From contig JAVCBW010000051.1 of the NCBI GenBank assembly GCA_037917675.1, forward strand, positions 30,142 through 94,141: 64,000 nucleotides of DNA, in the 5' to 3' direction. This DNA is from Thermoproteota archaeon. Lineage in GTDB: Archaea; Korarchaeota; Korarchaeia; B14-G2. A model generated the notes under the pieces. That model did no database searches. It was not told the origin of the DNA and saw only the letters and a list, made by a program, of their open reading frames with translations. This document shows, piece after piece, positions 1 through 64,000 of the stretch (position 1 is the stretch's first letter; each line of letters begins with the position of its first letter). Position numbers and translations under genes: made by a program.

Positions 1-127
1 CTTCAGCCAGCAGGCTAATGGAGCCGAAGACGCCTGTAGCCTTCAATGCCACAGCTAAGAGAGCCAGCCCCAGAGCTGAGAGAGCATAGTGCTTAGCTTC
101 AAACCTAAGCTTCTCAGCAGTCTCCAT
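1..127 (-). CDS. N-terminal part of a cation diffusion facilitator (CDF) family transporter, runs off the window
   Basis: Manual translation from ATG 127: METAEKLRFEAKHYALSALGLALLAVALKATGVFGSISLLAE. Hydrophobic helix followed by K..G..GS.SLLAE resembles CDF TM1-TM2. Confidence 0.55.
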   Translation of the reverse strand, partial: METAEKLRFEAKHYALSALGLALLAVALKATGVFGSISLLAE

Positions 128-192
128 AAGCAGCCCTCCTAGCCCACCACAAGGAAGGTTTATAAGGCAACCACTAGCCTCAAGGTGAGACC

Positions 193-867
193 TTGGTCAA
201 GGAAAGCTATCGCATCGCACTTGTGGGGGGGACTGGAGAGCAGGGTCCTCCTTTAGCTGTGAGGTGGGTATCTAGGGGCCACATAGTATATATAGGATCT
301 AGGAGGCTAGAGAAGGCAGAGAGAGTCGCTGGAGAGCTCATAGAGAAGATAAGGGCGCTAGGGTTCAAGGGAGAGCTGAGGCATGGTGTCAATCAGGACG
401 TTGTCAAGGAGGCTGATGTAATAGTCCTAACAATACCCTACAAGGGGCTGAAGCCGACACTAGAGGCCCTAAGAGACAGCATACCAAAGAACGCTGTCAT
501 AATAAACCCCATTGTACCAATGGAGTGGAAAGGAAAGCTATGCATGCCAGTAAGGGTAGATGAGGGGTCAGCTGGAGAGCTGATAGCCAGATCCTGGCCT
601 GAGGCAAGGGTTGTCACAGCATTCCAGACAGTCTCAGCAGCTAGGCTCGCAGAGTACATGAAGCCTGTTGAGGGAGACGTGCTGATATGTGGAGACGACG
701 AGGAAGCCAAGAGCATTGTCGCGAAGCTCGTAGAAGATATCCCAAACCTAAGACCAGTCGACTGTGGGCCTCTCCTATACTCAGCTGCAATAGAGCATAT
801 AACCCCACTGCTGATCCAAGCTGGCAAGAAGCTGAAGAGACACGACTTAGGAATCAAGCTCGTCTAG
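193..867 (+). CDS. npdG: NADPH-dependent F420 reductase (F420H2:NADP+ oxidoreductase)
   Basis: IALVGGTGEQG Rossmann motif, IGSR, GSAGE, VVTAFQTVSA, DVLICGDD. TTG start after AGGTGA SD. Confidence 0.88.
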   Translation: MVKESYRIALVGGTGEQGPPLAVRWVSRGHIVYIGSRRLEKAERVAGELIEKIRALGFKGELRHGVNQDVVKEADVIVLTIPYKGLKPTLEALRDSIPKNAVIINPIVPMEWKGKLCMPVRVDEGSAGELIARSWPEARVVTAFQTVSAARLAEYMKPVEGDVLICGDDEEAKSIVAKLVEDIPNLRPVDCGPLLYSAAIEHITPLLIQAGKKLKRHDLGIKLV

Positions 868-1072
868 CATCGAGTCGACAGGAAACCAGCACCAGGAGGG
901 CTACCTCCCACTCCTTATAGCTGTCCTGCTAGCTGCAAGCATCTTGGACAAAAGCTCTTCTTAGTCCACGATGTAGGCTCTCCTCTCTTCCATCCCAGCA
1001 GCTAGGAGGAAGGCTTATGTAATAGAGGTGCCCTTCTAGCTCTCAGCTTGAAGCCTCTTCTAGACCTCTTGC

Positions 1073-2647
1073 TTAGGCGCTACTCCACTCAGCCTTTAAC
1101 TCACCATTTTTCATCCAAATTCTCACATGGCCTCCTACGCTAGCTGGCATGTCACGCCTATAATGTACTCCTAGGCTCCCCTTCCTCTCGAGAGCTGATA
1201 AGGCAACAGCTTCTAGTGTAAGGAGCATGCTCCAAAGCCTCATGCCATGTGGGTCACCTTCAGAGCTGAAGCTAACCCACCTCTCCCTAGCTTCTCTAGC
1301 GAAGCTCACAGCCTCTTCAAGCCCTACCTTATCTCTAATGACGCCGACAAGCTGCCAAGCAGCCTCCCTAACTCTAGCTTCAGCAAGCTTAGGGTCCACT
1401 TCACACCTAGGCAGTTCACATCCCCCAGGAAGGCTACCCCTTCCCTCTTCCATAGCATACTCTGCTGCAGCTTTCCCAGCTCTGAGGCCGAAGACTACAG
1501 CCTCAGCCAAAGCGTTCCCTGGAAGCCTGTTAGCGCCATGCACACCTCCAGCAGCCTCTCCTGCAGCATACAGCCCCTCTAGGCTGGATCCACCTTGCTC
1601 ATCGATCTCTAAGCCTCCACAGAAGAAGTGTGCTGCTGGAGAGACCACTATCGGCTCCCTCTTCAAGTCTACACCATACCTCCTAAACAAGCTGAGAAGC
1701 CTAGCATACTTGCTCTCTAAGATATCCTCAGGTATCTCAGAGAAGTCCATCAGGACTCCTCCATCAACCCCTCTACCCTCCTTAGCCTCCTGATAGATTG
1801 CTCTAGACATTATGTCTCTGTCCTCAACTTCCCTAGCAGAGTACTTCAGCATAAACTTCTCTCCAAGCCTATTAAGGAGGTGAGCTCCATCATAGAGTGG
1901 TGAAGCCAATATCAGGAACCCCGAGATAGGCTTAACTGTTATCAGAGGATAGAACTGGACAAACTCCATGTCAATGAGCTTAGCTCCAGCATCCAATGCC
2001 AGAGCATAACCTTCCCCACATGCATCTGGTGTAGCATCGCTTCTAGCATACACCCTAGCACCTCCACCGGCTGCTAGAACAACACTTCCAGCAGAGACTT
2101 CAAGTGTCTTCTTCCTCCTAGTGTCGTAAGCTAAGCATCCTACGGCTCTATTTCTATCAGTGAGCAGCTTGATGACAGGAGTGTAGCCAGCTAGCCTAGC
2201 TTCAAGCGCTGCAGCTGCTCTAGCAAGGCTTCTAGAAAGCTCAGCTCCAGGAGGCCTTCCTTCAACACAGCATATCCTATGCCTCGAGTGCCCTGGAGAC
2301 AAGTCTAGTAGAAGCCTGCCTCCCTTCCTCTTGAACCTCACTCCAAGCTCAGCTAGCTGCCTAACTGCATCAGGGGCTTCTGAAGCCAGCACTTCAGCAA
2401 GCTCTCTTATGCAAGCGCCCCTCCCAGCTCTAAGAGTATCCTCGAGGTGTAGCCTAGAGCTGTCACCACTACCCAAGGCAGCTGCTATTCTCCCCTCTGA
2501 TTTGAAGGTCACCCCACTATGTCCAGGAGACCCTCTACTGAGCACTAGTACACTAGCGCCAGCTCTTCTAGCTGCTATAGCAGCACATAGCCCAGCTGCT
2601 CCTCCACCTATAATAAGCACATCAGCCTCCAGCTTGCTCCTCAACAT
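1073..2647 (-). CDS. FAD-dependent oxidoreductase, SdhA/FrdA/NadB flavoprotein family
   Basis: DVLIIGGGAAG, GHSRHR, DMEFVQFYP, HFFCGG, GLYAAGE, GVHGANRL, SLGVHYRRD. Confidence 0.85.
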   Translation of the reverse strand: MLRSKLEADVLIIGGGAAGLCAAIAARRAGASVLVLSRGSPGHSGVTFKSEGRIAAALGSGDSSRLHLEDTLRAGRGACIRELAEVLASEAPDAVRQLAELGVRFKRKGGRLLLDLSPGHSRHRICCVEGRPPGAELSRSLARAAAALEARLAGYTPVIKLLTDRNRAVGCLAYDTRRKKTLEVSAGSVVLAAGGGARVYARSDATPDACGEGYALALDAGAKLIDMEFVQFYPLITVKPISGFLILASPLYDGAHLLNRLGEKFMLKYSAREVEDRDIMSRAIYQEAKEGRGVDGGVLMDFSEIPEDILESKYARLLSLFRRYGVDLKREPIVVSPAAHFFCGGLEIDEQGGSSLEGLYAAGEAAGGVHGANRLPGNALAEAVVFGLRAGKAAAEYAMEEGRGSLPGGCELPRCEVDPKLAEARVREAAWQLVGVIRDKVGLEEAVSFAREARERWVSFSSEGDPHGMRLWSMLLTLEAVALSALERKGSLGVHYRRDMPASVGGHVRIWMKNGELKAEWSSA

Positions 2648-3593
2648 GATGCCTCTGCCTCCCCTTAATCAAGCTGACCGCTAGGTCTCTGAGCGCGAAG
2701 GCATCTACACCAACCATGTAAGCTGGTATGTCGATGAGTTCTCCTGCATAGAGCCTGACATAGAGGCTTCCATCAAACCTGACCACCGAAGCTCTCCTAC
2801 ATGAGCTCCAGCCTCCTGAGAGCCTCCTTCTACCAATCCTGATGCTAAAGCCGTCTTCAGTCATCAGTATAGAGGAGTGCTGAGCGAGAAAGTAGAATGC
2901 TCCTCCAGCTAGGCAAGACAAGAGAAGAACAGCTAGAAGAACCCACATTCCCTCCACGAGCCCAATCAGCAGCGCAGCTGCAGTCAGAACAGACCCCATA
3001 AGGAAGGCTGAGATCAGCGAGTTCACAGCTAAAGCTGGCACATATACTCTACTATAGAGCCTACCTATCTCTACCCTCCTGCTCTTACCTGCTCTCTTAA
3101 AAACCCTCTTGAGCCTAAGGCTCTTCAGTAGCCTAGTTGCCAGAAACCCTCTGCTAGCATAGGCCTTCATCTCACTGCAGTCTACGAGTATAACTCCCAT
3201 GCCTCTCTCTTCTATCCCCTCAACTGCATTGATGAGCTTCCTATCAGCTCTACTAGCAACTATTATGAGCCAGCTCGCATGGGCTCCTAAGTTAAGCGAG
3301 TGCAGCTTAGCTGCCTCAACGAGCTTTATAGCATCACTCTCACTAGGCTCCTCTAAAGCTGAAATATAGCAGTGAACCCTATAGTCTGGAACCATCAAGG
3401 CTAGGAGCCTAGATAGCAGGAATCCAGTAGGCCTAGTGCCACCTGACAGGAAAGAATGGAACTCTACTCCAAAGGCTTTAAAGCCCTTGACAGCCTCTCT
3501 AAAGTCAGCTATCTCGATGCCTCCACCAGCCATAAGCTCTCCTTCAAGGCTTCGAGCAACATCCTCAATGCTAAATCGGCAGGAGTGGCCCAT
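2622..3593 (-). CDS. Hypothetical membrane protein (soluble N-domain, two TM helices, beta-rich C-tail)
   Basis: 323-aa ORF overlapping both neighbours; hydrophobic hairpin in the C-terminal half. Confidence 0.6.
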   Translation of the reverse strand: MGHSCRFSIEDVARSLEGELMAGGGIEIADFREAVKGFKAFGVEFHSFLSGGTRPTGFLLSRLLALMVPDYRVHCYISALEEPSESDAIKLVEAAKLHSLNLGAHASWLIIVASRADRKLINAVEGIEERGMGVILVDCSEMKAYASRGFLATRLLKSLRLKRVFKRAGKSRRVEIGRLYSRVYVPALAVNSLISAFLMGSVLTAAALLIGLVEGMWVLLAVLLLSCLAGGAFYFLAQHSSILMTEDGFSIRIGRRRLSGGWSSCRRASVVRFDGSLYVRLYAGELIDIPAYMVGVDAFALRDLAVSLIKGRQRHHVEEQAGG

Positions 3594-4356
3594 ACCTCTT
3601 CTCCTCTACACCCTTAGCGAGCCTGGGTTCAGCTGGCTTCAGCACGATCCCACTTTCAAGAGCCTCCTCTAGGCTCTCAACCCTCACTTTAGCATCCACT
3701 CCAAGCTCTACTCCTCCATGGCTTGAACAGAATGTGTATGGGTAGAAGAAGTAGACGTCTTCGACTCTAGTTGGATCACTTTCAAGCTTAATCTCAACCT
3801 CACCGTCTCCTCCACCAGCATCTAAGACACGCCCCTCACATAGAGGGTACTCAACCGAGTATTCCTTCCTATCCACTTTAAGCCACTCCCTTATGACAAC
3901 CCCAGCCATGTAGTCTTCAGCATCACCCTTAAGTGGGAATCTGCCTTTTATCATCTCACCAGCCTGGTAGGTCAGCTTCTCAAGCTCAAGGCCTCTCGAA
4001 GTCAGCCTGCTCTCACTATCAGATGGGAGGACCTTCAGCCTGAGCTCCCTTCTAGGCCACAAGACACGCCCACCTAGCCTAGGGGTGCCGAATACAAGAG
4101 ACCACCTTACCTTTATGCTCCTACAGCTCACTGTGGGAGGGAGCTTCTCAGGATACCTTATCTCAAAGCTGCCTTCATCTATTGTAAACTGCCTCCTATA
4201 TGACAGCACTACATTCCAGCTATATCTACCTACCTCCCTGCTAGGTAGGTCTGATGCAGCTAACACAACGAGTACTGCTGTAACTCTCCCAGATGCCTCT
4301 CCCCTTATAGGCTCACCAACCTTCAAGACGCTTTTTTCAACAAGAACTTGCAGCAA
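3571..4356 (-). CDS. Hypothetical protein, possible arrestin/Spo0M-like beta-sandwich
   Basis: Two repeats of a .EK....GE.I.G start pattern; F.I.YP..LPPT....I.V.W.L resembles the arrestin-N motif. Confidence 0.45.
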   Translation of the reverse strand: MLQVLVEKSVLKVGEPIRGEASGRVTAVLVVLAASDLPSREVGRYSWNVVLSYRRQFTIDEGSFEIRYPEKLPPTVSCRSIKVRWSLVFGTPRLGGRVLWPRRELRLKVLPSDSESRLTSRGLELEKLTYQAGEMIKGRFPLKGDAEDYMAGVVIREWLKVDRKEYSVEYPLCEGRVLDAGGGDGEVEIKLESDPTRVEDVYFFYPYTFCSSHGGVELGVDAKVRVESLEEALESGIVLKPAEPRLAKGVEEKRYGPLLPI

Positions 4357-4394
4357 GTAAACCCCACTAGAAGCTTCAAACAGCTAAATAACCT

Positions 4395-5021
4395 TTACTC
4401 TAGCTCAACTACATAGTGGTCTCGAAGTAGCCCTGGCCTCTTGAGGACCCTTATCCCTCTGTAATCTGTGTTGAATAAGTTCAGTCTAGCCTTCTTCCTG
4501 CTCACAGAACCCTGCTCCACAAGAACCCTGATGAAGTCGATTAGGTCTTGAGCTATGCTCTTGAGAAGCTTGCTCCTGGCTTCAGCCCTCCCACCTCTAG
4601 ACTCATAGAAGTCTAGGACCTTGTTCAAGCTATACCATCTTGAGACAGCTGAGAGGTAGAAGAGGCCTACAGCAGAGTAGAGGACTAGCCTAGCAGCCCA
4701 GCTTCCACTTAAAGTGTTCAGAAAGAGGGCTGCTATGAAGAGCAGGAGTGTAACTCTGAGGAGAAACCTTGATACCAGGAAAACCTGAGACCAGAACCTA
4801 GCAGATGGGTCCTTAGCTGGGAGGTTAACCATGTATTCCACAGCAGAGAACAGGGCTTTCCTCCTCTTCCTGTCAATAGACTTCTTCACATGCTCCTCTA
4901 TCCTATCAAATCTCGACTTAAAGACTCTTAGATCAACGTTACGCCCAACCCTATACCCATCTATGGCCTCTATGACGAAAAGTATGTCCTCAACCACCTT
5001 CCCAAGCTTCCTATCACTCAA
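4395..5021 (-). CDS. Hypothetical membrane protein (two TM helices)
   Basis: ORF track 4395..5075; likely TTG start at 5021 after AGGTG SD. Confidence 0.6.
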   Translation of the reverse strand: MSDRKLGKVVEDILFVIEAIDGYRVGRNVDLRVFKSRFDRIEEHVKKSIDRKRRKALFSAVEYMVNLPAKDPSARFWSQVFLVSRFLLRVTLLLFIAALFLNTLSGSWAARLVLYSAVGLFYLSAVSRWYSLNKVLDFYESRGGRAEARSKLLKSIAQDLIDFIRVLVEQGSVSRKKARLNLFNTDYRGIRVLKRPGLLRDHYVVELE

Positions 5022-5029
5022 GCAGGCAC

Positions 5030-5055
5030 CTAAACAAAAAAATGGGGTTAGAGGC
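5030..5055 (-). terminator. Oligo-T terminator after APC permease
   Basis: CTAACCCCA-T7 right after the stop codon (A7 at 5036-5042 on + strand). Confidence 0.5.
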
Positions 5056-6783
5056 TTAGGCTGGAGGTATCTCACTGTATATCGTCCTTACATCAACTCC
5101 TTTCTTCGTGTTGTATATCAGGAATGCTGAGAATATGAATGCTCCAAACCCCATCCAGAACGCCTGGTGTAGTGGTATCCCTAGCCTAAACTCCCCGAAG
5201 TAGTAGAATATCTCATGTGTAGCTACGAAGAAGAAGAAGAAGTTTACTGCAAACCCGTAGGCTCCTAGTATCGTAAGGAGAGGTATCCCAGCTATCTCCC
5301 AGCGTAGCGGTGCTTTCTCATAGAGATCCCTCCTCAGATATGGCAGGACAGCTGCAGCTAGGCATGCTAGCATGACAGCAAACTGGTATAGGTTGGTTGT
5401 GTCAGCAGCTGCAGCCCAGTCTCCTCCTGCAGTCAGAGCCACACCAAAGATGCCCCCTATCATTGTGAGGAGTATAGCCCAGTGTGGGCTATGGAACTTG
5501 TCGTTCACAGCAGCGAACGTCTCTGGGAAGAATCTGTCGAAGGCCCAGGCGAACACCATTCTGCTAGCTACAACGAAGAATGCTGGTATGTCCTTAAGCA
5601 GCACGATACCAACTAGGGTGCCATTGAGCACCTGTAGCCAAGCTAGTCCAGGTGGAACTAGTGGTATGGTGAATGAGGTCACTACTCTAGGTGGCAGCAG
5701 CCAGTCAGGTGGCACCCCCAGCAGACCAGCTACCCCTTCAGCTCCAAGCTTCTCTATCAAGTAATTGTAGAGCGCCGTATAGTATACCCTCCTCGTCGGT
5801 ATACCGTGCTCACTTAGGTAAGCCATTGCACCAGGCACCTGAGCGAGGATGCTCTCTGGCACAACATACACACCATAGACGAGAAGCGGCAGAGCTATGT
5901 AGTAGAGCATTATTATTATTGTCCCGATTATCTGGGCTACTATCAGAGATTTAGCTGGGGTTTTCAGCTCACCTCCTACGAAGACAGCTGACACTATGCC
6001 TATATAAGCCCATATCGCTCCTATGCTGGCTTTCATCGTGTCTCCCCAGCTATGTGGTGCCACAGGGAGATCCTTGTCCTTTAAGCCTAGCTCAAACGCC
6101 TTGTTTACTATCTTCTCATATGCTCCAGAGCCATATACCGTGTTCCAGCCCTTGACAGCACCCATCTGAGCTGTTCCCCATGCCCCCAGGATCAGGAGGT
6201 TGCTTATACACCCGATTATCGCTACTATACCAAGGATGTTGATTATCCAACCATAGATCCTCATGCCTAGCAGAGCTATCGCACCGAAGACTATGACAAA
6301 TATCATCCCAAGCACCCAGTGGCCTTCTGTTGAAGCCATCCACTTGGCTGCGCTCAGGAGCCCCTGGCTTTTAGTAGCTATCCCAGCTGCTGTAGCTGCA
6401 CCAACGAAGAAGTCTATAGAGTACCATGCTATGATCCCATAGCTCAAGACTTCAGTGAACCAGAAGCCCCATGAAGCCAGGAAGCCCAGGGTTGGGCTCA
6501 GCCCCCTAGTGATGAACACGTAGTCTCCTCCTGTCCTAGGCATCATTGCACCTAGCATGGTATAGACTACAGCAGTCGGTATCATAGCTAAGATCCCTGT
6601 GATTAGGAACGAGTATGGGACGAAGGCTCCAGGGTGCATGTAGGCTGCTATGATAGCGAGCCTATGGATGCCGCCGCCAACAGTGTGTGTGAAGCATATC
6701 ATGAATGCTGTGAACGGCCCAACTGTCCTGACTAGCCCTGACGCCCTCCTAACGAATAGCGTTGGTGCCTCCGCCATATACAC
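5056..6783 (-). CDS. APC superfamily amino acid/amine permease
   Basis: LFVRRASGLVR start, MPRTGGDYVFITR, GGELK, SRMVFAWAFDR..P; about 12 TM segments. Confidence 0.9.
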   Translation of the reverse strand: MYMAEAPTLFVRRASGLVRTVGPFTAFMICFTHTVGGGIHRLAIIAAYMHPGAFVPYSFLITGILAMIPTAVVYTMLGAMMPRTGGDYVFITRGLSPTLGFLASWGFWFTEVLSYGIIAWYSIDFFVGAATAAGIATKSQGLLSAAKWMASTEGHWVLGMIFVIVFGAIALLGMRIYGWIINILGIVAIIGCISNLLILGAWGTAQMGAVKGWNTVYGSGAYEKIVNKAFELGLKDKDLPVAPHSWGDTMKASIGAIWAYIGIVSAVFVGGELKTPAKSLIVAQIIGTIIIMLYYIALPLLVYGVYVVPESILAQVPGAMAYLSEHGIPTRRVYYTALYNYLIEKLGAEGVAGLLGVPPDWLLPPRVVTSFTIPLVPPGLAWLQVLNGTLVGIVLLKDIPAFFVVASRMVFAWAFDRFFPETFAAVNDKFHSPHWAILLTMIGGIFGVALTAGGDWAAAADTTNLYQFAVMLACLAAAVLPYLRRDLYEKAPLRWEIAGIPLLTILGAYGFAVNFFFFFVATHEIFYYFGEFRLGIPLHQAFWMGFGAFIFSAFLIYNTKKGVDVRTIYSEIPPA

Positions 6784-7058
6784 ACCTCATCTATCTGACA
6801 TGACCTTAACTCCTCTGGCTTTTTAACTCTTACTACTATCTGGTACGTTGAAAGACGAAATGAGAGCTATCTAGCAAAATCTAACAGCATATGGGTGTAA
6901 ATAGCAATAGCATGGTGTTGCTCCGTGTGCCAGAGCTGCTTCCACATATCCTGCAGCCAGACATAGATGCTGAAACAGCTGCAGCTGCAATCAGGCAATC
7001 TACTACAGAACGGAACACTTTATTACTACCTATGCATGAGGGAGTATAGGTGCATGGA

Positions 7059-8018
7059 ATGCCCTTCAGAATGTTCTTTGCAGCAGACATCCATGGGAAC
7101 ACTATAGTATGGAGGAAATGGCTTAATGCAGTCAACGTGTACGATGCTGATGTCATAATACTGGCTGGAGACCTGACTGGCAAGGCTATAGTCCCGATAA
7201 TCGACTATGGAGGCAGATATGAGGCTACTCTAATGGACCAGAAGCTTGTAGCCAAGAGTAGCGAGGAGCTTGAGAGGATGAAGGAGAGGATAGAGGGCAT
7301 ATCATACTACTATGTGGTTCTGTCTAAGGAGGAGCTGCAGGACATAGCTCAGGACCCAAAGAAGCAAGAGGGCTTGTTCAAGAAGGTCATGGTTGAGAGG
7401 CTTGAGAAATGGCTTAACCTCCTGATTGAGAAGGTAGACTTGAAGAAGACTACTGCCATAGTAATGCCAGGAAATGATGACGAGAGGTACATAGATGAGA
7501 CCATAAGGAAGTTTGAGGATAGAGGAGTAATCTATCCGTTAGACAAGACCGTTGAGCTTCCCTATGGCTACCAGGTGATAAGCCATGAGTACGTGAACCC
7601 GACACCATGGAACACGCCAAGGGAGGCTCCAGAAGACAAGCTAGAGAAGATGCTGAGAAAGAAAATCGAGAAATCTGGTGTCAAAGACTTCAAGAAGGCT
7701 CTCTTCAACTTCCACTGCCCACCATGGAACACTAAGCTAGACCTAGCTCCAAAGTTAGACAAGAACCTTAAGCCAGTATATGTTGGAGGGAGGCCTGTGC
7801 TTGTGCATGTTGGCTCAAGGGCAGTTAGGAAGCTTGAGGAGGAGTACCAGCCTCTAATGGGGCTCCATGGACACATACATGAGAGCTATGCTAGCGACAA
7901 GATAGGAGACACAGTGGTCATAAATCCGGGAAGCGAGTACTCAGAGGGGCTCCTAAGAGGCTTCATAATAGAGTTTGAGCCTGATGGCCTCAAAACATAC
8001 TGGAAGATAGAAGGCTAG
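7059..8018 (+). CDS. Calcineurin-like (Icc-related) metallophosphoesterase
   Basis: ADIHG, AGDLTG, PGNDD, FHCPP, LHGHIHE, NPGS. Confidence 0.88.
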   Translation: MPFRMFFAADIHGNTIVWRKWLNAVNVYDADVIILAGDLTGKAIVPIIDYGGRYEATLMDQKLVAKSSEELERMKERIEGISYYYVVLSKEELQDIAQDPKKQEGLFKKVMVERLEKWLNLLIEKVDLKKTTAIVMPGNDDERYIDETIRKFEDRGVIYPLDKTVELPYGYQVISHEYVNPTPWNTPREAPEDKLEKMLRKKIEKSGVKDFKKALFNFHCPPWNTKLDLAPKLDKNLKPVYVGGRPVLVHVGSRAVRKLEEEYQPLMGLHGHIHESYASDKIGDTVVINPGSEYSEGLLRGFIIEFEPDGLKTYWKIEG

Positions 8019-8028
8019 AGGTATCTGC

Positions 8029-8862
8029 TTGCCCCAGGGTGAGATACACTTCATTGAGGTGGATGAAGAGGAGTTTGCAGAGGAGTGTATCAATATAGTG
8101 AGGAAGGCTGAGGAGAAGGGTATAACACTGAGGATACTTGGCGCCCTAGCAGTATATGTGCACACTAGGGACGATGAAAGGTGCAAGGAGATACATAAGC
8201 TGAGGTTTGGTGAGAGTACTCCAGCATTCACAGACCTAGATCTCATAGCCTATAGTAAGCAGTACTCTCAGGTCAAGAAGTTCTTTGAGGACGAGGGCTT
8301 CATGCCAGACAGGATGGTTAACATTCTCTTCGGGAAGAGGAGGCTAATATACTACCACCCACAGGGGAAGTATCACATCGATATATTCTTCGATAAGCTC
8401 GAGTTCAGCCACGACGTCCCCTTTGGCGGTGAGCCTGGAGAGGGAAGACTAGACCTGAGCTCACCAGCTATAACCCCAACGGACATAGTTCTAGAGAAGC
8501 TTCAGATACACGAGATAAACAGGAAGGATCTAGTTGACCTAGTGGTCATCTTTCTAAGCCATGAGCTAAGTGGCAGAGATGGAGAGAAGCTAGTCAACAT
8601 GAAGTACATCGCGAAGCTTCTAGCTGACGACTGGGGATTCTGGTATGATGCGAAGGTCAATCTGAAGAAGCTTGAGGAGTTCACAGAGTCTCTGAGGCAG
8701 GAGGGCGTCTTAACAGATCAGGAGGCTAATACCGTGATAGCAAAGACGAGAGCTCTAGCTAGAGCTCTAGATGATGAGCCTAAGACAAAGAAGTGGAAGA
8801 AGAGAGCCAAGAAGGGGACTAGCAAGAAATGGTACAGGGATGTTGAGGAGCTAGTGAGATAG
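8029..8862 (+). CDS. Putative Pol-beta superfamily nucleotidyltransferase-fold protein
   Basis: LRILGALAV...TDLDL (hG.A + DxD), HIDIF, and LEKLQ...NRKDLVDL (K...KDxxD). Confidence 0.6.
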   Translation: MPQGEIHFIEVDEEEFAEECINIVRKAEEKGITLRILGALAVYVHTRDDERCKEIHKLRFGESTPAFTDLDLIAYSKQYSQVKKFFEDEGFMPDRMVNILFGKRRLIYYHPQGKYHIDIFFDKLEFSHDVPFGGEPGEGRLDLSSPAITPTDIVLEKLQIHEINRKDLVDLVVIFLSHELSGRDGEKLVNMKYIAKLLADDWGFWYDAKVNLKKLEEFTESLRQEGVLTDQEANTVIAKTRALARALDDEPKTKKWKKRAKKGTSKKWYRDVEELVR

Positions 8863-8864
8863 CT

Positions 8865-9299
8865 TCACTCTACCTCTATCCTATAGCCTTTAGCTTCCTC
8901 AACCTTAGGTAGCCTTACCTCAAGCACTCCGTTCCTGAACTTAGCCTTAGCTTTCTTAGGGTCTACCTTAGCTGGTAGAGGTATCCTCCTATAGAACCCA
9001 ATGTACTTCCTCTCACGCCTATGCCATGTAGCTCCACTTTCCTCTCTCATCTCAGCTGCTTCAGCTCTCAACTCCATAGAGTCCTCTGTTGCATTTATCT
9101 TTACATCCTCCTTGCTTACGCCAGGCATTTCAGCGACCACCACTATCTCCCTATCTGTCTCATATACGTCGACTAGAGGCTGCCTATATCCTGCTTCGCC
9201 TCGAGCCTCTGGCTTTGATAGGAGCTCGCTGAACATTCTATCTACTTCCCTCCATATCCTCCTCACTTCCTCAAATGGGTCAAACCATCCTCTACTCAT
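8865..9299 (-). CDS. hsp20: Small heat shock protein Hsp20
   Basis: PLVDVYET, AEMPGV.KED, FYRRIPLP, AKFRNGVLEV.LPK, C-terminal IEVE. Likely ATG at 9299. Confidence 0.93.
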   Translation of the reverse strand: MSRGWFDPFEEVRRIWREVDRMFSELLSKPEARGEAGYRQPLVDVYETDREIVVVAEMPGVSKEDVKINATEDSMELRAEAAEMREESGATWHRRERKYIGFYRRIPLPAKVDPKKAKAKFRNGVLEVRLPKVEEAKGYRIEVE

Positions 9300-9393
9300 T
9301 GAGACACACCATAATACCAGCGTGCCCATCAGCTTAAAGCTTCCATATAACGCTAACCTTAAATCACGGCATGGCATCTAGCTTGGGGTCAGC

Positions 9394-11661
9394 TTGGAGG
9401 CATCTGGAGTACTATACCACTGTAGCTACTCTAAGGGCTTTATCAACCTCTATGTTAGAGGTGACCACCCATATACCATAGCTGTGAGGTATCTTCCATA
9501 CTTCATACTCATCCCTAGCAGAGCTGAAGCTAGGAGCAAGCTATCTGAAAGAGCTGTAGTTGAGGAGGATGAGCTGTATGTAGACGGAGAACTCAAGCCA
9601 GTATTCAAGGTGAGATACTCGAGTCTAGATGAGAGGAAGCAGCTTGTGCAGCTAGCTCAGCAGCTTGGTGAGTGCAGAGGCACAGACATAGAGCCTTGGC
9701 ACATCTACCTGCTTGAGTCCGATGTCTCGCCTCTAGCTGAGCTTTCCGCTAGAGGTGAGCTGAGAGGCAGCGTGATTCATGCAGAGAGCGTGGAGGTCAA
9801 GTCTAGAGAGCCCTCAGCCAGCTTAAAGACTGTTTACTTTACATGCTATGTGTACTCTGAGCACGGCTACCCGATGAAGGGTGAAGACCCTGTTCTCCTA
9901 GCTGGCTTCAAGAGCAGTAGTGGAGTAGAGATATATGAGGCTCGTGATGGAGACGACAGGGAGCTCTTAGCTAGCATAGTAGGCTACATTAGAGAGCAGG
10001 ATCCAGATGTCATCGTGGGATATGAGCAGGACGCAGATGAGTGGCCTTATATAATGGCTAGAGCAAAGAGACATGGATTGAAGCTGAGAGTTGGCAGAGA
10101 CCTATCTGAGCCAGTTGAGACAGGGAAGTACTTTAGAGGCATGATACTCAAGGAGACTGCAATAGAGGGGAGAGCTAACATAGACCTCTTCTCAGTAGCA
10201 TGGAGAGACTTCCCTGAGCTCCCAACGAAATCCATTGAGGAGGTCGCTGAGGCACTAGGCATAGAGCCACCTAAGCTTCCTCCAAGCTACATGGTTAAGA
10301 AGCTCTGGAGAGAGCGTAGAGAGGAGCTCAAGGCAGCTCTAGAGGAGAGGCTCTCGCTCATAGAGGAAGTAGCTAGAGAGCTTCTGCCACTTCAACTCGA
10401 GTTCTCGAGGCTAACTGGAGTACCACCACACTATGCTACGAGGATGACTGTAGGAGAGCTAGTAGACTCATTGGTGCTAAGAGAAGCCTACAGGCGGAGG
10501 GTTGCTCTGCCAGATAGAGGAGCTAAGAAAGCCTGGTTCCCAGGAGGGTTCGTCTGGCTCAAGAAGCCCGGTGTACATGAGAGCGTCGGGTCACTGGACT
10601 TCAAGAGCATGTATCCTACTCTCATAAAGAACTTCAACATCTCACCTGAGACAGTAAGCTGCAGGTGCTGTAGGGAGGAAGCTAGGGAGATAGAGGTAGG
10701 AGAGGAGCGGTTTAGGATATGCTCGAAGAGAAAGGGGCTGCTACCTGACATAATTGAGGAGCTGCTGGAGCTCAGAGCCCGGCTCAAGATGGAGATGGCT
10801 AAGTACCCCCATAGCTCCCCTGAGTATAAGAGGCTCTATGCAAAGCAGCATGCTGTAAAGGTTGTGACCAATGCTATATACGGGTATATGGGCTGGGCTA
10901 ACTCAAGGCTCTATACAGCTAGTGGAGCTAAGCTCACCACAGCACTTGGCAGAAGATACATCCAGGAGGTGAGGAGGCTAGCTGAGAGCAGAGGGCTAAC
11001 CCCGGTTTACATAGACACAGATGGCATACACATAGCTGGAGTAACAGAGGAGCAGGCTCTCAAGCTTGTAGAGGAAGTGAATAGCAAGATGCCTATAACC
11101 ATAGAGTTTGAGCATATAGCTCAGAGAGCTCTGTACCTCACTAAGAAGAAGTATGTCCACCTAGTTGATGGCAGGCTTATAGCAAAGGGGTTCGAGTTCA
11201 TAAGGAAAGACTACCCTCCCATAGTTAAAGAAGCTCAGAAGGCTGTTGTAGAAGCCATACTAAAGGAGGGGGATCTAGAGAAAGCTAGGAGGATAGCTGA
11301 GGAGTACAGAGATAAGCTTGAGAGAATGGAGGTTTCTAAAGAAGATCTGGTGATGGTAGAGCAGCTAGCCAAGAAGCTAGAGGAGTATGAGAGGACAACT
11401 AAAGCCAGCGCTGCAGCAAGATGGCTCCAAGAGAACGCTGGCGTAGAGGTCCACAGAGGAATGAACCTCTACATTCTCGTAGTTAAGGGAAGTGAGCCGG
11501 TAAACTACAGGGCTAGGCCAGCTGAGTTCTTTGAGCTAGAAGACTGCGACATAAGCTACTACCTAGAGCTATTCGACAAGGTAGTGGAGAGGACTCTGGC
11601 TGCAGCTACAGAGGCCAAAGTTAAGCCTAAGGTAGCTGATCTCACCACCTTCCTCTCGTAG
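9394..11661 (+). CDS. polB: Family B DNA polymerase (PolB3-like); polymerase motifs intact, 3'-5' exonuclease motifs degenerate
   Basis: DFKSMYP, K..TN..YGY, YIDTDG, KKKY, DPDVIVGY, GRANIDL; C-terminal PIP-like DLTTFL. Confidence 0.9.
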   Translation: MEASGVLYHCSYSKGFINLYVRGDHPYTIAVRYLPYFILIPSRAEARSKLSERAVVEEDELYVDGELKPVFKVRYSSLDERKQLVQLAQQLGECRGTDIEPWHIYLLESDVSPLAELSARGELRGSVIHAESVEVKSREPSASLKTVYFTCYVYSEHGYPMKGEDPVLLAGFKSSSGVEIYEARDGDDRELLASIVGYIREQDPDVIVGYEQDADEWPYIMARAKRHGLKLRVGRDLSEPVETGKYFRGMILKETAIEGRANIDLFSVAWRDFPELPTKSIEEVAEALGIEPPKLPPSYMVKKLWRERREELKAALEERLSLIEEVARELLPLQLEFSRLTGVPPHYATRMTVGELVDSLVLREAYRRRVALPDRGAKKAWFPGGFVWLKKPGVHESVGSLDFKSMYPTLIKNFNISPETVSCRCCREEAREIEVGEERFRICSKRKGLLPDIIEELLELRARLKMEMAKYPHSSPEYKRLYAKQHAVKVVTNAIYGYMGWANSRLYTASGAKLTTALGRRYIQEVRRLAESRGLTPVYIDTDGIHIAGVTEEQALKLVEEVNSKMPITIEFEHIAQRALYLTKKKYVHLVDGRLIAKGFEFIRKDYPPIVKEAQKAVVEAILKEGDLEKARRIAEEYRDKLERMEVSKEDLVMVEQLAKKLEEYERTTKASAAARWLQENAGVEVHRGMNLYILVVKGSEPVNYRARPAEFFELEDCDISYYLELFDKVVERTLAAATEAKVKPKVADLTTFLS

Positions 11662-12097
11662 CTGCCAACTAAAGGACGACGAAGCCCTATTCCTTAATCA
11701 ACCTTACACTCACTGCAACTATCACGGTGCTGAGGGGGCATAAGGATACGCCAGCAGCCGAGCTCAAGACCATACTCCCCTGTTACCATAGGAAGTAGGT
11801 GTCTTCTAATGCCTGAAAGCAGTGGGCAAATCCAGGTGGTATCCAAAGTGCTCTACCAGCCTCTAGAAGCCGTCTGTAGGAGGCTGGTGAGGAGACGAAG
11901 ATAGACTTCCACAGCTACACCGAGAAGATTGTCGGCTGTGAGGGAGATGATAGTGTTCCACCTGGAGTACGAGGCAGGATAACCTGTATGTTGCTAGGCG
12001 TTCTTATGCCCATAACCCAATTCATAATATTGTCTTTCCAACCTCTCCTTCTTCCCTCCATGGAAGTACCTATACTCTAAATGCATTCCTAACCCTC

Positions 12098-12400
12098 TCA
12101 ATCCTGTTTTGGAACCTCATCAAGTGCTATCAGTACATCAACATCGCTATCACTGGCCTCTTCCATATCAATGAAGTAACCATGCCATGTGTGATACCAC
12201 GCTTCACCTGTGAACGCATTAACGCTCAGCATCCTAGTCATTTACCATCTACGCTGTAATCGAGAGTATAGCACCCATAGAATCGAATGGCTTCCTCAAC
12301 ATAGGCTCCGCGACCAGGGAAATAAGCTCTCCAGTGATTCAAGAGCTATTTCCCTCGCCTTCCTCTCGTCTATCGATGGCTCGTAGCCACCATATGCCTG
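12098..12400 (-). pseudogene. Frameshifted remnant of a PepSY-like/WYHTWHG-motif protein, running into an SDVDVLI nucleotidyltransferase-like fragment
   Basis: Fragments in three frames: IDERKAREIALESL / FPG..VEEAIRFYGCYTLDY..DGK* / MLSVNAFTGEAWYHTWHGYFIDMEE..SDVDVLI. Confidence 0.55.
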
Positions 12401-12489
12401 AATCACCCTTAAGTAACAAGATCTCTCGCTTGCTACCTCAGTGACTGAGACGCTTCATTAGCTCGAAGGAGCTGCTTAGGTACTTGCTT

Positions 12490-13353
12490 CTAGCCTAGCG
12501 GCCTCGCTTGCTTTTTCGTAACTAAAGCAACCCAGCTCGGAGAGAATGGGGTGAGTCCTCTGATAGCCTTCAGGAAGCTAACTTGAAGCCCTCTGGTTGC
12601 ATCGCCTATACCAAGCTCAACTTCATCAACTGACCTTACAGGGACTACACCGAGTAGAGGAGATGCTAGGAGCAGCTCATCTGCGGAGTATAGCTCTCCA
12701 TGTGTAATGCTTCTCTCAGCTAACTTAAGGCCTTCATGCTCAGCTAGCACAGCTACAGTAGACCTGACTGGATCATGTGCCATCAGGGAGGGTGGGGAGA
12801 TTAGCCTGCTCCCCTTGACCACGAGGATAGCCCCCATGCTCGAGTATACTGCTCCATCTGAGCATATGAGCTTACACACCCTGCTGTAAGATGGAGTAAG
12901 CAAGCCAGCTATAGAGGGCTCGCTTACCCCCATGGTATATGCCTCTACTCCTGTATCTAGCAGCTGTGAGACATTGGGCTCTAGAGCCTTGAGTAGGTAG
13001 ACTGCTAGAGTAGCTTCGCCTCTAGGTGACCCAGCAGCCCACAGCCTAACCCCACCATTCCCCTCTGCTCTTGAGGCAGAGTCGAAGACAGCCTCTTTAA
13101 GCTCCTCTAGCGTAGCCTCATAAACTAGACCTAGCCTCCTAGATAGCAGCATGAATGTAGTGATGTGCTCTAGCGGCTTAAGGAGCCGCGCTCCTCTGTC
13201 GGAAATCCATAGCCCTATGTCTACTGCTAGCAAAGCTGCGGCTCCAACTAGCCCTCTAGCCTTAAGCTCACTTCTCCTAGCTAGCCTCCTTTCTGAGCCA
13301 GGTTCCCAAAGATATACCTCCTCAGCCTCCTCTACAAGCTTCAGCCCCTTCAC
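12490..13353 (-). CDS. Class IV aminotransferase-like (IlvE/PabC fold) protein, apparently degenerate
   Basis: C-terminal ELYSADELLLAS..GVVPVRSVD..LG.G..TR.L matches the class IV PLP-enzyme C-domain. Confidence 0.6.
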   Translation of the reverse strand: MKGLKLVEEAEEVYLWEPGSERRLARRSELKARGLVGAAALLAVDIGLWISDRGARLLKPLEHITTFMLLSRRLGLVYEATLEELKEAVFDSASRAEGNGGVRLWAAGSPRGEATLAVYLLKALEPNVSQLLDTGVEAYTMGVSEPSIAGLLTPSYSRVCKLICSDGAVYSSMGAILVVKGSRLISPPSLMAHDPVRSTVAVLAEHEGLKLAERSITHGELYSADELLLASPLLGVVPVRSVDEVELGIGDATRGLQVSFLKAIRGLTPFSPSWVALVTKKQARPLG

Positions 13354-16300
13354 CTCTGATTTTCAAGATCTCCCTATATAGCCTGCTTAGAGGCTCCAGG
13401 TAGCTCACCTCCCCTCTCTCTACCCTGTCCATCTCCTCCTCAAGCTTAGCTGTAGTTTCCTCTGATACATATTCCCCATACTTTTCCTTAAGATAGCTCC
13501 AGACCTTGTAGCCTAGCGGGGTATAGAGGAGGTAGCCATTCTTCTCGACCACGTACCTCCTCTTCAAGAGGGTTTCAACTATCTTGGCATAGGTGCTAGG
13601 CCTACCTATCCCCCTCCTTTTCATCTCAGCTACAAGCTCACCCTGCGTGTAAGGTCTCGCCTTAGACACCCTCACTACCTTATAGCTCTCTAGCTTAAAC
13701 CTGCCAGGCTGCCAGGGTCTGCTCACTCTTATCCTCCAGACTTTGCTGTAGCCTTCTTCAACAACCTCAACTGGCTCAGTAGCCTCATACACGTAGTCCA
13801 GTAGCCTAACTCTAACATGCTGCACCCTAATCTTGGCAGGCTTCATCTGGCTTGCAATGAACCTGTTGAATATCAGCTGGTAAAGCATGTAGTGTTCTCT
13901 AGTGAGTGGTGAGGGAAGCTTAAGCACTCCTATTGATATGAGGCTCCTGATCTTCTCTGAGTCAGCCGGCCTAGTCGGCCTGATGCACTCATGTGCTCCC
14001 TCCATGGCATATGACCTAGGCTGGAAGAGTCCAGGATATTTCTCCTCAATATACTCTCTAGCTATGCTGATACCATGCTGTGACACAGTAGTTGCGTCTG
14101 TTCTATGGTATGTTATGAGCCCCATTTCAAAAAGGTCTTGTGCTATCTGCATCGTCTTCTGGGCGCTGAACTTGAGGAATGTTGATGCCTCTCTCAGTAA
14201 GGTGTCTGTAGTATATGGTGGTGGAGGAGTCTGCTCGATGACCTCATCTTTCACCACCTCTACTTCAGCCTCAGCTTCCTTAAGCTCTCCCACCCTGCCT
14301 CTGTCAAAGCCTGTGAGCCTGATCTCCATTCCTCCCAGAAGCCTAGCATAGAGCACGTTAACTTTCTCCCTAGCCTCCTTAGCTCTCTGGATGACCCACC
14401 CCAGCACAGGCGTCTGAACTCTACCTGCACTAAGGGTCTTGTAGCCGAGCTTCTCCCAGAGCTTTCTACTGAGCTCGAAGCCGATCCATCTGTCCTCTAT
14501 CCTCCTGACTATCTGGGCTTCAACAAGCCTCTCATTTATCTCCCTGAGCTCTCTAAGGCCCTTCCCCACGCCCTTCCTCGTGACTTCATGGAACTCCACT
14601 CTAGCTATGCTACCATTGTATGGTGCTATCACGTTAGCTATATCCCAGGCTATCTTCTCTCCCTCTGTGTCAGGGTCTGTCGCTATGAGCACGCCATTAG
14701 CCTCTATTGCAAGCTCCCTAATAGCCTCAAGCACTTTCATCTTGCTGAAGATGTTCCTGCTCCCACATCTCGGGCAGGTGTCTAGCTTAACGAATTGCTC
14801 TCCACAATCTGAGCACTTGGCTATCGGAGCGTAGACAGGCTTAAACCCATCACTGTCCACCACTACTCCATGAAGCCCTATGTCAGTAGCTAAGTCCAAT
14901 ACATGTCCTCCACTCGCTACTATGCTCAGCACATAGTCTCCACTTGCTACCTCATATACCCTTATTCCACTCACATCCCTCCTCATAGGCTCACCAAACA
15001 GCCTGGAGATGACCCTAGCCTTCGTGGGAGACTCTACTATGAAGAGCATGCTCCTCACAAAGTCGAGGACCTCAGAGGAAGCCCTCCCCTCTTTGAGCTC
15101 TTTCACGAGCCTCCTGTCCTCGTCTATTTCAGGGAACACCTTGCTGGCCTCCTCTAAACTCTTGAACTCTAAGTCGTCTATGTACCATCTCAGCCTTCTC
15201 AGTAGGCTCATGTAGCTCTTCTCATCGTCAACTATGAGTATGCTTGCTCCTCTACTGAGCCCTTTTGGGAATAGTCTCGACGCTCTGCCTGAGGCCTGCA
15301 GGTAAGCTGCCGCATCAGCTACAACTAAGATTACCTCGCTTCCCTCAGCCCGCATAGCTAAGTCCTTGCTTTTCCTCACCTGCTCAAGAAGCTCTGGCGT
15401 TATCAGCTCCTTAAGCAGGCTCCTGCTCCTGTCTATGGCTTTCCTCAGAGCTGCCAGGTACCCTGTCAGCTCTCCTCCAGCTTTAGCTGCTTCAACGGCT
15501 TCAGGGGAGGCTGTCAGGAAGCTCCCAAGCCTCTCGAGCTCCCTCTCCACTCTAGCTCTTTGCTTCTCCTCTACTACAAGCCTCAGATTACTGAGTAAGG
15601 AGTAGAGTCTAGCTGGGTGGTATTCCTCTGCAGTCAGCTTCAGCTCGTATCTTGGTACTCCAGCAAACACCACATACCTTATCCTCTCTGGGATATCTAC
15701 TCCCCTAGCTAGAGGAGACCTGTGGCTTGCGATCCCAACTAGCGCGTCAAGCTCACCTCTGCTGAACTTCTCGACAGCACCTCCATCAGCTAGCTCAGCT
15801 TTGACTCCTCTAACCTTTAGGTGCTCAGCTAGCTTCTCAGCATACTCTCTACCATATGGCATTGGAGTGAACACGAGCACTCCGCCACCAAACCTCCTAA
15901 TAACCTTGACAACCTCATCCTCTATGCTTCCACTAGGCTTCACAGCTACATCAACTATGTTTCTGAGATATCCCTGCCTGTAGCCTAGCTCAAAGCCCAG
16001 CAGCTCCTTAAGCAGCATCAGCCTTCTCCTGCTGACCTTCCTAGCGCTAGCACTCGAGAAGACAAGCACCCCTCTGCCATCTAGCTCACTCGAGCGCTCC
16101 TCAACAAGCCTCCTAAGATCACCTCCCTCCAGCCTTGCTTCAAGAGCCTTCTGAACGAGCTCCTCACTGAGCCCAAGCAGCACAAGCACTCTATCGAGGT
16201 TCTTAGATTTCTTAAGCAGAGAGTCGACATCGTCAACGAATATGAAGTCGAACTTATACCTTTTGAGGTCATCATACCTTGATGCTAGAAGCCTATCTGT

Positions 16301-16852
16301 CGTCACTAGGATGTCGAAGTCACCGCTAGCAAGCTTCTCCTGGAACTCCCTCTTTTCACTGGCTTTCATATCACTATAGTATGCTAGAAGCCTTACTTGA
16401 AACCCATACTTCTCAGCATACTCCCTTATCCTCTCTGAGACCTGCCTGACTAGTATCGAAGATGGTAGCAGAATATAGCTTTTCCCCCCCTTAGAGGCTA
16501 AGTAGACTGCTATCAGGGAGCCAAATGTCGTCTTTCCAACACCAGTTGGAGCAACTATAGCGAAGCTCTTTCCCAAGAGTACCCTCTTAGCCCACACCCT
16601 CTGAAGAGCCCACATAGGATGTCCTAAGCTGCTCTTAAACACCTTATCTACAGCTAGGAGCTCTCTCCACACCTGAGCTATTCTGCCATACCCCCACAAC
16701 CTACCTCGTGCTGCAAGTGCCTCAGCTACCTCACCTGGGCTTCCAGCTGTAGCCTGAGGAAGACACTCCTCACATGGGAGCCCCTTCATCAGCCTGTCAT
16801 CAGATATAGCCCCCCCACAGTTTGGGCAGAGCCCATGAAATACAGCCTTCAT
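13322..16852 (-). CDS. rgy: Reverse gyrase
   Basis: N-terminal CPNC..CEEC Zn finger, APTGVGKT, DDVD, RGVDIP, IVESPTKA, second Zn finger, ATDPDTEGE, SAGRVQTP, catalytic ITYHRTD, GIGRPSTY. Confidence 0.98.
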   Translation of the reverse strand: MKAVFHGLCPNCGGAISDDRLMKGLPCEECLPQATAGSPGEVAEALAARGRLWGYGRIAQVWRELLAVDKVFKSSLGHPMWALQRVWAKRVLLGKSFAIVAPTGVGKTTFGSLIAVYLASKGGKSYILLPSSILVRQVSERIREYAEKYGFQVRLLAYYSDMKASEKREFQEKLASGDFDILVTTDRLLASRYDDLKRYKFDFIFVDDVDSLLKKSKNLDRVLVLLGLSEELVQKALEARLEGGDLRRLVEERSSELDGRGVLVFSSASARKVSRRRLMLLKELLGFELGYRQGYLRNIVDVAVKPSGSIEDEVVKVIRRFGGGVLVFTPMPYGREYAEKLAEHLKVRGVKAELADGGAVEKFSRGELDALVGIASHRSPLARGVDIPERIRYVVFAGVPRYELKLTAEEYHPARLYSLLSNLRLVVEEKQRARVERELERLGSFLTASPEAVEAAKAGGELTGYLAALRKAIDRSRSLLKELITPELLEQVRKSKDLAMRAEGSEVILVVADAAAYLQASGRASRLFPKGLSRGASILIVDDEKSYMSLLRRLRWYIDDLEFKSLEEASKVFPEIDEDRRLVKELKEGRASSEVLDFVRSMLFIVESPTKARVISRLFGEPMRRDVSGIRVYEVASGDYVLSIVASGGHVLDLATDIGLHGVVVDSDGFKPVYAPIAKCSDCGEQFVKLDTCPRCGSRNIFSKMKVLEAIRELAIEANGVLIATDPDTEGEKIAWDIANVIAPYNGSIARVEFHEVTRKGVGKGLRELREINERLVEAQIVRRIEDRWIGFELSRKLWEKLGYKTLSAGRVQTPVLGWVIQRAKEAREKVNVLYARLLGGMEIRLTGFDRGRVGELKEAEAEVEVVKDEVIEQTPPPPYTTDTLLREASTFLKFSAQKTMQIAQDLFEMGLITYHRTDATTVSQHGISIAREYIEEKYPGLFQPRSYAMEGAHECIRPTRPADSEKIRSLISIGVLKLPSPLTREHYMLYQLIFNRFIASQMKPAKIRVQHVRVRLLDYVYEATEPVEVVEEGYSKVWRIRVSRPWQPGRFKLESYKVVRVSKARPYTQGELVAEMKRRGIGRPSTYAKIVETLLKRRYVVEKNGYLLYTPLGYKVWSYLKEKYGEYVSEETTAKLEEEMDRVERGEVSYLEPLSRLYREILKIRGEGAEACRGG

Positions 16853-16959
16853 CAGCCCACCTAAGCCTCAAGCTCACTGGCAGAATATAAACTTACGTGT
16901 AACAGCTGTGCACGCCTACAGCTGAGCTTGCTGATAGGCTTCAGCAGCTACCGCATACA

Positions 16960-18147
16960 TCAGGGGCCTATGTGCCCAGCTGGCGTCTGAGCGAGCACAG
17001 TCTTAAGCCCCCTACTTCTCAGCAGCTCCCTAGCTTCACGCATCTCTCTGACAGAAGGCCTCTTTAGGTCTCTCCTCCTGAAGGTAGGGAAGTAGTCTAG
17101 GACACAGACTTGTATCCCTGGGTCTATTGAGGCTAGTCTATCACCTATCTCAGCTAGCTCGTCTAAGCTCATGAAAACCGGGTTATATGGGACTCCGACG
17201 CCTATGAACACTTTCTCCTGGTACTCATCTACAACGTACTTGACTGTGCTCCAAGAGTTCTCAAGATACCTCCTAGCTAGCTCGACATCTCTTATGCCAG
17301 TTATCTCCATGAAGGTCTCAACTCTAGCTCCCTTCAAGTCTGGGCCTATATCAGTCATGCCAGCCTCAACAAGTAGGTCAATGTGTCTTCTAGTGAGGAT
17401 CGTGGCATTCGTGTCAAGGTGTATTCTAGCATCTGAGCTGGGGTTCATCTCCCTGAGCTCCCTAAAGTATCTCAGGAGCCACCTGAAGTTTAAGGTAGGC
17501 TCTCCTCCAGAGATGGCCATTCTGTCAACACCATAGTACCTTCTAGCCTCACTCACAGCTCTAGCAGCCTCTCTTGGTGTAGAGGGCTTACTTATGCTAT
17601 CATATGTGATATGATAGTTCTGGCACTGAGGACACCTCAGGTTGCATCCAGCAGCCCATATAGCGACCTCAACAGCCCACCCTCTCCCCTTAACCCAGTA
17701 TGGGGTCCCTACTCCACCGACACTATGCCCCTGAGGCCCGCTCACAATCCTGAGCAGCGGTATACTACCTAACTCAACATCCATGCCCCCTCTGACTGGT
17801 GTCATGCATGACCTGACATACCTACCATCAGCTTTAACCAGGCAGCTATAGCAGCCTCCAGTTTCACAGAACCCATCTAGGCCAGAGCCTAGGGTGTAGC
17901 CTAGAAGCTCAAGAGCTCTCTTAAGAGGTACTCCAGCAGGAACCTCAACCTCAGCTCCATCGACTCTTATCCTACAGGGTTCAGCCTCAGCTATCCTATA
18001 TGAGATTGCTGAGTTCGGGCATGCATAGTAGCATGCCATGCAGCCAAAGCAGCTGTCTTCACTAAAGCCTACAGGGCAGGCTACTGTCCTCTCACAGAAC
18101 CCACATTCCATACAGCTGCTGGTCCTATAGCACCTGTAGCCTATCAC
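16960..18147 (-). CDS. Radical SAM protein (PFL-activating-enzyme-like) with N-terminal 2x[4Fe-4S] and [2Fe-2S]-like domains
   Basis: CMECGFC..C and CFGCMACYYACP; C..GGC..C...C; CNLRCPQC; SGGEPT; DTN; DLKG. Confidence 0.85.
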   Translation of the reverse strand: MIGYRCYRTSSCMECGFCERTVACPVGFSEDSCFGCMACYYACPNSAISYRIAEAEPCRIRVDGAEVEVPAGVPLKRALELLGYTLGSGLDGFCETGGCYSCLVKADGRYVRSCMTPVRGGMDVELGSIPLLRIVSGPQGHSVGGVGTPYWVKGRGWAVEVAIWAAGCNLRCPQCQNYHITYDSISKPSTPREAARAVSEARRYYGVDRMAISGGEPTLNFRWLLRYFRELREMNPSSDARIHLDTNATILTRRHIDLLVEAGMTDIGPDLKGARVETFMEITGIRDVELARRYLENSWSTVKYVVDEYQEKVFIGVGVPYNPVFMSLDELAEIGDRLASIDPGIQVCVLDYFPTFRRRDLKRPSVREMREARELLRSRGLKTVLAQTPAGHIGP

Positions 18148-18410
18148 TCCTCTTCCTCCAGCCTCTTAGCCATCTCGATTGTGTAGTCACCTGGTTCTGG
18201 AGGCCTCCTCTTCCTCAAGGCTAGCACTGGCACTGCTAGCAGGTGTAGTACTCCAAGTATTACGGCTGCTGTCATGAGCACTCCTATCAGGAAGACTCCT
18301 AGGAGCCCTAGGGCTAAAGCTACTTTGACGAGTATTGGAGCAACCGCTAGCAGCGCTACTAGAAGCAGGAACGATGCCAAAACAAGTGCTGCCAGTGTAA
18401 TCAGCCTCAT
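18144..18410 (-). CDS. Small membrane protein
   Basis: 88 aa, two hydrophobic helices, 4-nt overlaps with both neighbours. Confidence 0.65.
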   Translation of the reverse strand: MRLITLAALVLASFLLLVALLAVAPILVKVALALGLLGVFLIGVLMTAAVILGVLHLLAVPVLALRKRRPPEPGDYTIEMAKRLEEEE

Positions 18411-19129
18411 GGCTCAAGCCCAAATGGCCCTATCTTCACTCCTCCTCCACCTGACGTCTTTGGGAAATATGGCCTCAGAGCTGAAGCAAGCAGAGCTACA
18501 TTCATTGACTGCAGTATAACCCTACCAGGTCCTCTAAGTGTCGCAAGGAATATGCCCTCCCCACCGAAGAGAGCTGTCTTTATGCTGCCAGCATACGCTA
18601 TGTCATAGTCTACTGTACTGTCGAATCCCACTATGTGTCCTGTATCCACTTTGATTAGCTGCCCTGGAGCCAGGTTATACTCTATGAAATCCCCACATGC
18701 ATGTATGAAGACTGTACCGCTGCCAGAGAGCTTCTCAAGTATGAAGCCCTCTCCACCAAACAGCCCTGCTCCAAGCTTCTTCACGAAGGCTATGTCCAAG
18801 TCTACAGTTGACTCTGCAGCCAGGAAGGCGTCCTTCTGGACAATAAAGTCTCTTCCCGGCTCGATCCTGAGAGCCCTTATCTTACCAGGCACCCTTCCGT
18901 TGAAAGCTACGAAGCCTCGGCCTCCAACTGGCGTGAACTCCGTCATGAAGAAGCTCTCTCTCATCAGCATCCTCTTAAGCCCCCTCCAGACTCCTCCTAT
19001 CACTCTAGTGTTCATCTGGATGTTCCCTGACATGTGGTTCATCGTCCCTGCTTCACCATAGACCACCTCTCCTGGCTCAAGCTCTACTATCACAACCTGT
19101 AGGTTGTCTCCAAGGATCCTATACTTCAA
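18407..19129 (-). CDS. TIGR00266/AIM24 family protein
   Basis: ESFFMTEF, QKDAFLA, GLFGGEGFIL, VDTGHIVG, FGGEG.FLATL.GPG.V.LQSM. Confidence 0.9.
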   Translation of the reverse strand: MKYRILGDNLQVVIVELEPGEVVYGEAGTMNHMSGNIQMNTRVIGGVWRGLKRMLMRESFFMTEFTPVGGRGFVAFNGRVPGKIRALRIEPGRDFIVQKDAFLAAESTVDLDIAFVKKLGAGLFGGEGFILEKLSGSGTVFIHACGDFIEYNLAPGQLIKVDTGHIVGFDSTVDYDIAYAGSIKTALFGGEGIFLATLRGPGRVILQSMNVALLASALRPYFPKTSGGGGVKIGPFGLEP

Positions 19130-19139
19130 ACTCCAGCCC

Positions 19140-19838
19140 TCACTTGAGCTGCCAGCCTACCTTTAAAACATTGAGCATCCTCCTGACTTCAGCTAAAAGC
19201 TCCTCTGGGGTCCTGATGAGCTTCACACCATACTTGCTAAGCCTCTCTCTAGCTCTCTCCGTATAGGCGAAGCCCACTATAGGCACTCCTGCTCCCATGG
19301 CTGCCATCACATCTACTGGCGAGTCCCCGACCATCAGCATCTCCTCTGGCTTCAAACCTTCTCTCTCAGCTAGCTCAAGCAGCGCCCTAGAGGAAGGCTT
19401 CATTTCACTGACGTCATCTCTAGTATAAACCCTGTCTATGAGCTCTAGGATCCCAGCTCTGGTCAGAGCCTTGACGCTATTCCCTCTCCCACTATTTGTG
19501 AGGACTATGACACGCAGCCCAAGCCTCCCTAGCTCAGCTAGCACCCTCTGGATCCCTGGTGTAGGCTCAGCTGAAGGCACAGCTTCCTCTTCGATCTCCT
19601 CAGCAGCCTTCAGCGCCCTACTGACAGCCTCTCTAGCTACCTTCTCACCATGTGCAGCAGCTAAGTAGCCTCTAGCTCTCTGTATCATCATCGATGCTGT
19701 AGGCTCTCTCTCCAGAACCTCAGGTGGGATCCCTGCTTTAACGAGCTCTCTGAGAACCCTGCTCCTTATCCTATCGTAATCTAGGCTCCTCTGGATCAAG
19801 ACACCATCCATGTCGAAGATCACAGCCTTGATCACCAT
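19140..19838 (-). CDS. HAD-superfamily hydrolase
   Basis: IFDMDGVL, LTNS, KP, MVGDSPVD. Confidence 0.9.
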   Translation of the reverse strand: MVIKAVIFDMDGVLIQRSLDYDRIRSRVLRELVKAGIPPEVLEREPTASMMIQRARGYLAAAHGEKVAREAVSRALKAAEEIEEEAVPSAEPTPGIQRVLAELGRLGLRVIVLTNSGRGNSVKALTRAGILELIDRVYTRDDVSEMKPSSRALLELAEREGLKPEEMLMVGDSPVDVMAAMGAGVPIVGFAYTERARERLSKYGVKLIRTPEELLAEVRRMLNVLKVGWQLK

Positions 19839-19892
19839 GCTACCAGAGCCATAGGTGAGCAAGGATAAAAGTCAGCTCCCTACTGGAGGCTC

Positions 19893-21125
19893 ATGTTCAT
19901 ACACTACCATAGCTCAAGGGAGAGAGTATCAGAGGCCCTAGAGATGCTAGAGGAGAGGAGAGCTGTAGCTGCAGCTCTAAGGAGGTTCTCTAGGCTCAAA
20001 AGCTCCCTGTCAAGGAGAATCGACCTAGATGCGCTAGCTGAGAAGCTTTCAGATGCTAGAAGAAGGACCCTAGCGCAGCTGCCAGAGCTTGTGAAGCAGG
20101 CTGCTGAAAGCCTCGAGGAGAACGGCTTCCAAGTCCATTATGCCAGAGACTCCAGCGAAGCGAGGAGGATCGCTGAGAAGCTAGTTGAGCCAGGCAGCCT
20201 AGTTGTCAAGTCGAAGTCTTCAGCCATAGAGGAGGCTGGCATATCTGAGCACCTCAGATCCCTGGGATCTGAAGTCTATGAGACAGACCTAGGTGAGTAT
20301 GCTGTCCAGCTTGCTAGATCACATAGAGCACACCCGATAGTCCCAGCCTTACACCTCAACAGAGAGGAGATAGCCAAGCTAGTCTCCAGAGACGTAGGCT
20401 ACACGGTCCCACCTGACCCAAGAGAGATCACTAGGGCAGTCAGAGAAAAGCTCAGAGATGTCTTCACCAAAGCTGACTACGGGCTTACTGGAGCTAACTT
20501 CATATCTGCAGAGGAGGGGGTGATAGCGCTAGTCTCGAATGAGGGGAACATAAGGAACTCGACGAGCCTCCCAAAGACGCACATAGCTGTAGCTGGGTTG
20601 AATAAAGTTGTCAGAGACCTGGATGAAGGCCTCCTAGCCTTAAGGGCTCTAGCCTCCTTCTCAATAGGCTCAAGGCTCCCATCTTACATATCTCTGATAG
20701 CTGGCCCAAGCAAGACAGCTGACATAGAGCTTGAGACAGTAGTCGGTGTACATGGCCCAAGTGAGGTACACGTAATCCTTCTCGACAACGGCAGAGCTAA
20801 GGCATGGGATCTAGGCCTAGAGGAGGCGCTGTGCTGCATAAACTGCGGAGGATGCCTCAACGAGTGCCCGACATACACCCTAGTTGGCAGGGCATATGGT
20901 CACGTGTATAAAGGTGGGATAGGAGTCGTCTACACTGCTCTGACAGAGGGCTTAGAGAAAGCTGTCGAGGCAGGCCTATACCTTTGCATGACTTGTGGAC
21001 GCTGCGTGCTCTCATGTCCCTGCAGGATAAACACACCTCTCCTCATAGAGAAGCTGAGGTACTTAGCTACGAGAAGAGGGCTTATGGCTGAACCCCACTA
21101 CAAGTGGCTTTCAACTTCTAGATAG
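19893..21125 (+). CDS. LUD-domain/LutB-like iron-sulfur protein
   Basis: VKSKS, ETDLGE, P.LH, TGANF, NEGN, GPSKTADIE, GP.EVHVILLDNGR, CINCGGCLNECP, CMTCGRC...CP. Confidence 0.88.
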   Translation: MFIHYHSSRERVSEALEMLEERRAVAAALRRFSRLKSSLSRRIDLDALAEKLSDARRRTLAQLPELVKQAAESLEENGFQVHYARDSSEARRIAEKLVEPGSLVVKSKSSAIEEAGISEHLRSLGSEVYETDLGEYAVQLARSHRAHPIVPALHLNREEIAKLVSRDVGYTVPPDPREITRAVREKLRDVFTKADYGLTGANFISAEEGVIALVSNEGNIRNSTSLPKTHIAVAGLNKVVRDLDEGLLALRALASFSIGSRLPSYISLIAGPSKTADIELETVVGVHGPSEVHVILLDNGRAKAWDLGLEEALCCINCGGCLNECPTYTLVGRAYGHVYKGGIGVVYTALTEGLEKAVEAGLYLCMTCGRCVLSCPCRINTPLLIEKLRYLATRRGLMAEPHYKWLSTSR

Positions 21126-21707
21126 CTCAAGGACAACAAGCTTCTCGAAGAACATCTTCTTCTCAGAGATGACCTTAGCCGAAAGCCCTGCCTCCTCAGC
21201 TCTCCTTACACTATCATCTATGCCATTCTTCTCAAGCTGCACCATGAGAGCTCTCCCACCTGGCTTAAGCCACCTACCAACTTCAGATATGAAGGGGTCT
21301 ATGAGTCTCCTCCCCCTCTCGCCTCCAGCCCAAGCTGCATCCTCTAGCCTACCACTCCACTCAACTGGCAGGTAAGGTGGGTTAAAGAGCACTAGATCGA
21401 AGCTTTCACCTCTCCTGAGAGGCTGGAACAGGTCTCCAAGCCTGAACTCAACCCTGTCTAGCACACCATGAGCTCTAGCGTTTTCCAGCAGACAAACCAT
21501 AGCATGTGGGTTTATGTCCACACCAATGACGTGCTTTGCCCCCCTCAATGCAGCTAGAACCGCTAGTATGCCACATCCAGTACCTAAGTCCAGGGCTCTG
21601 CTTCTCACCCTCTCTGGAATGCAGTCTGCTAGCAGGAAGGTGTCATCAGATGGCTTGTAGACAAGGCTACTAACGTAAAAGCATAGCCCCCTATAGCACA
21701 CTAGCAA
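21111..21707 (-). CDS. HemK2/MTQ2-family protein methyltransferase
   Basis: VYKPSDDTFLL, LDLGTGCG, DINP, FNPPYLP, AWAGG..GR. Confidence 0.9.
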   Translation of the reverse strand: MLVCYRGLCFYVSSLVYKPSDDTFLLADCIPERVRSRALDLGTGCGILAVLAALRGAKHVIGVDINPHAMVCLLENARAHGVLDRVEFRLGDLFQPLRRGESFDLVLFNPPYLPVEWSGRLEDAAWAGGERGRRLIDPFISEVGRWLKPGGRALMVQLEKNGIDDSVRRAEEAGLSAKVISEKKMFFEKLVVLELSRS

Positions 21708-22982
21708 CTACTCCACCAGAGGCCAAACACAGCCAGCTGACTTGAGCACAAGCACGCTTCTATCCTTAGCTCCACGTGTAGCTTCATCTACAGCCTCCTG
21801 AGGATCCCCGTATACTTCTGCACCAAACTCTCTCAGATCTCTTTCACTGAGGTTATCTGAGACAACAATGAGCCTCTTCTCCTGCTTGACAAAGATGTGA
21901 TAGAGCTTATAAGCCATGTAAGCTGCCATAGACTCGTACTTGCCGCTGCATGCTTGCAGCAGAACCTCATCTCTACTCCACTCCTCCTCCTCAGCCTCTC
22001 GCAGTAGGCTGCTCAGCTCAGGCCAAGCCACACCTAAGGGGCATGATGCAAACAGGACTATAGTTCCTCCTCTAACACAGTACCTGTCTGCAGTGCTTAT
22101 GGCCTTCAAAGACTGGCAGAAGTCGACATCTTCATGTGCTCCAGGTGACGCCAGCACAACATTAGCTCGTGGAGCTGAGACCCTATAAACTTCTGCTGAG
22201 AGCTTTGCTCCAGATCTATGAGCCTGAATAGGGTCTCCATAGAATGCCTTAGCTCCTCCAGTTTCCAAGTCGAGCACGAAGTCGAGGATGAAGCTTAGGT
22301 TAGCGAGCTTCCCTGCATCATCAATGTCCTCTCTCAGAGGGTTCCCCTCAAGTATACCATAGCCTGCACTAGGCGATAGGCATAGCCTGTGGTTCATGTC
22401 TATTGTCCTATAGCATGCTACACCTGGGACAGCTATCTTGCATCCTCCAGTGAACCCAGCTAGCTCAGATGGGAATATAGAGCCTATCCCGATCACGAGG
22501 TCAGCGTCCTGAAGCTCACTGCTAACCCAGACTGGTGTGCCTAGCCTGGTTAGCCCAGCATAGAAGTGCAGCTTATGGTTGTATGCATTGTGTATTATCA
22601 CAGGGTAGCTGTCCATAACTTCTCTACTGACCTTCATCTCAAGCAGCTCTTGAGTAGGAGTCTCATGAGTCCCTCGAGCATATACTACAGTAACCTCCCG
22701 GAACCTTTCAAGCCTCTCAAGGATCTTAGGGAGCACCTCTCTGGTTGGGGTAGGCCTCGTATGGTCGTCTATGAGCACCACAGCCTTACTTCCCTGTGGA
22801 AGCCTCCTTTCCAAGGCTATAGCGAAGTCAGGAGAGCTTAAAGCCTTCTCTGCTTCAGCTTCAGGTGAGGCTCCATGCAATGAGCTCGGCTCAGCTATCC
22901 TTAGCAGAAGCTCCTTACGCAGGCAGACCTCTATTCTCTTTCTCGAGAGGTCGTATGGAAGCTTTATCCTCACCTCCTCCAA
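21708..22982 (-). CDS. larA: Nickel-pincer-dependent lactate racemase (LarA) family protein
   Basis: DDHTRPTP, GTHE, IHNA, G.T..GTP, AGFTGGCK..PG, NH, NPLREDI, Q..KA. Confidence 0.82.
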   Translation of the reverse strand: MEEVRIKLPYDLSRKRIEVCLRKELLLRIAEPSSLHGASPEAEAEKALSSPDFAIALERRLPQGSKAVVLIDDHTRPTPTREVLPKILERLERFREVTVVYARGTHETPTQELLEMKVSREVMDSYPVIIHNAYNHKLHFYAGLTRLGTPVWVSSELQDADLVIGIGSIFPSELAGFTGGCKIAVPGVACYRTIDMNHRLCLSPSAGYGILEGNPLREDIDDAGKLANLSFILDFVLDLETGGAKAFYGDPIQAHRSGAKLSAEVYRVSAPRANVVLASPGAHEDVDFCQSLKAISTADRYCVRGGTIVLFASCPLGVAWPELSSLLREAEEEEWSRDEVLLQACSGKYESMAAYMAYKLYHIFVKQEKRLIVVSDNLSERDLREFGAEVYGDPQEAVDEATRGAKDRSVLVLKSAGCVWPLVE

Positions 22983-23631
22983 TGCAACCACCTCTGACTG
23001 CCTCAAGCACTCTAGAGAAGACCTCATCTATGCTACCTACTCCATCTATCTTCTTGAGCACCCCTCTCCTCATGTAATATCCGAGTACCGGCTCCGTCTC
23101 CTCTTTATAAACTCTGATCCTCTCTCTCACAACCTCTTCCCTATCGTCCTCACGCTGATAGAGCTCCCCTCCACACTTGTCACATACCCCCTCCTCTTTA
23201 GGCGGCCTATACTTCAGGTGGTATACGCTCTCACATCTCTTACACACTCTCCTCAAGCTTATCCTCTCAACTATGATGTCCTCAGGCACAGCTATCTCAA
23301 GGACGCAGTCAAGCTTCATTCCCTGCTCCTCTAGCATCCTGTCTAGAGCCTCAGCCTGAGGTATAGTCCTCGGGAAGCCATCGAGTATGAATCCTCTGCT
23401 ACAGTCTGGCTTTCTGAGCCTCTCTCTCACAGCTGCTATCATGATATCATCTGGGACAAGCTGCCCCTGCTCCATATACCACCTAGCTTTCTCACCCAGC
23501 TCTGTCCCCTCTCTCACAGCTTCTCGAAGCATATCTCCTGTGGCTATGTGAGGTACCTTAAGCTCAGCAGAAAGCCTTCTAGCTTGAGTTCCCTTACCAG
23601 CTCCTGGAGGCCCCATCATCACTATTCTCAT
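22915..23631 (-). CDS. adk: Adenylate kinase (bacterial-type, Zn-lid)
   Basis: GPPGAGKGTQA, TGDMLR, GFILDGFPRT, CxxC..CxxC lid, QREDD. Confidence 0.96.
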   Translation of the reverse strand: MRIVMMGPPGAGKGTQARRLSAELKVPHIATGDMLREAVREGTELGEKARWYMEQGQLVPDDIMIAAVRERLRKPDCSRGFILDGFPRTIPQAEALDRMLEEQGMKLDCVLEIAVPEDIIVERISLRRVCKRCESVYHLKYRPPKEEGVCDKCGGELYQREDDREEVVRERIRVYKEETEPVLGYYMRRGVLKKIDGVGSIDEVFSRVLEAVRGGCIGGGEDKASIRPLEKENRGLPA

Positions 23632-24209
23632 CTAGGCACCTCAGTGACCCACTTTATGAAGGGCTCTCTCCTCGGAGGCGGCCTAGGTATCTTCTCAGGG
23701 TAGCCCATGGTGACCAAGGCCACTAGGACCTTGTCCTCTACCCCAAGGAACCTGCTGATATCATCTTCTATCCAGAGTGGCCCAGTCATCCAGCATGTCC
23801 CGAGGCCCTCAGCGTAAGCTAGCAGCAGTAGGTTCTGAATCGCAGCTGCACAGCTCTCTATAGCCCCAATCTGATAGACCTCCTCCCTTATCCTGTCAGT
23901 GTATACAGCTATGATGACTGGAGCATTACCGAATGTGAAGAAGTACCACTTAATGAACTCTATGTGCCTCTCAGGAAACCCAAGCTCTCTGAGCCTAGGC
24001 AGGATAGAGTAGAACGCCTTGCTGCAGACCTCAACAAGCTTGTCTCTAGCCTCCCCCTCAACCACATAGAAGTACCATGGCTGTGTGTTCATGGCTGAAG
24101 GAGCCCAGGTGCACTCCTTGATCAGCTTCTCGACTAGCTCCCTTGAGACAGGCTTCTTCAAAAACCTCCTGATGCTCCTCCTACCCCTAACAGCCTCCAG
24201 CAACTCCAT
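23628..24209 (-). CDS. Nitroreductase family protein
   Basis: RRSIRRF, APSAMNTQPW, QNLLLLA..EGLGTCW, GYP. Confidence 0.92.
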   Translation of the reverse strand: MELLEAVRGRRSIRRFLKKPVSRELVEKLIKECTWAPSAMNTQPWYFYVVEGEARDKLVEVCSKAFYSILPRLRELGFPERHIEFIKWYFFTFGNAPVIIAVYTDRIREEVYQIGAIESCAAAIQNLLLLAYAEGLGTCWMTGPLWIEDDISRFLGVEDKVLVALVTMGYPEKIPRPPPRREPFIKWVTEVPR

Positions 24210-24293
24210 AGAAGACCCCAAGGCCAGCAGCTTATTTCCCTTATGTAAAGCTCAGCAGCTAGCCAATATATACTGGGAGGCCGTGTACTAGCT

Positions 24294-25262
24294 ATGCTTG
24301 CATCTGAGGCTGGTGAGAGGAAGCTCATAGAGGCAGCTGTAGAAGCTATAGGCAGGATATCAGCTCCACTACAGATAGGAGATGACGTGGCTGTAGTGGA
24401 TGCATGTGGAGTAAAGCTTGTACTGAAGACAGACATGCTAGTAGCCTCAACAGATGTACCTCCACAGATGTCTCCATGGCAGGTAGGCTGGAAGGCTGTC
24501 GTCATGAACGTAAGTGACATGGCAGCTAAAGGAGCTAAGCCTGCAGCTGGGGTCTTGGCCATAGGGGTTCCAGGAGACTATAGGCTAGAGGACTTCAAGC
24601 TTCTAGTTAAGGGTGCAAGCGACGCAGCTAGAGACTATGGGTTCGAGATAGTTGGTGGAGACACAAACGCATGCAGAGAGCTTGTTGTATCAGTAGCTTT
24701 AGCTGGGATCGCTGAGAGGATAGTTCCCAGGAGCGGAGCTAAGCCAGGCGACATCCTGGCAACCACAGGATGCTTCGGCTTGACTTCAGCTGGATTAAAG
24801 CACCTCTTAGAAGGGATGCCAGCTAGGCCAGGTGTCAGAGAAGCTCTAGTGAGAGCTGTCCTCAAGCCTAGAGCGAGGCTTAAGGAGGGGCTTGCTCTAG
24901 CAGCCTATGCGTCAGCTAGCATAGACAGCAGTGACGGGCTAGCGTGGTCGCTACATGAGCTAGCTAAGGCAAGCAGAGTAGGCTTCAGATTAGAGCACAT
25001 ACCAATTGCACCTGAGGCAGCTAGGTTCGCTGAGGACAACAAGCTCAGCTCAGTTGACCTAGCTCTCTATGGTGGAGAGGAGTATGAGCTGATCGCCACG
25101 ATCCCACCAGGAAGGTGGAGTGATGCAGCTAAGGCTGTAGAGGAGGCTGGAGGCAGCCTCATCAGGATAGGAGTCGCAACCAGTGAGAGACGCATCGTAG
25201 CTGTGGTGGGTGGTAGAGAGCTTGAAGTGGAGCCTCGCGGATATGAGCACTTCGTGACTTAG
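24294..25262 (+). CDS. thiL: Thiamine-monophosphate kinase
   Basis: IGDDVA, KTDML, NVSDMAAKGA.P, VGGDTN, RSGAKPGD, IDSSDGL, GGEEYEL. Confidence 0.94.
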   Translation: MLASEAGERKLIEAAVEAIGRISAPLQIGDDVAVVDACGVKLVLKTDMLVASTDVPPQMSPWQVGWKAVVMNVSDMAAKGAKPAAGVLAIGVPGDYRLEDFKLLVKGASDAARDYGFEIVGGDTNACRELVVSVALAGIAERIVPRSGAKPGDILATTGCFGLTSAGLKHLLEGMPARPGVREALVRAVLKPRARLKEGLALAAYASASIDSSDGLAWSLHELAKASRVGFRLEHIPIAPEAARFAEDNKLSSVDLALYGGEEYELIATIPPGRWSDAAKAVEEAGGSLIRIGVATSERRIVAVVGGRELEVEPRGYEHFVT

Positions 25263-25331
25263 TCAAATAACGAACTCTAGCTCTGTAATAGTAATCTTTT
25301 TAATAAGCAGCACACCTATCGCCTACCAGCG

Positions 25332-27206
25332 GTGACCTGCTTGGCTGGCGGCTACATGGGGAAGTTTGCTCGAGTAGACCTGACAAATCAGAAGGTTAAG
25401 GTTGAAAACCTCTATGACTACCTCCCTGAGCAGGTTCTCAGGAGCTGGATAGGTGGTAGAGGCCTCGGAGTCTATCTGATGCTGAAGGAAGTAGATCCCA
25501 AAGTAGACCCTCTAAGCCCAGAGAACAAGGCTTTTGTCATGACAGGTCCTGTGACCGGGATTTCAGCTGGCCTAGAGGCTGGAAGGTGGTGTAGCGTAAC
25601 GAAGTCCCCTGAGACAAACACTGTACACGACTCCCAGAGTGGAGGGAAGTTCGGCCCATATCTGAAGTTTGCTGGCTTCGACTTCGTCGTGCTAGAGGGA
25701 GCCTCAGAGACTCCAGTCTACCTCTACCTGGAAGGAGGGAAAGCTGAGCTAAGAGACGCAAAGCACCTCTGGGGTAGAGATACACACTCAACAACCAGGA
25801 TGCTCCAGAAGGAGCATGGCGAGGACATCTCAGTAGCATGCATAGGGCCAGCTGGAGAGAATCTCAGCAGGATAGCTTGCATAATAAACGAGGAAGGCAG
25901 GGCAGCAGGCAGAGGAGGACATGGTGCAGTGTGGGGTTCAAAGAAGTTCAAGGCCATAGTGGCAAAGCCAGGGCTAGAGCCTAAGCCAGCTGACGAGGAG
26001 AGGCTAAAGGAGATAGTGAGAGGTGCTCTAGAGAAGAAGAAGGCGAGCGGCGTCACAAACGAAGCTCTCCCGAAGTACGGGACAGCTGTCCTAGTCAACA
26101 TAATTAACGAGGCTGGCATATTCCCAACACATAACTTCCAGAAAGGCCAGTTTGAGCATGCTACAAACATAAGTGGAGAGACAATAGCTGAGAAGATACT
26201 TGTAAGAAGGCAGCCATGCTGGGGCTGTGCTATAGCATGTGGCAGGTGGACTAGGATAACTGAGCCACCATACCAGGGTGAGGGAGATGGCCCAGAATAC
26301 GAGACGGTATGGGCTCTTGGAGCAAACACTGGTGTGGGAGATCTGGCTGCAGTCACCAAGGCAAACTTCCTCTGCAACGAGCTTGGCCTAGACACTATAA
26401 GCACAGGCAACGTCATAGCTGTAGCAATGGAGCTCTATGAGAAGGGCTACATCCCCAAGGAGAAGCTAGAAGGGATAGAGCTCAAGTTCGGGAACCCAGG
26501 TGCGTTAGTTGAGATGGTATGGAGGATAGCTTACAGGTCAGGTATAGGTGATGAGCTAGCTGAAGGAGGCTACAGGCTCGCAAAGAAGTATGGGCATCCA
26601 GAGATAGCTCCACAGGTGAGAGGCCAGTGCTTACCTGCATACGACCCAAGAGGAGTGCAAGGCCACGCTCTAGCATATGCCACAAGCAACAGAGGAGGCT
26701 GCCACCTGAGAGCATACCTGATATCTCCTGAGATCCTAGGTGTCCCAGAGAAGCTAGATCCACTGAAGACAGAAGGCAAGCCGAGGTGGGTGAAGGAGTT
26801 CCAGGATGGCTTCGCAGCCCTAGACAGCATGGTAGTATGCAAGTTCGTGACCTTCGCATATTGGGTAGATGACCTAGCAAAGCAGCTCTCAGCTGTAACA
26901 GGCTGGGACATAACTCCAGAGGAATTCATGACCATAGGAGAGAGGATATGGAACGCTGAGAGAGTATTCAACATACTCAGCTTCGGAGACGGAAAGGAAT
27001 ACGACACGCTGCCAGAGAGGTTCACGAAGACAGCAATGCCAGCAGGCCCAGTAGCAGGCCATACAGCTAAGCTAGACGAGATGCTCCCAGAGTACTATAA
27101 GCTCAGAGGCTGGGTAGATGGCAGGCCAACCAAAGAGACTCTAGAGAGGCTAGGTCTAAAGGAGCTAGCAGACAGGCTAGAAAAGCAGGGTCTCCTCCCA
27201 GCCTAA
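25332..27206 (+). CDS. aor: Tungsten-containing aldehyde:ferredoxin oxidoreductase
   Basis: GGRGLG, KSP.T, IGPAGEN, AAGRGG.GAVWGSK, C.GC.I.C, PEYET, LGLDTIS, YDPRG, RGGCH. Confidence 0.95.
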   Translation: MTCLAGGYMGKFARVDLTNQKVKVENLYDYLPEQVLRSWIGGRGLGVYLMLKEVDPKVDPLSPENKAFVMTGPVTGISAGLEAGRWCSVTKSPETNTVHDSQSGGKFGPYLKFAGFDFVVLEGASETPVYLYLEGGKAELRDAKHLWGRDTHSTTRMLQKEHGEDISVACIGPAGENLSRIACIINEEGRAAGRGGHGAVWGSKKFKAIVAKPGLEPKPADEERLKEIVRGALEKKKASGVTNEALPKYGTAVLVNIINEAGIFPTHNFQKGQFEHATNISGETIAEKILVRRQPCWGCAIACGRWTRITEPPYQGEGDGPEYETVWALGANTGVGDLAAVTKANFLCNELGLDTISTGNVIAVAMELYEKGYIPKEKLEGIELKFGNPGALVEMVWRIAYRSGIGDELAEGGYRLAKKYGHPEIAPQVRGQCLPAYDPRGVQGHALAYATSNRGGCHLRAYLISPEILGVPEKLDPLKTEGKPRWVKEFQDGFAALDSMVVCKFVTFAYWVDDLAKQLSAVTGWDITPEEFMTIGERIWNAERVFNILSFGDGKEYDTLPERFTKTAMPAGPVAGHTAKLDEMLPEYYKLRGWVDGRPTKETLERLGLKELADRLEKQGLLPA

Positions 27207-27226
27207 ACCACTCCCTAACCTTTTTT
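27207..27226 (+). terminator. Oligo-T terminator after aor
   Basis: CTAACC-T6 just after the stop; same pattern as 5030-5055. Confidence 0.5.
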
Positions 27227-27249
27227 ACCCGGCCAGCTCCTAGCTCTCC

Positions 27250-28380
27250 ATGAGGATAAGGCTGCTAGGAGGATGGTACCAGCCTGACTTAAGGCCTCCA
27301 GCTGAAGCCCACCTAGAGCTTACATCGAGATGTAACCTCAGCTGCAGGTTCTGCTACAGGAGGTCTTGGAGCGAGAACCCTGGCGAAATGGAGCTACAGA
27401 ACCTGAAAAGGATCCTGAGAGATCTCCGTGAAGCTGGTGTAAAGACCCTGTGGCTAAGCGGCTACGGTGAGCCAACATACTACACTTACTTCCAAGATGC
27501 TATAGATCAGGCCTCTAACTGGTTTAAGCTAGGCTTGGTGACAAATGGCACTCTGCTAGAGGATTATTCGAGGCTCATAGCTGAGAAGGTGAGGTGGATT
27601 GTAGTTAGCATAGAGAGCTTTACAAGCCTATACCGGAAGCTGAGAGAGGGTTCAGACATAGCTAAGGTCAGAGAGGGGATGAAGAGCGTCATGGAGGCTG
27701 CTCCCACAGCTAGGAGGCCGCCAGCTATATGGGTCTCAATGACGCTCATGAAGCAAAACCTAAGCGAGCTCCCAGATGCCATAGAGGAAGCATCTAAGAG
27801 CGGAGCCATAGGGGTGATACTCTCAAACCTCATACCTACAAGCGAAGCATTGACATCAGAGGTCCTCTATGGCCTTAGTCCAGACAGTAGTATACACGAG
27901 GCCCTACATGAAGCTAGGAGGAAGGCTGTAATCCACAACCTGAGGATAGTTGAGCCTGAGTTCAAGTATAGGACTGGAACAGGTAGATACTGTCCTTTCA
28001 TAGAGAATAACGCGCTAGTGGTGAATTGGGATGCCTCAGTCTCACCCTGCCTAATGCTCTCTCACACGTATAGCATGTGGCTAGATGGCCGCCGCAAGAT
28101 TGTCAAGAAGGTGGCCTTCGGCTCTATAGCTGAGAGGAACCTGAAGGAGATATGGAGCTCCGAAAGCTATGTGAAGTTCAGGACTCTAGTCAAGTTGGGG
28201 CAGTTCCCTTCATGTAACGACTGTCAATATGAGGAGTATTGCGCCTTTTTCGAGACAACAGAACATGACTGCTGGGGTAACTCACCGAGCTGCGCCTCCT
28301 GCCTATACTATAGGAGAGTAGTCCAGTGCCCGATGAGAGCTCTAGTGGAGCATGTCAGGCTCATCAGAGAAGGCCTCTAG
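27250..28380 (+). CDS. Radical SAM/SPASM protein, tungsten-oxidoreductase maturase type
   Basis: CNLSCRFC, G.GEP, TNG, CPF, FPSC.DC....C......DCWGNSPSCASC; sits between aor and moaD. Confidence 0.85.
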   Translation: MRIRLLGGWYQPDLRPPAEAHLELTSRCNLSCRFCYRRSWSENPGEMELQNLKRILRDLREAGVKTLWLSGYGEPTYYTYFQDAIDQASNWFKLGLVTNGTLLEDYSRLIAEKVRWIVVSIESFTSLYRKLREGSDIAKVREGMKSVMEAAPTARRPPAIWVSMTLMKQNLSELPDAIEEASKSGAIGVILSNLIPTSEALTSEVLYGLSPDSSIHEALHEARRKAVIHNLRIVEPEFKYRTGTGRYCPFIENNALVVNWDASVSPCLMLSHTYSMWLDGRRKIVKKVAFGSIAERNLKEIWSSESYVKFRTLVKLGQFPSCNDCQYEEYCAFFETTEHDCWGNSPSCASCLYYRRVVQCPMRALVEHVRLIREGL

Positions 28381-28421
28381 AAGGCAACACTTTTATATCT
28401 TCCATGCAGCTTAAGATGGCT

Positions 28422-28697
28422 ATGAGGATCAGAGTCAAGCTCTTTGCTACACTGAGAGAGTCCACTGGAACCAGCCAGCTTGAGCTTGAGCTCACAGGAT
28501 CTAAGGTAGCTGACGCTATCAGCACGCTAATCAGCATGTATCCTCAGCTCTCAGAGATGCTTGACAGCAGTGGAAAGCTGAAGAAGTTCTATAAAGTCTT
28601 CCTGAACGGTAGGGATATAGATCACATTAAAGGTCTTGACACGCCCCTAAATGATGGTGACATCCTAGCTATATTCCCTCCTGTAGCTGGAGGCTAG
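28422..28697 (+). CDS. moaD: MoaD/ThiS/SAMP ubiquitin-like sulfur carrier
   Basis: VKLFATLRE...LNGRDI...L.DGD.LAIFPPVAGG terminus; TATA at 28391-28398. Confidence 0.9.
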   Translation: MRIRVKLFATLRESTGTSQLELELTGSKVADAISTLISMYPQLSEMLDSSGKLKKFYKVFLNGRDIDHIKGLDTPLNDGDILAIFPPVAGG

Positions 28698-28996
28698 CTG
28701 CCCTCAGAGCTCCTCTCAGCACCCTTGGCTTTCCTCCTCTTAATCCACTCCTTAGCAAAGTCAGATAGCTCGTCTAGGAACTCCTTGTCCTCCCTCAGGG
28801 AGCAGAACTCCTCCATGGTGACGTCACTCGGCTTCTTGATCTTAACCTCGATGTAAGGTGACATCGCTTGGTCTATGCAGCCCTTGACCTCCTCAAACAT
28901 CTTTAGCACTGCAGTCTGCTTCTCAGGCCAGAGGCTCTCTCTTATCTTCCTAACCACACCCTTCTCCTTCCTATCCTGCTCCTTCTGGCCACTCAT
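28694..28996 (-). CDS. Hypothetical protein
   Basis: ATG 28996 overlaps the permease stop (ATGA); charged 100-aa ORF. Confidence 0.55.
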   Translation of the reverse strand: MSGQKEQDRKEKGVVRKIRESLWPEKQTAVLKMFEEVKGCIDQAMSPYIEVKIKKPSDVTMEEFCSLREDKEFLDELSDFAKEWIKRRKAKGAERSSEGS

Positions 28997-30270
28997 CCCA
29001 GCACCACTAGCAGAGCTAAGTAGAGTGACGAGGCTATTAAATGTATCGTCAGGAGAGGAATGAACCTCCTGAAGTACTCCCATGTCTCAACGATTACTCC
29101 CTCTTTCTTAAGCAGACCTAGTGCCACTACAGTTGATGGTGATGCAAACGGCAACATCTTCCCTCCTATGTTAGCTCCAAGTACTATACTCCACGCGAAA
29201 AGCCTATGGTCGGCGCCAGTGCTCGACGCTAGCATCTCAGTCAATGGTATCATTGTAAGCGTGACAGGTATGTTATCCATGACAGCTGAGAGCAAAGCTA
29301 CCACCCACATGCATCCCACGATAGCTACAAGCTTGCTGCTAGCTAGCAGGCTCATGGTAGCTGAGCCAAGAAGCTCCAGAGCCCCTGATCTCTCTAGCCC
29401 ACCTATTATGACGAAGAAGCCTCCTAGAAAGAAGATTGTGCTCCAGTCTATGTCTCTGAAGATCTCATCTGGGTCCTCTCCTCCCAGGATCAGCATGGCT
29501 GTAGCTCCAGCTAACGCTATCATCTCTAAGCTGGCTCCAATATGCTCCTGGAGGAAGAACAAGACTATGACTGCTGAGAATATGAGCACAGACTTGTAAA
29601 GCACCCCTCTGTCCTCTACTGCACTCCATGGATCTATGTCCTCTACACTAACCTCCCCCTTCATCATCTTCACTGAGCTAGCGAGGTAGAGTAGTGTGAC
29701 AGCTACCAGGAGCAGGACTATCGGTGCCATTGCTCTAGCGAACTCTATGAAGCCTAAGTTCAGCTCTGACGCCACTATTAAGCTTGGTATGGAGCTTATT
29801 GGCAGGAGCATCCCACCTATATCGGTCATCACAGCTTCGAAGAGGATCCACCTCTCGACATCTATCTCTACTCTTTCAGATATGGCTAGGGTCAAAGATC
29901 CCATGATGATCATCACTGCTATCTCGTTGAGGAACACTGTTAACACTGCTGTAAGCAGCTGAAATGAGATGAACAGCTTGCTAAGGCTCCCTCCAGTAGC
30001 CTTTACCACATGCAGCCCTATGAAGTGGAAGAATCTTGACCGGCTTAGCCCTTCACAGAGCACCATGGCACTCACAATGAAGACCAGCATATGTATGTCT
30101 ATTAGCTCGATGAACTCTCTTCCAGACATTATGCCTCTTCTAACTCCAAAGAACACTGTCAGCAAGAGCCCTAGTAGCGCAGCTAGGCTCCTATGGTACC
30201 TCTCTGTGATCAGCAAAAGTACTACGAGGGCAAAGATGAGCAGGAACAGAGTTTCATCTGAAACCAGCAA
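28993..30270 (-). CDS. ArsB/NhaD/SLC13-type ion or anion permease
   Basis: IDWSTIFFL.GFF...GGLE.SG, SAVMDNIP, GANIGG; multiple TM segments. Confidence 0.88.
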   Translation of the reverse strand: MLVSDETLFLLIFALVVLLLITERYHRSLAALLGLLLTVFFGVRRGIMSGREFIELIDIHMLVFIVSAMVLCEGLSRSRFFHFIGLHVVKATGGSLSKLFISFQLLTAVLTVFLNEIAVMIIMGSLTLAISERVEIDVERWILFEAVMTDIGGMLLPISSIPSLIVASELNLGFIEFARAMAPIVLLLVAVTLLYLASSVKMMKGEVSVEDIDPWSAVEDRGVLYKSVLIFSAVIVLFFLQEHIGASLEMIALAGATAMLILGGEDPDEIFRDIDWSTIFFLGGFFVIIGGLERSGALELLGSATMSLLASSKLVAIVGCMWVVALLSAVMDNIPVTLTMIPLTEMLASSTGADHRLFAWSIVLGANIGGKMLPFASPSTVVALGLLKKEGVIVETWEYFRRFIPLLTIHLIASSLYLALLVVLG

Positions 30271-30547
30271 GCTACACCTACATAGCGGAAGCTAGCTCTA
30301 TATTTTAAGCTTACTTGGACGTAGCCACATGCCAGGCTGCCTATCTGCTGCAAGCCCCATAAGAACTCCTGCCTTAAGCATGCTTTCAGAGGCTTTCACT
30401 AGAATGCTATAGGCTGCAGCTCAGTAGCCATCTAGCAGGAGCAGGTGTGCCATAGGTGCTCTGCTAGAGCTTTAACTAGAGCCTTTAATCTCCTTTGCTC
30501 TACATGCTGCTACGGTTTATAAGCATAAGCTAGTAGGGGGTTTGGTT

Positions 30548-31000
30548 TGAGTTTGGGGATAGAGGCGAAGTGCTCGAGGAGCTTAGGGAGTCCATATCTC
30601 TCTTCATGAGGAAGTATGGTGGGAACAGGAGCAGGCTTCTAAATGCTCTTAGGGAGCTTGAGCTGGAGGGATCACCTGAGGTGTGGAATTCATTCTGATG
30701 GTCAGGCACCCTAGGCTCTATGAGAATAGGGTTTAGACTATGGCCTATGGTGTTCTGATGGTGTTTGTAGCTGCAGTGTTTTTCATCCTAGGGTTTATCC
30801 TTGTGACCCCAGTATACTCTATGGGAGCTTCCTCTCCTGCTGTCACAGCTCATGAACTACACGTCTTCATTTAGTCCAAGAGGGCTTAACCTCTTAATCA
30901 TACTTCTGGGGCATGCGTGTATAGTTGTCTCGCTTCTAGTGCTCAAGTCTGCTGGCGAAAGCCTCAGGATCTCAGGTATGCTGCCCTAAGTGGTTAAGAT
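30548..31000 (+). pseudogene. Possible decayed small and membrane-protein ORF(s)
   Basis: TATA near 30517; frame-broken fragments DRGEVLEELRESISLFMRKY... and MAYGVLMVFVAAVFFILGFILV... Confidence 0.3.
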
Positions 31001-31139
31001 GAAGCTTGAAGCCCTGCAGCCTGTGGTAATGCTGCTGAGGAGCTCTCCTCCAATGACCTTCATAGCTCTCTGCGATCCTGCTGGTGCTCTTCACGCTGTC
31101 CTCTGCGATTCTCATGGCAGACCACCTTGAGTACATTGG

Positions 31140-32930
31140 TTACTAGCCTTAAGACCTAGACTAAAGCTGCTAGCTGAGCCCAGGAAGATATATAGGTTCC
31201 CTACAAGCATAGCTATCGGAATAGGCTCGACGATAGGCACCTCAACGTTCGTAGCTATACCTATAGCCACTTACAGGTATGGCTTCACGACAGTACTTGG
31301 CTTGCACTAGGAGCCCTAGCTTCAGCTCTCCTAGCTGTAGGCTATAGCAAGATGTTCCAGCTGATGGAAGTCGGTGAAGAAGAGGTTCCAGTTGGAGGCC
31401 TGCATTCGTGAAGTCGGCCTTCAGGAATGGTGCACTCTACTTCACAGCTAGATTCAACCTATGAATAGCGAACACAGCTCTCTCAGCATTCAACATCCTG
31501 ATGTTCTACTCCTCCACTCTTCACACTCTCCCACTCGCGCTGAGAGAGCTCAACATGCAGAGGTACTCAACTCTCATGGTCTCTGCTTTGCTTCTCTCTT
31601 TTTCAATATGGTTCTTTTTCAGCTTACTCTATAGGGAAAGATGCTTAAGAGGGTTCATGTGGTTTCAGGTAGTTTTAGTCTCTCTCCTCCTGACAATACT
31701 CTTCAAGCACGCTATATCGCTCGCCTACATGAGAGCTGGATGCCTGAGCCTCTCAGGCAGCATCCTGGAGCTGAAGCGTGAGCCCTGGAGCATCCTCTTT
31801 GCAGCAGCATACACGTACCTGCTGATGTTCGGCTTCCAGGAGATACAGTCTATAAGCAACGAGATGAGAGAGGAGATAGAGATTCCACTGGTCTCAAGGA
31901 TGTCTAAGAGGCTTAAGGGCGTTAAGAAGAGCGTTTTCGCAGGGTATGCTATGGGAGCTACCGTGCTCGTATCCGCAGCTTTCTTCATGCTATATGCTCC
32001 TGGTGTGACAGGAGTCAGCTTCAAACCTGAGGGGGTCTCAGCTATAACCATAGCTCTAGAGGCTATAGGTGCTAGGGAGGCTTCTCTCGTCTCCCTAGCA
32101 TTCATGTCTGCGATACTCACGACATTTGTCCCAGCTTACATAACTGCCTCAAAGCAGCTTGAGAAGCTGATAGAGGACACTAAGCTTCCGAGGGGGATCA
32201 AGGGGGGTTCAGCTGGCTGTTTACCTTGATAGCTGTAGGGATGCTAGCAACAAGCAATGCTGACTTCCTGATTAGACAACAGACTTCTCAGTCCTGATAT
32301 CGATGGCTCTGATAGCTCTCTCTGAAGTCAGCGTCTCAAGCTGGACAGGCAAGAGGTCTGCTGTAAGGCCTGTAGCGGTCTCAGCCATGTTTCTCATAGT
32401 AGCATCCAGCTTTTACCTCTTTGATGTCAGGATAGTAGACTATGGCATAGCTTACATATTCATAGCATGGTTCATCTTCACACCCCATAAAACAGGGCGA
32501 CTGCTTTATTAAGCTCTTTCTGATAGCAGTAGCTGCCATAACATACTTCTTGCTAGCTCCAGCTCTGACGGCAGGGCCTGAAGTAGCAAGCTGCTAGCAA
32601 GGTTCACAGACTTCCCTATAATGATCATGGCTGTGTTTGCAGCTTCATTAGCATATAACTACTTGAGGAGAGCTGACTTCAGCTATAGCATAGGGCTTGC
32701 TAGGAAGATGGTGTCAAGAGTTCTAGGATTCCTGCTGTCGAAATGGAACCTACCTAAGGAAGTATAGGAGGAGCAGGCTGACTTCCAGTAGATATCAGCT
32801 CATAGACCTAGCTATAAAGCTCGAGTCTATAAGAGACGTAAACCCAGAGCTATATAGGAGGCTTTCTGCAATACTAAGCTCTGAGCTAAAAGAGGTGGAA
32901 GAGCAGGCTGTTATCTGAAGTCTACATAAG
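31140..32930 (+). pseudogene. Multiply frameshifted APC-family permease
   Basis: IAIGIGSTIGTSTF (APC TM1) before a stop; ORF 31501-32229 with MFGFQEIQS..E (TM6-like); further hydrophobic fragments to about 32930. Confidence 0.65.
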
Positions 32931-32931
32931 C

Positions 32932-33789
32932 TCACTTGCTGCTTAATGATGTCAGCATCCTATAGAAGGACTTATATGCCATGGACAGCTCCTTCTCGTC
33001 CCAGGTTCTAGCCTTAATGACCTCGCTTTCAACATGCTCCGTGTTCTTCAGCTTGCTCTTTAGTTCAGCTAGCTCCTCTATAATGCTGTCTATGATCTCA
33101 GGCATGTACTTGCTTTCACAAAGTAAGTCTGCATACAGGGATGGGCTCTGTGACAGGAGAGCCTTAGCCAGTGTCAGCTGGATCCTATAGGATGTCCCAG
33201 AGAGAGCCTCCAGCTCACCTAGGTCTCTTGGATGGAGCTTAGCTAACATGAGATTGAGGAGGTAGACCAGTGAGATTGTGTAGCTTACTGTCCTATCGTG
33301 GGTTTCCAAGTCGACTACGATGAGCTTGCAGTCTGGGAAGAGGCTCCTAGCCAGCTTAAGCTCCTCGCTTGAGTCTAGCACCGGTATGACAGCTACCTTC
33401 TCTCCTCTAAGCGAGCTGACTCCAGGACCGAATAGCGGGTGTATAGAGAGCAGCCTGACATCAGGCCTCTCTTCAAGCTCTACCTTGGCCCTGCTGAGAA
33501 CCCTATGCTTCAAAGACGATATTTCAGCTATCACAGCCTCTGCCCTAGCTAGCCTGATAGCCTTAGCTGTGACGTCTGGTGCAGCTCTCATAGGCACTGA
33601 GATCAGGACCACCTCCATCTTAGCTGCCTCCTCAAAGCTCTCTGCAGCCTCAGCTCCAAGCTTCTCTGCCAGCCTCTCAGCTTTCTCAGCTTCTATGTCA
33701 TATAAGAGCAGGCTGAAGCCCCTCTCCCTGAAGTAGCTTGCTAGCCTACACCCCATTGCTCCTACTCCAATTATGCTGATCAAGTGCAC
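32932..33789 (-). CDS. tyrA: Prephenate/arogenate dehydrogenase
   Basis: IIGVGAMG, EISSLK, SIHPLFGP, HD...Y...L. Confidence 0.9.
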   Translation of the reverse strand: MHLISIIGVGAMGCRLASYFRERGFSLLLYDIEAEKAERLAEKLGAEAAESFEEAAKMEVVLISVPMRAAPDVTAKAIRLARAEAVIAEISSLKHRVLSRAKVELEERPDVRLLSIHPLFGPGVSSLRGEKVAVIPVLDSSEELKLARSLFPDCKLIVVDLETHDRTVSYTISLVYLLNLMLAKLHPRDLGELEALSGTSYRIQLTLAKALLSQSPSLYADLLCESKYMPEIIDSIIEELAELKSKLKNTEHVESEVIKARTWDEKELSMAYKSFYRMLTSLSSK

Positions 33790-35125
33790 ACCTCAGCTTA
33801 GCTAGGCCTTCTCTAAGCTCTTCTTCTCTGATCGAGTATGTTATCCTCAGGTACCTAGCGTATTCTTCTCCGAAGCCTGAGCCAGGTGCCACTGCAACCC
33901 CCCATTCACGTAAAAGCTTCCTCGCGAACTCTATGCTGCTGAACTCTTCTAACATGACTTCCGGGAACAGGTATATCCCGCCATCTGGCTTATAGTAGCT
34001 GAGTGGAGCTGAAGCAAGCTCTGCCTCAGCTAGCTCAAGTAGCCTTCTAAGCTTCACCTTGTTCTGCTCGTCTGCCTTTGTTTCGAGAGCTGCCTCAGCT
34101 GCCCTCTGGATGAATGGTGGCACACATGTTACTGCAAGAGACTGCACTTTAGCTATCTTCTCGACCATGCTTGGGCTGCTGACTACTAATCCAGCTCTAA
34201 AGCCTGCCATTCCAAACGCCTTAGAAAGTGAGGTCACATAGACTACCTTACTGCAGCTAGTATGTAGCGCTGAGCTATGTTCTCTGAAGCTGAGCCACCC
34301 ATAGGTTTCATCAGAGAGCAGTATTGCATCCTGCTTCTCAGCTTCCTCAGCTATATGCTCCAGCTCACCTCTGTCTAGCGATCTACCAGTAGGGTTATCT
34401 GGGTTGCAGACTATGATGAAGTCTGCTTCAGGGATCTCTGTGATGCTCCAGTCTTCCTCAAGCCTCCTAACAGATCCGACCACGATGGCTTTCAGCCTAG
34501 CTGCTATCTCAGTGAAGGCAGGCCAGCTTGGCTTAAAGACTAGGATCCTAGAGCCTAGTCCAGCTAGCGCAGCCATGCTAGCATAGACTCCCATCTTAGC
34601 TCCAGGTGTCAGAGCTATGTTCTCAGCCTTGAGATCTACTCCAAGCCTCTCACCTAGAAGCTCAGCTACCTTAGCTCTGACGTCAGGGAGCCCAGCTGCA
34701 GGTGTATACCTGAACTCCCCCCTCTCAATAGAGCTGACTGCTGCCTCCAGAGCCTCCCTAGGGGGGGTAAAGCATGTCTCACCGACATCAAGCCTTATGG
34801 CATTGCTTACCATGCCTGCCTGCCTAACCAGGCTGTAGAATGGGCTCTCAGACTCCTCCAACATGAAGCCCTGTGCTCTCCTCCCCTGAGACAGCAAGAC
34901 TGAGAGTATTTCGAGCGCAAACTCCCTTGGAACCCCCTCTTCACCAGCTACCTTCACCGCTGCCCTAGCTAGCTCAATCTCCCTCTCAGGGTCATATATG
35001 CTGAGGCCGAGCTCACGCTTGGCTCCCCCAAGCTCTGAAGCTAGCTTAGCTCTAGCTGCAGCCAGCTTCAGTATCCTGATGGTGGCCTCCTCTATCCTAC
35101 TTCTGAGCTCTAGCATATGCTCCAC
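33746..35125 (-). CDS. Chorismate mutase (AroQ) fused to a class I/II aminotransferase
   Basis: N-terminal LRSRI....I..L...R..LA..LG..K......IYDPERE; C-terminal YT..AG, TPGAK, NPDNPTG, SDETY, SLSKAFGMAGFRAG. Confidence 0.88.
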   Translation of the reverse strand: MEHMLELRSRIEEATIRILKLAAARAKLASELGGAKRELGLSIYDPEREIELARAAVKVAGEEGVPREFALEILSVLLSQGRRAQGFMLEESESPFYSLVRQAGMVSNAIRLDVGETCFTPPREALEAAVSSIERGEFRYTPAAGLPDVRAKVAELLGERLGVDLKAENIALTPGAKMGVYASMAALAGLGSRILVFKPSWPAFTEIAARLKAIVVGSVRRLEEDWSITEIPEADFIIVCNPDNPTGRSLDRGELEHIAEEAEKQDAILLSDETYGWLSFREHSSALHTSCSKVVYVTSLSKAFGMAGFRAGLVVSSPSMVEKIAKVQSLAVTCVPPFIQRAAEAALETKADEQNKVKLRRLLELAEAELASAPLSYYKPDGGIYLFPEVMLEEFSSIEFARKLLREWGVAVAPGSGFGEEYARYLRITYSIREEELREGLAKLRCALDQHNWSRSNGV

Positions 35126-36224
35126 CTAAAACCGGAGGGATGAAGCCTGCTCTGATAGCGTGGTCTGCTAGGACTATAGCTGTAACAGCTTCAACTACTG
35201 GAGCAGCTCTAGGTGCTAGGCAGGCATCATGTCTCCCAGCTACCCTGATCTCAGTTTCCCTCATTGCCTCCAAGTCAACTGTCATCTGAGGTTTAGCTAT
35301 AGAGGATGGAGGCTTGAATACAGCTCTGAAGAGAACTGGCCCTCCAGTGCTAAGTCCTCCAAGCACACCTCCACAGTTGTTTGTCAGCGTCAAGACTCTT
35401 CCATCTCGTATGGTGTACTGGTCATTGCTCTCAGAACCTCGCATCTCAGCTAGCCTAAAGCCAGCTCCAAATTCGATGCCCTTCAAGGCTGGTATTGAGA
35501 AAAGTGCTTTGCTTAAGTCTGATTCAAGCGAGCTGAAGACAGGCTCTCCAAGCCCAGGTGGAAGCCCCTCTACAACACACTCTACGATGCCACCTAGGCT
35601 ATCTCCTTCGTCTCTCGCTTCAGCTACAAGCTTCTCCATATCCCTAGCTGCCTCTAGGTCTGGTGCTCTCATGCTATTAGAGTACACTATCCTCCTCAGC
35701 TCTCTGAGGCTTACAGCTGGAGGCTCAGCTTTAACCCAGCCGACCTGAGTCACATAAGCTAGGATCTCTACTCTAAGCGTGTATCTAAGAAGCTTCTTAG
35801 CTACAGCTCCAGCCATAACGAACCCTACTGTGATCCTTCCAGAGAACCTTCCCCCTCCTCTCGGGTCATTGAAGCCCTTGTACTTGACCCAAGCTGGGTA
35901 GTCTGCATGTCCAGGTCTAGGCTTCATGGCATTAGCTAGATACCAGCTTGAGTCAAAATCCATGTTCTCGACTAGCATAGCTATTGGAGCTCCAGTAGTA
36001 TAACCCCTATAGACTCCTGAGAGCAGCTTTACCTCATCTCTCTCAGCTCTAGCAGTTGAAGCAGTGGTGTTAGCTGGCTTCCTCAAGTCAACTTCCCTCT
36101 GGATGTCCTCTCTAGCTAGCGGGAGCCCAGCTGGACACCCATCTACAACAGCTCCTATAGCTGGCCCATGGCTCTCGCCGAAGCTCACTACAACAAACCT
36201 CTCTCCTAGGATGCTGCCAGTCAA
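35097..36224 (-). CDS. aroC: Chorismate synthase
   Basis: FGESHG, RPGHAD, GGGRFSGR, DSLGG, NNCGG.LGG, FKPPSSI, GRHD. Confidence 0.97.
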   Translation of the reverse strand: MTGSILGERFVVVSFGESHGPAIGAVVDGCPAGLPLAREDIQREVDLRKPANTTASTARAERDEVKLLSGVYRGYTTGAPIAMLVENMDFDSSWYLANAMKPRPGHADYPAWVKYKGFNDPRGGGRFSGRITVGFVMAGAVAKKLLRYTLRVEILAYVTQVGWVKAEPPAVSLRELRRIVYSNSMRAPDLEAARDMEKLVAEARDEGDSLGGIVECVVEGLPPGLGEPVFSSLESDLSKALFSIPALKGIEFGAGFRLAEMRGSESNDQYTIRDGRVLTLTNNCGGVLGGLSTGGPVLFRAVFKPPSSIAKPQMTVDLEAMRETEIRVAGRHDACLAPRAAPVVEAVTAIVLADHAIRAGFIPPVLGGAYARAQK

Positions 36225-37489
36225 CCTACCACCTCAACTCTGCCTCCAAGCCTCAAGATGTCCTTGAGGAAGCTTGGATAGGAGTCTGCTATGCATTCAA
36301 CTCCCCTGATCAAGTTTGCTTCATCTAGGCTTAGAGATAAGGCTATCAATGCCATCGCTATCCTATGATCCCCCCAAGAGCTCAGCGTTTGCCCCCCTCT
36401 CAGCTCTCCTCCCTCTATCACAAGCCTCTCTTCTTCAGCATGTGCTTCAGCACCAAGCTTGGAGAGCTCTGAAGCCAGTGCTGCAGCTCTATCAGACTCC
36501 TTTATCCTAGTGTGCTCAATGCCCTCTAGGATCGTCCTGCCAGGTGCCTTAGCTGCAAGCACAGCTAGTGCAGGCAGAAGGTCTGGTGTGTCTCTAAGGT
36601 TCAGTCTAGCAGCTCTAGGGCTAAAGCCATGCACTATGATGCTCTCCTCTCTATACTCTATGTCTACTCCAAGCTCCCTAAAGTACTGTATGAAGGCTGA
36701 GTCGCCTTGAGGGTAGGTTAAGTTGAGCCCCTTCACCCTGACTCTCGACTCAGTGAGAGCTGCTGCAGCAGCTAGCAGAGCTGCTAGTGAGAAGTCTCCT
36801 GGGACTCTGAAGCAAGCTGGCTTTAGCAGCTGCCTAGGTGGCACAACATACCCCCAGCTTCTCTCCTCTATGCTTCCTCCAAACCACCTCACTACATGCA
36901 CTGTCATCTCGACATATGGCTTTGAGACGAGCCTAATAGGCTTGAGCCTCACCTCACTTCTAGCCCAGAGCGATGCAACTATCATCGCAGACAGGAACTG
37001 AGATGAAAGCCTGCTATCAACCTCAGCTTCTCCTCCAGCTAGCCCACAGCCCTCTACTAGAACTGGCAGCTTCCCTCCTCCAATAGACCATGCTCTCCCA
37101 CCAAGCTCGCGTATAGCAAGGATTAAGGGCTCCATGGGCCTTCTTCTCAGGCTTCTAGAGCCAGTCACCAGGGTGAAGCCTCCAGTGGCATGGGAGGCAA
37201 CTGCAGTGATGAACCTGGCAGTAGTCCCAGAGCTCCTAGCGTCTAGCATGCTAAATGGAGCTCTAAGCTCCCCACCGAGCACTACTACTTCACTTGCTGC
37301 TCTCACCTTAGCTCCGAGCTTCATGCAGCAGTGCAGAGTAGCCTCTGTATCTCTACAGTACAGTGGGTTCATCACTTTAGACCTGCCTGCTGCCATTGAG
37401 GCCAAGACTATAGCTCTATGCGTATAGCTCTTGCTAGGTGGAGCCTTGACTGAGCCAGATAGCTTACTTCCATACACTATAGCGTCCAG
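36221..37489 (-). CDS. aroA: EPSP synthase
   Basis: PPSKSYTHR, SGTTARF, LRRRPM, SSQFLS, R.KESDR, DHRIAMA, SYPSF. Start is CTG 37489 or GTG 37477. Confidence 0.95.
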   Translation of the reverse strand: MDAIVYGSKLSGSVKAPPSKSYTHRAIVLASMAAGRSKVMNPLYCRDTEATLHCCMKLGAKVRAASEVVVLGGELRAPFSMLDARSSGTTARFITAVASHATGGFTLVTGSRSLRRRPMEPLILAIRELGGRAWSIGGGKLPVLVEGCGLAGGEAEVDSRLSSQFLSAMIVASLWARSEVRLKPIRLVSKPYVEMTVHVVRWFGGSIEERSWGYVVPPRQLLKPACFRVPGDFSLAALLAAAAALTESRVRVKGLNLTYPQGDSAFIQYFRELGVDIEYREESIIVHGFSPRAARLNLRDTPDLLPALAVLAAKAPGRTILEGIEHTRIKESDRAAALASELSKLGAEAHAEEERLVIEGGELRGGQTLSSWGDHRIAMALIALSLSLDEANLIRGVECIADSYPSFLKDILRLGGRVEVVG

Positions 37490-38337
37490 GCTTCTCCCCT
37501 CAGGCTGGAGTTTACTCTAGTCAACAAGACTCTACAGCCTGAGCTTGCCCACTTCTCTCTAACCTCCTCAGCTACGCTGCTGCTGCACACAGCGTAGAGG
37601 CTTGGGCCGGTCCCTGAGACTCCAGCTGCTAGCGCTCCAAGCTCCATCGCCTTAAGCGCTGGCTTGAAGTCTATGCCTAGCAGAGCTGAGACAGCTAACC
37701 CATTTATCAGCGCTGCCTCCTGCCACTCTCCGCTCAAGGTGAGCTCATAGGCCTTCCTAAACACCTTACTAAGAGCTCTCATCTTCTCTACGCTTACGCT
37801 AGCGGTGTACAGCTTCCTCTCTGGCACAAGTATCACGACACTTCTCTCCTCAACATGCCAGCGGCTGACGACCTCCCCAGCCTTGTTGTCTGCTGCAACG
37901 AGCCCGCCTAAGAGGGATGCTGCCGAGTCGTCTAGAGCACCAGTCACTGAGACCTCTGCTCTAAGCTGGGCTTCAGCTGAGAGACTTAGCACATCATGGG
38001 GCCTAAGCTTCCTGCCTAGTGCAGCTGCAGTCGCCATGATGACAGCGTTGGCAGCTGCACTAGAGCTCTTAAGCCCTCTTGCAGGAGGTATCTCAGACCA
38101 GGTCTCTATGTGAGCTCCAGCATCATGCTCCCCTAGCCTCCTGAGTGTGAGCTTAGCTGCCTCGATCACTAGCCTCGTGCTCTCACCTGGTGTGCTGAGC
38201 AGCTTAGCTGAGAAGCTTCCACTTGTCAGCTCTACCCTAGCCTCAGTCTTGAGTCTCACTCCTAGTGCAGCTCCCTTCCAAGCTGGTATCGCGTTGACTA
38301 TGGTGACTGCCCCATAGGCTCTAGCTGCTGCTTTCAA
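37477..38337 (-). CDS. aroK: Archaeal (GHMP-type) shikimate kinase
   Basis: GAVTIVNAI, SEIP...GLKSSSAAANA, TGALDD, GVSGTGPS. Confidence 0.93.
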   Translation of the reverse strand: MKAAARAYGAVTIVNAIPAWKGAALGVRLKTEARVELTSGSFSAKLLSTPGESTRLVIEAAKLTLRRLGEHDAGAHIETWSEIPPARGLKSSSAAANAVIMATAAALGRKLRPHDVLSLSAEAQLRAEVSVTGALDDSAASLLGGLVAADNKAGEVVSRWHVEERSVVILVPERKLYTASVSVEKMRALSKVFRKAYELTLSGEWQEAALINGLAVSALLGIDFKPALKAMELGALAAGVSGTGPSLYAVCSSSVAEEVREKWASSGCRVLLTRVNSSLRGEAWTL

Positions 38338-39133
38338 GCTCAGCCACCACAGCCTTCATCATATCGTCTACTGGGGGCTCGAAGCCAGTCCATATTCTGA
38401 AAGCTTCTGCCCCCTGAGCTACAAGCACCTCCACTCCAGGTATGGGCTTAGCTCCAGCTGCCTCAGCCTCTCTAAGCAGCGGTGTCTTCAGGGGCCTATA
38501 GACCAGATCGAGTACAGCCTGATGCCTTCTCAGGAGGCTTCTGTCGACTAGAGTACTCTCCCCATCCATGCCGACTGGTGTAGCATTGACCACGAGGTCA
38601 GCTCTAGGGATGTGCTCTCTGAGCGACCTCCTACTGAGCTCAGCTGGTGTAGCTGGCATCCTCTCAGCTAGCCTCCTAGCTCTGGCTAGCGTCCTATTGA
38701 GGACGGTGACCTCAGCTCCAAGCTCAGCTAGGCAGTAGACTACAGCCTTAGCTGCCCCACCAGCTCCGAGAACTACAGCTCTCCTAGCTTCCACACCAGC
38801 CTTCTCTAGCGCCACCCTTACGCCAGCTACATCAGTATTATATCCAGCGAGCCTGCCTCCTACATTGACTACAGTATTGACTGCTCCAATAATCTCGGCT
38901 TCCCTGCTGACTTCATCCAAGTACTCCAGAATAGCTTCCTTCAGAGGCATGGTGACGTTGAACCCCCCCACATCTGGTCTTCTAAGCGTCTCGGCTGCTT
39001 CAGGCAGCTGGCTAGCCCTGACTTCGATGGCCTCATAGCGGTAAGGTAGCTTAAGCTTCCTGAAAGCTGTGTTATGCATTAGAGGCGACAGGGAGTGGGA
39101 TACTGGGCTACCTATCAGATAGAAGGTCTTCAA
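38321..39133 (-). CDS. aroE: Shikimate dehydrogenase
   Basis: HSLSP.MHN, NVTMP.K, GAVNT, NTD, GAGGAA, NATPVG, DLVY.P. Confidence 0.96.
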   Translation of the reverse strand: MKTFYLIGSPVSHSLSPLMHNTAFRKLKLPYRYEAIEVRASQLPEAAETLRRPDVGGFNVTMPLKEAILEYLDEVSREAEIIGAVNTVVNVGGRLAGYNTDVAGVRVALEKAGVEARRAVVLGAGGAAKAVVYCLAELGAEVTVLNRTLARARRLAERMPATPAELSRRSLREHIPRADLVVNATPVGMDGESTLVDRSLLRRHQAVLDLVYRPLKTPLLREAEAAGAKPIPGVEVLVAQGAEAFRIWTGFEPPVDDMMKAVVAELESSS

Positions 39134-39800
39134 GTCTAGTAGCCTCCACTAGCTCTATTAGCTCGCTTGCTGTGAGCTGCCCTTCAGCTGTAGCCTCACC
39201 TGGAAGGCACACATACGTGTATGGTGCTCCAGCCATGAGGCATAGGACACGTGACAGCACTCCCATGCTACCTGAGCAAAATGCTACCAGGTTCCCAGCT
39301 ATCCTCCTATATAGCCTGAGCACTCCTAGGTTATCAGCCAACCTACTTGCTTTCGGGACTAACTTAGCAGCCCAAGCTATCTCAAGCCCCCTTCTAGCTA
39401 TGCTCTCGAGTAAGCTAGCTTCTGGAGTGTAGCTGCTGTGCCATGAGGCAACTAGCAGAACTCCTTCAGTCTTCGCTTTGTCAGCTAGCTCCCTCCTCCT
39501 CTCAAGTGTATGGAGCTCTATGTCAACTGCCATAGGCTTAGCTTCAATCAGCTTCAATAGGAGCCTAGCTCTCTCATCCTCTGTCACGCTCCTTGCTCCC
39601 CCCTCAAGCCAGCTCCTATATGTCAAAAGGATGTTATCATATGATCTTGCAGCATCTCTCGCTGCCAGCTCAGCCTCACTGGGGGGCATGTAGTCAAGCC
39701 TCACCTCCACTAGAAGTGGAGTGTATTTCTGAGCTTCCTGAACTCTAGCTAGAGCATCCTCTCTGCTCTCAGCTCTAACTGAGACGCAGATCCTCCTCAA
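39108..39800 (-). CDS. aroD: Type I 3-dehydroquinate dehydratase
   Basis: VEVRLDY, TYR...EGG, DIEL, SWH...TP, K, G.LSR, TA.GQ. Confidence 0.9.
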   Translation of the reverse strand: MRRICVSVRAESREDALARVQEAQKYTPLLVEVRLDYMPPSEAELAARDAARSYDNILLTYRSWLEGGARSVTEDERARLLLKLIEAKPMAVDIELHTLERRRELADKAKTEGVLLVASWHSSYTPEASLLESIARRGLEIAWAAKLVPKASRLADNLGVLRLYRRIAGNLVAFCSGSMGVLSRVLCLMAGAPYTYVCLPGEATAEGQLTASELIELVEATRLEDLLSDR

Positions 39801-39804
39801 GCGA

Positions 39805-40839
39805 TCACTTCTCTAGGAGGAACTCTTCTACCGCCATTCCAGCATGCCTGGCCTTAGCCTTAGGCTTGTGGACTAGCACTTTACTACCTTCCTCTAGCTC
39901 CCTGACTGAGACAGCTTCTCCACTAGGGCTCACGAGACACACCGTCTCAGCATCCTGTAGGAGCACTGTGCCAGCTTCACCTGAGGCCTCAGCTTCAACA
40001 AGCAGCATAGACCTCTTCTCTATCTTCACCCTCCCTACTATAGCTCTCCTAGCTCTCCCTCTCCAGCTCACTGCGAGCACGCTACTCCCTCCCTTGAGCT
40101 CAGAGAGGTATCTTGTCTCATGCAGAGAGGAGAGGATGTAGCTGTGGACTGCTCCAGCATTGACTCGAAATGGCCTAGGCTCTATGAATGGGTTCTCTAG
40201 AGTCTCGCTGTGGACTAGGAAGAGGAGTGAGGCTTTGCTTCCAACCAGCATGCCCTCCCCCCTGGAGAGGAGTAGAGCTGTGTCTATGCATGCTCTGTCT
40301 CCCAGCCCTGTCTCCTGGACACAGGTGACCTCAGCCTCCTCAAGCTTGAGGAACCCTTCAGCATGGCTCCTCAGCTGTCTGAGTGATTCCCTAAGCTCTC
40401 CCACCGACTCTGGAGCCAGAACTATGGCGTCAACCCCCCTCTCAAGAGCTGAAAGCAGCGAGATAGCGTCTCTCATGTCTCTGGCTTCAGCATAGACCTC
40501 ACACTTACCTGCTGCTGCTGCAATTATGTTCTCAGCTGGAACTACCCTCCAGCTCTCTGCCTCAATGAGCAGGGCTTTAGCTCTAGTGCAGGCTTCAGCA
40601 GCCTCCTCTATGTCTGTACTGCTCTCTACCCTGGCTTTGACCACGTCTCCTATACTGCCTAGCTCAGCTAGCCTCAGGTCTCCCCCCTCTGGTGCTATCA
40701 GAGTTACCTTAGGCTTGAAGCCTACTGCTTTCTCTGAGAGCAGGGCCTTGACCCCTAGCCTAGCAGCCTCCTCAGCCAGCTTCTCTGCTTCAGCCTCGCT
40801 TTCAGGCAGCTTAACTATCACCCTGCTCTCTAAGCTCAC
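39805..40839 (-). CDS. 3-dehydroquinate synthase II (AroB')
   Basis: W.VVP.ENIIA, LERGVD, GDRACIDT, GEGMLVGS, RPFRVNAGAVH, YLSEL, GRVKIE.R, LQDAETV, ARH.G. Confidence 0.94.
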   Translation of the reverse strand: MSLESRVIVKLPESEAEAEKLAEEAARLGVKALLSEKAVGFKPKVTLIAPEGGDLRLAELGSIGDVVKARVESSTDIEEAAEACTRAKALLIEAESWRVVPAENIIAAAAGKCEVYAEARDMRDAISLLSALERGVDAIVLAPESVGELRESLRQLRSHAEGFLKLEEAEVTCVQETGLGDRACIDTALLLSRGEGMLVGSKASLLFLVHSETLENPFIEPRPFRVNAGAVHSYILSSLHETRYLSELKGGSSVLAVSWRGRARRAIVGRVKIEKRSMLLVEAEASGEAGTVLLQDAETVCLVSPSGEAVSVRELEEGSKVLVHKPKAKARHAGMAVEEFLLEK

Positions 40840-41626
40840 TTCTAAGCACCTCCATAGCCTCCTCTGCTGAAGCACCATCCAGGACTATCATCCTAATGCA
40901 CTTCAGCATGAGCTCAGGCCTACTGTGCTGGAACACGTTTCTGCCTAGAGCTACTCCAGCTGCCCCAGCCTCCATAGCTCCCTCAACCATCTTGAAGACC
41001 TGAAGCTCACTCTCAGCCTTAGGGCCTCCAGCTATCACGACTGGGACAGGGCACCCCTCTACTACACGCCTGAAGCTCTCTGGGCTCCCTGTATATGCTG
41101 TCTTAACTACGTCTGCTCCGAGCTCAGCTCCAAGCCTAGCTGCATGAGCTACGAGCTCAGGGCTATGTGGGTCTCTTATGCTCTTTCCTCTAGGATACAT
41201 CATGGCTAGCAGAGGCACCCCTAGGCTCTCACACTCCTCAGCGATAGCAGCTAGCTTCATGAGCATCTCAGGCTCCCTCTCTGCCCCCAGGTTCACGTGG
41301 ACTGAGACGCCGTCTGCACCTAGCCTGAGAGCCTCTAGCACGCTTGCAACCCTGACCTTCCAGTTTGGGCTTGGGCCTACACTGGTGCTAGCTGAAGCAT
41401 GGACTATCAGCCCTAGCCTAGGGGTGTATGAGATGGCTTTCAGCACACCTTTATGCACAACTACTGCTGTAGCCCCTCCCTCCTCAGCCTTCCTGATGGC
41501 ATCATATATCTTAACGAGCCCCTTTATCGGCCCAGATGTGACACCGTGGTCCATTGGGACACAAACCATCTTACCTGCCTCAGTCAGCCTAGACAGCCTG
41601 ACCCTCTTACCACTCACCCTAACCAC
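40811..41626 (-). CDS. 2-amino-3,7-dideoxy-D-threo-hept-6-ulosonate synthase (AroA', DhnA-type aldolase)
   Basis: PMDHG, HKG, H.SAST, GAD.VS.HVN.G, MYPRG, ELGAD.VKT.YTG, AGGPK, GRNVFQ; adjacent to AroB'. Confidence 0.9.
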   Translation of the reverse strand: MVRVSGKRVRLSRLTEAGKMVCVPMDHGVTSGPIKGLVKIYDAIRKAEEGGATAVVVHKGVLKAISYTPRLGLIVHASASTSVGPSPNWKVRVASVLEALRLGADGVSVHVNLGAEREPEMLMKLAAIAEECESLGVPLLAMMYPRGKSIRDPHSPELVAHAARLGAELGADVVKTAYTGSPESFRRVVEGCPVPVVIAGGPKAESELQVFKMVEGAMEAGAAGVALGRNVFQHSRPELMLKCIRMIVLDGASAEEAMEVLRSELREQGDS

Positions 41627-42663
41627 CCCACTTCAGCTGCTAGCTCAGCTAGCAGAAGCGCGCAGCCAGCTGCTCCTCTTATAGTGTTGTGGACTAGCAG
41701 AGTGAAGAGGAGGCTGTTTGCTGTAGCTCCCCTCCTCACCCTACCTACTGTAATACTCATGCCAGGTGGGCTGCCAGCATCCCTGTCAAGCCTAGGCTGA
41801 GGCCTATCCACGTCCTCTAAGACTATAATGGGCTGGTCTGGTGCAGTTGGCAGCTTGAGCTCCTGTGGAAGCCCCCTAAACTCCCTGAGCAGGTCCATGG
41901 CATGATCTGGGCTGATAGGCTCTTCTGTCTCGACGAACACGCATTCAAGGTGCCCGTCTAGCACAGGAACCCTGTTACAGGCAGCCTCAACTCTGATGTC
42001 AGCTTCCTTGACTCTACTTCCAGCAAGCTCTCCAAGCACCTTTCTAGATTCCCTAGCTACCTTCTCCTCCTCACCTGAAATGTATGGTATAGTGTTGTCT
42101 ATGAGGTCTAGTGAGGAGACTCCAGGATAGCCTGCTCCAGACGCAGCTTGGAGCGTAGCTACCCTAACAGCCTTTATCCTATACTCTCTGGCAATAGGCT
42201 TTAGAGCCATGACAAGCCCTACTGTAGTGCAGTTTGGGTCAGTAGCTATGAGGCCACTCCAACCTCTAAGCTCTCTTTGAGCCTTGATGAGCTCAAGGTG
42301 CTCTGGATTGACTTCTGGGACTACCAAGGGGACATCATGGTCCATTCTATGGGAGCTCGCATTGCTAAACACAGCACACCCTGCTTCAGCAGCATGCTCC
42401 TCAGCTTCCCCAGCTACATCAGATGGTAGCGCAGAGAAGACGACATCGTAGCCTCCACTGAAGCTGCTGAGGCTAAGCACCTCCAAGTCAGCTAGCTCAG
42501 CTGGAGGCCTGCCATGCCACTTGACATCATGATACCTGAGTCCAGCTGTCTTCCCAGCGTATACTGCCTCAAGCTTAAACCATGGGTGCCCTGCTAGCAG
42601 CTCAGCGAACCTCTGCCCCACGATCCCTGTCCCACCTAGCAGCGCTGCCGAGAACCTACTCAA
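41614..42663 (-). CDS. asd: Aspartate-semialdehyde dehydrogenase
   Basis: GGTGIVGQ, FSALP, SNASSHRM, PEVN, PNCTT, QAASGAG, RVPV.DGH, HNTIRGAAG. Confidence 0.96.
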   Translation of the reverse strand: MSRFSAALLGGTGIVGQRFAELLAGHPWFKLEAVYAGKTAGLRYHDVKWHGRPPAELADLEVLSLSSFSGGYDVVFSALPSDVAGEAEEHAAEAGCAVFSNASSHRMDHDVPLVVPEVNPEHLELIKAQRELRGWSGLIATDPNCTTVGLVMALKPIAREYRIKAVRVATLQAASGAGYPGVSSLDLIDNTIPYISGEEEKVARESRKVLGELAGSRVKEADIRVEAACNRVPVLDGHLECVFVETEEPISPDHAMDLLREFRGLPQELKLPTAPDQPIIVLEDVDRPQPRLDRDAGSPPGMSITVGRVRRGATANSLLFTLLVHNTIRGAAGCALLLAELAAEVGWLG

Positions 42664-43897
42664 CCACATCACCTCCAAGCTTACTCCTCAGAATCTCCAT
42701 GACGCTCTCCTTTGAGCTCCATGGAACCAGTACTCTGACTGAAGAGTGTATTGTGAACAGCCCATAGATGTTCACTCCAGCAGACGAGATGGGCTCAACG
42801 ACCATCTCTATTATCCCAGGAGTTGTCTCAAGGCTTCTTCCCCTCACTGAGATCAGAGCTAGGCTGCCTAAGCTTGAGATAGCTTTAGCCTCACCCTTCT
42901 CCACGAGCTCATGTGTCTTTCTCAAAGCCTCCTCTGAGCTGCCTTCGAAGTAGAGGATTGCAGCAGTCTCCATGCTTGTTGCAGCTAGCGTCCTACACCC
43001 TATCTCTGAGAGCAGCTGCTCAGCTAGTTTCACAAGCCTGCTTCCATCCTTCCCTACCACTGTGAGCATTGAGAGAGGCTTGCTGTAGGCTGAGACCTCC
43101 AGTAGAGGGCCTCCATTGACTACTGTACCCCCCTCTGTCAGAGGCTCTCTGAAGCCTACCACTCTGATCCTCATCCAGCTTGGCATATACTTGAGAGCTT
43201 TAGGGGCTATCACCTTAGCTCCACTTGAAGCCAGGAGCTCAGCTTCACTGAGCTCTATGCTGTCCAGGACTCTAGCTCCATGAACCGCCTTCGGATCTGC
43301 TGTGTAAATGCCCTCGACATCCTTTACGAGCACGACCTCCTTACACCCAAGGAACCTAGCTAGGAGAACAGCTGTGATGTCTCCTCCACCCCTCCCCATT
43401 GTGGTGACCTTCCCGCTCTTAGAGACCCCTAGGAAACCGCATATGACCGGTGTATTCCCTGATTCAAGCAGGGGAAGCATCTTCTCCTTGACTGCTCTGC
43501 TACACTCCTCTAGGATAGGCTCTGCATCACCATGCTTCTCATCTGTGAGTATCGGCCACCACTCTGACTTGGGATCAACTAGCACTGATCTGACTCCAAG
43601 TGACCTTAGAGCTGAGTGGAGGAGCCTAGCTGCCAGCTCCTCTCCTGAAGCTAGGACGTAGTCCATCTCCTCTCTGAGCTCGGTGGAGGCAGCCTCCTTA
43701 AACATCTCAGCAAGCACGTCTGTGTGCCCTTTCATGGCTGAGACGACGACAGCAACCCTCCAGCCAGCGTCGATTTCGCGTTTAATGACGTCCGCTGCTT
43801 TCTTGAAGGCCTTTGGCCCAGTTAAAACAGACCCACCAAACTTTACGACAAGAACTCGGCTAGAAGAGGCCTCCGGCGATGTAAACTCGACCGCCTC
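42656..43897 (-). CDS. lysC: Aspartate kinase; no canonical in-frame start before the KFGG motif (putative +1 frameshift entry)
   Basis: Frame open from 43897: ..RVLVVKFGGSVL...VVVSAMKGHTD, SGE, GRGGGDITA, KDVEGIYTADP, ACT-like C-terminus. The track start at 43735 lies downstream of the N-terminal KFGG motif. Confidence 0.93.
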   Translation of the reverse strand, partial: EAVEFTSPEASSSRVLVVKFGGSVLTGPKAFKKAADVIKREIDAGWRVAVVVSAMKGHTDVLAEMFKEAASTELREEMDYVLASGEELAARLLHSALRSLGVRSVLVDPKSEWWPILTDEKHGDAEPILEECSRAVKEKMLPLLESGNTPVICGFLGVSKSGKVTTMGRGGGDITAVLLARFLGCKEVVLVKDVEGIYTADPKAVHGARVLDSIELSEAELLASSGAKVIAPKALKYMPSWMRIRVVGFREPLTEGGTVVNGGPLLEVSAYSKPLSMLTVVGKDGSRLVKLAEQLLSEIGCRTLAATSMETAAILYFEGSSEEALRKTHELVEKGEAKAISSLGSLALISVRGRSLETTPGIIEMVVEPISSAGVNIYGLFTIHSSVRVLVPWSSKESVMEILRSKLGGDVVE

Positions 43898-43901
43898 TCA
43901 C
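43860..43901 (-). promoter_or_regulatory. Leader ORF MRGGRVYIAGGLF* (Tyr and Phe codons) overlapping lysC, which lies in its +1 frame
   Basis: TATA at about 43937-43944, GGTG SD, then GTG AGA GGC GGT CGA GTT TAC ATC GCC GGA GGC CTC TTC TAG. Confidence 0.65.
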
Positions 43902-44045
43902 CTAGAACACCAAGCTAATGGGTCGAGGTTGCCCGTATTTAAGCATTTCCCCCAGCTATTGCATGCCTCATCAAAACCTGCCCCTAGCCTGATACAGCTA
44001 CGTAACGCATCTGCAGGCTTTACCTGCTGACCTAGCTGCTCTATC

Positions 44046-44651
44046 TCACGCCACCCTCTTAAAGTAGATTATTCTCTGAGCTGCTGTTATAAGTGAGCCT
44101 ACTGATGCTATGAAGACCATGGCTGGAAGCATGATCTTGAGCTCTAGGAGGTATAGGAGCATCCCAGCAGCCATACACGTGATCTTCTCCTTCCTCTCGA
44201 AGAGCCCTACTCCCATCGCTGTCTTCTTCAGCTCAGCCTCTCCCCTAGCCCTCACATAGCTTGGAGATATCAGAGAGAATAGAGCCAGCACACCAAGCCA
44301 CCCTGGTATGTATCCTCCTACTGTCAGGGCTAGCAGCAGCATGAACTCTATACACCTATCAGTGTAGTGGTCTAGGAGTGTTCCAAATGGGCTTTCAAGG
44401 CCAGCTGCCCTAGCTATGCTCCCATCCACCACATCTAGGAAGACTGCTACGAGATATACCAGTAGCCCTGCTAGCATCCTGCCTGCTGCAATAAGGGCTG
44501 AGGCTATAGCCGCCACACCCATAGAGGATATCGTCACCTGATTTGGTGTCAGCCCTAGCTTAGCTAGCTTAGCTCCAAGAGGAGCTGTAGCCTTCTCATA
44601 TAGCTCCCTGATACGAGGCTTAGTCAAGCTAACCCACCCTTCTAACTCCAT
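44046..44651 (-). CDS. CDP-alcohol phosphatidyltransferase (archaetidylinositol-phosphate synthase-like)
   Basis: TPNQVT, D..DG..AR......FG..LD...DR, SYVRARGE, G..ER.E. Confidence 0.9.
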   Translation of the reverse strand: MELEGWVSLTKPRIRELYEKATAPLGAKLAKLGLTPNQVTISSMGVAAIASALIAAGRMLAGLLVYLVAVFLDVVDGSIARAAGLESPFGTLLDHYTDRCIEFMLLLALTVGGYIPGWLGVLALFSLISPSYVRARGEAELKKTAMGVGLFERKEKITCMAAGMLLYLLELKIMLPAMVFIASVGSLITAAQRIIYFKRVA

Positions 44652-45546
44652 CCAGGATGGCTTCAGCCCTCTCCTCTACTCCCTGACGTGGTAGAGGGAA
44701 CTCTGGGCCACAGTACTCAACCATGTAGGATGCTGCAGCAGAAGCATAGGCAGCTGCTGTCACAGGGTCTTCTCCCCTCAGCATGTAATAGGCCATGGCG
44801 CCAGCATAGACGTCGCCACATCCAGTTGGATCTACTTCACGAGTCCTATATGCTGGTATGTAGTATACCCCTCTGTCTAAAGCTATGTAAGATCCTCTCT
44901 CTGCTACAGTGACTACACCAACTTCAGCTCCAAGCTCATGTATCTTCGCTGCAGCCTCTCTGGGGCTGTAGCCTGGGAACAGGACCTCAGCCTCATGTTC
45001 ATTTGGCTTAAAGACACTCGAAGCCACTATGGCTTCATATGACTCCCTAGTAGCTACCCTGACGACCTTACCTCCATCTACCTTCCTCACGAGCCCCTGT
45101 GGATCTACTAGGACTGGCTTACCCTCTGCTTCTCTCCTAACCTTCAGTATGAGGTCTAAGCCCACCTCGCTGAGGATAGGGCCTATCACAAACGCTTCAG
45201 CTGAGAGCAAGCTTTCAGGGAGGTCTTCTGGGTATATCCTTCCAGCTACCCCGAGAACTCTAAGCTCTCTGTCTCTCATGTCCCTGCTGAGGTATCTTAT
45301 GTGGAAGCCTCCTGTCTCTCCTGAGGGCAGGAGGTGAGCCTCTACACCATAGCTCTCTAGGAGCCTCCTGGCTTCAGCTTCCCACTCCCTCCCCACTCTG
45401 CTGAGGAGAGAAGCTTCTCCTCCTAGCTTGGCATATGCTAGAGCTGAGTTTGTGCTGCAGCCAGACAGCACTCTGCCCTGGCTTCTTGCGTATGGTGTCT
45501 CTATTATGTCGAAAACGAGGTTGCCTACTGCAGCTAGCCTAGCCAT
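44629..45546 (-). CDS. PfkB/ribokinase-family carbohydrate kinase
   Basis: VGNLVFD, DPQG, KPNEHEA, VT..ERG, DPTGCGDVY. Confidence 0.9.
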   Translation of the reverse strand: MARLAAVGNLVFDIIETPYARSQGRVLSGCSTNSALAYAKLGGEASLLSRVGREWEAEARRLLESYGVEAHLLPSGETGGFHIRYLSRDMRDRELRVLGVAGRIYPEDLPESLLSAEAFVIGPILSEVGLDLILKVRREAEGKPVLVDPQGLVRKVDGGKVVRVATRESYEAIVASSVFKPNEHEAEVLFPGYSPREAAAKIHELGAEVGVVTVAERGSYIALDRGVYYIPAYRTREVDPTGCGDVYAGAMAYYMLRGEDPVTAAAYASAAASYMVEYCGPEFPLPRQGVEERAEAILDGVRRVG

Positions 45547-45661
45547 CTAGGTTCCTCCCAGTATCATGTGCCTTACTGCTGTGTGATTAAAGAGATTTGT
45601 GCTCTTGGTGAGGCTGGGATAAAATTTATATATTTCCGGGCATATGCTAATATGGTGGTGT

Positions 45662-46003
45662 ATGATGTGGAGATGGGGGCGAAAGAGAGCTGGAGGTAGA
45701 GGAGCAGGAGGAGGCAGAGGGGGCTACGGAGGGCCACCTCGAGGCCCATGGCCAGGAAGAGGGCCATTCAGCAACCTACCACCATGGCAGAGGCCAGGAT
45801 GGCTCATGAGATGGGGAATGATGCCGCCAGCAGCTCTACCAGCACCGACACAACCTCAAGTAGCTCCACCAGCCATGCCACCTGCTGCAATGCAGGCAAT
45901 GCCACCAGAAGCTGAGGTAGCCTATCTAGAAGAGCAGAAGAAAGCGCTTGAGGCTGCACTAAAGGAGATAAGCAAGAGGATAAGTGAGCTTAAGGGGAAG
46001 TAG
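45662..46003 (+). CDS. Gly/Arg/Pro-rich protein with C-terminal coiled coil (DUF5320-like)
   Basis: WPGRGPFSNLPPWQRPGW motif; EVAYLEEQKKALE..L.EI.KRI.EL; strong TATA at 45621-45635. Confidence 0.7.
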   Translation: MMWRWGRKRAGGRGAGGGRGGYGGPPRGPWPGRGPFSNLPPWQRPGWLMRWGMMPPAALPAPTQPQVAPPAMPPAAMQAMPPEAEVAYLEEQKKALEAALKEISKRISELKGK

Positions 46004-46010
46004 CTCTAGG

Positions 46011-46907
46011 CTAGCTAGAGTAGCTTATAAGCTGCAGCTCTCGCACAATGCTTCCACCAACCTCCACAGTAGCCTTCACTGGAACAGGAGCATCTCCACT
46101 CACCCAGTACTTCACAACAGCACCCTCCCCTCTCACCTCCAGAATCCTACACTGAAAGACTCCCGCAGGAACCTTTATCCTCTCAGAGCCAGCTTCCCTC
46201 AGCTCTCCTGTGGAGAGGACTATCTCAGGTGAGTTAGACGATAGCTGCTGGCAGCTCAGCTCTCTCCTCTCTCCTCCAACCTCAACAACAGCCCTAACAC
46301 AGCTCTTATCCTCCTCGTCAAGCCACACTTCATAGGTGAGCCTCCTCCCCCGGACTTCAGATGTGATCTTGAGAAGTATGCAGTCTCTACCATCAAGCTT
46401 GCTCTTAGAGGCATCGATCGTCATAGTGGCCTCCACACTCCCTCCTCCAGACCTCAGGATGAGCTTATACGTGCAGTTCCTGAACTTGCTGAGCTGGAAT
46501 ACCCTGGCAAAAGCAGCCTCTGGATGCTTCTCCACAGCTTCCTCAGCTGTCTGGCTTGCTGTAGGCAGCTGGATCCACCCCCAGTAAAATAGCCCAACTA
46601 TAGTCACCAGCATGCTAGCTAGCACGACAGCCATTGCTACTCTCAGCGGTGGCCTTGCCCTAGCTCTTGGTGCTGAGGGGAGCCTAGCTCTAGGCTTCGC
46701 AGCTCCTCCAAGCCTCTCTACCCCAGTGGGCTCAGGAGCCATGGGCTCCATGGGCCTCTCAACCTCCCTGCTCAGCATGCTCAGCTCCTTCTCATACTTC
46801 TCCTTCAGCCTCTCATACTCTTCCTCACTTATCTTCCCCTCTATCAGAGCTTTCTCTATAGTCTCTAGCCTCTTCCTTATCCACCTCCTCATATCCTCCC
46901 TGCTCAA
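46011..46907 (-). CDS. Membrane-anchored hypothetical protein (SHOCT-like N-terminus, one TM, C-domain with I.VPAG.F.C)
   Basis: GKISEEEYERLKEK; TM at aa ~90-110; ERIKVPAGVFQC...KYW. Confidence 0.65.
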   Translation of the reverse strand: MSREDMRRWIRKRLETIEKALIEGKISEEEYERLKEKYEKELSMLSREVERPMEPMAPEPTGVERLGGAAKPRARLPSAPRARARPPLRVAMAVVLASMLVTIVGLFYWGWIQLPTASQTAEEAVEKHPEAAFARVFQLSKFRNCTYKLILRSGGGSVEATMTIDASKSKLDGRDCILLKITSEVRGRRLTYEVWLDEEDKSCVRAVVEVGGERRELSCQQLSSNSPEIVLSTGELREAGSERIKVPAGVFQCRILEVRGEGAVVKYWVSGDAPVPVKATVEVGGSIVRELQLISYSS

Positions 46908-46967
46908 CCAACCCCCATGCTGCCTGTGTACTCTCGTTTAAAAGTTGAGCTGGCTTCACATGGTAGC

Positions 46968-48728
46968 ATGAGGTCTGAGCTAGCTGAAGCTGCTACAGGT
47001 AGAAGGAAGCCTGATATCACTCTAGCTAACGTGAGCTTGCTCAACGTGCTCACCGAGGAGATCGAGGAGAACACTTCGATCTCAGCCTACAGGGGCAGGA
47101 TAGTCTATGTTGGGAGGAGCCCGCCTAAAGCCAGGCTTGAAGTAGACTGTGAGGGTGCTTATGCCATACCTGGCCTGATAGACTCTCACATCCACATAGA
47201 GAGCTCAATGCTCTCAGTAAGGAGGTTTGCTGAAGCTGTCCTGCCTCACGGGACCACAGCAGTCTTCACAGACCCACATGAGATAGCCAATGTCCTAGGG
47301 CTGAGCGGGGTAAAGCTTATCTTAGAGGAGTCTGAGAGCATCCCACTGAAAGTCTATGTCGAAGTCCCGTCGTGCGTGCCTGCTGCTCCAGGCTTAGAGA
47401 CCTATGGCGCAGAGCTTACTCCAAGAGAGGTCGCGAGAGCTCTGAGCTGGAAGGGTGTGGTCGGGCTAGCTGAGGTCATGAGCTACCCTGCTGTCATAGC
47501 TGGGGAGCCAGGCATCCACGAGAAGATAAGAGCAGCTCTCTCAGCGAACCTAGCTGTAGAAGGACATGCCCCATCCCTTACTGGAAGAGAGCTAGCAGCA
47601 TACATCGCCTCAGGCGTGCAGAGCGACCACGAGTGTACAAGTGGAGGAGAGGCTCTAGAGAAGGCTAGGAGAGGCATGTGGATAGAGGCTAGGGAGGGCT
47701 CAACCATGAGGAACCTAGCCAAACTGCTTCCTGAGCTAGCTAAGCACCCTGCCTCACTTGAGTACTGCACTCTAGCATCAGATGACCGAGAGGTGCTAGA
47801 CCTCCTTACCAAGGGACACATGGACCACGTAGTCAACAGAGCCATAGAGCTCGGGCTAGACCCAGTTAAAGCTGTTAAGCTTGCTTCACTCAACCCAGCT
47901 AGGAGATTCAGGCTAGACCACGAGATAGGGTGCATAGCTCCAGGGAGGAGAGCAGACATACTCCTGTGTATCAGCCTCAGCCCCCTTAGGGTAGAGGGAG
48001 TGTATGCTGACGGTAAGCTGGTAGCTAAGTCAGGTAAGCTGGTAGCTGAGATCCCAGAGTTCAAGCACCCAAGCTATGCTCTCAACACCATCAGGGCAAA
48101 GCTCCCAGCTCCAGAGCTCATAGCAGTCAAAGCAGGCGTAAGCAGAGGAGCATGCAAGGTCAGGGTCATAGAGGTCAAGGAGGGTGAAGCATACACCAGA
48201 ATGCTGGTCAAGGAGCTTAAGGTCGAGGAGGGGCTGGTGCAGCCGAGCATAGAGGAGGACGTGCTGCTCGCCACAGTGGTGGAGAGGCATAGGGCTTCAG
48301 GAAGCTTCTCAGTAGGGTTCGTCTCAGGCTTCAAGCTTGAGCGTGGGGCCATAGCAAGCAGCATAGGCCACGACTCCCACAACCTCACCTCAGTAGGAGC
48401 AGACTCAGCTAGCATATACACTGCTCTGAAGGCGGTAGCAGAGATGCAGGGAGGCCTAGCTGTAGCTGAGGGCAGCAGGGTTCTAGCTAGGCTGCAGCTC
48501 AGGCTAGCAGGCCTGATGTCCACGGACCCTCCCAGAAAGGTAGCTGATGGCCTCAGGAGGGTGCTTGAGGCAGCTAGGGAGCTTGGGTGCATGATGGACA
48601 ACCCCTATATGCCACTCAGCTTCCTCCCGCTCCCAGTCATACCTGAAGCTAGGCTGACAGACAAGGGCTTAGTAGACGCGAGAGAGCTGAGAATAGTTCC
48701 AGTGGTCATAGAGGAGCTTCCCAGCTGA
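46968..48728 (+). CDS. ade: Adenine deaminase
   Basis: PGLIDSHIHIESS, DPHEIANV.G, PSCVP, LAEVM, EGHAP, SDHEC, REGS, SDD, VERH, HDSHN, LPVIP..RLTD.G. Confidence 0.94.
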   Translation: MRSELAEAATGRRKPDITLANVSLLNVLTEEIEENTSISAYRGRIVYVGRSPPKARLEVDCEGAYAIPGLIDSHIHIESSMLSVRRFAEAVLPHGTTAVFTDPHEIANVLGLSGVKLILEESESIPLKVYVEVPSCVPAAPGLETYGAELTPREVARALSWKGVVGLAEVMSYPAVIAGEPGIHEKIRAALSANLAVEGHAPSLTGRELAAYIASGVQSDHECTSGGEALEKARRGMWIEAREGSTMRNLAKLLPELAKHPASLEYCTLASDDREVLDLLTKGHMDHVVNRAIELGLDPVKAVKLASLNPARRFRLDHEIGCIAPGRRADILLCISLSPLRVEGVYADGKLVAKSGKLVAEIPEFKHPSYALNTIRAKLPAPELIAVKAGVSRGACKVRVIEVKEGEAYTRMLVKELKVEEGLVQPSIEEDVLLATVVERHRASGSFSVGFVSGFKLERGAIASSIGHDSHNLTSVGADSASIYTALKAVAEMQGGLAVAEGSRVLARLQLRLAGLMSTDPPRKVADGLRRVLEAARELGCMMDNPYMPLSFLPLPVIPEARLTDKGLVDARELRIVPVVIEELPS

Positions 48729-48740
48729 GGAGGGAAGTAG

Positions 48741-49904
48741 CTAGAGCCAGCTTGGCTTGAAGCCCAGCTTCTCCTGGACCTCAAACACCCTCGGAAGCCT
48801 CTCCCTAGCCTCCCTAAGCTTCCTCTCATGCTCCTCTAGGAACCTCACCAGCCTCTCTGCAATCCTCTGCTTGCACTCTCCGCAGAGGACTGAGCCACTT
48901 GTGCAGTCATCAAATGTCTTCTTCAAGATGCTGTCTTCGAAGTGGAAGAGCAGGAACATGTATGGCACACAGATGTCAGGCTGCCCTCCCTTCTCCCTCT
49001 GCTCCCTAGCTGTAGCCCTCCCTCCCGTGAAGGCTTCCATGAGCTTCCTCCTAGCCTCATCAGGGCTATCGCCTAGGAAAATCGCTGTTTCAGGCTTGCT
49101 GCTCGACATCTTCGTCCCAGGCCCCTGGAGCCCAGCCATCATCTTCACGTATATCGATGAGGGCTTCACCATGCTGAACTTAGGCGCCAGGTCATGGCAT
49201 AGCCTGATATACGGGTCCTGATCTATCCCAACTGGGACAAGCACAGGCTTAGGCCCACCCATCTCCTCGCTCTGAGGATACATTATGTCAGCTGCATCGA
49301 TAAACGGGAAGAACACTTTACCTATGGTGTCAGACTCCCCCTCCTCACCTCTATACCTGAAGCCAAACATGGAGCCGAGGTGGCTTGCAGTTATCTTAGC
49401 TGCGAACATTATCGCTAAGTTCTTGACAGTCTCATTAGACCACTGGCTGTATATCATCACCCTCCTCCTATCAGTGAGGTCTATTCCGAGAGCCATGTAG
49501 TTCAGTATGTACTCCTCGACAGCATACCTCTCTATGTCACCTAAGCTAAGCCCTCTGATGACGTAGGCCTCTATGTCTGATATCGGAATGATGACCTTAA
49601 CTCCACGCCTATAGTACCATGCCATCAAGTCAGCTACCAGCTTGTGTCCAAAGTGGAACCTCCCTGAGGGCATCATACCAGTCAGGATCACATACTCCTC
49701 CCCTCTCTCCTCAGCCTCAAGTATCCTCTCAAACCCCCTGTGAGCGAATATCAGCCCTCTCTCAAAGAGCCTGTTCCTCTCTCTCATCCTCTCAATGAGC
49801 TCTCTAGTCATCTCCTGAACTCCGAACTGCCTTATGACCTCTCTGTAGTCCCTGTACTCCAGCTTAAACTCCCAAGGCGATATCGCTACACCACCCTCTG
49901 CCAG
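48741..49904 (-). CDS. trpS: Tryptophanyl-tRNA synthetase; true N-terminus lies upstream of ATG 49811 and has no ATG/GTG/TTG in frame
   Basis: TG.MPSG.FHFGH, VPVGIDQDP, KMSSS, AFTGGR, CGECK. Upstream in-frame ISPWE...DY..VI.QFG is the usual archaeal TrpRS N-terminus. Only CTG 49904 is available in frame. Confidence 0.95.
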   Translation of the reverse strand: MAEGGVAISPWEFKLEYRDYREVIRQFGVQEMTRELIERMRERNRLFERGLIFAHRGFERILEAEERGEEYVILTGMMPSGRFHFGHKLVADLMAWYYRRGVKVIIPISDIEAYVIRGLSLGDIERYAVEEYILNYMALGIDLTDRRRVMIYSQWSNETVKNLAIMFAAKITASHLGSMFGFRYRGEEGESDTIGKVFFPFIDAADIMYPQSEEMGGPKPVLVPVGIDQDPYIRLCHDLAPKFSMVKPSSIYVKMMAGLQGPGTKMSSSKPETAIFLGDSPDEARRKLMEAFTGGRATAREQREKGGQPDICVPYMFLLFHFEDSILKKTFDDCTSGSVLCGECKQRIAERLVRFLEEHERKLREARERLPRVFEVQEKLGFKPSWL

Positions 49905-49917
49905 CCCAACAGACCAC
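49864..49917 (-). promoter_or_regulatory. Putative leader ORF MVCWAGRGWCSDIALGV* (two Trp codons); trpS is in its +1 frame
   Basis: GTG 49917 lies about 24 nt below TATA 49941-49947, the leaderless spacing seen at moaD. Confidence 0.45.
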
Positions 49918-50056
49918 CTCTAACCGCCCTAGCCATGGAGATATAAACGTTCCGCTACCACGAGCTGCTGACACCTACAGCTCCAGTGAGAACCGTTCCC
50001 GAACCCTAGGCTGCAGCTTGCTCTCAGCAGCATCGCATGCACTTGAGATAAAGCTA

Positions 50057-50326
50057 CTAACCTGCTGGCTTAATCAGCTCAGCTAGCTCATCTAGCTTCA
50101 AGCTCAGCGATATAACATCCCTCACTCCACTGACATGCTCAGTTGAGACTACAGCCTTAGGCCTCCTGAGAAGCTTCCTCATGCCAGCTGCCTGAGCAGT
50201 CTCGCTGCTAAGCTGAACTATGAGCCCATCTACCCTCCACCCTCTGATCTCAAGATCCACAACCCTACCTACCCTAGCTCCATCAGAGGTCACGACATCC
50301 TTCTTTAACACCTCACTAGCCCTCAA
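50057..50326 (-). CDS. PRC-barrel domain protein
   Basis: ASEVL.K.V...DG..VGRV.DLEI...V.GL.V; V.GV.DVI. Confidence 0.82.
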   Translation of the reverse strand: MRASEVLKKDVVTSDGARVGRVVDLEIRGWRVDGLIVQLSSETAQAAGMRKLLRRPKAVVSTEHVSGVRDVISLSLKLDELAELIKPAG

Positions 50327-50550
50327 GTAGCACCCCCATCAATAAGGCTAAGTGCCTTTAAAGGCTGCTAGACATGCTATAAGCTGCCTGACTTCAGCAC
50401 ACCCTACCTGGCCTCTGGAGAGCTGTCAGGCATAGGATGAGGAAGGTTTCTCAGTAGTCGTGTGCGGGAGAAGGCTGCTGAAGGAGATGCCTCCTCTAGG
50501 GAGGCAGCTATGAGAGCAAAGAGGCCCTAGAGCCTCTGCTATCTGAGGCT

Positions 50551-51669
50551 TCAGGGAGCCCATGCTAGCAGGTGCATATTCCCTATGTGAACGTTCTCCA
50601 AGCGCTTTTTCGCTACGTTATAGCACTCCTCAACCTGCCTTCTCGGCGTTATCGGCAGGTCTCTCATGTAGTAGTCTGGGTGGAAGACGAGCAGGCTATA
50701 GGGTATTTCTGGGCTCAGGCTTGCTATGAACTCTGCTATGTCAGCTACCTCCTCTGCGTCTACGTAAAATGGGACTAGCAGCGTTGTTGCAGTGAGGACT
50801 GGTAGACCTCTTCTGTCCTCATAGTACTTTCTGTATATCATCTCAAAGTTCTCATATGCTCTCCTGTTAGAGACACCACTTAACGCAAGCGACATGGCGG
50901 AGGTGTAGGCTTTCAGGTCGAACTTTACGTTCCCTCCACTCACATAGGATAGCTCAGCTGCCTTGTCAACTAGGCTTGAGTTGCCGCATCCATTCCACTC
51001 CCAGCATATCCTGACAACTCTGTCTTCACATTCCTCTAAGACCCGCTTAGACGCTTCTAGCGCAAATGGGAGGTGTGGCTCTGGGCTGCCTCCGAAGTAG
51101 CATATGCATGTTATCCTCCTGTCTTGCTTAACTGTAGCTATGAAGTCCTCCACCGTTATCCTCTTACCTTCACTAGTATACTTGTGGGAGGAGTTCTGAC
51201 AGAAGAGGCAGTTGAAGTTACAGCCATAGAAGAATACTGCCAGGTTGTAGTAGCCTGACTCGACTCCAGGCTTCACAGCATACTTAGGGTAGCCTGCTCC
51301 TGTGCCAGCTGGGCAGAACCATGCTGCACAGCAGTTTGTAGGGTGAGGATCCCTATAGACATATGCTACACCCACCTTAGGAGATGTAAGCTGGACAAGC
51401 TTCCCTCCTTCATTCCACCTCAGCCCACAGAACCCCATGTCTCCATCTCCCATCCTACACTCGTTGCTGCAGAGAGTACAGGTCAGCCCCCCTTCAGCTC
51501 TAGGAGGATGAGGTGGAAGCCCATATCTCTCTCTAACCTTAGCGTGAGCTTCCATTATGTAGGGCATGGCTTCATCTGGCTTCTCTCTTATACAGCTGCT
51601 ACACACCCTAAGTGTAGAAGATATGTCAGCTCCAGCTCTACCACAGACTCTACAAGACACCTCAGGCAA
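50551..51669 (-). CDS. Radical SAM protein (AmmeMemoRadiSam/PflA-related)
   Basis: C..CSNEC....G..GFCG.R, DPHPTNCC..WFCP, GCNFNCLFCQN, FGGSPEP, EWNG, KFDLKA, FHPDY. Confidence 0.88.
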   Translation of the reverse strand: MPEVSCRVCGRAGADISSTLRVCSSCIREKPDEAMPYIMEAHAKVRERYGLPPHPPRAEGGLTCTLCSNECRMGDGDMGFCGLRWNEGGKLVQLTSPKVGVAYVYRDPHPTNCCAAWFCPAGTGAGYPKYAVKPGVESGYYNLAVFFYGCNFNCLFCQNSSHKYTSEGKRITVEDFIATVKQDRRITCICYFGGSPEPHLPFALEASKRVLEECEDRVVRICWEWNGCGNSSLVDKAAELSYVSGGNVKFDLKAYTSAMSLALSGVSNRRAYENFEMIYRKYYEDRRGLPVLTATTLLVPFYVDAEEVADIAEFIASLSPEIPYSLLVFHPDYYMRDLPITPRRQVEECYNVAKKRLENVHIGNMHLLAWAP

Positions 51670-51994
51670 GCTACCACTAGGCTACAGCTACACCATAATG
51701 TTAAAATGTTTGCTGTTGTGCTCAACTGCAGCTTCTCTCCAGTAGCTTATTCAAGCTGGATCCCACAGCTAGGCTCCAGCCACACACCTGCCCTCTGGAG
51801 TAAAGAGCTCAGCTAGCTCTGCTTTTACCCAGAAGGCTGCTTTCACGGCTCCAATCCTACATCCTGTGTGTCCTCTCAGAGCTGGCTGAGCTCCCTCCTA
51901 GGAGCTAGAAGCTCCTAGTCTAATACTCACCTAGAGCTACATAGGCCTGTTAGGCTGCTGATGGCAACCTCAATGTTGCGCGCATGGAGCAAGT

Positions 51995-52032
51995 TGCATG
52001 TTTCACGACTGTTTCATGCACTAAGTTTATTA
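51995..52032 (+). promoter_or_regulatory. Inverted repeat TGCATG-N14-CATGCA with internal TGTTTCA direct repeat, directly upstream of a TATA-like box
   Basis: Seen at 51995-52020; TATA-like GTTTATTA at 52025-52032. Confidence 0.4.
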
Positions 52033-52052
52033 CCTGCCTTCTAAGAGGGCCT

Positions 52053-52103
52053 ATGCCTCTAGTGGAGGAGGTGAGTATGGGGGATCTAGTTTGGGTCTCC
52101 TAG
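52053..52103 (+). promoter_or_regulatory. Leader [19 protein letters not shown] (Trp codon); ParB/SerK-like gene is in its +1 frame
   Basis: ATG 52053 (leaderless position) or ATG 52077 (GGAGGAGGTGA SD); ...GGG GAT CTA GTT TGG GTC TCC TAG. Confidence 0.65.
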
Positions 52104-52548
52104 AAGGCCTCTAAAAGCCCTTTACTTCCTGTCTTCTGGCCTGTTTAAGGCGGCTGCTGCCATCGTTCCAGCGTCCATGTTGAAGCCCCATGAAATGACC
52201 ATCGAAAAGTGCCTCAAGAACATCAAGTCTCAGATTAGAGACGACGGCAGGCTCTACATGCCAGTCATCGTCGACAGGAGGTCCATGACGATACTAGACG
52301 GCCACCACAGGTATGCTGCCTTAACCCAGCTTGGAGCAAAGCTAGTCCCAGCTCTCCTAGTAGACTACAGGTGTCCTGAGCTGGAAGTGTACCCCAGGAG
52401 GGTAGGTGTGCCTGTAAGCAAGAGGATTGTACTAGAGTACAGTAGGAGAGGCCTCCTGCTTCCACCTAAGACGACACGCCACGTACTTCCAGTTGAGCCA
52501 CGTGAGGTATCAGTTCCTCTAAGAGACCTCATGAGGTGTAAGCTATGA
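52090..52548 (+). CDS. ParB/Srx-fold protein related to SerK/SbnI L-serine kinases (short form)
   Basis: [29 protein letters not shown]...[15 protein letters not shown]. Frame opens at 52090; first ATG is 52177, two codons before LKPHE. Confidence 0.75.
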
Positions 52549-53828
52549 TGCGTGTGACCCTAGATGTAGATGAGCTACCAAGAGCCTGGTATAACATCCA
52601 AGCTGAAGTCGATATCCCTCCTATGGTCACGCCTGATGGCAGAGAGGTTAAGGCAAGTGAGCTCGAAGTCATCTTTCCAAAGGAGTGTGTCAGACAGGAG
52701 TTCTCAAAGAGGCGGTACATACAGATTCCAGAGGAAGTCAGAGAGATGTACATCAGGATCGGCAGACCTACACCACTTTACAGGGCAGTTAGACTTGAGA
52801 GGAAGCTGAAGACGCCTGCTATAATCCTCTATAAGAGAGAGGATTTGAGCCCAACTGGAAGCCACAAGCTCAATACAGCTATACCACAAGCCTACTATGC
52901 TAGAGAGGAGGGTGTTGAAAAGCTGACAACTGAGACTGGAGCAGGCCAATGGGGATCAGCCTTAAGCTATGCTGGCGCCATGGCTGGAGTAGGAGTTCTA
53001 GTCTTCATGGTCAGAGTATCATACATGCAGAAGCCATATAGGAAGTATGTGATGATGCTATATGGAGCTGACGTAGTACCATCACCAAGCAGCCTAACTG
53101 ACGTAGGGAGAAGCCTCTTGAAACAGGACCCCAACCACACTGGTTCGCTTGGGATAGCTATAAGCGAGGCCATAGAGATGGCTGTGAAGAATGAGAAGGT
53201 GAAGTACTCGCTTGGCAGCGTGCTGAACCACGTGCTGCTACACCAGACAGTTATAGGCTTAGAGGTGCTAGAGCAGCTCAGGAAGCTAGACCTGAAGCCA
53301 GATGTGATGATAGGCTGTGTTGGAGGTGGAAGCAACTTTGCAGGCTTCTGCTATCCCACAGTAGGCAAAGTGCTCAGAGGGGAAATCAGTGATGTGAGGT
53401 TCATTGCAGTAGAGCCTACAGCATGTCCATCACTAACCCAGGGAGAATATAGGTACGACCACGGTGACACAGCTAAGATGACCCCTCTACTAAAGATGTA
53501 TACACTAGGATGCGACTTCGTCCCTCCACCAATACATGCTGGAGGCTTAAGATATCATGGTGCAGCTCCATCAGTATCACTGCTAAAGAGCAGAGGGGTA
53601 GTAGAGTCAGTAGCCTACCCACAGGATGAAGTGTTCAAGGCTGCAAAGCTATTCGCTGAGACAGAAGGCCTGATATCAGCTCCTGAGACAGCTCATGCTG
53701 TCAAGGCGGCAATAGATGAGGCTATCAAGGCAAAAGATGCAGGAGAGGAGAGGGTCATAGTATTCAACTTCTCTGGCCATGGCCTACTAGACCTAGAAGG
53801 ATACAAGGAGGTCCTAAACCTACCATAG
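52545..53828 (+). CDS. trpB: Tryptophan synthase beta chain, TrpB2 type
   Basis: [78 protein letters not shown]. Confidence 0.95.
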
Positions 53829-53996
53829 CAGCTCAGAGGCTGCACTCTAAGGATACAAGGCTGCAACAAGCTACCCCATCTTCTATTGGCGATAGCTGGC
53901 ATACATAGAGGCTTTAGCTCACGTGCTGCTATCTCACACTCCTTCTCCATCAGTAAGATTAATTACCTCTTGCCTCATCTAGCTAGGGTGCTTTAG

Positions 53997-54269
53997 TTGA
54001 GGAGGAAGACTGCTAGCGATGTGCTGAACATGCTCAAGTGGAGTGGAGGCGACTGGAGGATGTACTCTGTTGTATTAGCTGACAGGAGCTCTCCCTCAGG
54101 TGAGTCTGTGCTTCTGCTAAGTGAAGTCAGAGAGATCGATAAGAGCTACCTGTATACTGGGAGTGGAGCTATACCGATGCATAGGATTCTCAAGATAGTT
54201 GATAACAGGGGGAATGTGATATGGGATAGAGATAGCCCTTGGATTGACCCTAGGAAGGTGCTGAGCTAG
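53997..54269 (+). CDS. DUF504/MJ1316-like RNA-repair-associated small protein
   Basis: DVLN.LKW, DR, IPMHRI..I....G.VIWDR. Confidence 0.72.
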   Translation: MRRKTASDVLNMLKWSGGDWRMYSVVLADRSSPSGESVLLLSEVREIDKSYLYTGSGAIPMHRILKIVDNRGNVIWDRDSPWIDPRKVLS

Positions 54270-55216
54270 AGGTTGAGCAGCCTCTTAGCATTGAGCTCAA
54301 GCACCATCTCCTTCTCAGTAGGTGTCAGGGAAGACGCTTCTCTAACTGCTAGAACCTCTCCAGCCATGCTGCTGCCTATCAGAATAGGGTAGTCTGAGCC
54401 GAATAGCACCCTGTCGAAGCCTACTGTGCTCCTAATCTCGCTAGCCACCTCCCTCTTGAGTATGAAGCCTGTGACTGCAGCCATATCAGCATAAACGAAG
54501 TCAAACTTCCTCATGACATCTAGAGCCTCATGAAACCATATCCCTGGAGCTACTGCACTATAGCTCCCCATGTGAGTCAGCACAACAGTAGGCGTGTACT
54601 CCTCTAAGACCTCCATTAGGTACCTTGGATTTGCATCCTCAGCGAGATCTGGTATCTCAAAGGGGCCAGGGTCGCAGCCAGTATGGTAGGCTAGTATCTT
54701 CCTATTCTTCTCACAGTACTCTAAGACGAGCTTGAAAGCCTTATCCTCAGCTGGATTGAAGAACTGCAGTGTTGGCAGAACCTTGATCCCTCTAAGGCTG
54801 AGCTCCTCTATTTCTCTAAGCTTCTCCCTAACATAGCGGCTTCCCATACCTATATTAACTGAGCCAAATGCCACCAGCCTTCCCCTACTCATCTCAGCTA
54901 GCTCAGCAACCTCCCTATTGCTCACTTTAGCCTCAGGGTAGCTTCCCCTGAGCATCTCAAAGAACCTCCTTACAGCCTCCTCAACACTCTCACCAGCAGG
55001 GAAGATCCTCCAGAGCTCAGGCCTATAGGCAAGCCAACTAGATGAGTAAAACCTCTCCCTGAGCCTCTTCCTCACAGATCTCCTACTGAGGGGGTCGGTA
55101 CTCAAGTCTAGGCCGAGAAGCACGCCGCTCTCGACGCCAGCTCTATCCATTTCAGCTAGGATAGAAGATATGCTGATCACTGGGTGGATATGGAAGTCGA
55201 TTACTCCCATTTCCAT
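54266..55216 (-). CDS. Amidohydrolase family (Amidohydro_2) protein
   Basis: IDFHIH, GIKVLP, YHTG, LTHMG, YAD, RVLFGSDYP, NAKRLL. Confidence 0.88.
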   Translation of the reverse strand: MEMGVIDFHIHPVISISSILAEMDRAGVESGVLLGLDLSTDPLSRRSVRKRLRERFYSSSWLAYRPELWRIFPAGESVEEAVRRFFEMLRGSYPEAKVSNREVAELAEMSRGRLVAFGSVNIGMGSRYVREKLREIEELSLRGIKVLPTLQFFNPAEDKAFKLVLEYCEKNRKILAYHTGCDPGPFEIPDLAEDANPRYLMEVLEEYTPTVVLTHMGSYSAVAPGIWFHEALDVMRKFDFVYADMAAVTGFILKREVASEIRSTVGFDRVLFGSDYPILIGSSMAGEVLAVREASSLTPTEKEMVLELNAKRLLNL

Positions 55217-55271
55217 GGCCCACAGCCTCCACCATCGAGATAAAAGCTTTGCTAGCAGCTATCGCAGGCAC

Positions 55272-55289
55272 CTGACAGCATGCTGTCAG
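55272..55289. promoter_or_regulatory. Perfect 18-bp palindrome CTGACAGCATGCTGTCAG between divergent promoters
   Basis: Exact self-complementarity read from the sequence. Confidence 0.5.
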
Positions 55290-55423
55290 CTTTACTGCCA
55301 GCTGCAACAGCAGCTGCCAGATGAAGCTTGGTGCTGAACTGTTGCATCCCCCTACAGCACATGGTGCTCTAATCTAGCTGAACTATTTTAAGCTAGGCTC
55401 TCACATCATAGCTTGGTGTCTGC

Positions 55424-56056
55424 TTGAGTGAGGAGCTTTGGAGCAGGATGGGGTATAGTAGGAAGGTCATAGAGCACTTCACAAACCCTAGGAACATTGG
55501 TGTGATCGAAGATGCCGACGTCACAGCTAAGGTTGGCAGCGTTGTCTGCGGGGACCTCATAAAGCTCTACCTGAAGATAGATGGGGAAAGCGGCATCATA
55601 GAGGACATAAAGTTCGAGTCATATGGGTGCGCCTCTAACATAGCGACGACCTCTGTTCTGACAGAGATGGTTAAGGGGAAGACTCTAGAGGAAGCTAGGA
55701 GAGTATCCTTTAAGGACATAATCAAGGAGTTAGGTGGGCTGCCTAAGGTCAAGTACCACTGTGCTGTCTTGTCTAAGGCAGGCCTAGATGTAGCTATCTT
55801 GAAATATGAGATCAAGAAAGGCAGGAGGAAGCTAGATGAGCATGCAGCTAAACGCCTTCTCAGAGGTGTGCTCGACCCAGCCTCCGGCCTAAGCATACTG
55901 GAGGCTGGAGGCATAGAGGAGCTCAGAGTAGAGGGCAACAGGGTGCATGTCAAGCTCAGATATAAGAAGGGAAGTAGGGAAGCTGAGTATGTGAAGGAGA
56001 GTATGGAAGAGTCCTTTAAAGACCTCGGTGTAGAAGTTTCTGTAGAGGCGAGCTGA
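55424..56056 (+). CDS. iscU: IscU/NifU-type Fe-S scaffold fused to a degenerate DUF59-like domain
   Basis: HFTNPRN, CGD, GCAS, LP.VK.HCA.L; C-terminal LRGVLDP..G.SI...G.I..L.V. Confidence 0.88.
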   Translation: MSEELWSRMGYSRKVIEHFTNPRNIGVIEDADVTAKVGSVVCGDLIKLYLKIDGESGIIEDIKFESYGCASNIATTSVLTEMVKGKTLEEARRVSFKDIIKELGGLPKVKYHCAVLSKAGLDVAILKYEIKKGRRKLDEHAAKRLLRGVLDPASGLSILEAGGIEELRVEGNRVHVKLRYKKGSREAEYVKESMEESFKDLGVEVSVEAS

Positions 56057-56862
56057 TGGAAGGCATGAAGCTGGTCTCAGCATCAAGCAGAGCCATCAGA
56101 GTCTGGAGAGACGGAAGGATAGAGGAGGTAGCTGAAAGATACCCTCTTGAAAAGGTGTATAAGCTGACTGCTTCAGGTAGGCTCATAGCCATAGTCTCAC
56201 TTCTCCCTACTCTCCTAAGGGAGTTTGCATGTGGCTTCCTCGTGACAGAGGGCCTAGCTTCCCCGAGCTCAATACGAGAAGCTGCTATAGAGGGGTCTGA
56301 GCTGAAGGTTGAAGTAGATGACCCAGCTTCCCTAGACTCCAGGCTAAGCTTCTACAGGAGGGTAGCTAGGCTGATAAGGGCTCCATGCTCCTCTACATCT
56401 CCTGAGAGCCTGCTTCTCCCATTGGCTAGAGTCATGGAGGTCAAGCTCAGCTTCAAGGTGACTCCGCTAGATGTCTGGAGGGCTATAAGCTGGCTTAGGA
56501 GGTCTCAGCTGTATAGGGAGCTTGGGATGGTCCATGTATGCACCATAGCTAAGCCTAGAGCAGAAGCTCCTCTCGTGGTAGCTGAGGACATAGGCAGACA
56601 TAGTGCTGTAGACAAAGCTGTAGGCTATCTTGTCACCAACAGGATAGCAGACAGGGAGCTGATGCTCTGTGTGAGCGGCAGGCTCACAGGAGACCTTGTT
56701 GCCAAAGCTGCTAGAGCAGGTATCCCAGTGGTAGCTTCGATATCAGGGCCTACTAGCACTGGAGTAGAGGTAGCTGAGAGAGCTAAGATAACACTGATAG
56801 GCTTCGCTAGAGGCTCAAGGAGGCTAACAGTATACACTGGAAGAGAGAGGGTAGCTATCTAG
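56056..56862 (+). CDS. fdhD: FdhD-family sulfurtransferase
   Basis: GFL.TEG, EDIGRH.AVDK.VG, SGR, K..RAGIP, S.PT..GV..A....TLIGFAR. Confidence 0.88.
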   Translation: MEGMKLVSASSRAIRVWRDGRIEEVAERYPLEKVYKLTASGRLIAIVSLLPTLLREFACGFLVTEGLASPSSIREAAIEGSELKVEVDDPASLDSRLSFYRRVARLIRAPCSSTSPESLLLPLARVMEVKLSFKVTPLDVWRAISWLRRSQLYRELGMVHVCTIAKPRAEAPLVVAEDIGRHSAVDKAVGYLVTNRIADRELMLCVSGRLTGDLVAKAARAGIPVVASISGPTSTGVEVAERAKITLIGFARGSRRLTVYTGRERVAI

Positions 56863-58090
56863 CCCCCCTAAGGATCTCTGTGATGGCATCAGCTAGGGCA
56901 TCGACCTCCTCCATGGTGTTATACAGGTAGAAGCTCGCTCTGACAGTTCCCTTCAGCCCAAGCTGCTCGTGAAGAGGCTGAGCACAATGGTAGCCGCTTC
57001 TAACAGCTATCCCATACTCGTCTAGGAGCAGAGCTACTTCATGTGAGCTTAGCCCATGCAGGTTAAAGGATATTATCCCAGTTCTAGCCTCAAGTCTCCT
57101 AGGCCCATAGACCTCGACACCCTCAATCTCACCTAGCCTCCTCATCCCATGCTCCAGTAGCCTCCTCTCATGTCTCTCTACATCGCTAACCCCAATCTCC
57201 CTCAGGTACCTTACAGCCTCAGCCAGCCCAATTGCACCAGCCAAGTTCGGTGTGCCAGACTCAAGCCTCCAAGGCATCTCCACCCACTTCACCTTCAGCT
57301 CACCAGAGCTATAGCTCACACTCCTGATAGTTCCTCCACCAGCCTCATGTGGAGCAAGCTCCTCTGCAACATCAGCCTTGGCATAAAGGACCCCTATACC
57401 AGTTGGCCCAAGCATCTTATGTCCACTGAAAGCTAGGAAGTCGCATTCAAGCTCCCTAACATCAACTGGGATGTGAGGTACAGACTGAGCTCCATCAACT
57501 ACGATGATGGCATCATGCTCATGTGCCAGCCTAGCTATCCTCCTGACATCGTTCACGACACCGAGCACATTAGAGACATGGACTACTGCAATTAGCTTAG
57601 TTCTCTCACTAAGCAGCTTCTCAAACCCACTATAGTCTAGCATACCTTCCTCAGTCACCTTGACGAACTTCAGCTCAGATCCAGTGAGCCTAGAGACCTG
57701 AAGCCATGGCAGGAGGTTGCTGTGATGCTCCATGAGAGTCACCACAACCTCATCTCCCTCCCTGAGGTTCTGAAGCCCCCAAGTGTAGGCTATGAGCCCA
57801 AGAGACTCTGTCGTGTTCCTTGTGAACACAATCTCCCTGTAGTCTCTAGCTCCAATGAACTTCGCTACCTCTTCATGAGCATCCTCATAGAGCTCTGTAG
57901 CCTCATTCGCAAGCGTGTGAGCACCTCTATGCACGTTAGCATTATGCAGCCTATAGAACTCTAGTATAGCATCTAAGACCTGCCTAGGCTTCTGGCTTGT
58001 AGCTGCATTATCTAAGTAGATTAAAGGCCTACCATGAATCTCTCTTGCTAAAGTCGGGAAGTCTCTCCTAGCCTCATATGGATCTAGCAT
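56855..58090 (-). CDS. sufS: Cysteine desulfurase, SufS (type II)
   Basis: YLDNAATSQKP, ANVHRG, MEHHSN, DGAQS, FSGHKMLGPTG, RSGYHCAQP, RASFYLYN. Confidence 0.95.
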   Translation of the reverse strand: MLDPYEARRDFPTLAREIHGRPLIYLDNAATSQKPRQVLDAILEFYRLHNANVHRGAHTLANEATELYEDAHEEVAKFIGARDYREIVFTRNTTESLGLIAYTWGLQNLREGDEVVVTLMEHHSNLLPWLQVSRLTGSELKFVKVTEEGMLDYSGFEKLLSERTKLIAVVHVSNVLGVVNDVRRIARLAHEHDAIIVVDGAQSVPHIPVDVRELECDFLAFSGHKMLGPTGIGVLYAKADVAEELAPHEAGGGTIRSVSYSSGELKVKWVEMPWRLESGTPNLAGAIGLAEAVRYLREIGVSDVERHERRLLEHGMRRLGEIEGVEVYGPRRLEARTGIISFNLHGLSSHEVALLLDEYGIAVRSGYHCAQPLHEQLGLKGTVRASFYLYNTMEEVDALADAITEILRGAR

Positions 58091-58096
58091 ATAGCC

Positions 58097-59272
58097 TCAC
58101 CTAGGCTTCCAGGCGCTCATCTCCCTAAGCTTCTTGATGACCTCTGGAAGCACCTCAAGCACATAATCTATCTCCTCCATGGTATTGAACCTGCTGACCG
58201 AGAAGGATATTGAGCCATGCATCTCAGCATGGCTTCTTCCAATAGCCTTAAGCACGTGGCTTGGCTCTAGAAGCCTGGAGGCGCAAGCTGAACCAGATGA
58301 AACATATATCCCATGCTGGCTGAGCAGCATCATGATAGCCTCCCCCTCAGCATAAAGGAATGAGATATTGAGGTTAGATGGGCTCCTAAGCTCCCTAGGC
58401 CCATTAAGCAGGGTGTGCTCGATCTCATTTAGGATCCCATCCATCAGCTTGTCTCTAAGAGCTCTCATGTGCTCAGTGAACCTGCTCATCCCCCTGACTC
58501 CTATCTCAGCTGCCTTGGCGAAGCCTACTATAGCAGGCACGTTCTCCAAGCCAGGCCTGAGCTTAGACGTAGACACAGGCCCATACATTATAGGCTCTAT
58601 AGGAGTCTCCTCCTTAACGAAGAGTGCTCCAGCTCCTCTAGGTCCATGTATCTTATGAGAGCTGAATGTAGCTAGGTCGACACCAAGCTTCCTCACATCA
58701 ACATCAATCTTGGTGAAGGCCTCTACAGCATCAGTGTGGACGACAGCATCAGGAGACCTCTCCCTGACCACCTCAACAAGCTCTCTGATAGGCTCGATAA
58801 CCCCTATCTCCTCGTTAACGAGGTTTACACTCACTAGGATGGTTTCTCTCCTAAGAAGCTTCTCAAGCTCATCAAGCTTAACAAAGCCTTCTCCATCAAC
58901 GGGGACATAGTCTACTTCGAAACCGAGTGAGGAGAGCTTTTCAGCAGAGAAAAGCACAGACTGGTGCTCTATGCTTGAAACAACAACATGCCTACCTCTG
59001 CTCCTAGAGGCTAGAGCAGCCCCTATAACTGCCAGGTTGTTGGCTTCAGTCCCACCGGAAGTGAAGACAATCTCCTCTCCTCTAGCTCCAATGAGGGAGG
59101 CGATCTTAGCCTTACTCTCCTCAACAGCCTCCAGGGCAGCTGCACCAGGCCTATGTAGGGCAGCAGGGTGCCCATATGCCTTCTCCCTTAAGTAGGGGAG
59201 CATCTCCTCCAAGACTAGAGGGTCTATTCTAGCTGCATTGTTGTTGTCAAGATATACTTCCAAGAGCCTCAC
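58097..59272 (-). CDS. iscS: Cysteine desulfurase, IscS/NifS (type I)
   Basis: YLDN, FTSGGTEANN, IEH.SV, N.EIG, HTDAV, SSHKIHGP.G.GAL, SSGSAC, PSHVL. Confidence 0.93.
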   Translation of the reverse strand: MRLLEVYLDNNNAARIDPLVLEEMLPYLREKAYGHPAALHRPGAAALEAVEESKAKIASLIGARGEEIVFTSGGTEANNLAVIGAALASRSRGRHVVVSSIEHQSVLFSAEKLSSLGFEVDYVPVDGEGFVKLDELEKLLRRETILVSVNLVNEEIGVIEPIRELVEVVRERSPDAVVHTDAVEAFTKIDVDVRKLGVDLATFSSHKIHGPRGAGALFVKEETPIEPIMYGPVSTSKLRPGLENVPAIVGFAKAAEIGVRGMSRFTEHMRALRDKLMDGILNEIEHTLLNGPRELRSPSNLNISFLYAEGEAIMMLLSQHGIYVSSGSACASRLLEPSHVLKAIGRSHAEMHGSISFSVSRFNTMEEIDYVLEVLPEVIKKLREMSAWKPR

Positions 59273-59507
59273 TATAACCCCGTTATACCACCAGGATAAA
59301 AGTGCTTGGTTCAAATCCAAACCTGAGCCAATAGCATGTGATCTCTTCAAGCATTGATAGATGGCTGCAAGCCAAGAGAGCTTGCCTGCTGCAGTAGGCT
59401 ATAGGAGCCCTAGCTAGATGCAGAGAGCATGCTTAATCTGCCTAGGCCTGTGGGTGGGCATGCAAGCTAGCTGCAGCCTTCTATGTGAGCTGCCATCTGG
59501 AGCTTAG

Positions 59508-60863
59508 CTAGCCTGTGGTTGCTGCCGTAAGCCCTGACACTAGCATGCTGGGAGCCTTCCCTATGCTGCTAAGCTTCAGGTCTGAGCCTACCCTCACAGT
59601 CTTAAGTAGCTCGTAGAAGTTTCCTGCTATTGTAGTCGGTGGGAGCGGGTGCTCTATGCTTCCATCCCTGACTAGGAAGGCGTTTGTAGCTACGACGCTG
59701 AAGTCTCCTGTTATGTAGTTTGCATGCCCTAGCCCCATCAGCTCTCCTCTCACATATACTCCGAGCCCGACTTCAGATAGCAGGTCATCTAGGCTCTTGG
59801 AGCTAGGCTTCACCATGTAGTTCACCTGCCTTATTGAGGGCTGTCTCATGAACCCCTCTCTCATGCCATTTCCAGTACTCTCCTTGCCTTCTATGTGAGC
59901 TGCATAGCTATCATAAAGGTAGTTTCTCAGCACTCCATCCTCTATGATAGGCTTCACAGTGGTAGGCACACCCTCCCCATCACAGGCTACTGTCCCTAAG
60001 CCATCTTTCATCCAGGAGTCGTCTACTATGGTGAGCTCCCTTGAGGCAACCTGCCTCCCTAGCTTCCCCTCTAGCCTGCTTCTCCTCTCCTGAACAGACC
60101 TAGCTGAGACACCATATGTCAGCATGTCTAGCATCATGCTTGCTGTATCACTGTCAAATAGCACTTGCCCTACCATCGGCTGGTCAAGCTTCCTGGCGCC
60201 CAGTGAGCTGGCTGCAAGCCTAGCAGCCTTCTCACCTAGCCCAGCTAGCTCACCTAGCTCTCTGCTGAACACGTGCTCTGACCCTGTCCTCTCCTCGCTT
60301 CCATCAGAAACCTTAACGCTCACATCTCCCATGAACCTGCTTGCTTTATCACCACAGCTGACTCCCCTGGTGTTTGCTACCCCAAACATGTATGCTTGTG
60401 CATAGATAAGCACCATAACATAGCTGACTCTCCTGTCTGTGGAGAGTGCTTCACTTGAAGCCTTTCTCACCTGAGGGATGACGTCTGCAGCTCCTGCCTC
60501 AATCATCTCCTCATCGAACACTCCGCTCCTAGAAGGCCTCCTCACAGGATCTGGGAGGCTGTGGAACCTGGGGTCTTCCGGCCTCACTCTGGCCATCTCG
60601 ACAGCTCTCTCAGCTGAGCTTCTCAGATCAGCTTCCTCAAGGCTACTGGAGGAGGAGAAGCCCACCTTCCTTCCGACGACAGCTCTGATGCCAGCTCCAG
60701 CGCTCACCCCCTCTCTAGCTGAGAGGATTTCTCCCTGAAGGGTTACATAGACGTCCCTAGCCCAAGCAACGTAGGCTTCTGCCTCATCTGCCCCAGCTGC
60801 CCTAGCCCAGCTTGCCACCCTCTCAGCTAAGCTTATCAGGTCACTCACCTCTATCTTAGCCAA
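59508..60863 (-). CDS. pmbA: PmbA/TldE family protein
   Basis: AEAY, GIR, LTIVDD, DGEG.P, I.DGVL..YLYD, STGN, TGDFS, IAGN; no HExxxH. Confidence 0.88.
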   Translation of the reverse strand: MAKIEVSDLISLAERVASWARAAGADEAEAYVAWARDVYVTLQGEILSAREGVSAGAGIRAVVGRKVGFSSSSSLEEADLRSSAERAVEMARVRPEDPRFHSLPDPVRRPSRSGVFDEEMIEAGAADVIPQVRKASSEALSTDRRVSYVMVLIYAQAYMFGVANTRGVSCGDKASRFMGDVSVKVSDGSEERTGSEHVFSRELGELAGLGEKAARLAASSLGARKLDQPMVGQVLFDSDTASMMLDMLTYGVSARSVQERRSRLEGKLGRQVASRELTIVDDSWMKDGLGTVACDGEGVPTTVKPIIEDGVLRNYLYDSYAAHIEGKESTGNGMREGFMRQPSIRQVNYMVKPSSKSLDDLLSEVGLGVYVRGELMGLGHANYITGDFSVVATNAFLVRDGSIEHPLPPTTIAGNFYELLKTVRVGSDLKLSSIGKAPSMLVSGLTAATTG

Positions 60864-62274
60864 CCCTCTCACCACCAAACGTTGCCTCCTTAACAAGGAT
60901 GTGAGGGCCACCGAGCCCGACATAAAGTGGAGCCTGCCCCATCTTCCCACATCCACCAAAGAAGCTCGAGTAAACCCTAAGCTCCCTGGTTTTCGCCTCT
61001 ATGTTCCTCAGGAAATCTAGTATGTGCCCTACTATCGCTACGTCCCTGAACGCAGCCTTCACCTCACCATTCTCCACGAGGTAGCCTCTAGTCGCCTTGA
61101 ACATGAAGGAGCCATCGAGGTTGGCTTGCCCCCCTGCTGTCCCACATGCATACACCCCACTCCTAAGCTGCTCTAAAGCTTCCTCCAGCGTCAGGTCTCC
61201 TGGTGTAAAGTAGGTGTTTCTCATCCTACATATAGGCTCGAACGTGTAGTCTACTGCTCTAGCGTTCCCTGTAGGCTCCACTCCAGCTAAGCTCGCTGTC
61301 CACCTAGTATGCAGATAGCTCTTCAGCACCCCCTCCTCCAAGATGACTACCCTTCTAGCCTCGACGCCCTCATCATCACATGGGACTCTGAAGCCAGGAT
61401 AGCTCTCAGCCTCCACCACACCCTCATCTACTATAGTAGCCTCACTGCTACCAAGCTTCTGCCCCACCTTGCCTACCAGCGGGCTTCCTCCAGCTGCTAC
61501 GAAGTCGTACTCTGACATGTGTCCAAATGACTCGTGTGCCAGCACACCTGCTAGCCTGTCGTCTACCAGAGCTCTCTGCTTACCAGCTGGCGGCTTCACC
61601 CCTCTAAGCTTCTCTAAGGCCCACTCTGCTGCATTGGCTCCCATCACCTCTGGTGAGTGCTCTCCACTAAAGGCATCAAACCCAACCGTCCCACCGAACC
61701 CGTCTCCTGCATCAGCTATCTCCCCCCTCTCCCTGCAAACTGCAGTTAACCAGATGCTCGTAACTAGAAGCTCTACTCTAGCCTCACTCTCGCTAGTCAC
61801 CAGGTACCTCCAGCCATAAGCCTCCCCATAGCTAGAGATCGTCGTCGCTAGGAGCCTGCCAGCTACTTCTCTCGCCTCCCTTTCACCAGCATGCATAGCC
61901 TCCTTCTTCTCATCTATACCGACTTTGCTAGGGTGCTCTCTGACCTCAACTCTGAAGGCTCCTCTAGCAAGCTTACACTCTGCAGGGTAAAGCTTCAGCT
62001 TAACATGCTCAGAAGAAGCCTCAGCTGCTCTGACAGCTCTCATAGCTGCCTCTCTCACAGAGCTTCTGGTGAGCATGCTTGTATACGCGTATCCTGTAGC
62101 CCCTCTGAGAAACACCCTGATGCCTACCCCTACTCTCCTACTATGGTTAACTTGCTTCACCTCCATCTTCTCAGAGTGCATTGAGAACTCTATGGTATCT
62201 TCACCTCTAGCCTCAACGAACTCTGCTCCAGCTTTCTCCCCGACTTCAACTGCCAGCCTAAGGAGATCCTCCAT
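60856..62274 (-). CDS. tldD: TldD family metalloprotease
   Basis: GIRV...G..GYA, GVLAHESFGH..E.D, DDEGV, TGNARA, P..RM.NT, GCGK.GQ...V..GGPH. Confidence 0.93.
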   Translation of the reverse strand: MEDLLRLAVEVGEKAGAEFVEARGEDTIEFSMHSEKMEVKQVNHSRRVGVGIRVFLRGATGYAYTSMLTRSSVREAAMRAVRAAEASSEHVKLKLYPAECKLARGAFRVEVREHPSKVGIDEKKEAMHAGEREAREVAGRLLATTISSYGEAYGWRYLVTSESEARVELLVTSIWLTAVCRERGEIADAGDGFGGTVGFDAFSGEHSPEVMGANAAEWALEKLRGVKPPAGKQRALVDDRLAGVLAHESFGHMSEYDFVAAGGSPLVGKVGQKLGSSEATIVDEGVVEAESYPGFRVPCDDEGVEARRVVILEEGVLKSYLHTRWTASLAGVEPTGNARAVDYTFEPICRMRNTYFTPGDLTLEEALEQLRSGVYACGTAGGQANLDGSFMFKATRGYLVENGEVKAAFRDVAIVGHILDFLRNIEAKTRELRVYSSFFGGCGKMGQAPLYVGLGGPHILVKEATFGGERVG

Positions 62275-62559
62275 CTAGGCTACACCTACAGCTCTGCCAG
62301 CCACCTACTTTAAAAGTGGCTCACTTGACTCCTTGAGGCTGTAGAGGCTGAGTCAAGTAGCATTGATAGGATTCAAGTAAAGGAGTCTAAGATGCCAGAG
62401 CACGCCTGTCGACTTAGAGACTGTAGGTGATTCAGAGATATTCTTTATACAGTTTACTGTGGCTCCCTCTGAGGCTAGCTCTCATAGACTGCTTTTTCTC
62501 ACAGAGGATTTGCTGCCCCTTTACAGGGCTGCCGTCTTTATAGGATTTGCATCCTGGGA

Positions 62560-62940
62560 GGCAGCTTGGATGCTGTAGTCTCCAATGGAAGCCTAGAGGA
62601 GGCTCTCTGGATGGCAGGCCAATTCTCCACCAGAGAAAAGGCAGCTCAGTGAGTAAAACCGTTATCTCATGTATGTTAGAGGTCAGCAGCTTGGCAGAAA
62701 GCCTGTTAGCCTATATGCCTCCATTAGCTATCATGGCAACGCTCACGGTAGCTCCGCTAGCAGCTTCATCACTGCTGTTTCTCAAGGAGGATGCCTAGGC
62801 TAGTAGGAGGCTGACCACAGCTGCCTCAGGCCTCTACATCAGTAGAAGCTAGCACACCTGTGCTACACTCGTATTCTTCAGCGGTCTCTTCGCCATGGCA
62901 TCTATCTCCAGGTCACTGGGTTTTTTCAGCTAGCTAGAGC
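62560..62940 (+). pseudogene. Possible decayed membrane-transporter remnant
   Basis: Hydrophobic fragments (LAIMATLTVAPLAASSLLFLKE; LVFFSGLFAMASI) broken by stops. Confidence 0.25.
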
Positions 62941-62998
62941 ATGCTAGGTGTGCTGCTGCCCTGTGGAAAGCTTTTTAAGCACCTGGCAAGCAGGGCTG

Positions 62999-64000
62999 GT
63001 GGGTTTCAGTGGAACGAGTGGAGTCTTGGTTTTAGAGGATGGCTCAGTTTACTGGGGCAGAGGCTTCGGGGCTGAGGGTAGGGTCGTAGGCGAGGTCGTC
63101 TTCAACACTGGGATGGTAGGATACTGTGAGGCGTTAACTGACCCATCGTATTATGGGCAGATCCTAGTCTTGACATATCCGCTAGTTGGGAACTATGGGG
63201 TTCCAGAGTACACTGAGGACGAGTGGGGGCTTGCTAGGTGGTTTGAGAGCTGGGGGGTGAAGGCACGGGGCTTGGTTGTCCACGAGGCATGCTCGAGGCC
63301 TTCACACTGGTCTTCAGCTCACACGCTAGATGAGTGGCTTAGGAGTGAGGGTGTGCCAGGGCTAGAGCATGTTGACACTAGAGCCTTGACGAGGAAGCTC
63401 AGAGAGAAGGGGACCATGCTAGGTGTGCTTGAAGTCAGCTCCTCAGGCCACGACCTAAGTGAGCTCACGGGCATCTTAGCTAGGGCTGAGATGCCTGATA
63501 GCAGGAACCTGGTTGAGCATGTGACTGTAAGTGAGCCTGTTGTGCATGGCAGTGGACCTAGGGTAGTGCTCGTAGACTGTGGGGTGAAGCATAGCATAGT
63601 GAGGTGCCTGCTGAAAAGAGGCCTTCAGGTTGTAAGGGTACCATACAGCTACTCTTCCAGCGAGATCTCTGAGCTCAAGCCTAAGGGAGTTGTCTTCAGC
63701 AATGGCCCAGGTGACCCAGGCAAGCTCATGGATACCGCCACCGCGCTCAGGGAGCTGTCTGAGGAGGGCCTCCCTGTGCTTGGGATATGCCTAGGGAGCC
63801 AGCTGCTGGCCTTAGCTTATGGCGGATCCACCTACAAGCTGAAGTACGGGCATAGGTCTCAGAACCAGCCTTGCGTGGACTTGAGGACAGGACGCTGCTA
63901 TGTCACTAGCCAGAACCACGGGTATGCTGTAGACTCGAGGTCGCTGCCACCCAAGCTTGAGGTGTGGTTCAGGAATGCCAACGACGAGACTGTGGAGGGG
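62999..64000 (+). CDS. carA: Carbamoyl-phosphate synthase small subunit, partial (runs off the window)
   Basis: Manual translation from GTG 62999: LVLEDGS..G.GFG...GEVVFNTGMVGY.E.LTDPSY.GQI...TYP..GNYG, DTRALT, SNGPGDP, LGICLG.Q, GHR..NQP, TSQNHGYAV. Confidence 0.95.
   Translation, partial: MGFSGTSGVLVLEDGSVYWGRGFGAEGRVVGEVVFNTGMVGYCEALTDPSYYGQILVLTYPLVGNYGVPEYTEDEWGLARWFESWGVKARGLVVHEACSRPSHWSSAHTLDEWLRSEGVPGLEHVDTRALTRKLREKGTMLGVLEVSSSGHDLSELTGILARAEMPDSRNLVEHVTVSEPVVHGSGPRVVLVDCGVKHSIVRCLLKRGLQVVRVPYSYSSSEISELKPKGVVFSNGPGDPGKLMDTATALRELSEEGLPVLGICLGSQLLALAYGGSTYKLKYGHRSQNQPCVDLRTGRCYVTSQNHGYAVDSRSLPPKLEVWFRNANDETVEG

What the first reader, a model, noticed from the sequence alone, without database searches (positions are those of the whole stretch)
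43855..43945. lysC appears reachable only by a +1 shift out of a Tyr/Phe-codon leader ORF
Seen (minus strand): TATA, then AGCTTGGTGT (identical to the sequence before the iscU start), then GTG AGA GGC GGT CGA GTT TAC ATC GCC GGA GGC CTC TTC TAG. The lysC frame is +1 to this, is closed by TGA at 43898-43900, and has no ATG, GTG, TTG or CTG before VVKFGG. A slip from GTT to TTT at the Tyr codon gives MRGGRV-TSPEASSSRVLVVKFGG. An SD-like GGCGGT sits 3 nt before GTT, the same spacing as the internal SD in the bacterial prfB +1 site (established). Inference: Tyr limitation at TAC, or Phe limitation at CTC-TTC-TAG, stalls the ribosome and switches on the Tyr operon.
Basis: partly seen in the sequence, partly recalled or inferred. 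Interest (0 to 1): 0.85.

Follow-up and report, generated by a model that had tools for sequence, protein, structure and literature searches.

The report
Aspartate kinase gene needing a frameshift
The first gene of an archaeal tyrosine-synthesis operon has no usable start codon in its own frame and can apparently be reached only by ribosomes that start in a 13-codon leader and slip forward one base, a layout kept unchanged in a sister species.

Summary
On the minus strand the aspartate-kinase (lysC) frame opens after TGA 43900-43898. It has no ATG, GTG, TTG, CTG or ATN codon before the essential VVKFGG motif; the first ATG (43735) lies beyond it. A GTG at 43901, 10 nt after a GGTG Shine-Dalgarno (SD), which is this genome's usual spacing, opens a 13-codon ORF. 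lysC lies +1 to that ORF.

This is not an assembly error. A congener (82% protein identity) and an independent metagenome contig have the same frames. The block 43912-43881 is 100% identical, and lysC evolves under purifying selection (dN/dS 0.17). This genome often starts genes at CTG, but lysC ranks first of 106 candidate start-less ORFs and CTG does not explain it.

The best explanation is a programmed +1 ribosomal frameshift (about 0.5). The exact site is unresolved. GTT_TAC is the most slippery position. GGT_CGA has a rare codon, and TTC_TAG_C resembles prfB.

The main rival is non-canonical initiation, such as GTC 43891.

The Tyr-sensing idea is untested but fits the context. The operon ends in prephenate dehydrogenase, and no Phe, Trp, Thr or DAP branch genes were found. 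Read mapping was unavailable.

The parts
43935..43948 (-). Conserved TATA-like promoter element (AAATGCTTAAATAC; TATA core CTTAAATAC 43943-43935)
   Evidence: It is identical in G000, G001 and L021, while the flanking intergenic DNA is only 18-42% identical. The transcription start was not mapped. TATA-like 8-mers in this genome mostly begin 31-40 nt before first candidate starts. Here the 8-mer begins 42 nt before GTG 43901.
43908..43912 (-). SD-like site 1 (TGGTG) serving the leader start codon; conservation with the congener begins at 43912
   Evidence: GGTG lies 10 nt before GTG 43901. Genome-wide, GGTG precedes canonical starts at d=9 in 92 cases, d=10 in 106 and d=11 in 31, out of 448 rows. 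Pairing with the 16S tail is -7.5 kcal/mol. The same 10-mer AGCTTGGTGT precedes the iscU TTG at d=10.
43860..43901 (-). Leader ORF: GTG plus 12 sense codons plus TAG (peptide MRGGRVYIAGGLF), the 0 frame
   Evidence: The same ORF is present in G001 with two substitutions that are non-synonymous in this frame.
43898..43903 (-). SD-like site 2 (AGGTGA); its TGA (43900-43898) is the stop that closes the lysC frame upstream
   Evidence: -8.3 kcal/mol. GTC 43891 lies at d=11 from its GGTG (row C51 - 20098).
43889..43897 (-). SD-like site 3 (GAGGCGGTC), the strongest anti-SD complement in the region; the helix ends 2 nt before GTT
   Evidence: Duplex energy with the 16S tail is -11.9 kcal/mol. Only 0.067% of 150,000 random genomic 10-mers are this strong, and 5.7% of 174 gene starts have an SD this strong.
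43887..43892 (-). Candidate shift site A: GGT_CGA, with a rare 0-frame A-site codon and the abundant +1 codon GAG
   Evidence: CGA is 1.2 per 1000 (2% of Arg codons). GAG is 64.4 per 1000.
43881..43886 (-).
   Evidence: It is the only overlap position that keeps codon positions 2 and 3 paired after a +1 slip (hand tabulation). It lies in the loop of the predicted hairpin.
43859..43874 (-). Candidate shift site C: GGAGG (43874-43870), a 4-nt spacer, then TTC_TAG_C (a stop-codon site resembling prfB)
   Evidence: -8.4 kcal/mol. In G001 the first G of GGAGG is A.
43860..43905 (-). Predicted hairpin enclosing the leader ORF (CUAG/CUAG plus GAGAGGC/GCCUCUU plus inner stem; loop (G)UUUAC(A))
   Evidence: One search gives -16.6 kcal/mol (z -0.8) in G000 and -19.1 (z -1.6) in G001. 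Both substitutions fall at positions unpaired in the G000 fold, and 43880 A>C adds a G-C pair. The fold is not statistically distinguished from shuffles.
42656..43897 (-). Aspartate kinase (lysC) reading frame: 413 sense codons plus stop, +1 relative to the leader
   Evidence: Pfam AA_kinase 1e-42 plus ACT_7. It is the only copy found in the genome. Against G001, dN/dS is 0.168 and dS is 0.548.
32932..42678 (-). Ten downstream operon genes: asd, ADH-synthase-like aldolase, DHQ synthase II, aroD, aroE, GHMP shikimate kinase, EPSP synthase, chorismate synthase, chorismate mutase-aminotransferase, prephenate dehydrogenase
   Evidence: Consecutive ORFs mostly overlap or abut.

Best explanation
Aspartate kinase, the first enzyme of an 11-gene operon that makes tyrosine, is expressed by a programmed +1 ribosomal frameshift. 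Ribosomes bind the GGUG Shine-Dalgarno at 43911-43908 and start at GUG 43901. They then translate a short leader. A fraction of them move forward one base somewhere between 43897 and 43863. This takes them past the UGA that closes the lysC frame and ahead of the leader's own UAG, and they continue into lysC. Ribosomes that do not shift release the 13-residue peptide.

What is shown: the frame layout, its conservation, the SD geometry, and selection on lysC.

What is inferred: that the shift happens, and where. My ranking of sites is GUU_UAC (about half of the frameshift probability), then GGU_CGA, then UUC_UAG_C. The strong anti-SD complement GAGGCGGUC just upstream would hold or pause the ribosome with GUU in the P site. 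If the shift is at GUU_UAC, shortage of charged tRNA-Tyr would raise it and switch the pathway on. That regulatory step is inference only.
For: 1. No ATG, GTG, TTG, CTG or ATN codon lies in the lysC frame between the TGA and KFGG. The kinase domain starts at residue 15 of that frame.

2. GTG 43901 has GGTG at d=10. Genome-wide counts are 92 at d=9, 106 at d=10 and 31 at d=11, out of 448 rows.

3. The layout is the same in congener G001 and in the independent contig L021. The run 43912-43881 is 32/32 identical and ties for the longest perfect run in a 3.8-kb alignment. The intergenic DNA just upstream is 18-42% identical.

4. lysC is functional: dN/dS is 0.168 over 413 codons, and it is the only aspartate kinase found in the genome.

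5. All 9 differences in the first 25 lysC-frame codons are at third positions. That includes the 2 inside the overlap (43880, 43874), which are non-synonymous in the leader frame.

6. lysC ranks 1st of 106 candidate 'start-less' long ORFs in the genome. Several of the other top-ranked ones begin at CTG behind an SD.

7. There are frameshift-type signals. CGA is rare at 1.2 per 1000. The anti-SD complement of -11.9 kcal/mol lies in the top 0.067% of 10-mers. Four SD-like sites fall in 60 nt, against 0.115% of 20,000 random segments.

8. The metabolic logic fits. The operon ends in prephenate dehydrogenase. PDT, Chorismate_bind, Homoserine_dh and DapB_N were not found in the genome.
Against:
- Only two species carry the layout, so the substitution argument inside the overlap rests on 2 sites (chance about 1 in 9). 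The same 2 sites also fall at positions unpaired in the G000 fold of the predicted hairpin.
- No site is a textbook shifty site. After a +1 slip, GUU_U pairs at 2 of 3 positions, and UAC is a common codon.
- SD-like clusters are not rare in this purine-rich genome. There are 196 genome-wide, mostly inside ordinary coding sequence, so ribosomes evidently pass such motifs without shifting.
- The SD-to-GUU spacing equals normal initiation spacing and is not shortened as in prfB.
- The hairpin is no more stable than shuffled sequences (z -0.8 and -1.6; z 0.04 for the wider region).
- The organism tolerates CTG starts, so its initiation may be looser than the textbook rule.
- +1 frameshifting has not been shown for any cellular archaeal gene (passages of PMC8211752, and PMC5009743).
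Confidence: 0.5

Rival explanations
1. Non-canonical initiation in the lysC frame. The strong SD AGGUGA (43903-43898) places the initiator tRNA on GUC 43891 (d=11), or SD-like site 3 or 4 places it on UUU 43885 or AGC 43861 (d=10). The GUG leader would then be a competing or regulatory upstream ORF.
For: The AGGTGA-N6-codon geometry matches CTG-start genes in this genome (AGGTGATGACCT-CTG and AGGTGATGAAAG-CTG). CTG follows GGTG at d=9-11 in 28 of the 153 rows that lack a canonical start, so start-codon choice is relaxed. AGC 43861 sits about where homologues have their Met.
Against: GUC, UUU and AGC each differ from AUG at two positions. None is a recognised near-cognate start (established knowledge, recalled). 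A genome-wide look found no enrichment of GTC, GTT or GTA behind SDs in start-less ORFs. This reading leaves the conserved TGGTGTTCT and the well-placed GTG 43901 unexplained. Ribosomes starting at GTG, 10 nt upstream, would occlude GUC.
Confidence: 0.2
2. Termination-reinitiation. Ribosomes finish the leader at UAG 43862-43860 and are retained by GGAGG (43874-43870). They restart without a standard start codon at or next to AGC 43861, where homologues begin.
For: GGAGG lies at initiation spacing (d=9-10) from UAG/AGC. The leader stop lies at about the position where homologous kinases begin.
Against: There is no start or near-cognate codon there. The two overlap substitutions are synonymous in the lysC frame upstream of this point. 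I know of no prokaryotic precedent for restarting on AGC (recalled).
Confidence: 0.07
3. An RNA-level event restores one frame: a small bulge-helix-bulge (BHB) intron (as in archaeal cbf5), editing, or transcriptional slippage.
For: The region can fold into a hairpin that brackets the leader. 22 nt (3n+1) lie between the outer stem strands.
Against: A systematic bulge-helix-bulge search gave 16 weak hits. None removes a 3n+1 segment inside 43898-43863 without deleting KFGG or the start. The longest homopolymer is TTT, too short for slippage. No Rfam family matched.
Confidence: 0.05
4. lysC is not made as a full-length enzyme. It is an inactive remnant, or is translated only from ATG 43735 without the KFGG motif.
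For: Gene callers produced exactly that. The window's protein is on record as 359 aa from ATG 43735, and the congener's as 396 aa from a GTG that is GTA in this genome.
Against: dN/dS is 0.168 across all 413 codons, and changes before ATG 43735 are third-position only. It is the only aspartate kinase found, and it heads an intact pathway that needs aspartate semialdehyde.
Confidence: 0.06
5. Assembly or sequencing indel.
For: The genome is a 62-contig draft, and reads could not be checked.
Against: Three independent assemblies from two species share the frames with no gaps.
Confidence: 0.02

Closest known systems
Bacterial prfB (release factor 2) programmed +1 frameshift
   Same: A short 0-frame ORF with its own start, and the functional protein in the +1 frame. 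SD-like sequences lie just upstream of candidate shift codons. The signal block is conserved at the nucleotide level. One candidate site (GGAGG-N4-UUC_UAG_C) copies the SD, short spacer, codon, stop and C design.
   Different: This is an archaeon. The best slippery site has a sense codon (UAC) in the A site, not a stop. The strongest SD-like site sits at normal initiation spacing rather than a shortened one. The 0-frame part is only 13 codons, so the whole enzyme is in the +1 frame. The sensed quantity cannot be the protein's own activity as a release factor.
Yeast Ty1/Ty3-type and 'hungry codon' +1 frameshifting (rare or starved A-site codon)
   Same: GGU_CGA pairs a very rare 0-frame codon (1.2 per 1000) with a very abundant +1 codon (GAG, 64 per 1000). 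GUU_UAC would work as a hungry-codon site under Tyr shortage.
   Different: P-site re-pairing is weaker than for CUU_A. Nothing is known about tRNA levels here. Hungry-codon shifting is described as incidental in bacteria (passage of PMC5009743), not as a gene's only route of expression.
Leader-peptide control of amino-acid operons (for example pheL, where +1 shifting at UUC_CCC_UGA reaches 15% but was judged incidental; abstract of PMC3082878)
   Same: A short leader ORF sits ahead of an aromatic amino-acid operon and contains codons for the pathway's product. The leader ends in a Phe codon followed by a stop.
   Different: There is one Tyr and one Phe codon, not a run. No terminator/antiterminator pair was found. 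Here the shift would be obligatory for expressing the first enzyme, whereas pheL acts through transcription attenuation.
Saccharolobus solfataricus fucA1, the only demonstrated cellular archaeal frameshift (passages of PMC8211752)
   Same: An archaeal cellular gene split over two overlapping frames, with rare codons and a putative stem-loop at the overlap.
   Different: fucA1 is -1 on an A_AAA_AAT heptamer in mid-gene. This case is +1, has no heptamer, and lies at the very 5' end.

Membership tests
prfB-type programmed +1 frameshift | 0-frame ORF with a credible ribosome-binding site and start | tested here: met
   GTG 43901 has GGTG at d=10, the modal spacing.
prfB-type programmed +1 frameshift | Functional product encoded in the overlapping +1 frame, with no start of its own | tested here: met
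prfB-type programmed +1 frameshift | Slippery P-site codon whose tRNA re-pairs fully in +1 (CUU_U) | tested here: inconclusive
   GUU_U keeps 2 of 3 pairs. All other overlap positions are worse or mismatch in the middle (hand tabulation).
prfB-type programmed +1 frameshift | In-frame stop codon in the A site at the shift | tested here: inconclusive
   Not met at GUU_UAC or GGU_CGA. Met at UUC_UAG_C. The true site is unknown.
prfB-type programmed +1 frameshift | SD-like element at shortened spacing (3 nt) upstream of the shift codon | tested here: inconclusive
   At GUU, the best register (GAGGCGGUC, -11.9 kcal/mol) gives normal initiation spacing (d=9). Only the weaker GGCGGU register gives 3 nt. 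At UUC, GGAGG is 4 nt upstream, against a usual 7-8.
prfB-type programmed +1 frameshift | Conservation of the frame layout and signal across species | tested here: met
   Two species and three assemblies. No further relatives exist in the collections searched.
prfB-type programmed +1 frameshift | Demonstrated trans-frame protein | not testable with these tools
Leader-peptide transcription attenuation | Run of regulatory codons plus alternative terminator/antiterminator hairpins | tested here: not met
   The leader has a single Tyr and a single Phe codon. There is one hairpin of ordinary stability.
T-box or other described RNA leader | Match to a curated RNA family | tested here: not met
   The Rfam scan of 43700-44100 found nothing near any family's threshold.
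Archaeal bulge-helix-bulge mRNA intron (cbf5 type) | Two 3-nt bulges flanking a 4-bp helix, positioned so that splicing restores the frame | tested here: not met
   16 weak candidates, none usable.
Aspartate kinase (AA_kinase + ACT) | Amino-acid kinase domain with the N-terminal KFGG motif, plus a C-terminal ACT domain | tested here: met
   PF00696 1e-42 over residues 15-245, and PF13840 2.7e-09.

The most novel reading that the evidence does not exclude
This is a frameshift-based amino-acid sensor. With GUU in the P site, the anti-SD is held on GAGGCGGUC and the Tyr codon UAC waits in the A site. The supply of charged tRNA-Tyr then decides whether the ribosome stays in frame and makes a 13-residue peptide, or slips +1 into aspartate kinase. 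Aspartate kinase is the first step of a pathway that, as far as the genome shows, makes only tyrosine. If so, this would be the first programmed +1 frameshift in a cellular archaeal gene. It would also be the first biosynthetic operon, in any domain, gated by frameshifting rather than by attenuation or a riboswitch.
Probability: 0.2. Interest if true: 0.9.

Novelty: new variant of a known kind. Interest (0 to 1): 0.68.

Why it matters
According to the 2016 and 2021 reviews whose passages I read, recoding in cellular Archaea is documented only for Sec and Pyl readthrough and for one -1 frameshift. The reviews mention +1 shifting only as likely in one haloarchaeal virus.

A conserved, obligatory +1 shift at the head of a biosynthetic operon would extend this mechanism to archaeal ribosomes. 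It would show that SD/anti-SD contacts can act during elongation in Archaea. It would also give a compact 60-nt element that is easy to test in reporters.

There is a practical point as well. Gene callers truncate this enzyme to 359 or 396 aa, so pathway reconstructions for this lineage may wrongly score aspartate kinase, and with it tyrosine synthesis, as broken.

Tried and rejected
1. BHB intron. A script enumerated all bulge-helix-bulge geometries in 43960-43760. None restores the frame.

2. Known RNA family. Rfam found nothing.

3. Unusually stable structure. z-scores were 0.04, -0.8 and -1.6, so I do not claim one.

4. Other copies of the element. Fuzzy searches of the genome for the 32-nt block, the 18-nt core and the 15-nt shift region found only the locus itself plus poor matches with 3-4 mismatches.

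5. Wider relatives:
- The metagenome scan returned 2 loci: L021 (the congener species) and L022 (38% identity), out of 175 candidate stretches.
- The class search covered 40 genomes. Only G001 shares the layout, and the 18 other hits (41-49% identity) have ordinary ATG, TTG or GTG starts.
- The phylum search covered 43 genomes.
- The 5.8-billion-protein search found only 2 clusters above 48% identity.
- The genome contigs pattern scan returned 10 stretches: 1 is the congener contig and 9 are chance hits in unrelated MAGs.

6. Homology of the lysC-frame N-terminal extension to the 'FT[TS]..E.SSSR' extension of proteins P0099, P0108, P0114 and P0119 looked suggestive. It is not significant against shuffles (p=0.27), so I dropped it.

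7. A second frameshifted gene. C41 -41968 looked similar (GGTGATGAGAGG). It is a DnaG-like ORF with an ordinary TTG further on.

8. SD-site density as strong evidence. It is rare per window (0.115%), but there are 196 such clusters genome-wide, mostly Glu/Arg/Gly-rich coding sequence. I downgraded it.

9. Unusual tRNAs. Without intron handling, ARAGORN reported a 4-base anticodon (tagg) and a 'stop' tRNA (tta). Both vanish when introns are allowed, so I treat them as artefacts.

10. TGA or TAG reassignment or readthrough. The lysC frame upstream of the TGA has no start and runs into the promoter.

11. Ribosome hopping. No matching take-off and landing codons put the ribosome into the lysC frame (by eye).

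Supplements of the cited papers were not opened.
Full report
WHAT IS THERE.

On the minus strand a TATA-like CTTAAATAC lies at 43943-43935. About 20 nt downstream comes TGGTGTTCTAG. Next is the leader, GTG(43901) AGA GGC GGT CGA GTT TAC ATC GCC GGA GGC CTC TTC TAG(43862-43860).

One base downstream of that frame, the aspartate-kinase frame opens after TGA (43900-43898). It reads GAG GCG GTC GAG TTT ACA TCG CCG GAG GCC TCT TCT AGC CGA GTT CTT GTC GTA AAG TTT GGT GGG, and continues for 413 codons to 42656. None of the 18 codons before AAG (the K of KFGG) is ATG, GTG, TTG or CTG, and none is an AUG near-cognate.

The first ATG (43735) lies after the KFGG motif. The Pfam AA_kinase match begins at residue 15 of the frame. 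That includes the exact repeat of AGCTTGGTGT 4 nt before the TTG of a NifU_N/IscU ORF.

IS IT REAL?

The one congener among 199,900 species genomes is G001, whose LysC is 82% identical. It has the same two frames. A metagenome contig (L021) of the G001 species differs from G001 at 10 of 3928 positions, with no gaps, and is identical across the leader.

Between G000 and G001 the intergenic DNA is 18-42% identical. From 43912 onward there is a 32-nt perfect run that ties for the longest in 3.8 kb. lysC itself has dS 0.548 and dN/dS 0.168, and it is the only aspartate kinase found in the genome. So this is a selected, expressed gene and not an indel artefact or a decaying remnant.

HOW DOES THIS ORGANISM START TRANSLATION?

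The 16S rRNA ends in GGATCACCTCC. GGTG precedes canonical starts at 9, 10 and 11 nt in 92, 106 and 31 cases respectively, out of 448 SD-plus-ORF rows. A smaller, cleaner set peaks at 9 nt (31 of 173).

I ranked all long ORFs (200 codons or more) with at least 25 start-less leading codons by coding score. lysC came 1st of 106. Several of the next-ranked ORFs look like a sliding-clamp (PCNA), a 2-oxoacid:ferredoxin oxidoreductase alpha subunit, a GMP synthase and a RIO-type kinase. I recognised those names by eye from the N-termini and did not test them. They begin with CTG just after a stop, most behind an SD. CTG follows GGTG at d=9-11 in 28 of the 153 rows without a canonical start.

This genome therefore uses CTG starts, which weakens any argument from 'no ATG/GTG/TTG' alone. 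But lysC has no CTG either. A search for GTC, GTT or GTA starts behind SDs showed no enrichment.

THE LEADER START.

GTG 43901 lies 10 nt after GGTG (43911-43908). That is the modal spacing, and the same 10-mer context precedes the iscU start. Conservation with G001 begins exactly at 43912. TATA-like 8-mers in this genome begin mostly 31-40 nt before first candidate starts. Here the distance is 42 nt to GTG 43901, which fits a roughly 12-nt 5' UTR carrying the SD. The transcription start is not known.

I therefore take GTG 43901 as a real initiation codon. This is an inference resting on geometry and conservation.

HOW IS lysC REACHED?

Ribosomes in the leader frame must move +1 after 43898 and before 43863.

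Evidence bearing on the site:
- (a) Both substitutions inside the overlap (43880 A>C, 43874 G>A) are synonymous in the lysC frame and non-synonymous in the leader frame. So are the next seven differences. This mildly favours a shift before 43882, at about 4:1 by my estimate. However, both sites also fall at positions unpaired in the G000 fold of a predicted hairpin, which explains them equally well.
- (b) Of the 12 possible P-site positions, only GTT_T keeps codon positions 2 and 3 paired after the slip (hand tabulation).
- (c) The strongest complement to the 16S tail is GAGGCGGUC (43897-43889) at -11.9 kcal/mol. That is in the top 0.067% of 150,000 genomic 10-mers and stronger than the SD of 94% of 174 gene starts. 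Its helix ends 2 nt before GTT. In the register used at real starts, however, GTT sits at d=9 and TTT at d=10. This is normal spacing, not the shortened spacing that drives prfB.
- (d) GGT_CGA offers a rare A-site codon (CGA, 1.2 per 1000) and an abundant +1 codon (GAG, 64.4 per 1000).
- (e) GGAGG-CCTC-TTC_TAG_C resembles prfB in layout, but G001 weakens its GGAGG.
- (f) Four SD-like sites in 60 nt occur in only 0.115% of random segments. Yet 196 such clusters exist genome-wide, mostly in ordinary purine-rich coding sequence, so this is weak evidence.

I rank the sites GTT_TAC, then GGT_CGA, then TTC_TAG. I cannot decide between them.

ALTERNATIVES.

- Non-canonical initiation (GTC at d=11 from AGGTGA, or TTT or AGC at d=10 from the other SD-like sites) would need a codon two steps away from AUG. 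It also leaves the upstream SD and GTG unexplained.
- A bulge-helix-bulge intron was sought systematically and not found.
- Rfam has no match.
- The folds are unremarkable.
- No other copy of the element exists in the genome.
- An apparent similarity of the N-terminal extension to another kinase clade was not significant (p=0.27).

CONTEXT.

The operon runs as follows: aspartate kinase, aspartate-semialdehyde dehydrogenase, a DeoC-family aldolase, 3-dehydroquinate synthase II, dehydroquinase, shikimate dehydrogenase, a GHMP-type kinase, EPSP synthase, chorismate synthase, a chorismate mutase-aminotransferase fusion, and prephenate dehydrogenase.

The aldolase plus DHQ synthase II pair is the archaeal route that builds dehydroquinate from aspartate semialdehyde. 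I recall this from the literature and did not check it here.

In this 92.7%-complete genome I found no prephenate dehydratase, no chorismate-binding (TrpE-type) enzyme, no homoserine dehydrogenase and no DapB. There are two DHDPS-family genes. As far as can be seen, aspartate kinase here feeds only this pathway, and the pathway ends in tyrosine. That makes a Tyr codon at the most slippery position of the leader suggestive. It remains an inference.

COMPARISON AND NOVELTY.

The design works like prfB, or like rare- or hungry-codon +1 sites, but it fails or leaves open several defining features of each (see the membership table).

Reviews from 2016 and 2021 (passages read) list only one demonstrated cellular archaeal frameshift, which is -1 (fucA1), and a likely +1 event in one haloarchaeal virus. 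My searches turned up no report of a frameshift in an archaeal aspartate kinase or of a frameshift-gated biosynthetic operon. The pheL case (abstract) is a caution that frameshifting at leader ends can be incidental.

VERDICT.

A programmed +1 frameshift is the best-supported mechanism, at about 0.5. The Tyr-sensing version stands at about 0.2. The finding is worth experimental follow-up.

Noticed in passing
whole genome G000 (for example C57:+72712, C43:-11610, C1:+159595, C21:+116801): CTG appears to be a common start codon. 28 of the 153 SD-plus-ORF rows without a canonical start have CTG at 9-11 nt from GGTG. They include genes whose N-termini look like a PCNA sliding clamp, a 2-oxoacid:ferredoxin oxidoreductase alpha subunit and a GMP synthase (recognised by eye, not tested). 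One likely ATT start is at C41:+64877. Standard gene callers will truncate these proteins.
   Followed up: partly
window 32932-43901 (minus) and whole genome: Aspartate kinase and aspartate-semialdehyde dehydrogenase head the shikimate/tyrosine operon. No prephenate dehydratase, TrpE-type enzyme, homoserine dehydrogenase or DapB was found, so the organism may make Tyr but not Phe, Trp, Thr, Met or DAP-lysine. The genome is 92.7% complete.
   Followed up: partly
window 43902-43907 and 43860-43865 (minus): The hexamer TTCTAG occurs twice in the same frame. The first copy ends a 2-codon mini-ORF (GTG TTC TAG, 43910-43902) directly abutting GTG 43901. The second ends the leader. The two CUAG cores can pair and close the hairpin around the leader. 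Both copies are conserved in G001.
   Followed up: partly
proteins P0032, P0057, P0070, P0080: In one search several aspartate kinases from other archaeal lineages are on record at 388-389 aa (P0032, P0057, P0069, P0070, P0071, P0076, P0080). Only P0032 was seen to start after the KFGG motif; the others have the motif within their first 20 residues. Unusual starts may therefore occur in P0032's lineage too; its DNA could not be fetched.
   Followed up: no
G000 contig C16, about 1205-4391 (+): Repeated units of the form CCCTAGGAGGGCTCTAGG.GATCG...GCCTGA.GTGAGAGCG recur several times within 3 kb. I saw them only in the SD-cluster scan and do not know what they are.
   Followed up: no
G000 contig C44: 11010-11810 and 12302-13105 (+): Two DHDPS-family genes lie in tandem, in a genome where DapB was not found. 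They may be aldolases of another pathway rather than lysine enzymes.
   Followed up: no
G000 tRNA set: Many tRNA genes carry introns, some at non-canonical positions. ARAGORN finds only 24-32 tRNAs, and its calls of a 4-base anticodon and a stop-reading tRNA disappear when introns are allowed.
   Followed up: partly

Follow-up and report, generated by a model that had tools for sequence, protein, structure and literature searches.

Bacterial prfB carries the slip site CTT_TGA_C (PMC3711429, in the part drawn on here), and the leaders described below resemble it, within that part of the account, in having a short frame-0 ORF, a Shine-Dalgarno (SD)-like sequence 3 nt before NUU_U, a slow codon in the A site and a product in the +1 frame. 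There are differences: the A site of prfB holds a UGA stop read by its own product, RF2, whereas that of the cassette holds UGG or UAC, which are read by tRNAs; the cassette occurs in archaea, ahead of biosynthetic operons and a tRNA synthetase gene and not of release factor genes; and one genus has, as its +1 product, a mere connector coupling to the next gene. A slip of the P-site tRNA by +1, with a slow sense codon in the A site, is described for hungry codons (Gallant) and for the yeast Ty1 site CUU_AGG_C (PMC5009743), and the same slip is proposed for the cassette. Those cases differ in being, in the portion of that source used here, either laboratory phenomena or retrotransposon expression fixed by a constitutively rare tRNA, and the same portion contains no description of them as a switch for amino-acid biosynthesis (PMC5009743). 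Antizyme is a metabolite-responsive +1 frameshift that both senses and acts in a feedback loop (PMC8211752), but in the relevant passages it is eukaryotic, senses polyamines and shifts at a stop codon; among the orthologous leaders studied here, no conserved slip codon of this type was found at the frame-0 stop. The sole programmed frameshift reported for a cellular archaeal gene in those passages of the 2021 review (PMC8211752) is that of Saccharolobus solfataricus fucA1, which, unlike the cassette, is a -1 shift on A-AAA-AAT in one gene, with its regulatory purpose unknown. Our literature search found no description of a hungry-codon +1 frameshift switch for amino-acid genes.

Trp leader attenuation and the T-box are also comparable, in that charged-tRNA supply would gate Trp or aromatic genes and a synthetase through a regulatory codon in a leader. 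As in leader-peptide attenuation, the leader ORF, 8-13 codons long, includes a codon for the regulated amino acid (Trp or Tyr), though classical attenuators have tandem regulatory codons and the cassette a single one. Fold energies and ortholog comparison gave no conserved alternative hairpins with a terminator; the cassette has neither terminator and antiterminator nor T-box, and what it would alter is the reading frame, not, as attenuators do, transcription read-through.

Two leaders of a Thermoproteota archaeon

The stretch analysed (the window) comprises 64,000 nt of the 1.78-Mb, 62-contig draft genome of a Thermoproteota archaeon (G000); the genome of its sister species is designated G001. 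Both main ORFs considered here, the aspartate kinase gene (lysC) at the head of an 11-gene aromatic operon and a SerK-like gene coupled to trpB2, lie in the +1 frame of a short upstream ORF of their own (Table 1). That such an ORF is present at both leaders, that the codon after GTT fits the product of the operon and that the first gene, in the +1 frame, lacks a canonical start before its N-terminal motif had all been claimed in the original prediction, and all three are borne out. The likeness between the two leaders is more than chance, since AGGCCTCTNNNAGCC occurs only 4 times in the whole genome, two of them being these leaders, and since a whole-genome motif scan gave 66 matches, reduced to three by a context filter, among which just the two leaders are without a +1-frame start.

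Table 1. Features of the two leaders and their surroundings (positions in the window)
Feature	Position	Strand	Details
Rest of aro operon	32932..42678	-	NCBIfam hits; ORFs tightly packed or overlapping
Aspartate kinase ORF, +1 frame	42656..43885	-	TTT ACA TCG ...; stop 42656-42658
Shared block, first copy	43858..43872	-	AGGCCTCTTCTAGCC
Frame-0 leader ORF, aro operon	43860..43901	-	13 codons, GTG AGA GGC GGT CGA GTT TAC ... TAG (VRGGRVYIAGGLF*)
Sensor codon, frame 0	43881..43883	-	TAC (Tyr); conserved in G001
Slip site GTT_T	43883..43886	-	P-site codon GTT 43884-43886, T 43883
SD-like hexamer	43890..43895	-	GGCGGT, then 3-nt spacer CGA 43887-43889
TATA-like box	43936..43942	-	TTAAATA, read from sequence
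trpS open frame and upstream ORF	48741..49936	-	frame open to 49919; ATG-started 16-codon ORF 49936-49886; relation -1
SD region	52064..52075	+	GGAGGAGGTGAG; serves leader ATG
Frame-0 leader ORF, SerK-like gene	52077..52103	+	8 codons, ATG GGG GAT CTA GTT TGG GTC TCC TAG (MGDLVWVS*)
Cassette core	52080..52094	+	GGGGAT-CTA-GTT-TGG; hexamer 52080-85, spacer 52086-88, slip codon 52089-91, sensor 52092-94
SerK-like (ParB/sulfiredoxin-fold) ORF, +1 frame	52090..52548	+	opens right after intra-cassette TAG
Shared block, second copy	52105..52119	+	AGGCCTCTAAAAGCC
trpB2 (TrpB-like PLP enzyme)	52545..53828	+	NF009057 673 bits, cut-off 366

From 43897 onward the aspartate kinase frame is open; its first ATG, GTG or TTG comes no earlier than residue 55, with the kinase domain already beginning at residue 15, and G001 likewise has no such codon in frame before the domain. 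This is unlike 20 of the 22 best orthologous loci, where a start lies 2-8 codons before the kinase domain. The protein has the amino-acid kinase plus ACT architecture (PF00696, E 1e-42, and ACT_7), scoring 248.8 bits against TIGR00657, above its cut-off of 208.7, and 322 bits against NF005159, below its cut-off of 379. After lysC the operon continues with asd, ADH synthase, dehydroquinate synthase II, aroD, aroE, the archaeal shikimate kinase, aroA and aroC, and closes (as judged by NCBIfam) with an aminotransferase and prephenate dehydrogenase. A TAG in the same frame immediately precedes the start of the leader ORF, and the TATA-like box about 34 nt upstream of that start, which is kept in G001, is a putative promoter element. 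Between G000 and G001 the lysC leader differs at only 2 of 56 columns, as against 16 of 23 in the spacer between box and leader and 17 of the first 77 coding columns, and the shared block is likewise kept in G001, though absent from the cassettes of other genera. The three differences just 3' of the slip site are all synonymous in the +1 frame, two of them being non-synonymous in frame 0. From this conservation and this pattern of substitution we conclude that the frame break in the lysC leader is not an assembly error.

At the second leader, whose operon had been named after trpB2, the first gene is not trpB2 but the SerK-like ParB-fold gene, whose TGA overlaps the trpB2 ATG (ATGA). Its first canonical start is residue 30, by which point the alignment with solved serine kinases, beginning at residue 25/26, is already under way. 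Free serine kinase 5x0b in the PDB aligns to residues 26-102 and 110-147 (E 1e-16), and two stretches of the 244-position model NF053625 (ADP-dependent serine kinase SerK) match, but with 76.7 bits against a cut-off of 380, and with the middle of the model missing, the protein falls outside the full family and is therefore named SerK-like only. Of the 40 genomes of the class, most contain the 15-mer of the cassette core unchanged, as do 18 archaeal records in a species-genome collection.

The same frame layout thus recurs in independent assemblies, in most of those 40 genomes as well as in the collection records, which argues against any repair at the nucleic-acid level, whether of an assembly or sequencing error or by RNA editing, transcriptional slippage or splicing of a small intron. 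The run of T is just three long, the sole helix-bulge that can be drawn by hand at the lysC leader would excise 42 nt, a number divisible by three, and a scan of the whole 64-kb window with the Rfam covariance models gave no match at gathering score, including no T-box. The draft state of G000 and its trpS, which resembles a 1-nt indel relative to G001, speak the other way, and we regard such repair as very improbable. We do not count that trpS as a cassette: in G001 a further base is present, and the ORF, starting at TTG, is uninterrupted. The idea that trpS follows the same frame logic holds in so far as no in-frame start precedes its conserved N-terminus, and fails in that its ATG-started upstream ORF stands in a -1, not a +1, relation.

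The 16S rRNA 3' end of G000, on contig C60, reads ...CTGGATCACCTCC. It is complementary to the SD region ahead of the SerK-like leader; by hand count, GGGGATCTAG pairs with the tail at 9 of 10 positions, and GGCGGT with its spacer and the next base at 8 of 10. This SD-like hexamer is the candidate stimulator, in place of the 6-bp hairpin with compensatory pairs that had been proposed: the leader hairpins fold no better than shuffled sequences (z +0.59, +0.63 and -1.53), the sole change in the lysC leader stem of G001 disrupts a pair, and the hairpin is missing from the orthologous leaders of other genera. A downstream AGCC pairing back with AGGT finds no support either; the helix is not conserved, and the supposed common ending NTC-TYC-TAG varies among orthologs.

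The cassette among related genomes

Comparison with 42 related genomes defines the cassette as a start codon, 0-2 codons, a hexamer, a 3-nt spacer, an NUU_U slip codon and a sensor codon. The hexamer takes the forms GGGGAT, GGTGAC, GGTGAT, GGTGGT and GGCGGT, is in every cassette complementary to the 16S rRNA 3' tail, and would pair with it during translation. The slip site is GTT_T, CTT_T or TTT_T, at the same position and with U following NUU in all cassettes, and conservation between genera does not extend 3' of the sensor. The sensor is UGG ahead of SerK-like-trpB2, trpB2, trpS and trpE, and UAC ahead of the aro/Tyr operon; most motif searches demanded TGG, so that its constancy is partly built in, and other sensors were sought in the whole G000 genome, in part of the collected loci and in a restricted search with a CNAG spacer.

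Hits before further amino-acid operons had been predicted, and cassettes with UGG were indeed found in relatives ahead of trpS, trpE and trpB2. Sixteen of 30 trpS loci of the class carry it, the other 14, which count against the proposal, being without; genus g5 adds four trpS loci and one TrpRS paralogue, and trpE-trpG is headed by it in one genome (G006). None was found at the 30 tyrS loci examined, which tells against the proposal as well, and none ahead of unrelated genes in the whole G000 genome. Searched for in 43 genomes (40 of the class and 3 outside it), the start-plus-cassette pattern matched 103 times and its reversed control 33 times, and the three genomes outside contained no match. 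In unrelated organisms there are five chance matches, whose +1 ORFs measure 1-27 codons (one ending at a contig edge) and show no coupling.

Thirteen SerK-like loci have the cassette, and in 10 of them a TAG shuts the +1 frame just 5' of TTT. Readthrough of that TAG, or an antizyme-like shift at the leader stop, would place the event elsewhere than at NUU_U. The G000 leader endings TCC-TAG and TTC-TAG suit the latter, and some genus g4 genomes have an ATG in the +1 frame before the TAG, but the codon 5' of the frame-0 stop varies freely (GAG, GAC, CGA, CTA, CTC, CTG, CCT, CCC), and in G000 and several others the +1 frame, from the stop that precedes the TAG up to the TAG itself, is devoid of starts; either event is very improbable.

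The strongest evidence for a frameshift switch comes, at the level of sequence, from the connectors at trpB2. At 20 of 20 trpB2 loci, in 16 sequence clusters, the cassette and the trpB2 start codon are joined by a +1 ORF 30-48 codons long, the stop of which overlaps that start at offset +1 or +4. The connector peptides are not conserved in sequence, and yet the +1 frame has no stop in 576 codons, where the other two frames have 54 and 31, a pattern showing selection for an open +1 frame.

Translation without any shift is the other way to account for such leaders, with a regulatory leader peptide on which stalling at the Trp or Tyr codon remodels the mRNA, the downstream genes having independent starts (the GTG of the hexamer itself, starts in the linker, or non-canonical ones). 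All 16 trpS cassettes of genus g2, and three SerK-like loci, have an in-frame GTG of this kind 4 codons upstream; scattered canonical starts occur in the linker before the conserved domain in 9 of the 10 interrupted SerK-like ORFs, and in genus g2 trpB2 is equipped with an SD and ATG of its own. Given the upstream GTGs and linker starts, the shift would not be strictly needed in many cassettes. Against this explanation, no start is to be had for the aspartate kinase of G000 and G001, the SerK-like gene of G000 or the TrpRS of G028 and G030 (where no +1-frame start precedes the conserved PWEV..EEFG block), the stop-free connectors are left unexplained, and the leaders fold as shuffles do, with no hairpin conserved. 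We therefore hold it to be quite unlikely.

A proposed switch responding to amino-acid supply

After comparison with the related genomes, the reading originally put forward, a hungry-codon +1 frameshift switch taking the place of attenuators or T-boxes, is the best supported, and the cassette is probably a prfB-like device adapted to sensing amino acids. Ribosomes would enter in frame 0 at the ATG or GTG of the leader and, 2-5 codons in, would have NUU in the P site and U next, with GGKGRY and the spacer pairing with the 16S tail 3 nt behind and the sensor codon, UGG at Trp genes or UAC at the aro/Tyr operon, in the A site. When the cognate charged tRNA is abundant, the sensor would be read and translation would terminate 1-7 codons on, giving no downstream product. 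When it is scarce, the ribosome would pause and the P-site tRNA would move from NUU to UUU (+1), and reading would then pass into aspartate kinase, the SerK-like protein, TrpRS or TrpE or, in one genus, into the 30-48-codon connector, bringing ribosomes to the overlapping trpB2 start. At trpS a loop with the logic of prfB may operate, low TrpRS slowing the decoding of UGG and so giving more shift and more TrpRS. That amino acids are what is sensed is suggested by the match between codon and pathway. Further observations count against the proposal: re-pairing from GUU to UUU leaves a mismatch at the first position, and the UAC variant comes from one genus (two genomes and one identical metagenome contig).

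The frames and their conservation would fit equally well a constitutive +1 shift of fixed efficiency, giving fixed low expression or responding to temperature, tRNA modification or growth rate. The cassettes clearly share ancestry, with a changed sensor in one lineage only, so that UGG, and with it UAC, could be no more than inherited context. Such a shift does not readily explain why the cassette stands ahead of four unrelated Trp-linked gene families, with a Tyr codon at the aro/Tyr operon, and before no unrelated gene in the whole of G000, and it appears unlikely. The hungry-codon switch is accordingly the reading we prefer, and the cassette suggests that these archaea have a hitherto undescribed mode of sensing amino-acid supply.

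The two leaders and their downstream frames

The operon headed by aspartate kinase (lysC) continues with the genes for aspartate-semialdehyde dehydrogenase, ADH synthase, dehydroquinate synthase II, aroD, aroE, archaeal shikimate kinase, aroA, aroC, an aminotransferase and prephenate dehydrogenase; these genes lead to chorismate by the aspartate-semialdehyde route and from there into the Tyr branch. At the second locus, the ORF before trpB2 matches the solved free serine kinase 5x0b (E 1e-16); since it falls far short of the cut-off for the SerK family and leaves the central part of the model unmatched, it is called SerK-like here. Its protein has 152 residues, versus 242 in solved free serine kinases, with model positions ~100-200 absent. 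TrpB2 uses O-phosphoserine. As tblastn found no TrpE in the source assembly, Trp may be made there from indole by trpB2. Neither Rfam (at gathering scores) nor ARAGORN gave any match in the window. The genome shows an oligonucleotide bias, with CTAG 2.4-fold and AGCT 4.5-fold above expectation, GATC and TCGA depleted, CGA/TCG at 0.42 of expectation and the CGA codon at ~1 per 1000.

Features of the window discussed here
Feature	Position	Strand	Remarks
11-gene operon	43885 down to 32932	-	headed by aspartate kinase
lysC leader short ORF, GTG..TAG	43901-43860	-	aspartate kinase frame +1 to it
trpS	48741-49919	-	between the lysC and SerK-like/trpB2 loci
16-codon ORF, ATG-started	49886-49936	-	-1 (or +2) relation to TrpRS frame
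SerK-like leader short ORF, ATG..TAG	52077-52103	+	SerK-like frame +1 to it
SerK-like ORF, 152 codons	52090-52548	+	directly 5' of trpB2
trpB2	52545-53828	+	ATG overlaps TGA of SerK-like ORF

As originally noted, each leader carries a short ORF with the main frame in the +1 relation to it, and neither main ORF has a canonical start ahead of its N-terminal motif. From 43897 on, the aspartate kinase frame is open, with its first ATG, GTG or TTG at residue 55 and the kinase domain beginning at residue 15; the SerK-like frame has its first canonical start at residue 30, inside a stretch whose alignment to serine kinases begins at residue 25/26. The 22 best orthologous aspartate kinase loci of 41 related genomes include 20 in which a canonical start precedes the domain by 2-8 codons, and the two that lack one belong to the source genome and to G001, its sister species. 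Between these two, only 2 of 56 columns differ in the lysC leader, as against 16 of 23 in the promoter spacer and 17 of 77 in the first coding columns. The three differences lying right after the proposed shift site all fall in third positions of the +1 frame, so that the +1 peptide FTSPEASSSR is the same in both genomes while the frame-0 peptide is changed from I to L and from G to R. This combination of leader conservation and synonymous +1 changes excludes an assembly error as the cause of the lysC break and indicates that the +1 frame is the one selected at the protein level.

Other ways of reaching the main frame were also considered. The TTG within GTTTGG was rejected as a start of the main ORF, as it lies in the +2 frame. 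Removal of a bulge-helix-bulge intron, considered by hand drawing only, fared no better: the sole arrangement that could be drawn takes out 42 nt, a multiple of three.

The same frame logic had been proposed for trpS, and here the comparison turned out differently. The trpS gene of the source genome does lack an in-frame start before its conserved N-terminus, but the ATG-started ORF at that end is offset by -1, and the trpS of G001 (L057) has one extra base (GAAGGGTGG versus AGAGGTGG) and forms a continuous, TTG-started gene. The break is read, from this alignment, as an indel or assembly error, not as a cassette of the kind described below. The trpS sequence has a single match in the source assembly; either the indel stems from the assembly, or this single-match gene is really broken.

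Anatomy of the cassette

The features kept in leaders of other genera are a start codon near a TATA box or served by a good Shine-Dalgarno sequence, followed by 0-2 codons, a hexamer (GGGGAT, GGTGAC, GGTGAT or GGTGGT; GGCGGT at lysC), three bases, and a GTT, CTT or TTT codon plus T, then GG. The 16S rRNA gene of the source genome (contig C60) ends in ...CTGGATCACCTCC, and by hand count GGGGATCTAG can pair with this tail at 9 of 10 positions and GGCGGTCGAG at 8 of 10; hexamer and spacer are, by base complementarity, the complement of the 16S rRNA 3' end. The conserved CTAG is a portion of this complement, and incidentally creates a TAG in the +1 frame. Read-through of TAG was rejected, as the source genome and others have no +1-frame start before it.

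The bacterial prfB +1 site consists of CTT_TGA_C with an SD-type stimulator upstream (PMC3711429). The cassette has the same layout, namely a hexamer complementary to rRNA, then a spacer of 3 nt, then NUU_U with a slow codon in the A site; it differs in that this codon is UGG or UAC, where prfB has a stop. What defines prfB, a stop codon decoded by the product of that very gene, is absent from the cassette.

Several further parts had been assigned to the element. The proposed hairpins do not belong to it: the leaders fold no better than shuffled sequence, and the hairpins are absent from the leaders of other genera. A helix pairing back to AGGT and the NTC-TYC-TAG leader ending were likewise rejected as parts. 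In the source genome alone, and not in other genera, the cassette (52077-52101, +) can fold into an 11-bp hairpin whose loop holds the slip codon GUU. The downstream block AGGCCTCT-NNN-AGCC is real and common to both leaders, which hold two of its four occurrences in the source genome (AGGCCTCT by itself is 7-fold over-represented there), but it is missing from other genera, and the pairing back proposed for it was rejected. The block is kept in G001, and its frames differ between the two leaders. It may be a genus-specific stimulator, or a remnant from a copying of the SerK-like leader to lysC.

Occurrence, proposed sensor codons and connector frames

With any sensor codon allowed, a degenerate motif gave 66 matches on both strands of the 1.78-Mb source assembly. 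Three of these pass a context filter (a start and a stop in frame 0, each within 25 codons, and a +1 ORF no shorter than 80 codons), and only the two leaders lack a +1-frame start. In 807 kb of loci, a biased sample in that many were chosen for carrying the motif, 189 NUU_U sites pass on context; all 31 with the hexamer are cassettes (29 TGG, 2 TAC), and the sensor codons are mixed at the 158 that lack it. A generic scan was uninformative: of 449 long ORFs with no early start, 240 overlap a short ORF in the appropriate frame relation by chance.

Among relatives, the cassette is found at 13 SerK-like loci in five genera, in 10 of which the +1 frame is closed by a TAG directly before TTT; at 16 of the 30 trpS loci examined, all of genus g2, the other 14 having none; at four further trpS loci (genus g5) and one TrpRS paralogue; before trpE-trpG in one genome (G006); and directly 5' of trpB2 at 20 loci of genus g2, where the SerK-like gene is absent. 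The sensor is UGG at every cassette found at these genes, in motif searches that mostly required TGG. Ahead of the conserved PWEV..EEFG block, the TrpRS frames of genomes G028 and G030 contain no canonical start; a search for trpS gave one match in G028 and none in G030, a 72%-complete assembly. The start-plus-cassette pattern has 103 matches in 43 genomes of the phylum, versus 33 for the reversed control, and none in the three of these genomes that lie outside the class. An 18-mer (start plus GGGGATCTAGTTTGG), run against one genome per species (185,579 species), returned 23 records, of which 18 are archaeal MAGs with trpB2 or SerK-like context and five are chance matches; these come from unrelated organisms, show no coupling and have +1 ORFs of 1-27 codons (one ended by the contig end).

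Some individual loci deserve description. In genus g4, whose main trpS has no cassette, a second, divergent TrpRS-like gene (L180; G017, contig C141) has its own, MAGGGRVWPP* (GGTGGT-CGC-GTT-TGG). Locus L131 (G035, contig C42) holds two exact copies 6.2 kb apart, the second ended by the contig end. At L164 and L165 (G031, G037) a cassette-like leader, MMIGDSVW... (GGGGAT-TCT-GTT-TGG), with a TATA-like box nearby, has a +1 ORF of just 5-11 codons and lies 164 nt upstream of a gene starting MAFTR(I/V)S.... Three more matches to the motif were rejected as cassettes, among them MVLGDVLW of genus g2 (with a +1 ORF of 4, 7 or 34 codons) and several sites within genes.

The original prediction expected cassettes with cognate codons before other amino-acid operons. 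Relatives have such cassettes, with UGG, at Trp genes; none of 30 tyrS loci has the cassette, and the Tyr version is known from a single genus. Among the loci screened for other sensors, the only non-TGG ones are those at lysC of the source genome and G001; a class-wide search for the CNAG-spacer pattern with other sensors gave 7 matches versus 12 in the control, two being the real lysC sites and five lying inside genes. A metagenome scan for lysC relatives yielded just one contig, with a leader identical to that of G001. Just upstream of the tyrS frame, several genomes of genus g2 have a conserved stretch of the ...ACTGACCTGAGCTGAGGCCC... type (L188, L194, L196, L199, L207, L208), which is not a frameshift cassette. 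As trpB2 is not detectable in G001, the SerK-like leader has no sister-species comparison.

The strongest evidence for +1 translation comes from the trpB2 loci of genus g2. At all 20, the +1 frame is open for 30-48 codons from the cassette, forming a connector whose stop overlaps the trpB2 start as ATGA, ATGCTGA or GTGCTGA (offset +1 or +4). By sequence the connectors group into 16 clusters, and the peptides they encode show no conservation. Over 576 codons per frame, taking one representative per cluster, there are 54 stops in frame 0, 31 in frame +2 and 0 in frame +1, a result with a naive probability of ~7e-20, the loci being not fully independent. Canonical starts occur within the connectors at variable positions, and one connector has none. 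The absence of +1 stops, the unconserved peptides and the overlap with the trpB2 start thus point to selection having kept open a frame that can be entered only at the cassette; the sole evident role of the connector, judged from its sequence, is to bring ribosomes to the trpB2 start. In the window the SerK-like ORF fills this role, with the same ATGA overlap.

Elsewhere the shift may be dispensable. The hexamer's own GTG provides an in-frame start 4 codons upstream in the 16 trpS cassettes of genus g2 and at three SerK-like loci, and 9 of the 10 TAG-interrupted SerK-like ORFs have canonical starts scattered in the linker. Given these alternatives, the shift would be strictly required only at lysC (two genomes), the SerK-like gene of the source genome, TrpRS of G028 and G030, and the connectors.

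Proposed mechanism and reach

Frames, geometry, conservation, gene association and +1-frame selection are matters of observation at these loci; for the slip, the pairing with rRNA and the response to amino acids, we infer the following course. The ribosome would initiate in frame 0 at the leader start and come to hold NUU in its P site and the sensor codon in its A site, with the rRNA tail paired to the hexamer just upstream. When charged tRNA is ample, the sensor would be read and the ribosome would stop 1-7 codons on; when it is scarce, the pause would let the P-site tRNA re-pair with UUU, and translation would continue in the +1 frame. At trpS this would amount to a feedback loop with prfB-like logic. 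As the slip site calls for U, the sensor must begin with U (Phe, Leu as UUR, Ser as UCN, Tyr, Cys, Trp and the stops); the device is for this reason suited to Trp, Tyr and Phe, and the constraint may be why it sits at aromatic pathways. Our judgement tilts modestly towards this taxonomic class of archaea using a portable, single-codon-programmed frameshift switch, in which rRNA pairing, NUU_U and a U-initial sensor would gauge charged tRNA-Trp or tRNA-Tyr and turn on Trp and aromatic biosynthesis and the essential TrpRS.

For cellular archaeal genes, recoding reviews of 2016 and 2021 list one demonstrated -1 event (fucA1), its purpose not established, along with further candidates that are proposed and unconfirmed; the sole +1 case they mention is in a haloarchaeal virus (PMC5009743, PMC8211752). 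Also listed there is magnesium chelatase, for which frameshifting has been suggested (PMC3711429 has it as a -1 frameshift cluster). Literature searches, together with passages from PMC5009743, PMC8211752, PMC3711429 and PMC13759103, turned up no account of a +1 frameshift that senses Trp or Tyr; the frameshift-gene clusters tabulated with PMC3711429 may include such genes.

Little is understood of the post-transcriptional means by which archaea fit their amino-acid biosynthesis and synthetase levels to supply. If the proposal is true, archaea would here have their first cellular +1 programmed frameshift, and hungry-codon frameshifting a natural employment as a sensor. Gene callers would truncate or miss such genes, the essential TrpRS included, and the ~20-nt cassette, with its swappable parts, could be reused as a reporter of tRNA charging. 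The cassette, which does the same job as attenuators and T-boxes but has the structures of neither, would give archaea a functional counterpart of these bacterial systems, built on a different principle.

Follow-up and report, generated by a model that had tools for sequence, protein, structure and literature searches.

Based on comparative sequence analysis we found that the trpB2 operon of a Thermoproteota archaeon of the Korarchaeia is preceded by a short leader with a single Trp codon, that this leader is conserved in the class, and that the reading frame following it is always the +1 frame of the leader. The arrangement probably represents a prfB-like programmed +1 frameshift that is set off by a hungry Trp codon. 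Judging from the letters of the genomes, it is also fairly likely that a class-wide hungry-codon switch, consisting of GGNG, NUU_U and a single UGG in a leader of 7-12 codons, controls tryptophan salvage together with tRNA charging, and a reasonable case can be made that the shifted ribosome either makes the enzyme as a trans-frame fusion or translates a spacer up to the next start codon.

Anatomy of the leader

The window is the whole stretch of 64,000 nucleotides that was analysed (contig JAVCBW010000051.1, positions 30,142 to 94,141), and its features around the leader are collected in Table 1.

Table 1. Features of the leader, the +1 reading frame and trpB2, in positions of the window.
Feature	Position	Strand	Remarks
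TATA-like box TTTATTAC	52026..52033	+	51 nt 5' of leader start; presumed promoter of leader-serK-trpB2 transcript
Shine-Dalgarno (SD) GGAGGAGGTGA for leader ATG	52064..52074	+	pairs with own 16S rRNA 3' end
Leader MGDLVWVS*, ATG GGG GAT CTA GTT TGG GTC TCC TAG	52077..52103	+	nine codons
Internal SD-like GGGGA	52080..52084	+	4 bases 5' of slippery codon; template GGNGN-N4-NTT-TGG
Candidate shift site GTT TGG G	52089..52095	+	NTT-TGG kept in all true leaders
+1 ORF, 152 codons	52090..52548	+	about 11 linker codons, then mini-SerK
N-terminal beta-hairpin of SerK fold	52123..52176	+	encoded 5' of sole canonical start
ATG, gene-caller start (P0002, 123 aa)	52177..52179	+	no SD; not conserved
SD GAGGTG of trpB2	52533..52538	+	within end of +1 ORF; 6 nt before ATG 52545
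trpB2 (TrpB-like PLP enzyme)	52545..53828	+	full-length profile matches

Every letter of the leader, its SD and their positions were confirmed as given in the original prediction. Those points of the prediction that could be addressed in silico were all borne out. The genome's own 16S rRNA has the 3' end ...GGATCACCTCC, which is complementary to the SD GGAGGAGGTGA; as had been predicted, this strong SD serves the leader, and ATG 52177 is without a GGAGG-like motif in the preceding 22 bases. The sole Trp codon of the leader is TGG 52092-52094. At 26 of 28 leader loci a TATA-like box is located 45-53 nt 5' of the leader start (L052 has it at -38, and L027 has none within that 45-53 nt range), and the box at 52026 may act as the promoter. 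The internal SD-like element was predicted to pair with the 16S tail at -9 to -17 kcal/mol (nine variants folded), in a register unlike that of prfB, and GGGGA might function as a stimulator of the shift.

The downstream frame was confirmed to be blocked by an in-frame TAG (52087-52089) and to open at TTT 52090, from where it runs for 152 codons to TGA 52546-52548. Because of this TAG a +1 entry before 52090 is excluded; the deduction that entry must occur within GTT TGG GTC TCC or at the leader stop was logically right, and the comparison of genomes narrows it to NUU_UGG. Two public DNA runs, which belong to two studies and one of which may be the window's own source, gave contigs that span 51900-52700 with 0 differences and 0 gaps, indicating that no assembly slip is involved.

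No known RNA family was found in the window with Rfam at the gathering threshold, and no tRNA with ARAGORN. No RNA run containing 51700-53300 was found. Folding of 52050-52180 gave no significant RNA structure (z = 0.15), and since the MFE folds of 21 leader-spacer regions of genus g2 also share no hairpin, an attenuator hairpin was dropped as unsupported. Only 13 of the 21 g2 spacers contain the pyrimidine-rich YYCC(N)TG box for which pairing with the leader AUGGGGG is conceivable. Read-through of TAG 52087 was rejected because an in-frame TGA is found at 52072 and no start separates the two stops; only three g4 loci have an ATG in this frame ahead of the TAG. The UUG in GTTTGG was likewise rejected as an internal start, as it is in the +2 frame, which carries stops. 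In the whole genome ARAGORN gave 24 tRNAs, or 32 with introns permitted; it found no tRNA-Trp or tRNA-Val, in a search that is uninformative for intron-rich archaeal tRNAs, and the call of a 4-base anticodon, as would be required of a quadruplet-decoding tRNA, disappeared with introns permitted.

The gene in the +1 frame and trpB2

The ParB/SerK-like identity that had been assigned to the downstream gene was supported by a PDB profile search and a structure comparison, which agree. The profile search matched the +1 ORF to SerK (5x0b, 5e-30) in two stretches, 16-118 and 201-241 of 242. The AF2 model of the product (pLDDT 93.2) aligned with 1vk1 in VIA with a Z of 18.9 and an rmsd of 1.8 A over 130 residues, model residues 12-148 corresponding to chain residues 14-242. 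The SerK profile NF053625 scored 76.7 bits, below its cut-off of 380, with matches only at positions 21-98 and in a C-terminal segment. The catalytic motifs DGHHR and PPKTTRH are intact in the +1 ORF product, and D70, G71, H72, H73 and R74 as well as P126, K127, T128, T129, R130 and H131 are invariant among 24 sequences. The product, mini-SerK, would be a ParB/Srx-like free serine kinase type without the middle domain, for which kinase activity is predicted.

The start at ATG 52177 is the first ATG, GTG or TTG of the downstream frame, and a TATA-like TTTAAG (52144-49) is located 33 nt 5' of it. The original prediction held that starting there would remove the N-terminal strand; the structural alignment, which begins 18 codons upstream, agrees with this. 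In the AF2 model the strands of the hairpin comprise residues 9-16 and 19-27 (pLDDT 90-97), the Pfam, SbnI and PDB profile matches all begin upstream of M30, and residues 12-29 belong, according to the model, to the SerK fold. In L185, the closest relative, GCA is found in place of ATG 52177, TTTGAG in place of TTTAAG and TTG in place of CTG 52141, and CTG 52129 is conserved. With both ATG 52177 and CTG 52141 changed, the two closest genomes have no canonical start in common.

The stretch upstream of ATG 52177 evolves as coding sequence in the +1 frame. Between the window and L185 the ratio of synonymous to non-synonymous changes in this extension was 9:8 in the +1 frame, as compared to 3:14 and 3:13 in the other frames, with 29:28 in the core of the mini-SerK gene; in the g5 pair it was 5:2, compared to 1:5 and 2:4. 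LYFLSSG (52120-52140) is identical in L185, with three synonymous changes. No protein-level constraint was detected in the linkers of g4 and g6 (1:11, 3:9, 1:21, 2:9), so that their openness is a matter of length and absence of stops only. The annotated starts of the relatives' serK-like genes vary (121, 130, 135 and 145 aa), and on our reading gene callers mis-start or shorten these serK-like and TrpRS genes.

The trpB2 gene scored above the cut-offs of both NF009057 (673.2 bits, cut-off 366) and TIGR01415 (649.2 bits, cut-off 518.85). Its start is joined to the stop TGA of the +1 ORF by an ATGA overlap (52545-52548), as had been noted before. As trpA and trpC were not found in the genome, TrpB2 looks like a stand-alone salvage enzyme. 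TrpB2 enzymes use O-phosphoserine. The pairing of a putative mini serine kinase with a stand-alone TrpB2 points to a candidate indole-salvage route.

Conservation of the leader and of the frame

In 35 class genomes trpB2 was seen, and in 34 of them the leader, with small variations, is present 5' of the trpB2 operon, a tally that covers related, not independent genomes and takes in variants more than one mismatch from the core. A search for the 15-base core in 40 class genomes gave 38 places, made up of 31 true leaders (in 30 genomes) and 7 coincidental ones, and the reversed-pattern control gave 5 matches in the 40 genomes. The core occurs once in the window's own 1.78-Mb genome, which together with the 31 true leaders against 5 control matches is beyond chance; no further leader was found in that genome even with any T-starting A-site codon permitted. 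Among the secondary motif matches in the class genomes, three proved to be TFB coding sequence (GDLVC) and the other four were judged coincidences.

The original prediction depended on the presence of the leader in relatives, and it is kept in L185, in the class genomes counted above and in one record from another lineage (L102). Among 80 trpB2 loci of other lineages, 75 were without the leader, including those of Hadarchaeota, Thermodiscus, methanogens, Thorarchaeota and bacteria, and three more matches were judged chance. Four chance matches in metagenomes led into +1 ORFs of 7-22 codons only; several of the metagenome matches probably represent organisms already counted.

The leaders of the relatives read MGDLVW followed by 1-3 codons and a stop, with an SD of the GGAGGTG or GGGGGTG type upstream. 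The stop follows 0-5 codons after the Trp codon in all cases, and there is one Trp codon per leader, L052 alone having two. NTT-TGG is present in every true leader examined, N being G, C, T or A: the P-site residue varies (V/L/F/I) while TT-T is constant, and the A-site codon is TGG at all loci. GGNG is invariant, with the second codon keeping its first G though the residue changes (D, G, V), and GGNGN is always 4 nt from NTT. Related leaders were found 5' of TrpRS genes at 22 of 30 loci. The targets, TrpB2, its likely substrate supplier and TrpRS, are all tryptophan-related.

The claim that the downstream frame is the leader's +1 frame holds in three gene contexts, i.e. serK-like fusions, TrpRS and trpB2 spacers. 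From the shift site the +1 frame is always open, and it either enters mini-SerK or TrpRS or is closed by a TGA that overlaps the start of trpB2. Where leader, serK-like gene and trpB2 occur together, it runs into the ParB/SerK domain in 12/12 class genomes, as it does from a degenerate leader copy in G019. TrpRS is in the +1 frame at 18 loci (17/30 plus L052), at eight distinct distances that are all 1 mod 3, and at four further TrpRS loci (g6) the +1 ORF extends only slightly beyond the start of TrpRS. For the TrpRS gene of the window itself a -1 version of the switch is possible.

At 21/21 loci of genus g2 the leader TAG is followed by an open +1 frame that extends to the TGA overlapping the trpB2 start (31-49 codons). 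Over the 738 codons of these spacers 72 stops were counted in frame 0 (21 of them the leaders' own), 42 in +2 and none in +1. The peptides are not conserved in sequence, and the spacers come in eight distinct lengths, each divisible by 3. A rough relatedness-aware estimate gave at least 344 substitutions, of which 12.9 were expected to create a +1 stop and 0 were seen (P ~2e-6); at a single locus the chance of an open spacer, as determined by shuffling, is not small (0.12-0.44). The spacer argument concerns net lengths only, as pairwise alignments show many compensating 1-nt gaps, with no clear difference from an upstream control.

No canonical start is common to all g4 genomes. The leaderless loci (L011, L013, L014, L016-18) have an ordinary ATG or GTG 11-16 residues before the HE motif, and candidate independent starts were also observed behind leaders: counted in residues ahead of the motif, an ATG at 12 in g5, a TTG at 18 in both g6 loci and a GTG at 8 in 3/5 g4 loci. 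The trpB2 and TrpRS genes of g2 each have their own strong SD and ATG, indicating that their basal expression does not depend on a frameshift. GGTGA-type leaders have a +1-frame GTG a few bases past the leader ATG, and where no stop intervenes (L010, many TrpRS loci) this GTG could start the main frame without a slip.

Proposed mechanism, alternatives and known systems

We propose that the transcript would start about 25 nt past the TATA-like box at 52026, and that the strong SD would recruit ribosomes, which would then translate the leader MGDLV-W-VS*. When charged tRNA-Trp is plentiful, UGG (52092-94) would be decoded and termination would follow two codons on. When it is scarce, the ribosome would pause, its A site vacant and GUU occupying the P site, and the peptidyl-tRNA could re-pair one base forward, from GUU to UUU, perhaps helped by the SD-like GGGGA 4 bases upstream; the first-position mismatch that this re-pairing leaves counts against the slip. 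Gly-tRNA would then read GGG as the new A-site codon and translation would continue in the +1 frame. In the window this would yield a trans-frame product starting M-G-D-L-V-G-S-P-R, with (M)GDLVGSPR as its predicted tryptic junction peptide, in which the mini serine kinase has its full N-terminal hairpin, and the ribosome, having stopped at the TGA within ATGA, would be handed to trpB2; mini-SerK and TrpB2 would jointly convert serine and indole to tryptophan. In one large genus the leader would feed a +1 spacer ORF that is free in sequence and ends on the trpB2 start, and in several genera a sister leader would feed TrpRS.

One reading in which the leader acts without a frameshift we regard as unlikely but deserving of consideration. 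The leader could be a genuine Trp-responsive uORF at which stalling at UGG, or termination, alters transcription read-through, mRNA stability or start access, and the kinase-like protein would start by itself at ATG 52177, possibly on a leaderless internal transcript from TTTAAG, or at a near-cognate CTG (52129 or 52141). The conservation of the leader and its Trp-related targets would suit any leader mechanism; ATG 52177 does exist, with TTTAAG 33 nt upstream, CTG 52129 is conserved in L185, candidate starts occur in g5, g6 and part of g4, and the g2 trpB2 and TrpRS genes have an SD and ATG of their own. However, this reading does not explain why the downstream frame is always the leader's +1 frame, why 21/21 non-conserved spacers are stop-free in precisely this frame and terminate on the start of trpB2, why spacer lengths come in multiples of 3, or why NTT-T is kept despite amino-acid change. 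Moreover, ATG 52177 and TTTAAG are both absent in L185 (GCA, TTTGAG), a start at M30 would, according to the model, cost 18 residues of the SerK fold, synonymous changes have preserved the residues encoded 5' of CTG 52129, and no terminator-like or significant structure was found in 52050-52180. An artefact, with one gene split by an indel from sequencing or assembly, or with a pseudogene in decay behind a chance uORF, would agree with the origin of the window from a metagenome-assembled genome and with a 123-aa call that looks truncated relative to the SerK fold, yet we give it practically no weight: two assemblies are identical letter for letter, the arrangement recurs in dozens of genomes, and DGHHR and PPKTTRH are intact.

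Among readings that keep the +1 frame, the shift could take place at the leader stop, as in the slow termination of prfB, or with UGG in the P site, and would then sense release-factor activity or nothing in particular instead of tryptophan. Any +1 event within 52090-52103 enters the same frame, so that frames alone cannot separate the sites, and the leader stop always lies 0-5 codons past the Trp codon. However, the last codon and the stop vary freely (CTC TGA, CCT TAA, CTT TAA, TCC TAG, among others), TGG is followed by the stop at variable distances while NTT-TGG is invariant, UCC_U in the window gives no re-pairing, and the target genes all concern tryptophan, making this site very improbable. 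For part of the loci it has also to be considered that one SD serves both the leader ATG and a +1 GTG 4-7 bases downstream in GGTGA, i.e. competing initiation without a slip. A GTG of this kind is present in GGTGA-type leaders, with the frame open in L010 and in most g2 TrpRS loci. Competing initiation cannot apply to the window, to any GGGGATCTAG-type leader or to L012 and L015, in which a TAG follows in +1; these make up the large majority of trpB2 loci. As the Trp codon and NTT-T would also have no function in it, we hold it to be scarcely credible.

No published description of this leader or sensor was found in a literature search of the articles available. According to a comprehensive 2016 recoding review, frameshifting at hungry codons could give starvation-specific trans-frame proteins, of which 'no examples are known' (PMC5009743). 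If the frameshift is true, the leader would be such an example, with a conserved, dedicated and simple site. In a 2021 review of archaeal recoding, programmed frameshifting is represented by a single -1 case (PMC8211752). If true, programmed frameshifting would here form the basis of the first natural amino-acid sensor of this kind, and Archaea would gain their first amino-acid control of the leader-peptide type. The site, 18 bases in length, might then be put to use in thermophile engineering as a small translational switch that responds to an amino acid.

In prfB a short ORF0 (from a few to a few dozen codons), an SD-like element, a P-site xUU followed by U and a slow A-site codon that starts with UG and signals how much of its own decoding factor is available lead to a product in the +1 frame. 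The leader resembles this in its short ORF0, the nearby upstream SD-like sequence as a candidate stimulator, the P-site xUU_U, the presumably slow UG- A-site codon and the +1 frame of the product, and in the window the downstream ORF is without an adequate start of its own, while candidate starts occur in some lineages. In contrast to the stop UGA of prfB, a sense codon, UGG, is found in the A site, so that the sensed quantity would be charged tRNA-Trp, and the element would work like prfB without being a member of the prfB family. The systems further differ in that the SD-like element of the leader is predicted to pair with another part of the 16S tail at 4-nt spacing, that the leader system is archaeal, that its +1 product would be the sensed factor only where TrpRS is the target, and that in one genus the +1 ORF would only be a conduit to the start of the next gene.

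In trpL attenuation and in the T-boxes of trpS and trp genes, low charged tRNA-Trp raises Trp biosynthesis and TrpRS. The leader would share this logic and has these targets, being a short leader with a Trp codon before tryptophan genes, whereas it has a single Trp codon, no terminator or antiterminator was found here and it would act by changing the reading frame in place of transcription read-through. Hairpins may be dispensable for termination in Archaea, and to our knowledge neither trpL attenuation nor T-box control has a counterpart in Archaea.

The yeast elements Ty1, ABP140 and EST3 also combine slippage at a P-site xUU_x with an A-site sense codon that is decoded slowly; the +1 site CUU_AGG_C and the term 'hungry codon' are given in the 2016 review (PMC5009743). 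They are eukaryotic, and their slowness is constitutive (rare tRNA) and does not sense an amino acid. Antizyme, described in that review as sensing a metabolite level through a +1 shift (PMC5009743), is similar to the proposed action of the leader in that the efficiency of the shift at a slow A-site codon acts as the level sensor, but it is eukaryotic and responds to polyamines at a stop codon, where the leader would use a Trp codon. The +1 product itself is similar to SerK (T. kodakarensis TK0378; PDB 5x0b, 1vk1), which makes O-phosphoserine (PMC5120207), and to SbnI, in fold (Z 17.5-18.9) and in the motifs DGHHR and KTTRH, but it has about 150 residues in comparison to the 242 of SerK and lacks the middle domain (~119-200).

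The leader and its downstream frame in the window

On rereading the sequence, the letters of the short Trp-codon leader, its Shine-Dalgarno (SD) sequence and the TAG in the +1 frame (one base forward of the leader) were all found where the original prediction had placed them. As the TAG excludes entry before 52090 and the leader stop sets the other limit, any +1 entry from the leader is confined to 52090-52103, in agreement with the earlier proposal. The stretch 51900-52700 is identical (0 differences) in contigs from two public DNA runs of two studies, one of which is possibly the source sample of the window. The approximately 350 nt (51670-52025) that separate the TATA-like box of the leader from the divergent radical-SAM gene (50551-51669, minus strand) lack long ORFs and Rfam matches, and are rich in CTAG/AGCT palindromes (e.g. 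51880-51940).

Features of the leader and the +1 frame in the window
Feature	Position	Strand	Basis
Shine-Dalgarno GGAGGAGGTGA	52064-52074	+	sequence reading
Leader ATG GGG GAT CTA GTT TGG GTC TCC TAG	52077-52103	+	sequence reading
TAG in +1 frame, within leader	52087-52089	+	sequence reading
+1 ORF, 152 codons	opens at TTT 52090; closing TGA within ATGA of trpB2 start (52545-52548)	+	

The sole ATG, GTG or TTG of the +1 frame ahead of the conserved LKPHE motif is ATG 52177, which was confirmed to have no SD. The product of the frame is short and ParB/sulfiredoxin-like. When 24 relatives were combined into a profile, it hit the free serine kinase SerK (5x0b, 5e-30) twice, over residues 16-118 and again over 201-241 of 242, indicating a SerK without its middle domain; all 24 sequences carry the motifs DGHHR and PPKTTRH unchanged. 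In the AlphaFold model of the 152-residue frame (pLDDT 93.2, pTM 0.87), residues 9-16 and 19-27 form strands, and the part from model residue 12 on aligns with SerK structures (for 1vk1, chain residues 14-242, with an rmsd of 1.8 A across 130 residues and Z 18.9). M30, encoded by ATG 52177, thus lies 18 residues inside the modelled fold, and a start there would cut off the strand ahead of LKPHE, as originally argued. Database gene calls for the family (P0002-P0006 and relatives) have inconsistent starts (121, 123, 130, 135 or 145 aa, some at the PHE motif), which is an annotation symptom of a missing canonical start.

The downstream gene was identified as TrpB2 by profile search (673 bits vs a cut-off of 366). 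Since neither trpA (PF00290) nor trpC (PF00218) was found in the genome (G000, 92.7% complete), TrpB2 seems to stand alone in indole salvage, apparently with no second enzyme that forms tryptophan; we take the mini-SerK to be its likely phosphoserine supplier.

The locus of the closest relative, P0003 (L185; 76% protein identity), aligns with the window gap-free from the SD to trpB2, and keeps the leader (MGDLVWLS-stop) and the same 152-codon +1 frame. ATG 52177 is GCA in L185, CTG 52141 is TTG, and the candidate internal promoter TTTAAG is TTTGAG. Between 52090 and 52176, differences fall 5, 6 and 12 times on the three codon positions. The ratio of synonymous to non-synonymous changes is 9:8 in the +1 frame, 3:14 and 3:13 in the other frames and 29:28 in the gene core; LYFLSSG (52120-52140) is the same despite three synonymous changes. 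A pair from genus g5 is similar (5:2 vs 1:5 and 2:4 in the other frames), whereas pairs from g4 and g6 differ (1:11, 3:9, 1:21 and 2:9). Judged from these comparisons, the early linker in g4 and g6 is open, of fixed length and sequence-free, as in the g2 spacers.

Conservation of the leader and its frame link to trpB2

A search with the 15-base leader core (at most one mismatch) in 40 genomes of the class gave 38 places, compared to 5 with the reversed pattern as control. On reading, 7 of these proved coincidental and 31 genuine leaders, spread over 30 genomes; in the window's own genome the template was found once. Three coincidences (L056-L058, in G034, G029 and G010) lie in TFB coding sequence, where the core has T or C for its final G within the zinc-ribbon region (ETGDLVCQDCG); a Cys-sensing leader there was rejected as a coincidence of peptide and codon choice. 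Further variants, differing by synonymous or conservative changes, came from loci located via the protein (ATG GGT GAC CTA GTT TGG; GGT GAC CGT CTT TGG; GGT GAC CAT CTT TGG; GGT GGT TTA CTT TGG). The expected conservation in relatives was borne out, with a leader before the trpB2 operon in 34 of the 35 class genomes where trpB2 was seen; the exception, from family f3, has a serK-like gene with an ordinary ATG start. No trpB2 was found in 4 further class genomes, and one of the 40 was left out of this tally. The counted genomes are related and several metagenome matches are probably organisms already counted, L178 and L185 alone adding new lineages.

The common anatomy is an SD, a start codon, GGN-GNN-NNN-NTT-TGG, 1-3 further codons and a stop. 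Of 28 loci, 26 have a TATA-like box 45-53 nt upstream of the leader start; in L052 the box is found at -38, and L027 has none in that interval. We are confident that the leader is genuine, conserved and regulatory. One contig (C42 of G035) carries a second perfect copy (L055), which lies 6 kb away from the first and likewise has a TATA-like box and an SD; the contig stops 15 bases past this copy, so that any target gene would lie beyond its end.

In all 21 genomes of genus g2 the leader lies 99-156 nt upstream of a trpB2 that has its own SD and start. The distances take eight different values, each a multiple of three, and the +1 frame is open in all 21 from the leader-internal TAG to a TGA overlapping the trpB2 start (aTGA or ATGCTGA). 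Over 738 spacer codons, frame 0 holds 72 stops (21 being the leaders' own), +1 none and +2 42. The +1 spacer peptides are dissimilar and have no common start codon. By shuffling, an open spacer at a single locus is not rare (0.12-0.44). On a minimum spanning tree of the 21 spacers (at least 344 substitutions; 3.8% of possible point changes make a +1 stop), 12.9 +1 stops were expected and 0 seen, with P ~2e-6 as a rough estimate. A pyrimidine-rich box (TCCCATGAT, TCTCCCTG) occurs approximately +32 to +47 past the leader core in 13 of the 21 spacers (among them L031, L032, L035, L041, L048, L050, L051 and L061); it could pair with the leader's AUGGGGG or mimic the anti-SD, is not universal, and was not significant in folds of the 21 spacers.

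In the 12 class genomes with leader, serK-like gene and trpB2 (g1, g3, g4, g5, g6), the +1 frame enters the ParB/SerK domain. In G019 (L188/L100), where the leader (MGDHLWPP-stop) lies 433 nt upstream of trpB2, the +1 ORF of 135 codons is open up to the trpB2 SD and its ParB motifs have decayed (NKHHR, no PPKTTRH), which suggests that translating the frame counts for more than its product. As a control, four metagenome sequences that match the 18-base leader by chance had +1 ORFs of just 7-22 codons. Outside the class, the leader was absent at 75 of 80 trpB2 loci. A Candidatus Baldrarchaeum yapensis record (L102) has MGDSIWV-stop (ATT TGG) approximately 360 nt upstream of trpB2 and a +1 ORF of 119 codons with its TGA over the trpB2 start; the product resembles a small regulator of the helix-turn-helix type rather than a serine kinase, and the arrangement thus points to the same switch with a different passenger.

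Leaders ahead of TrpRS

Among 30 TrpRS loci of the class, 17 have TrpRS in the +1 frame of a sister leader with NTT-TGG, and L052 brings these to 18. The peptides, each followed by a stop, include MTGDLLWP, MQGGSLWR, MPGDFLWL, MPSGDVFW and MGDRLWRRENC, and the leader-TrpRS distances take eight distinct values, each 1 mod 3. At 4 g6 loci the +1 ORF extends slightly beyond the TrpRS start, ending 19-25 nt ahead of the conserved PW codon. Eight of the 30 have no such leader, with none at the g4, g1 and g7 loci, and one was not placed in any category. Sister leaders were recorded at L072-L091, L052 and L066-L069.

For the window's own TrpRS gene (minus strand, within 48741-49935), the gene call begins at ATG 49811. 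Upstream of it, similarity to relatives (ISPWEFKLEYRDYREVIRQFG) extends as far as 49919; there the frame is closed by a TAG, and no in-frame ATG, GTG or TTG lies between 49811 and 49919. A mini-ORF with one Trp codon, TTG GGC TGG CAG AGG GTG GTG TAG (49909-49886, minus strand), has an SD-like AGGTGG four bases upstream, and TrpRS is -1 relative to it (G_GGC_UGG). The mini-ORF may represent the switch in a -1 hungry-codon form, or TrpRS may have a non-canonical start; the upstream stretch is kept in the same-genus genome G001.

Proposed shift site, alternative explanation and known systems

All leaders have GGNG and NTT-TGG, with a constant four bases between GGNGN and NTT-TGG. The residue at the P site differs (Val, Leu, Phe, Ile) with TT-T constant, and the second residue differs (Asp, Gly, Val) with its first G constant; synonymous variation is found (CTA/TTA, GGG/GGT, GAT/GAC), and the codons past TGG and the leader stop vary freely. 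These constant letters are what would be needed for a P-site slip from NUU to UUU with UGG in a vacant A site. GGNG would act as an SD-like stimulator pairing with the 16S tail, which fits its invariance; the tail ends in GGATCACCTCC, and duplexes with the leader element are predicted at -9 to -17 kcal/mol.

Based on these sequence patterns, the reading of the leader with the best support, and probably the correct one, is a programmed +1 frameshift sensitive to Trp. The main alternative is that the leader acts without a slip and the serK-like gene initiates independently. Plausible independent starts exist in several lineages, and in g2 both trpB2 and TrpRS come with an SD and an ATG of their own; in GGTGA-type leaders, a +1-frame GTG with no stop after it could also serve as the start of the main frame. 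The case for the frameshift centres on the frame link, and we regard the slip-free alternative as unlikely. Against the frameshift is the one mismatch left by GUU to UUU re-pairing. Folding of the leader region and the g2 spacers gave no significant RNA structure, and no RNA run was found to cover the locus.

Literature searches, with supplements and non-open papers outside their reach, returned no published description of such a leader switch. According to a 2016 review, hungry-codon frameshifting that gives starvation-specific trans-frame proteins has no known examples (PMC5009743), and a 2021 archaeal review names one -1 frameshifting case in Archaea (PMC8211752). The leader element would work like the hungry-codon shifts of yeast Ty1, as covered in the former review (PMC5009743). 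It follows the logic of trpL attenuation and T-box control. The prfB frameshift has a stop codon in the A site as its defining feature. The leader element would work alike but lacks this stop codon, and is thus a variant rather than a member of the prfB type.
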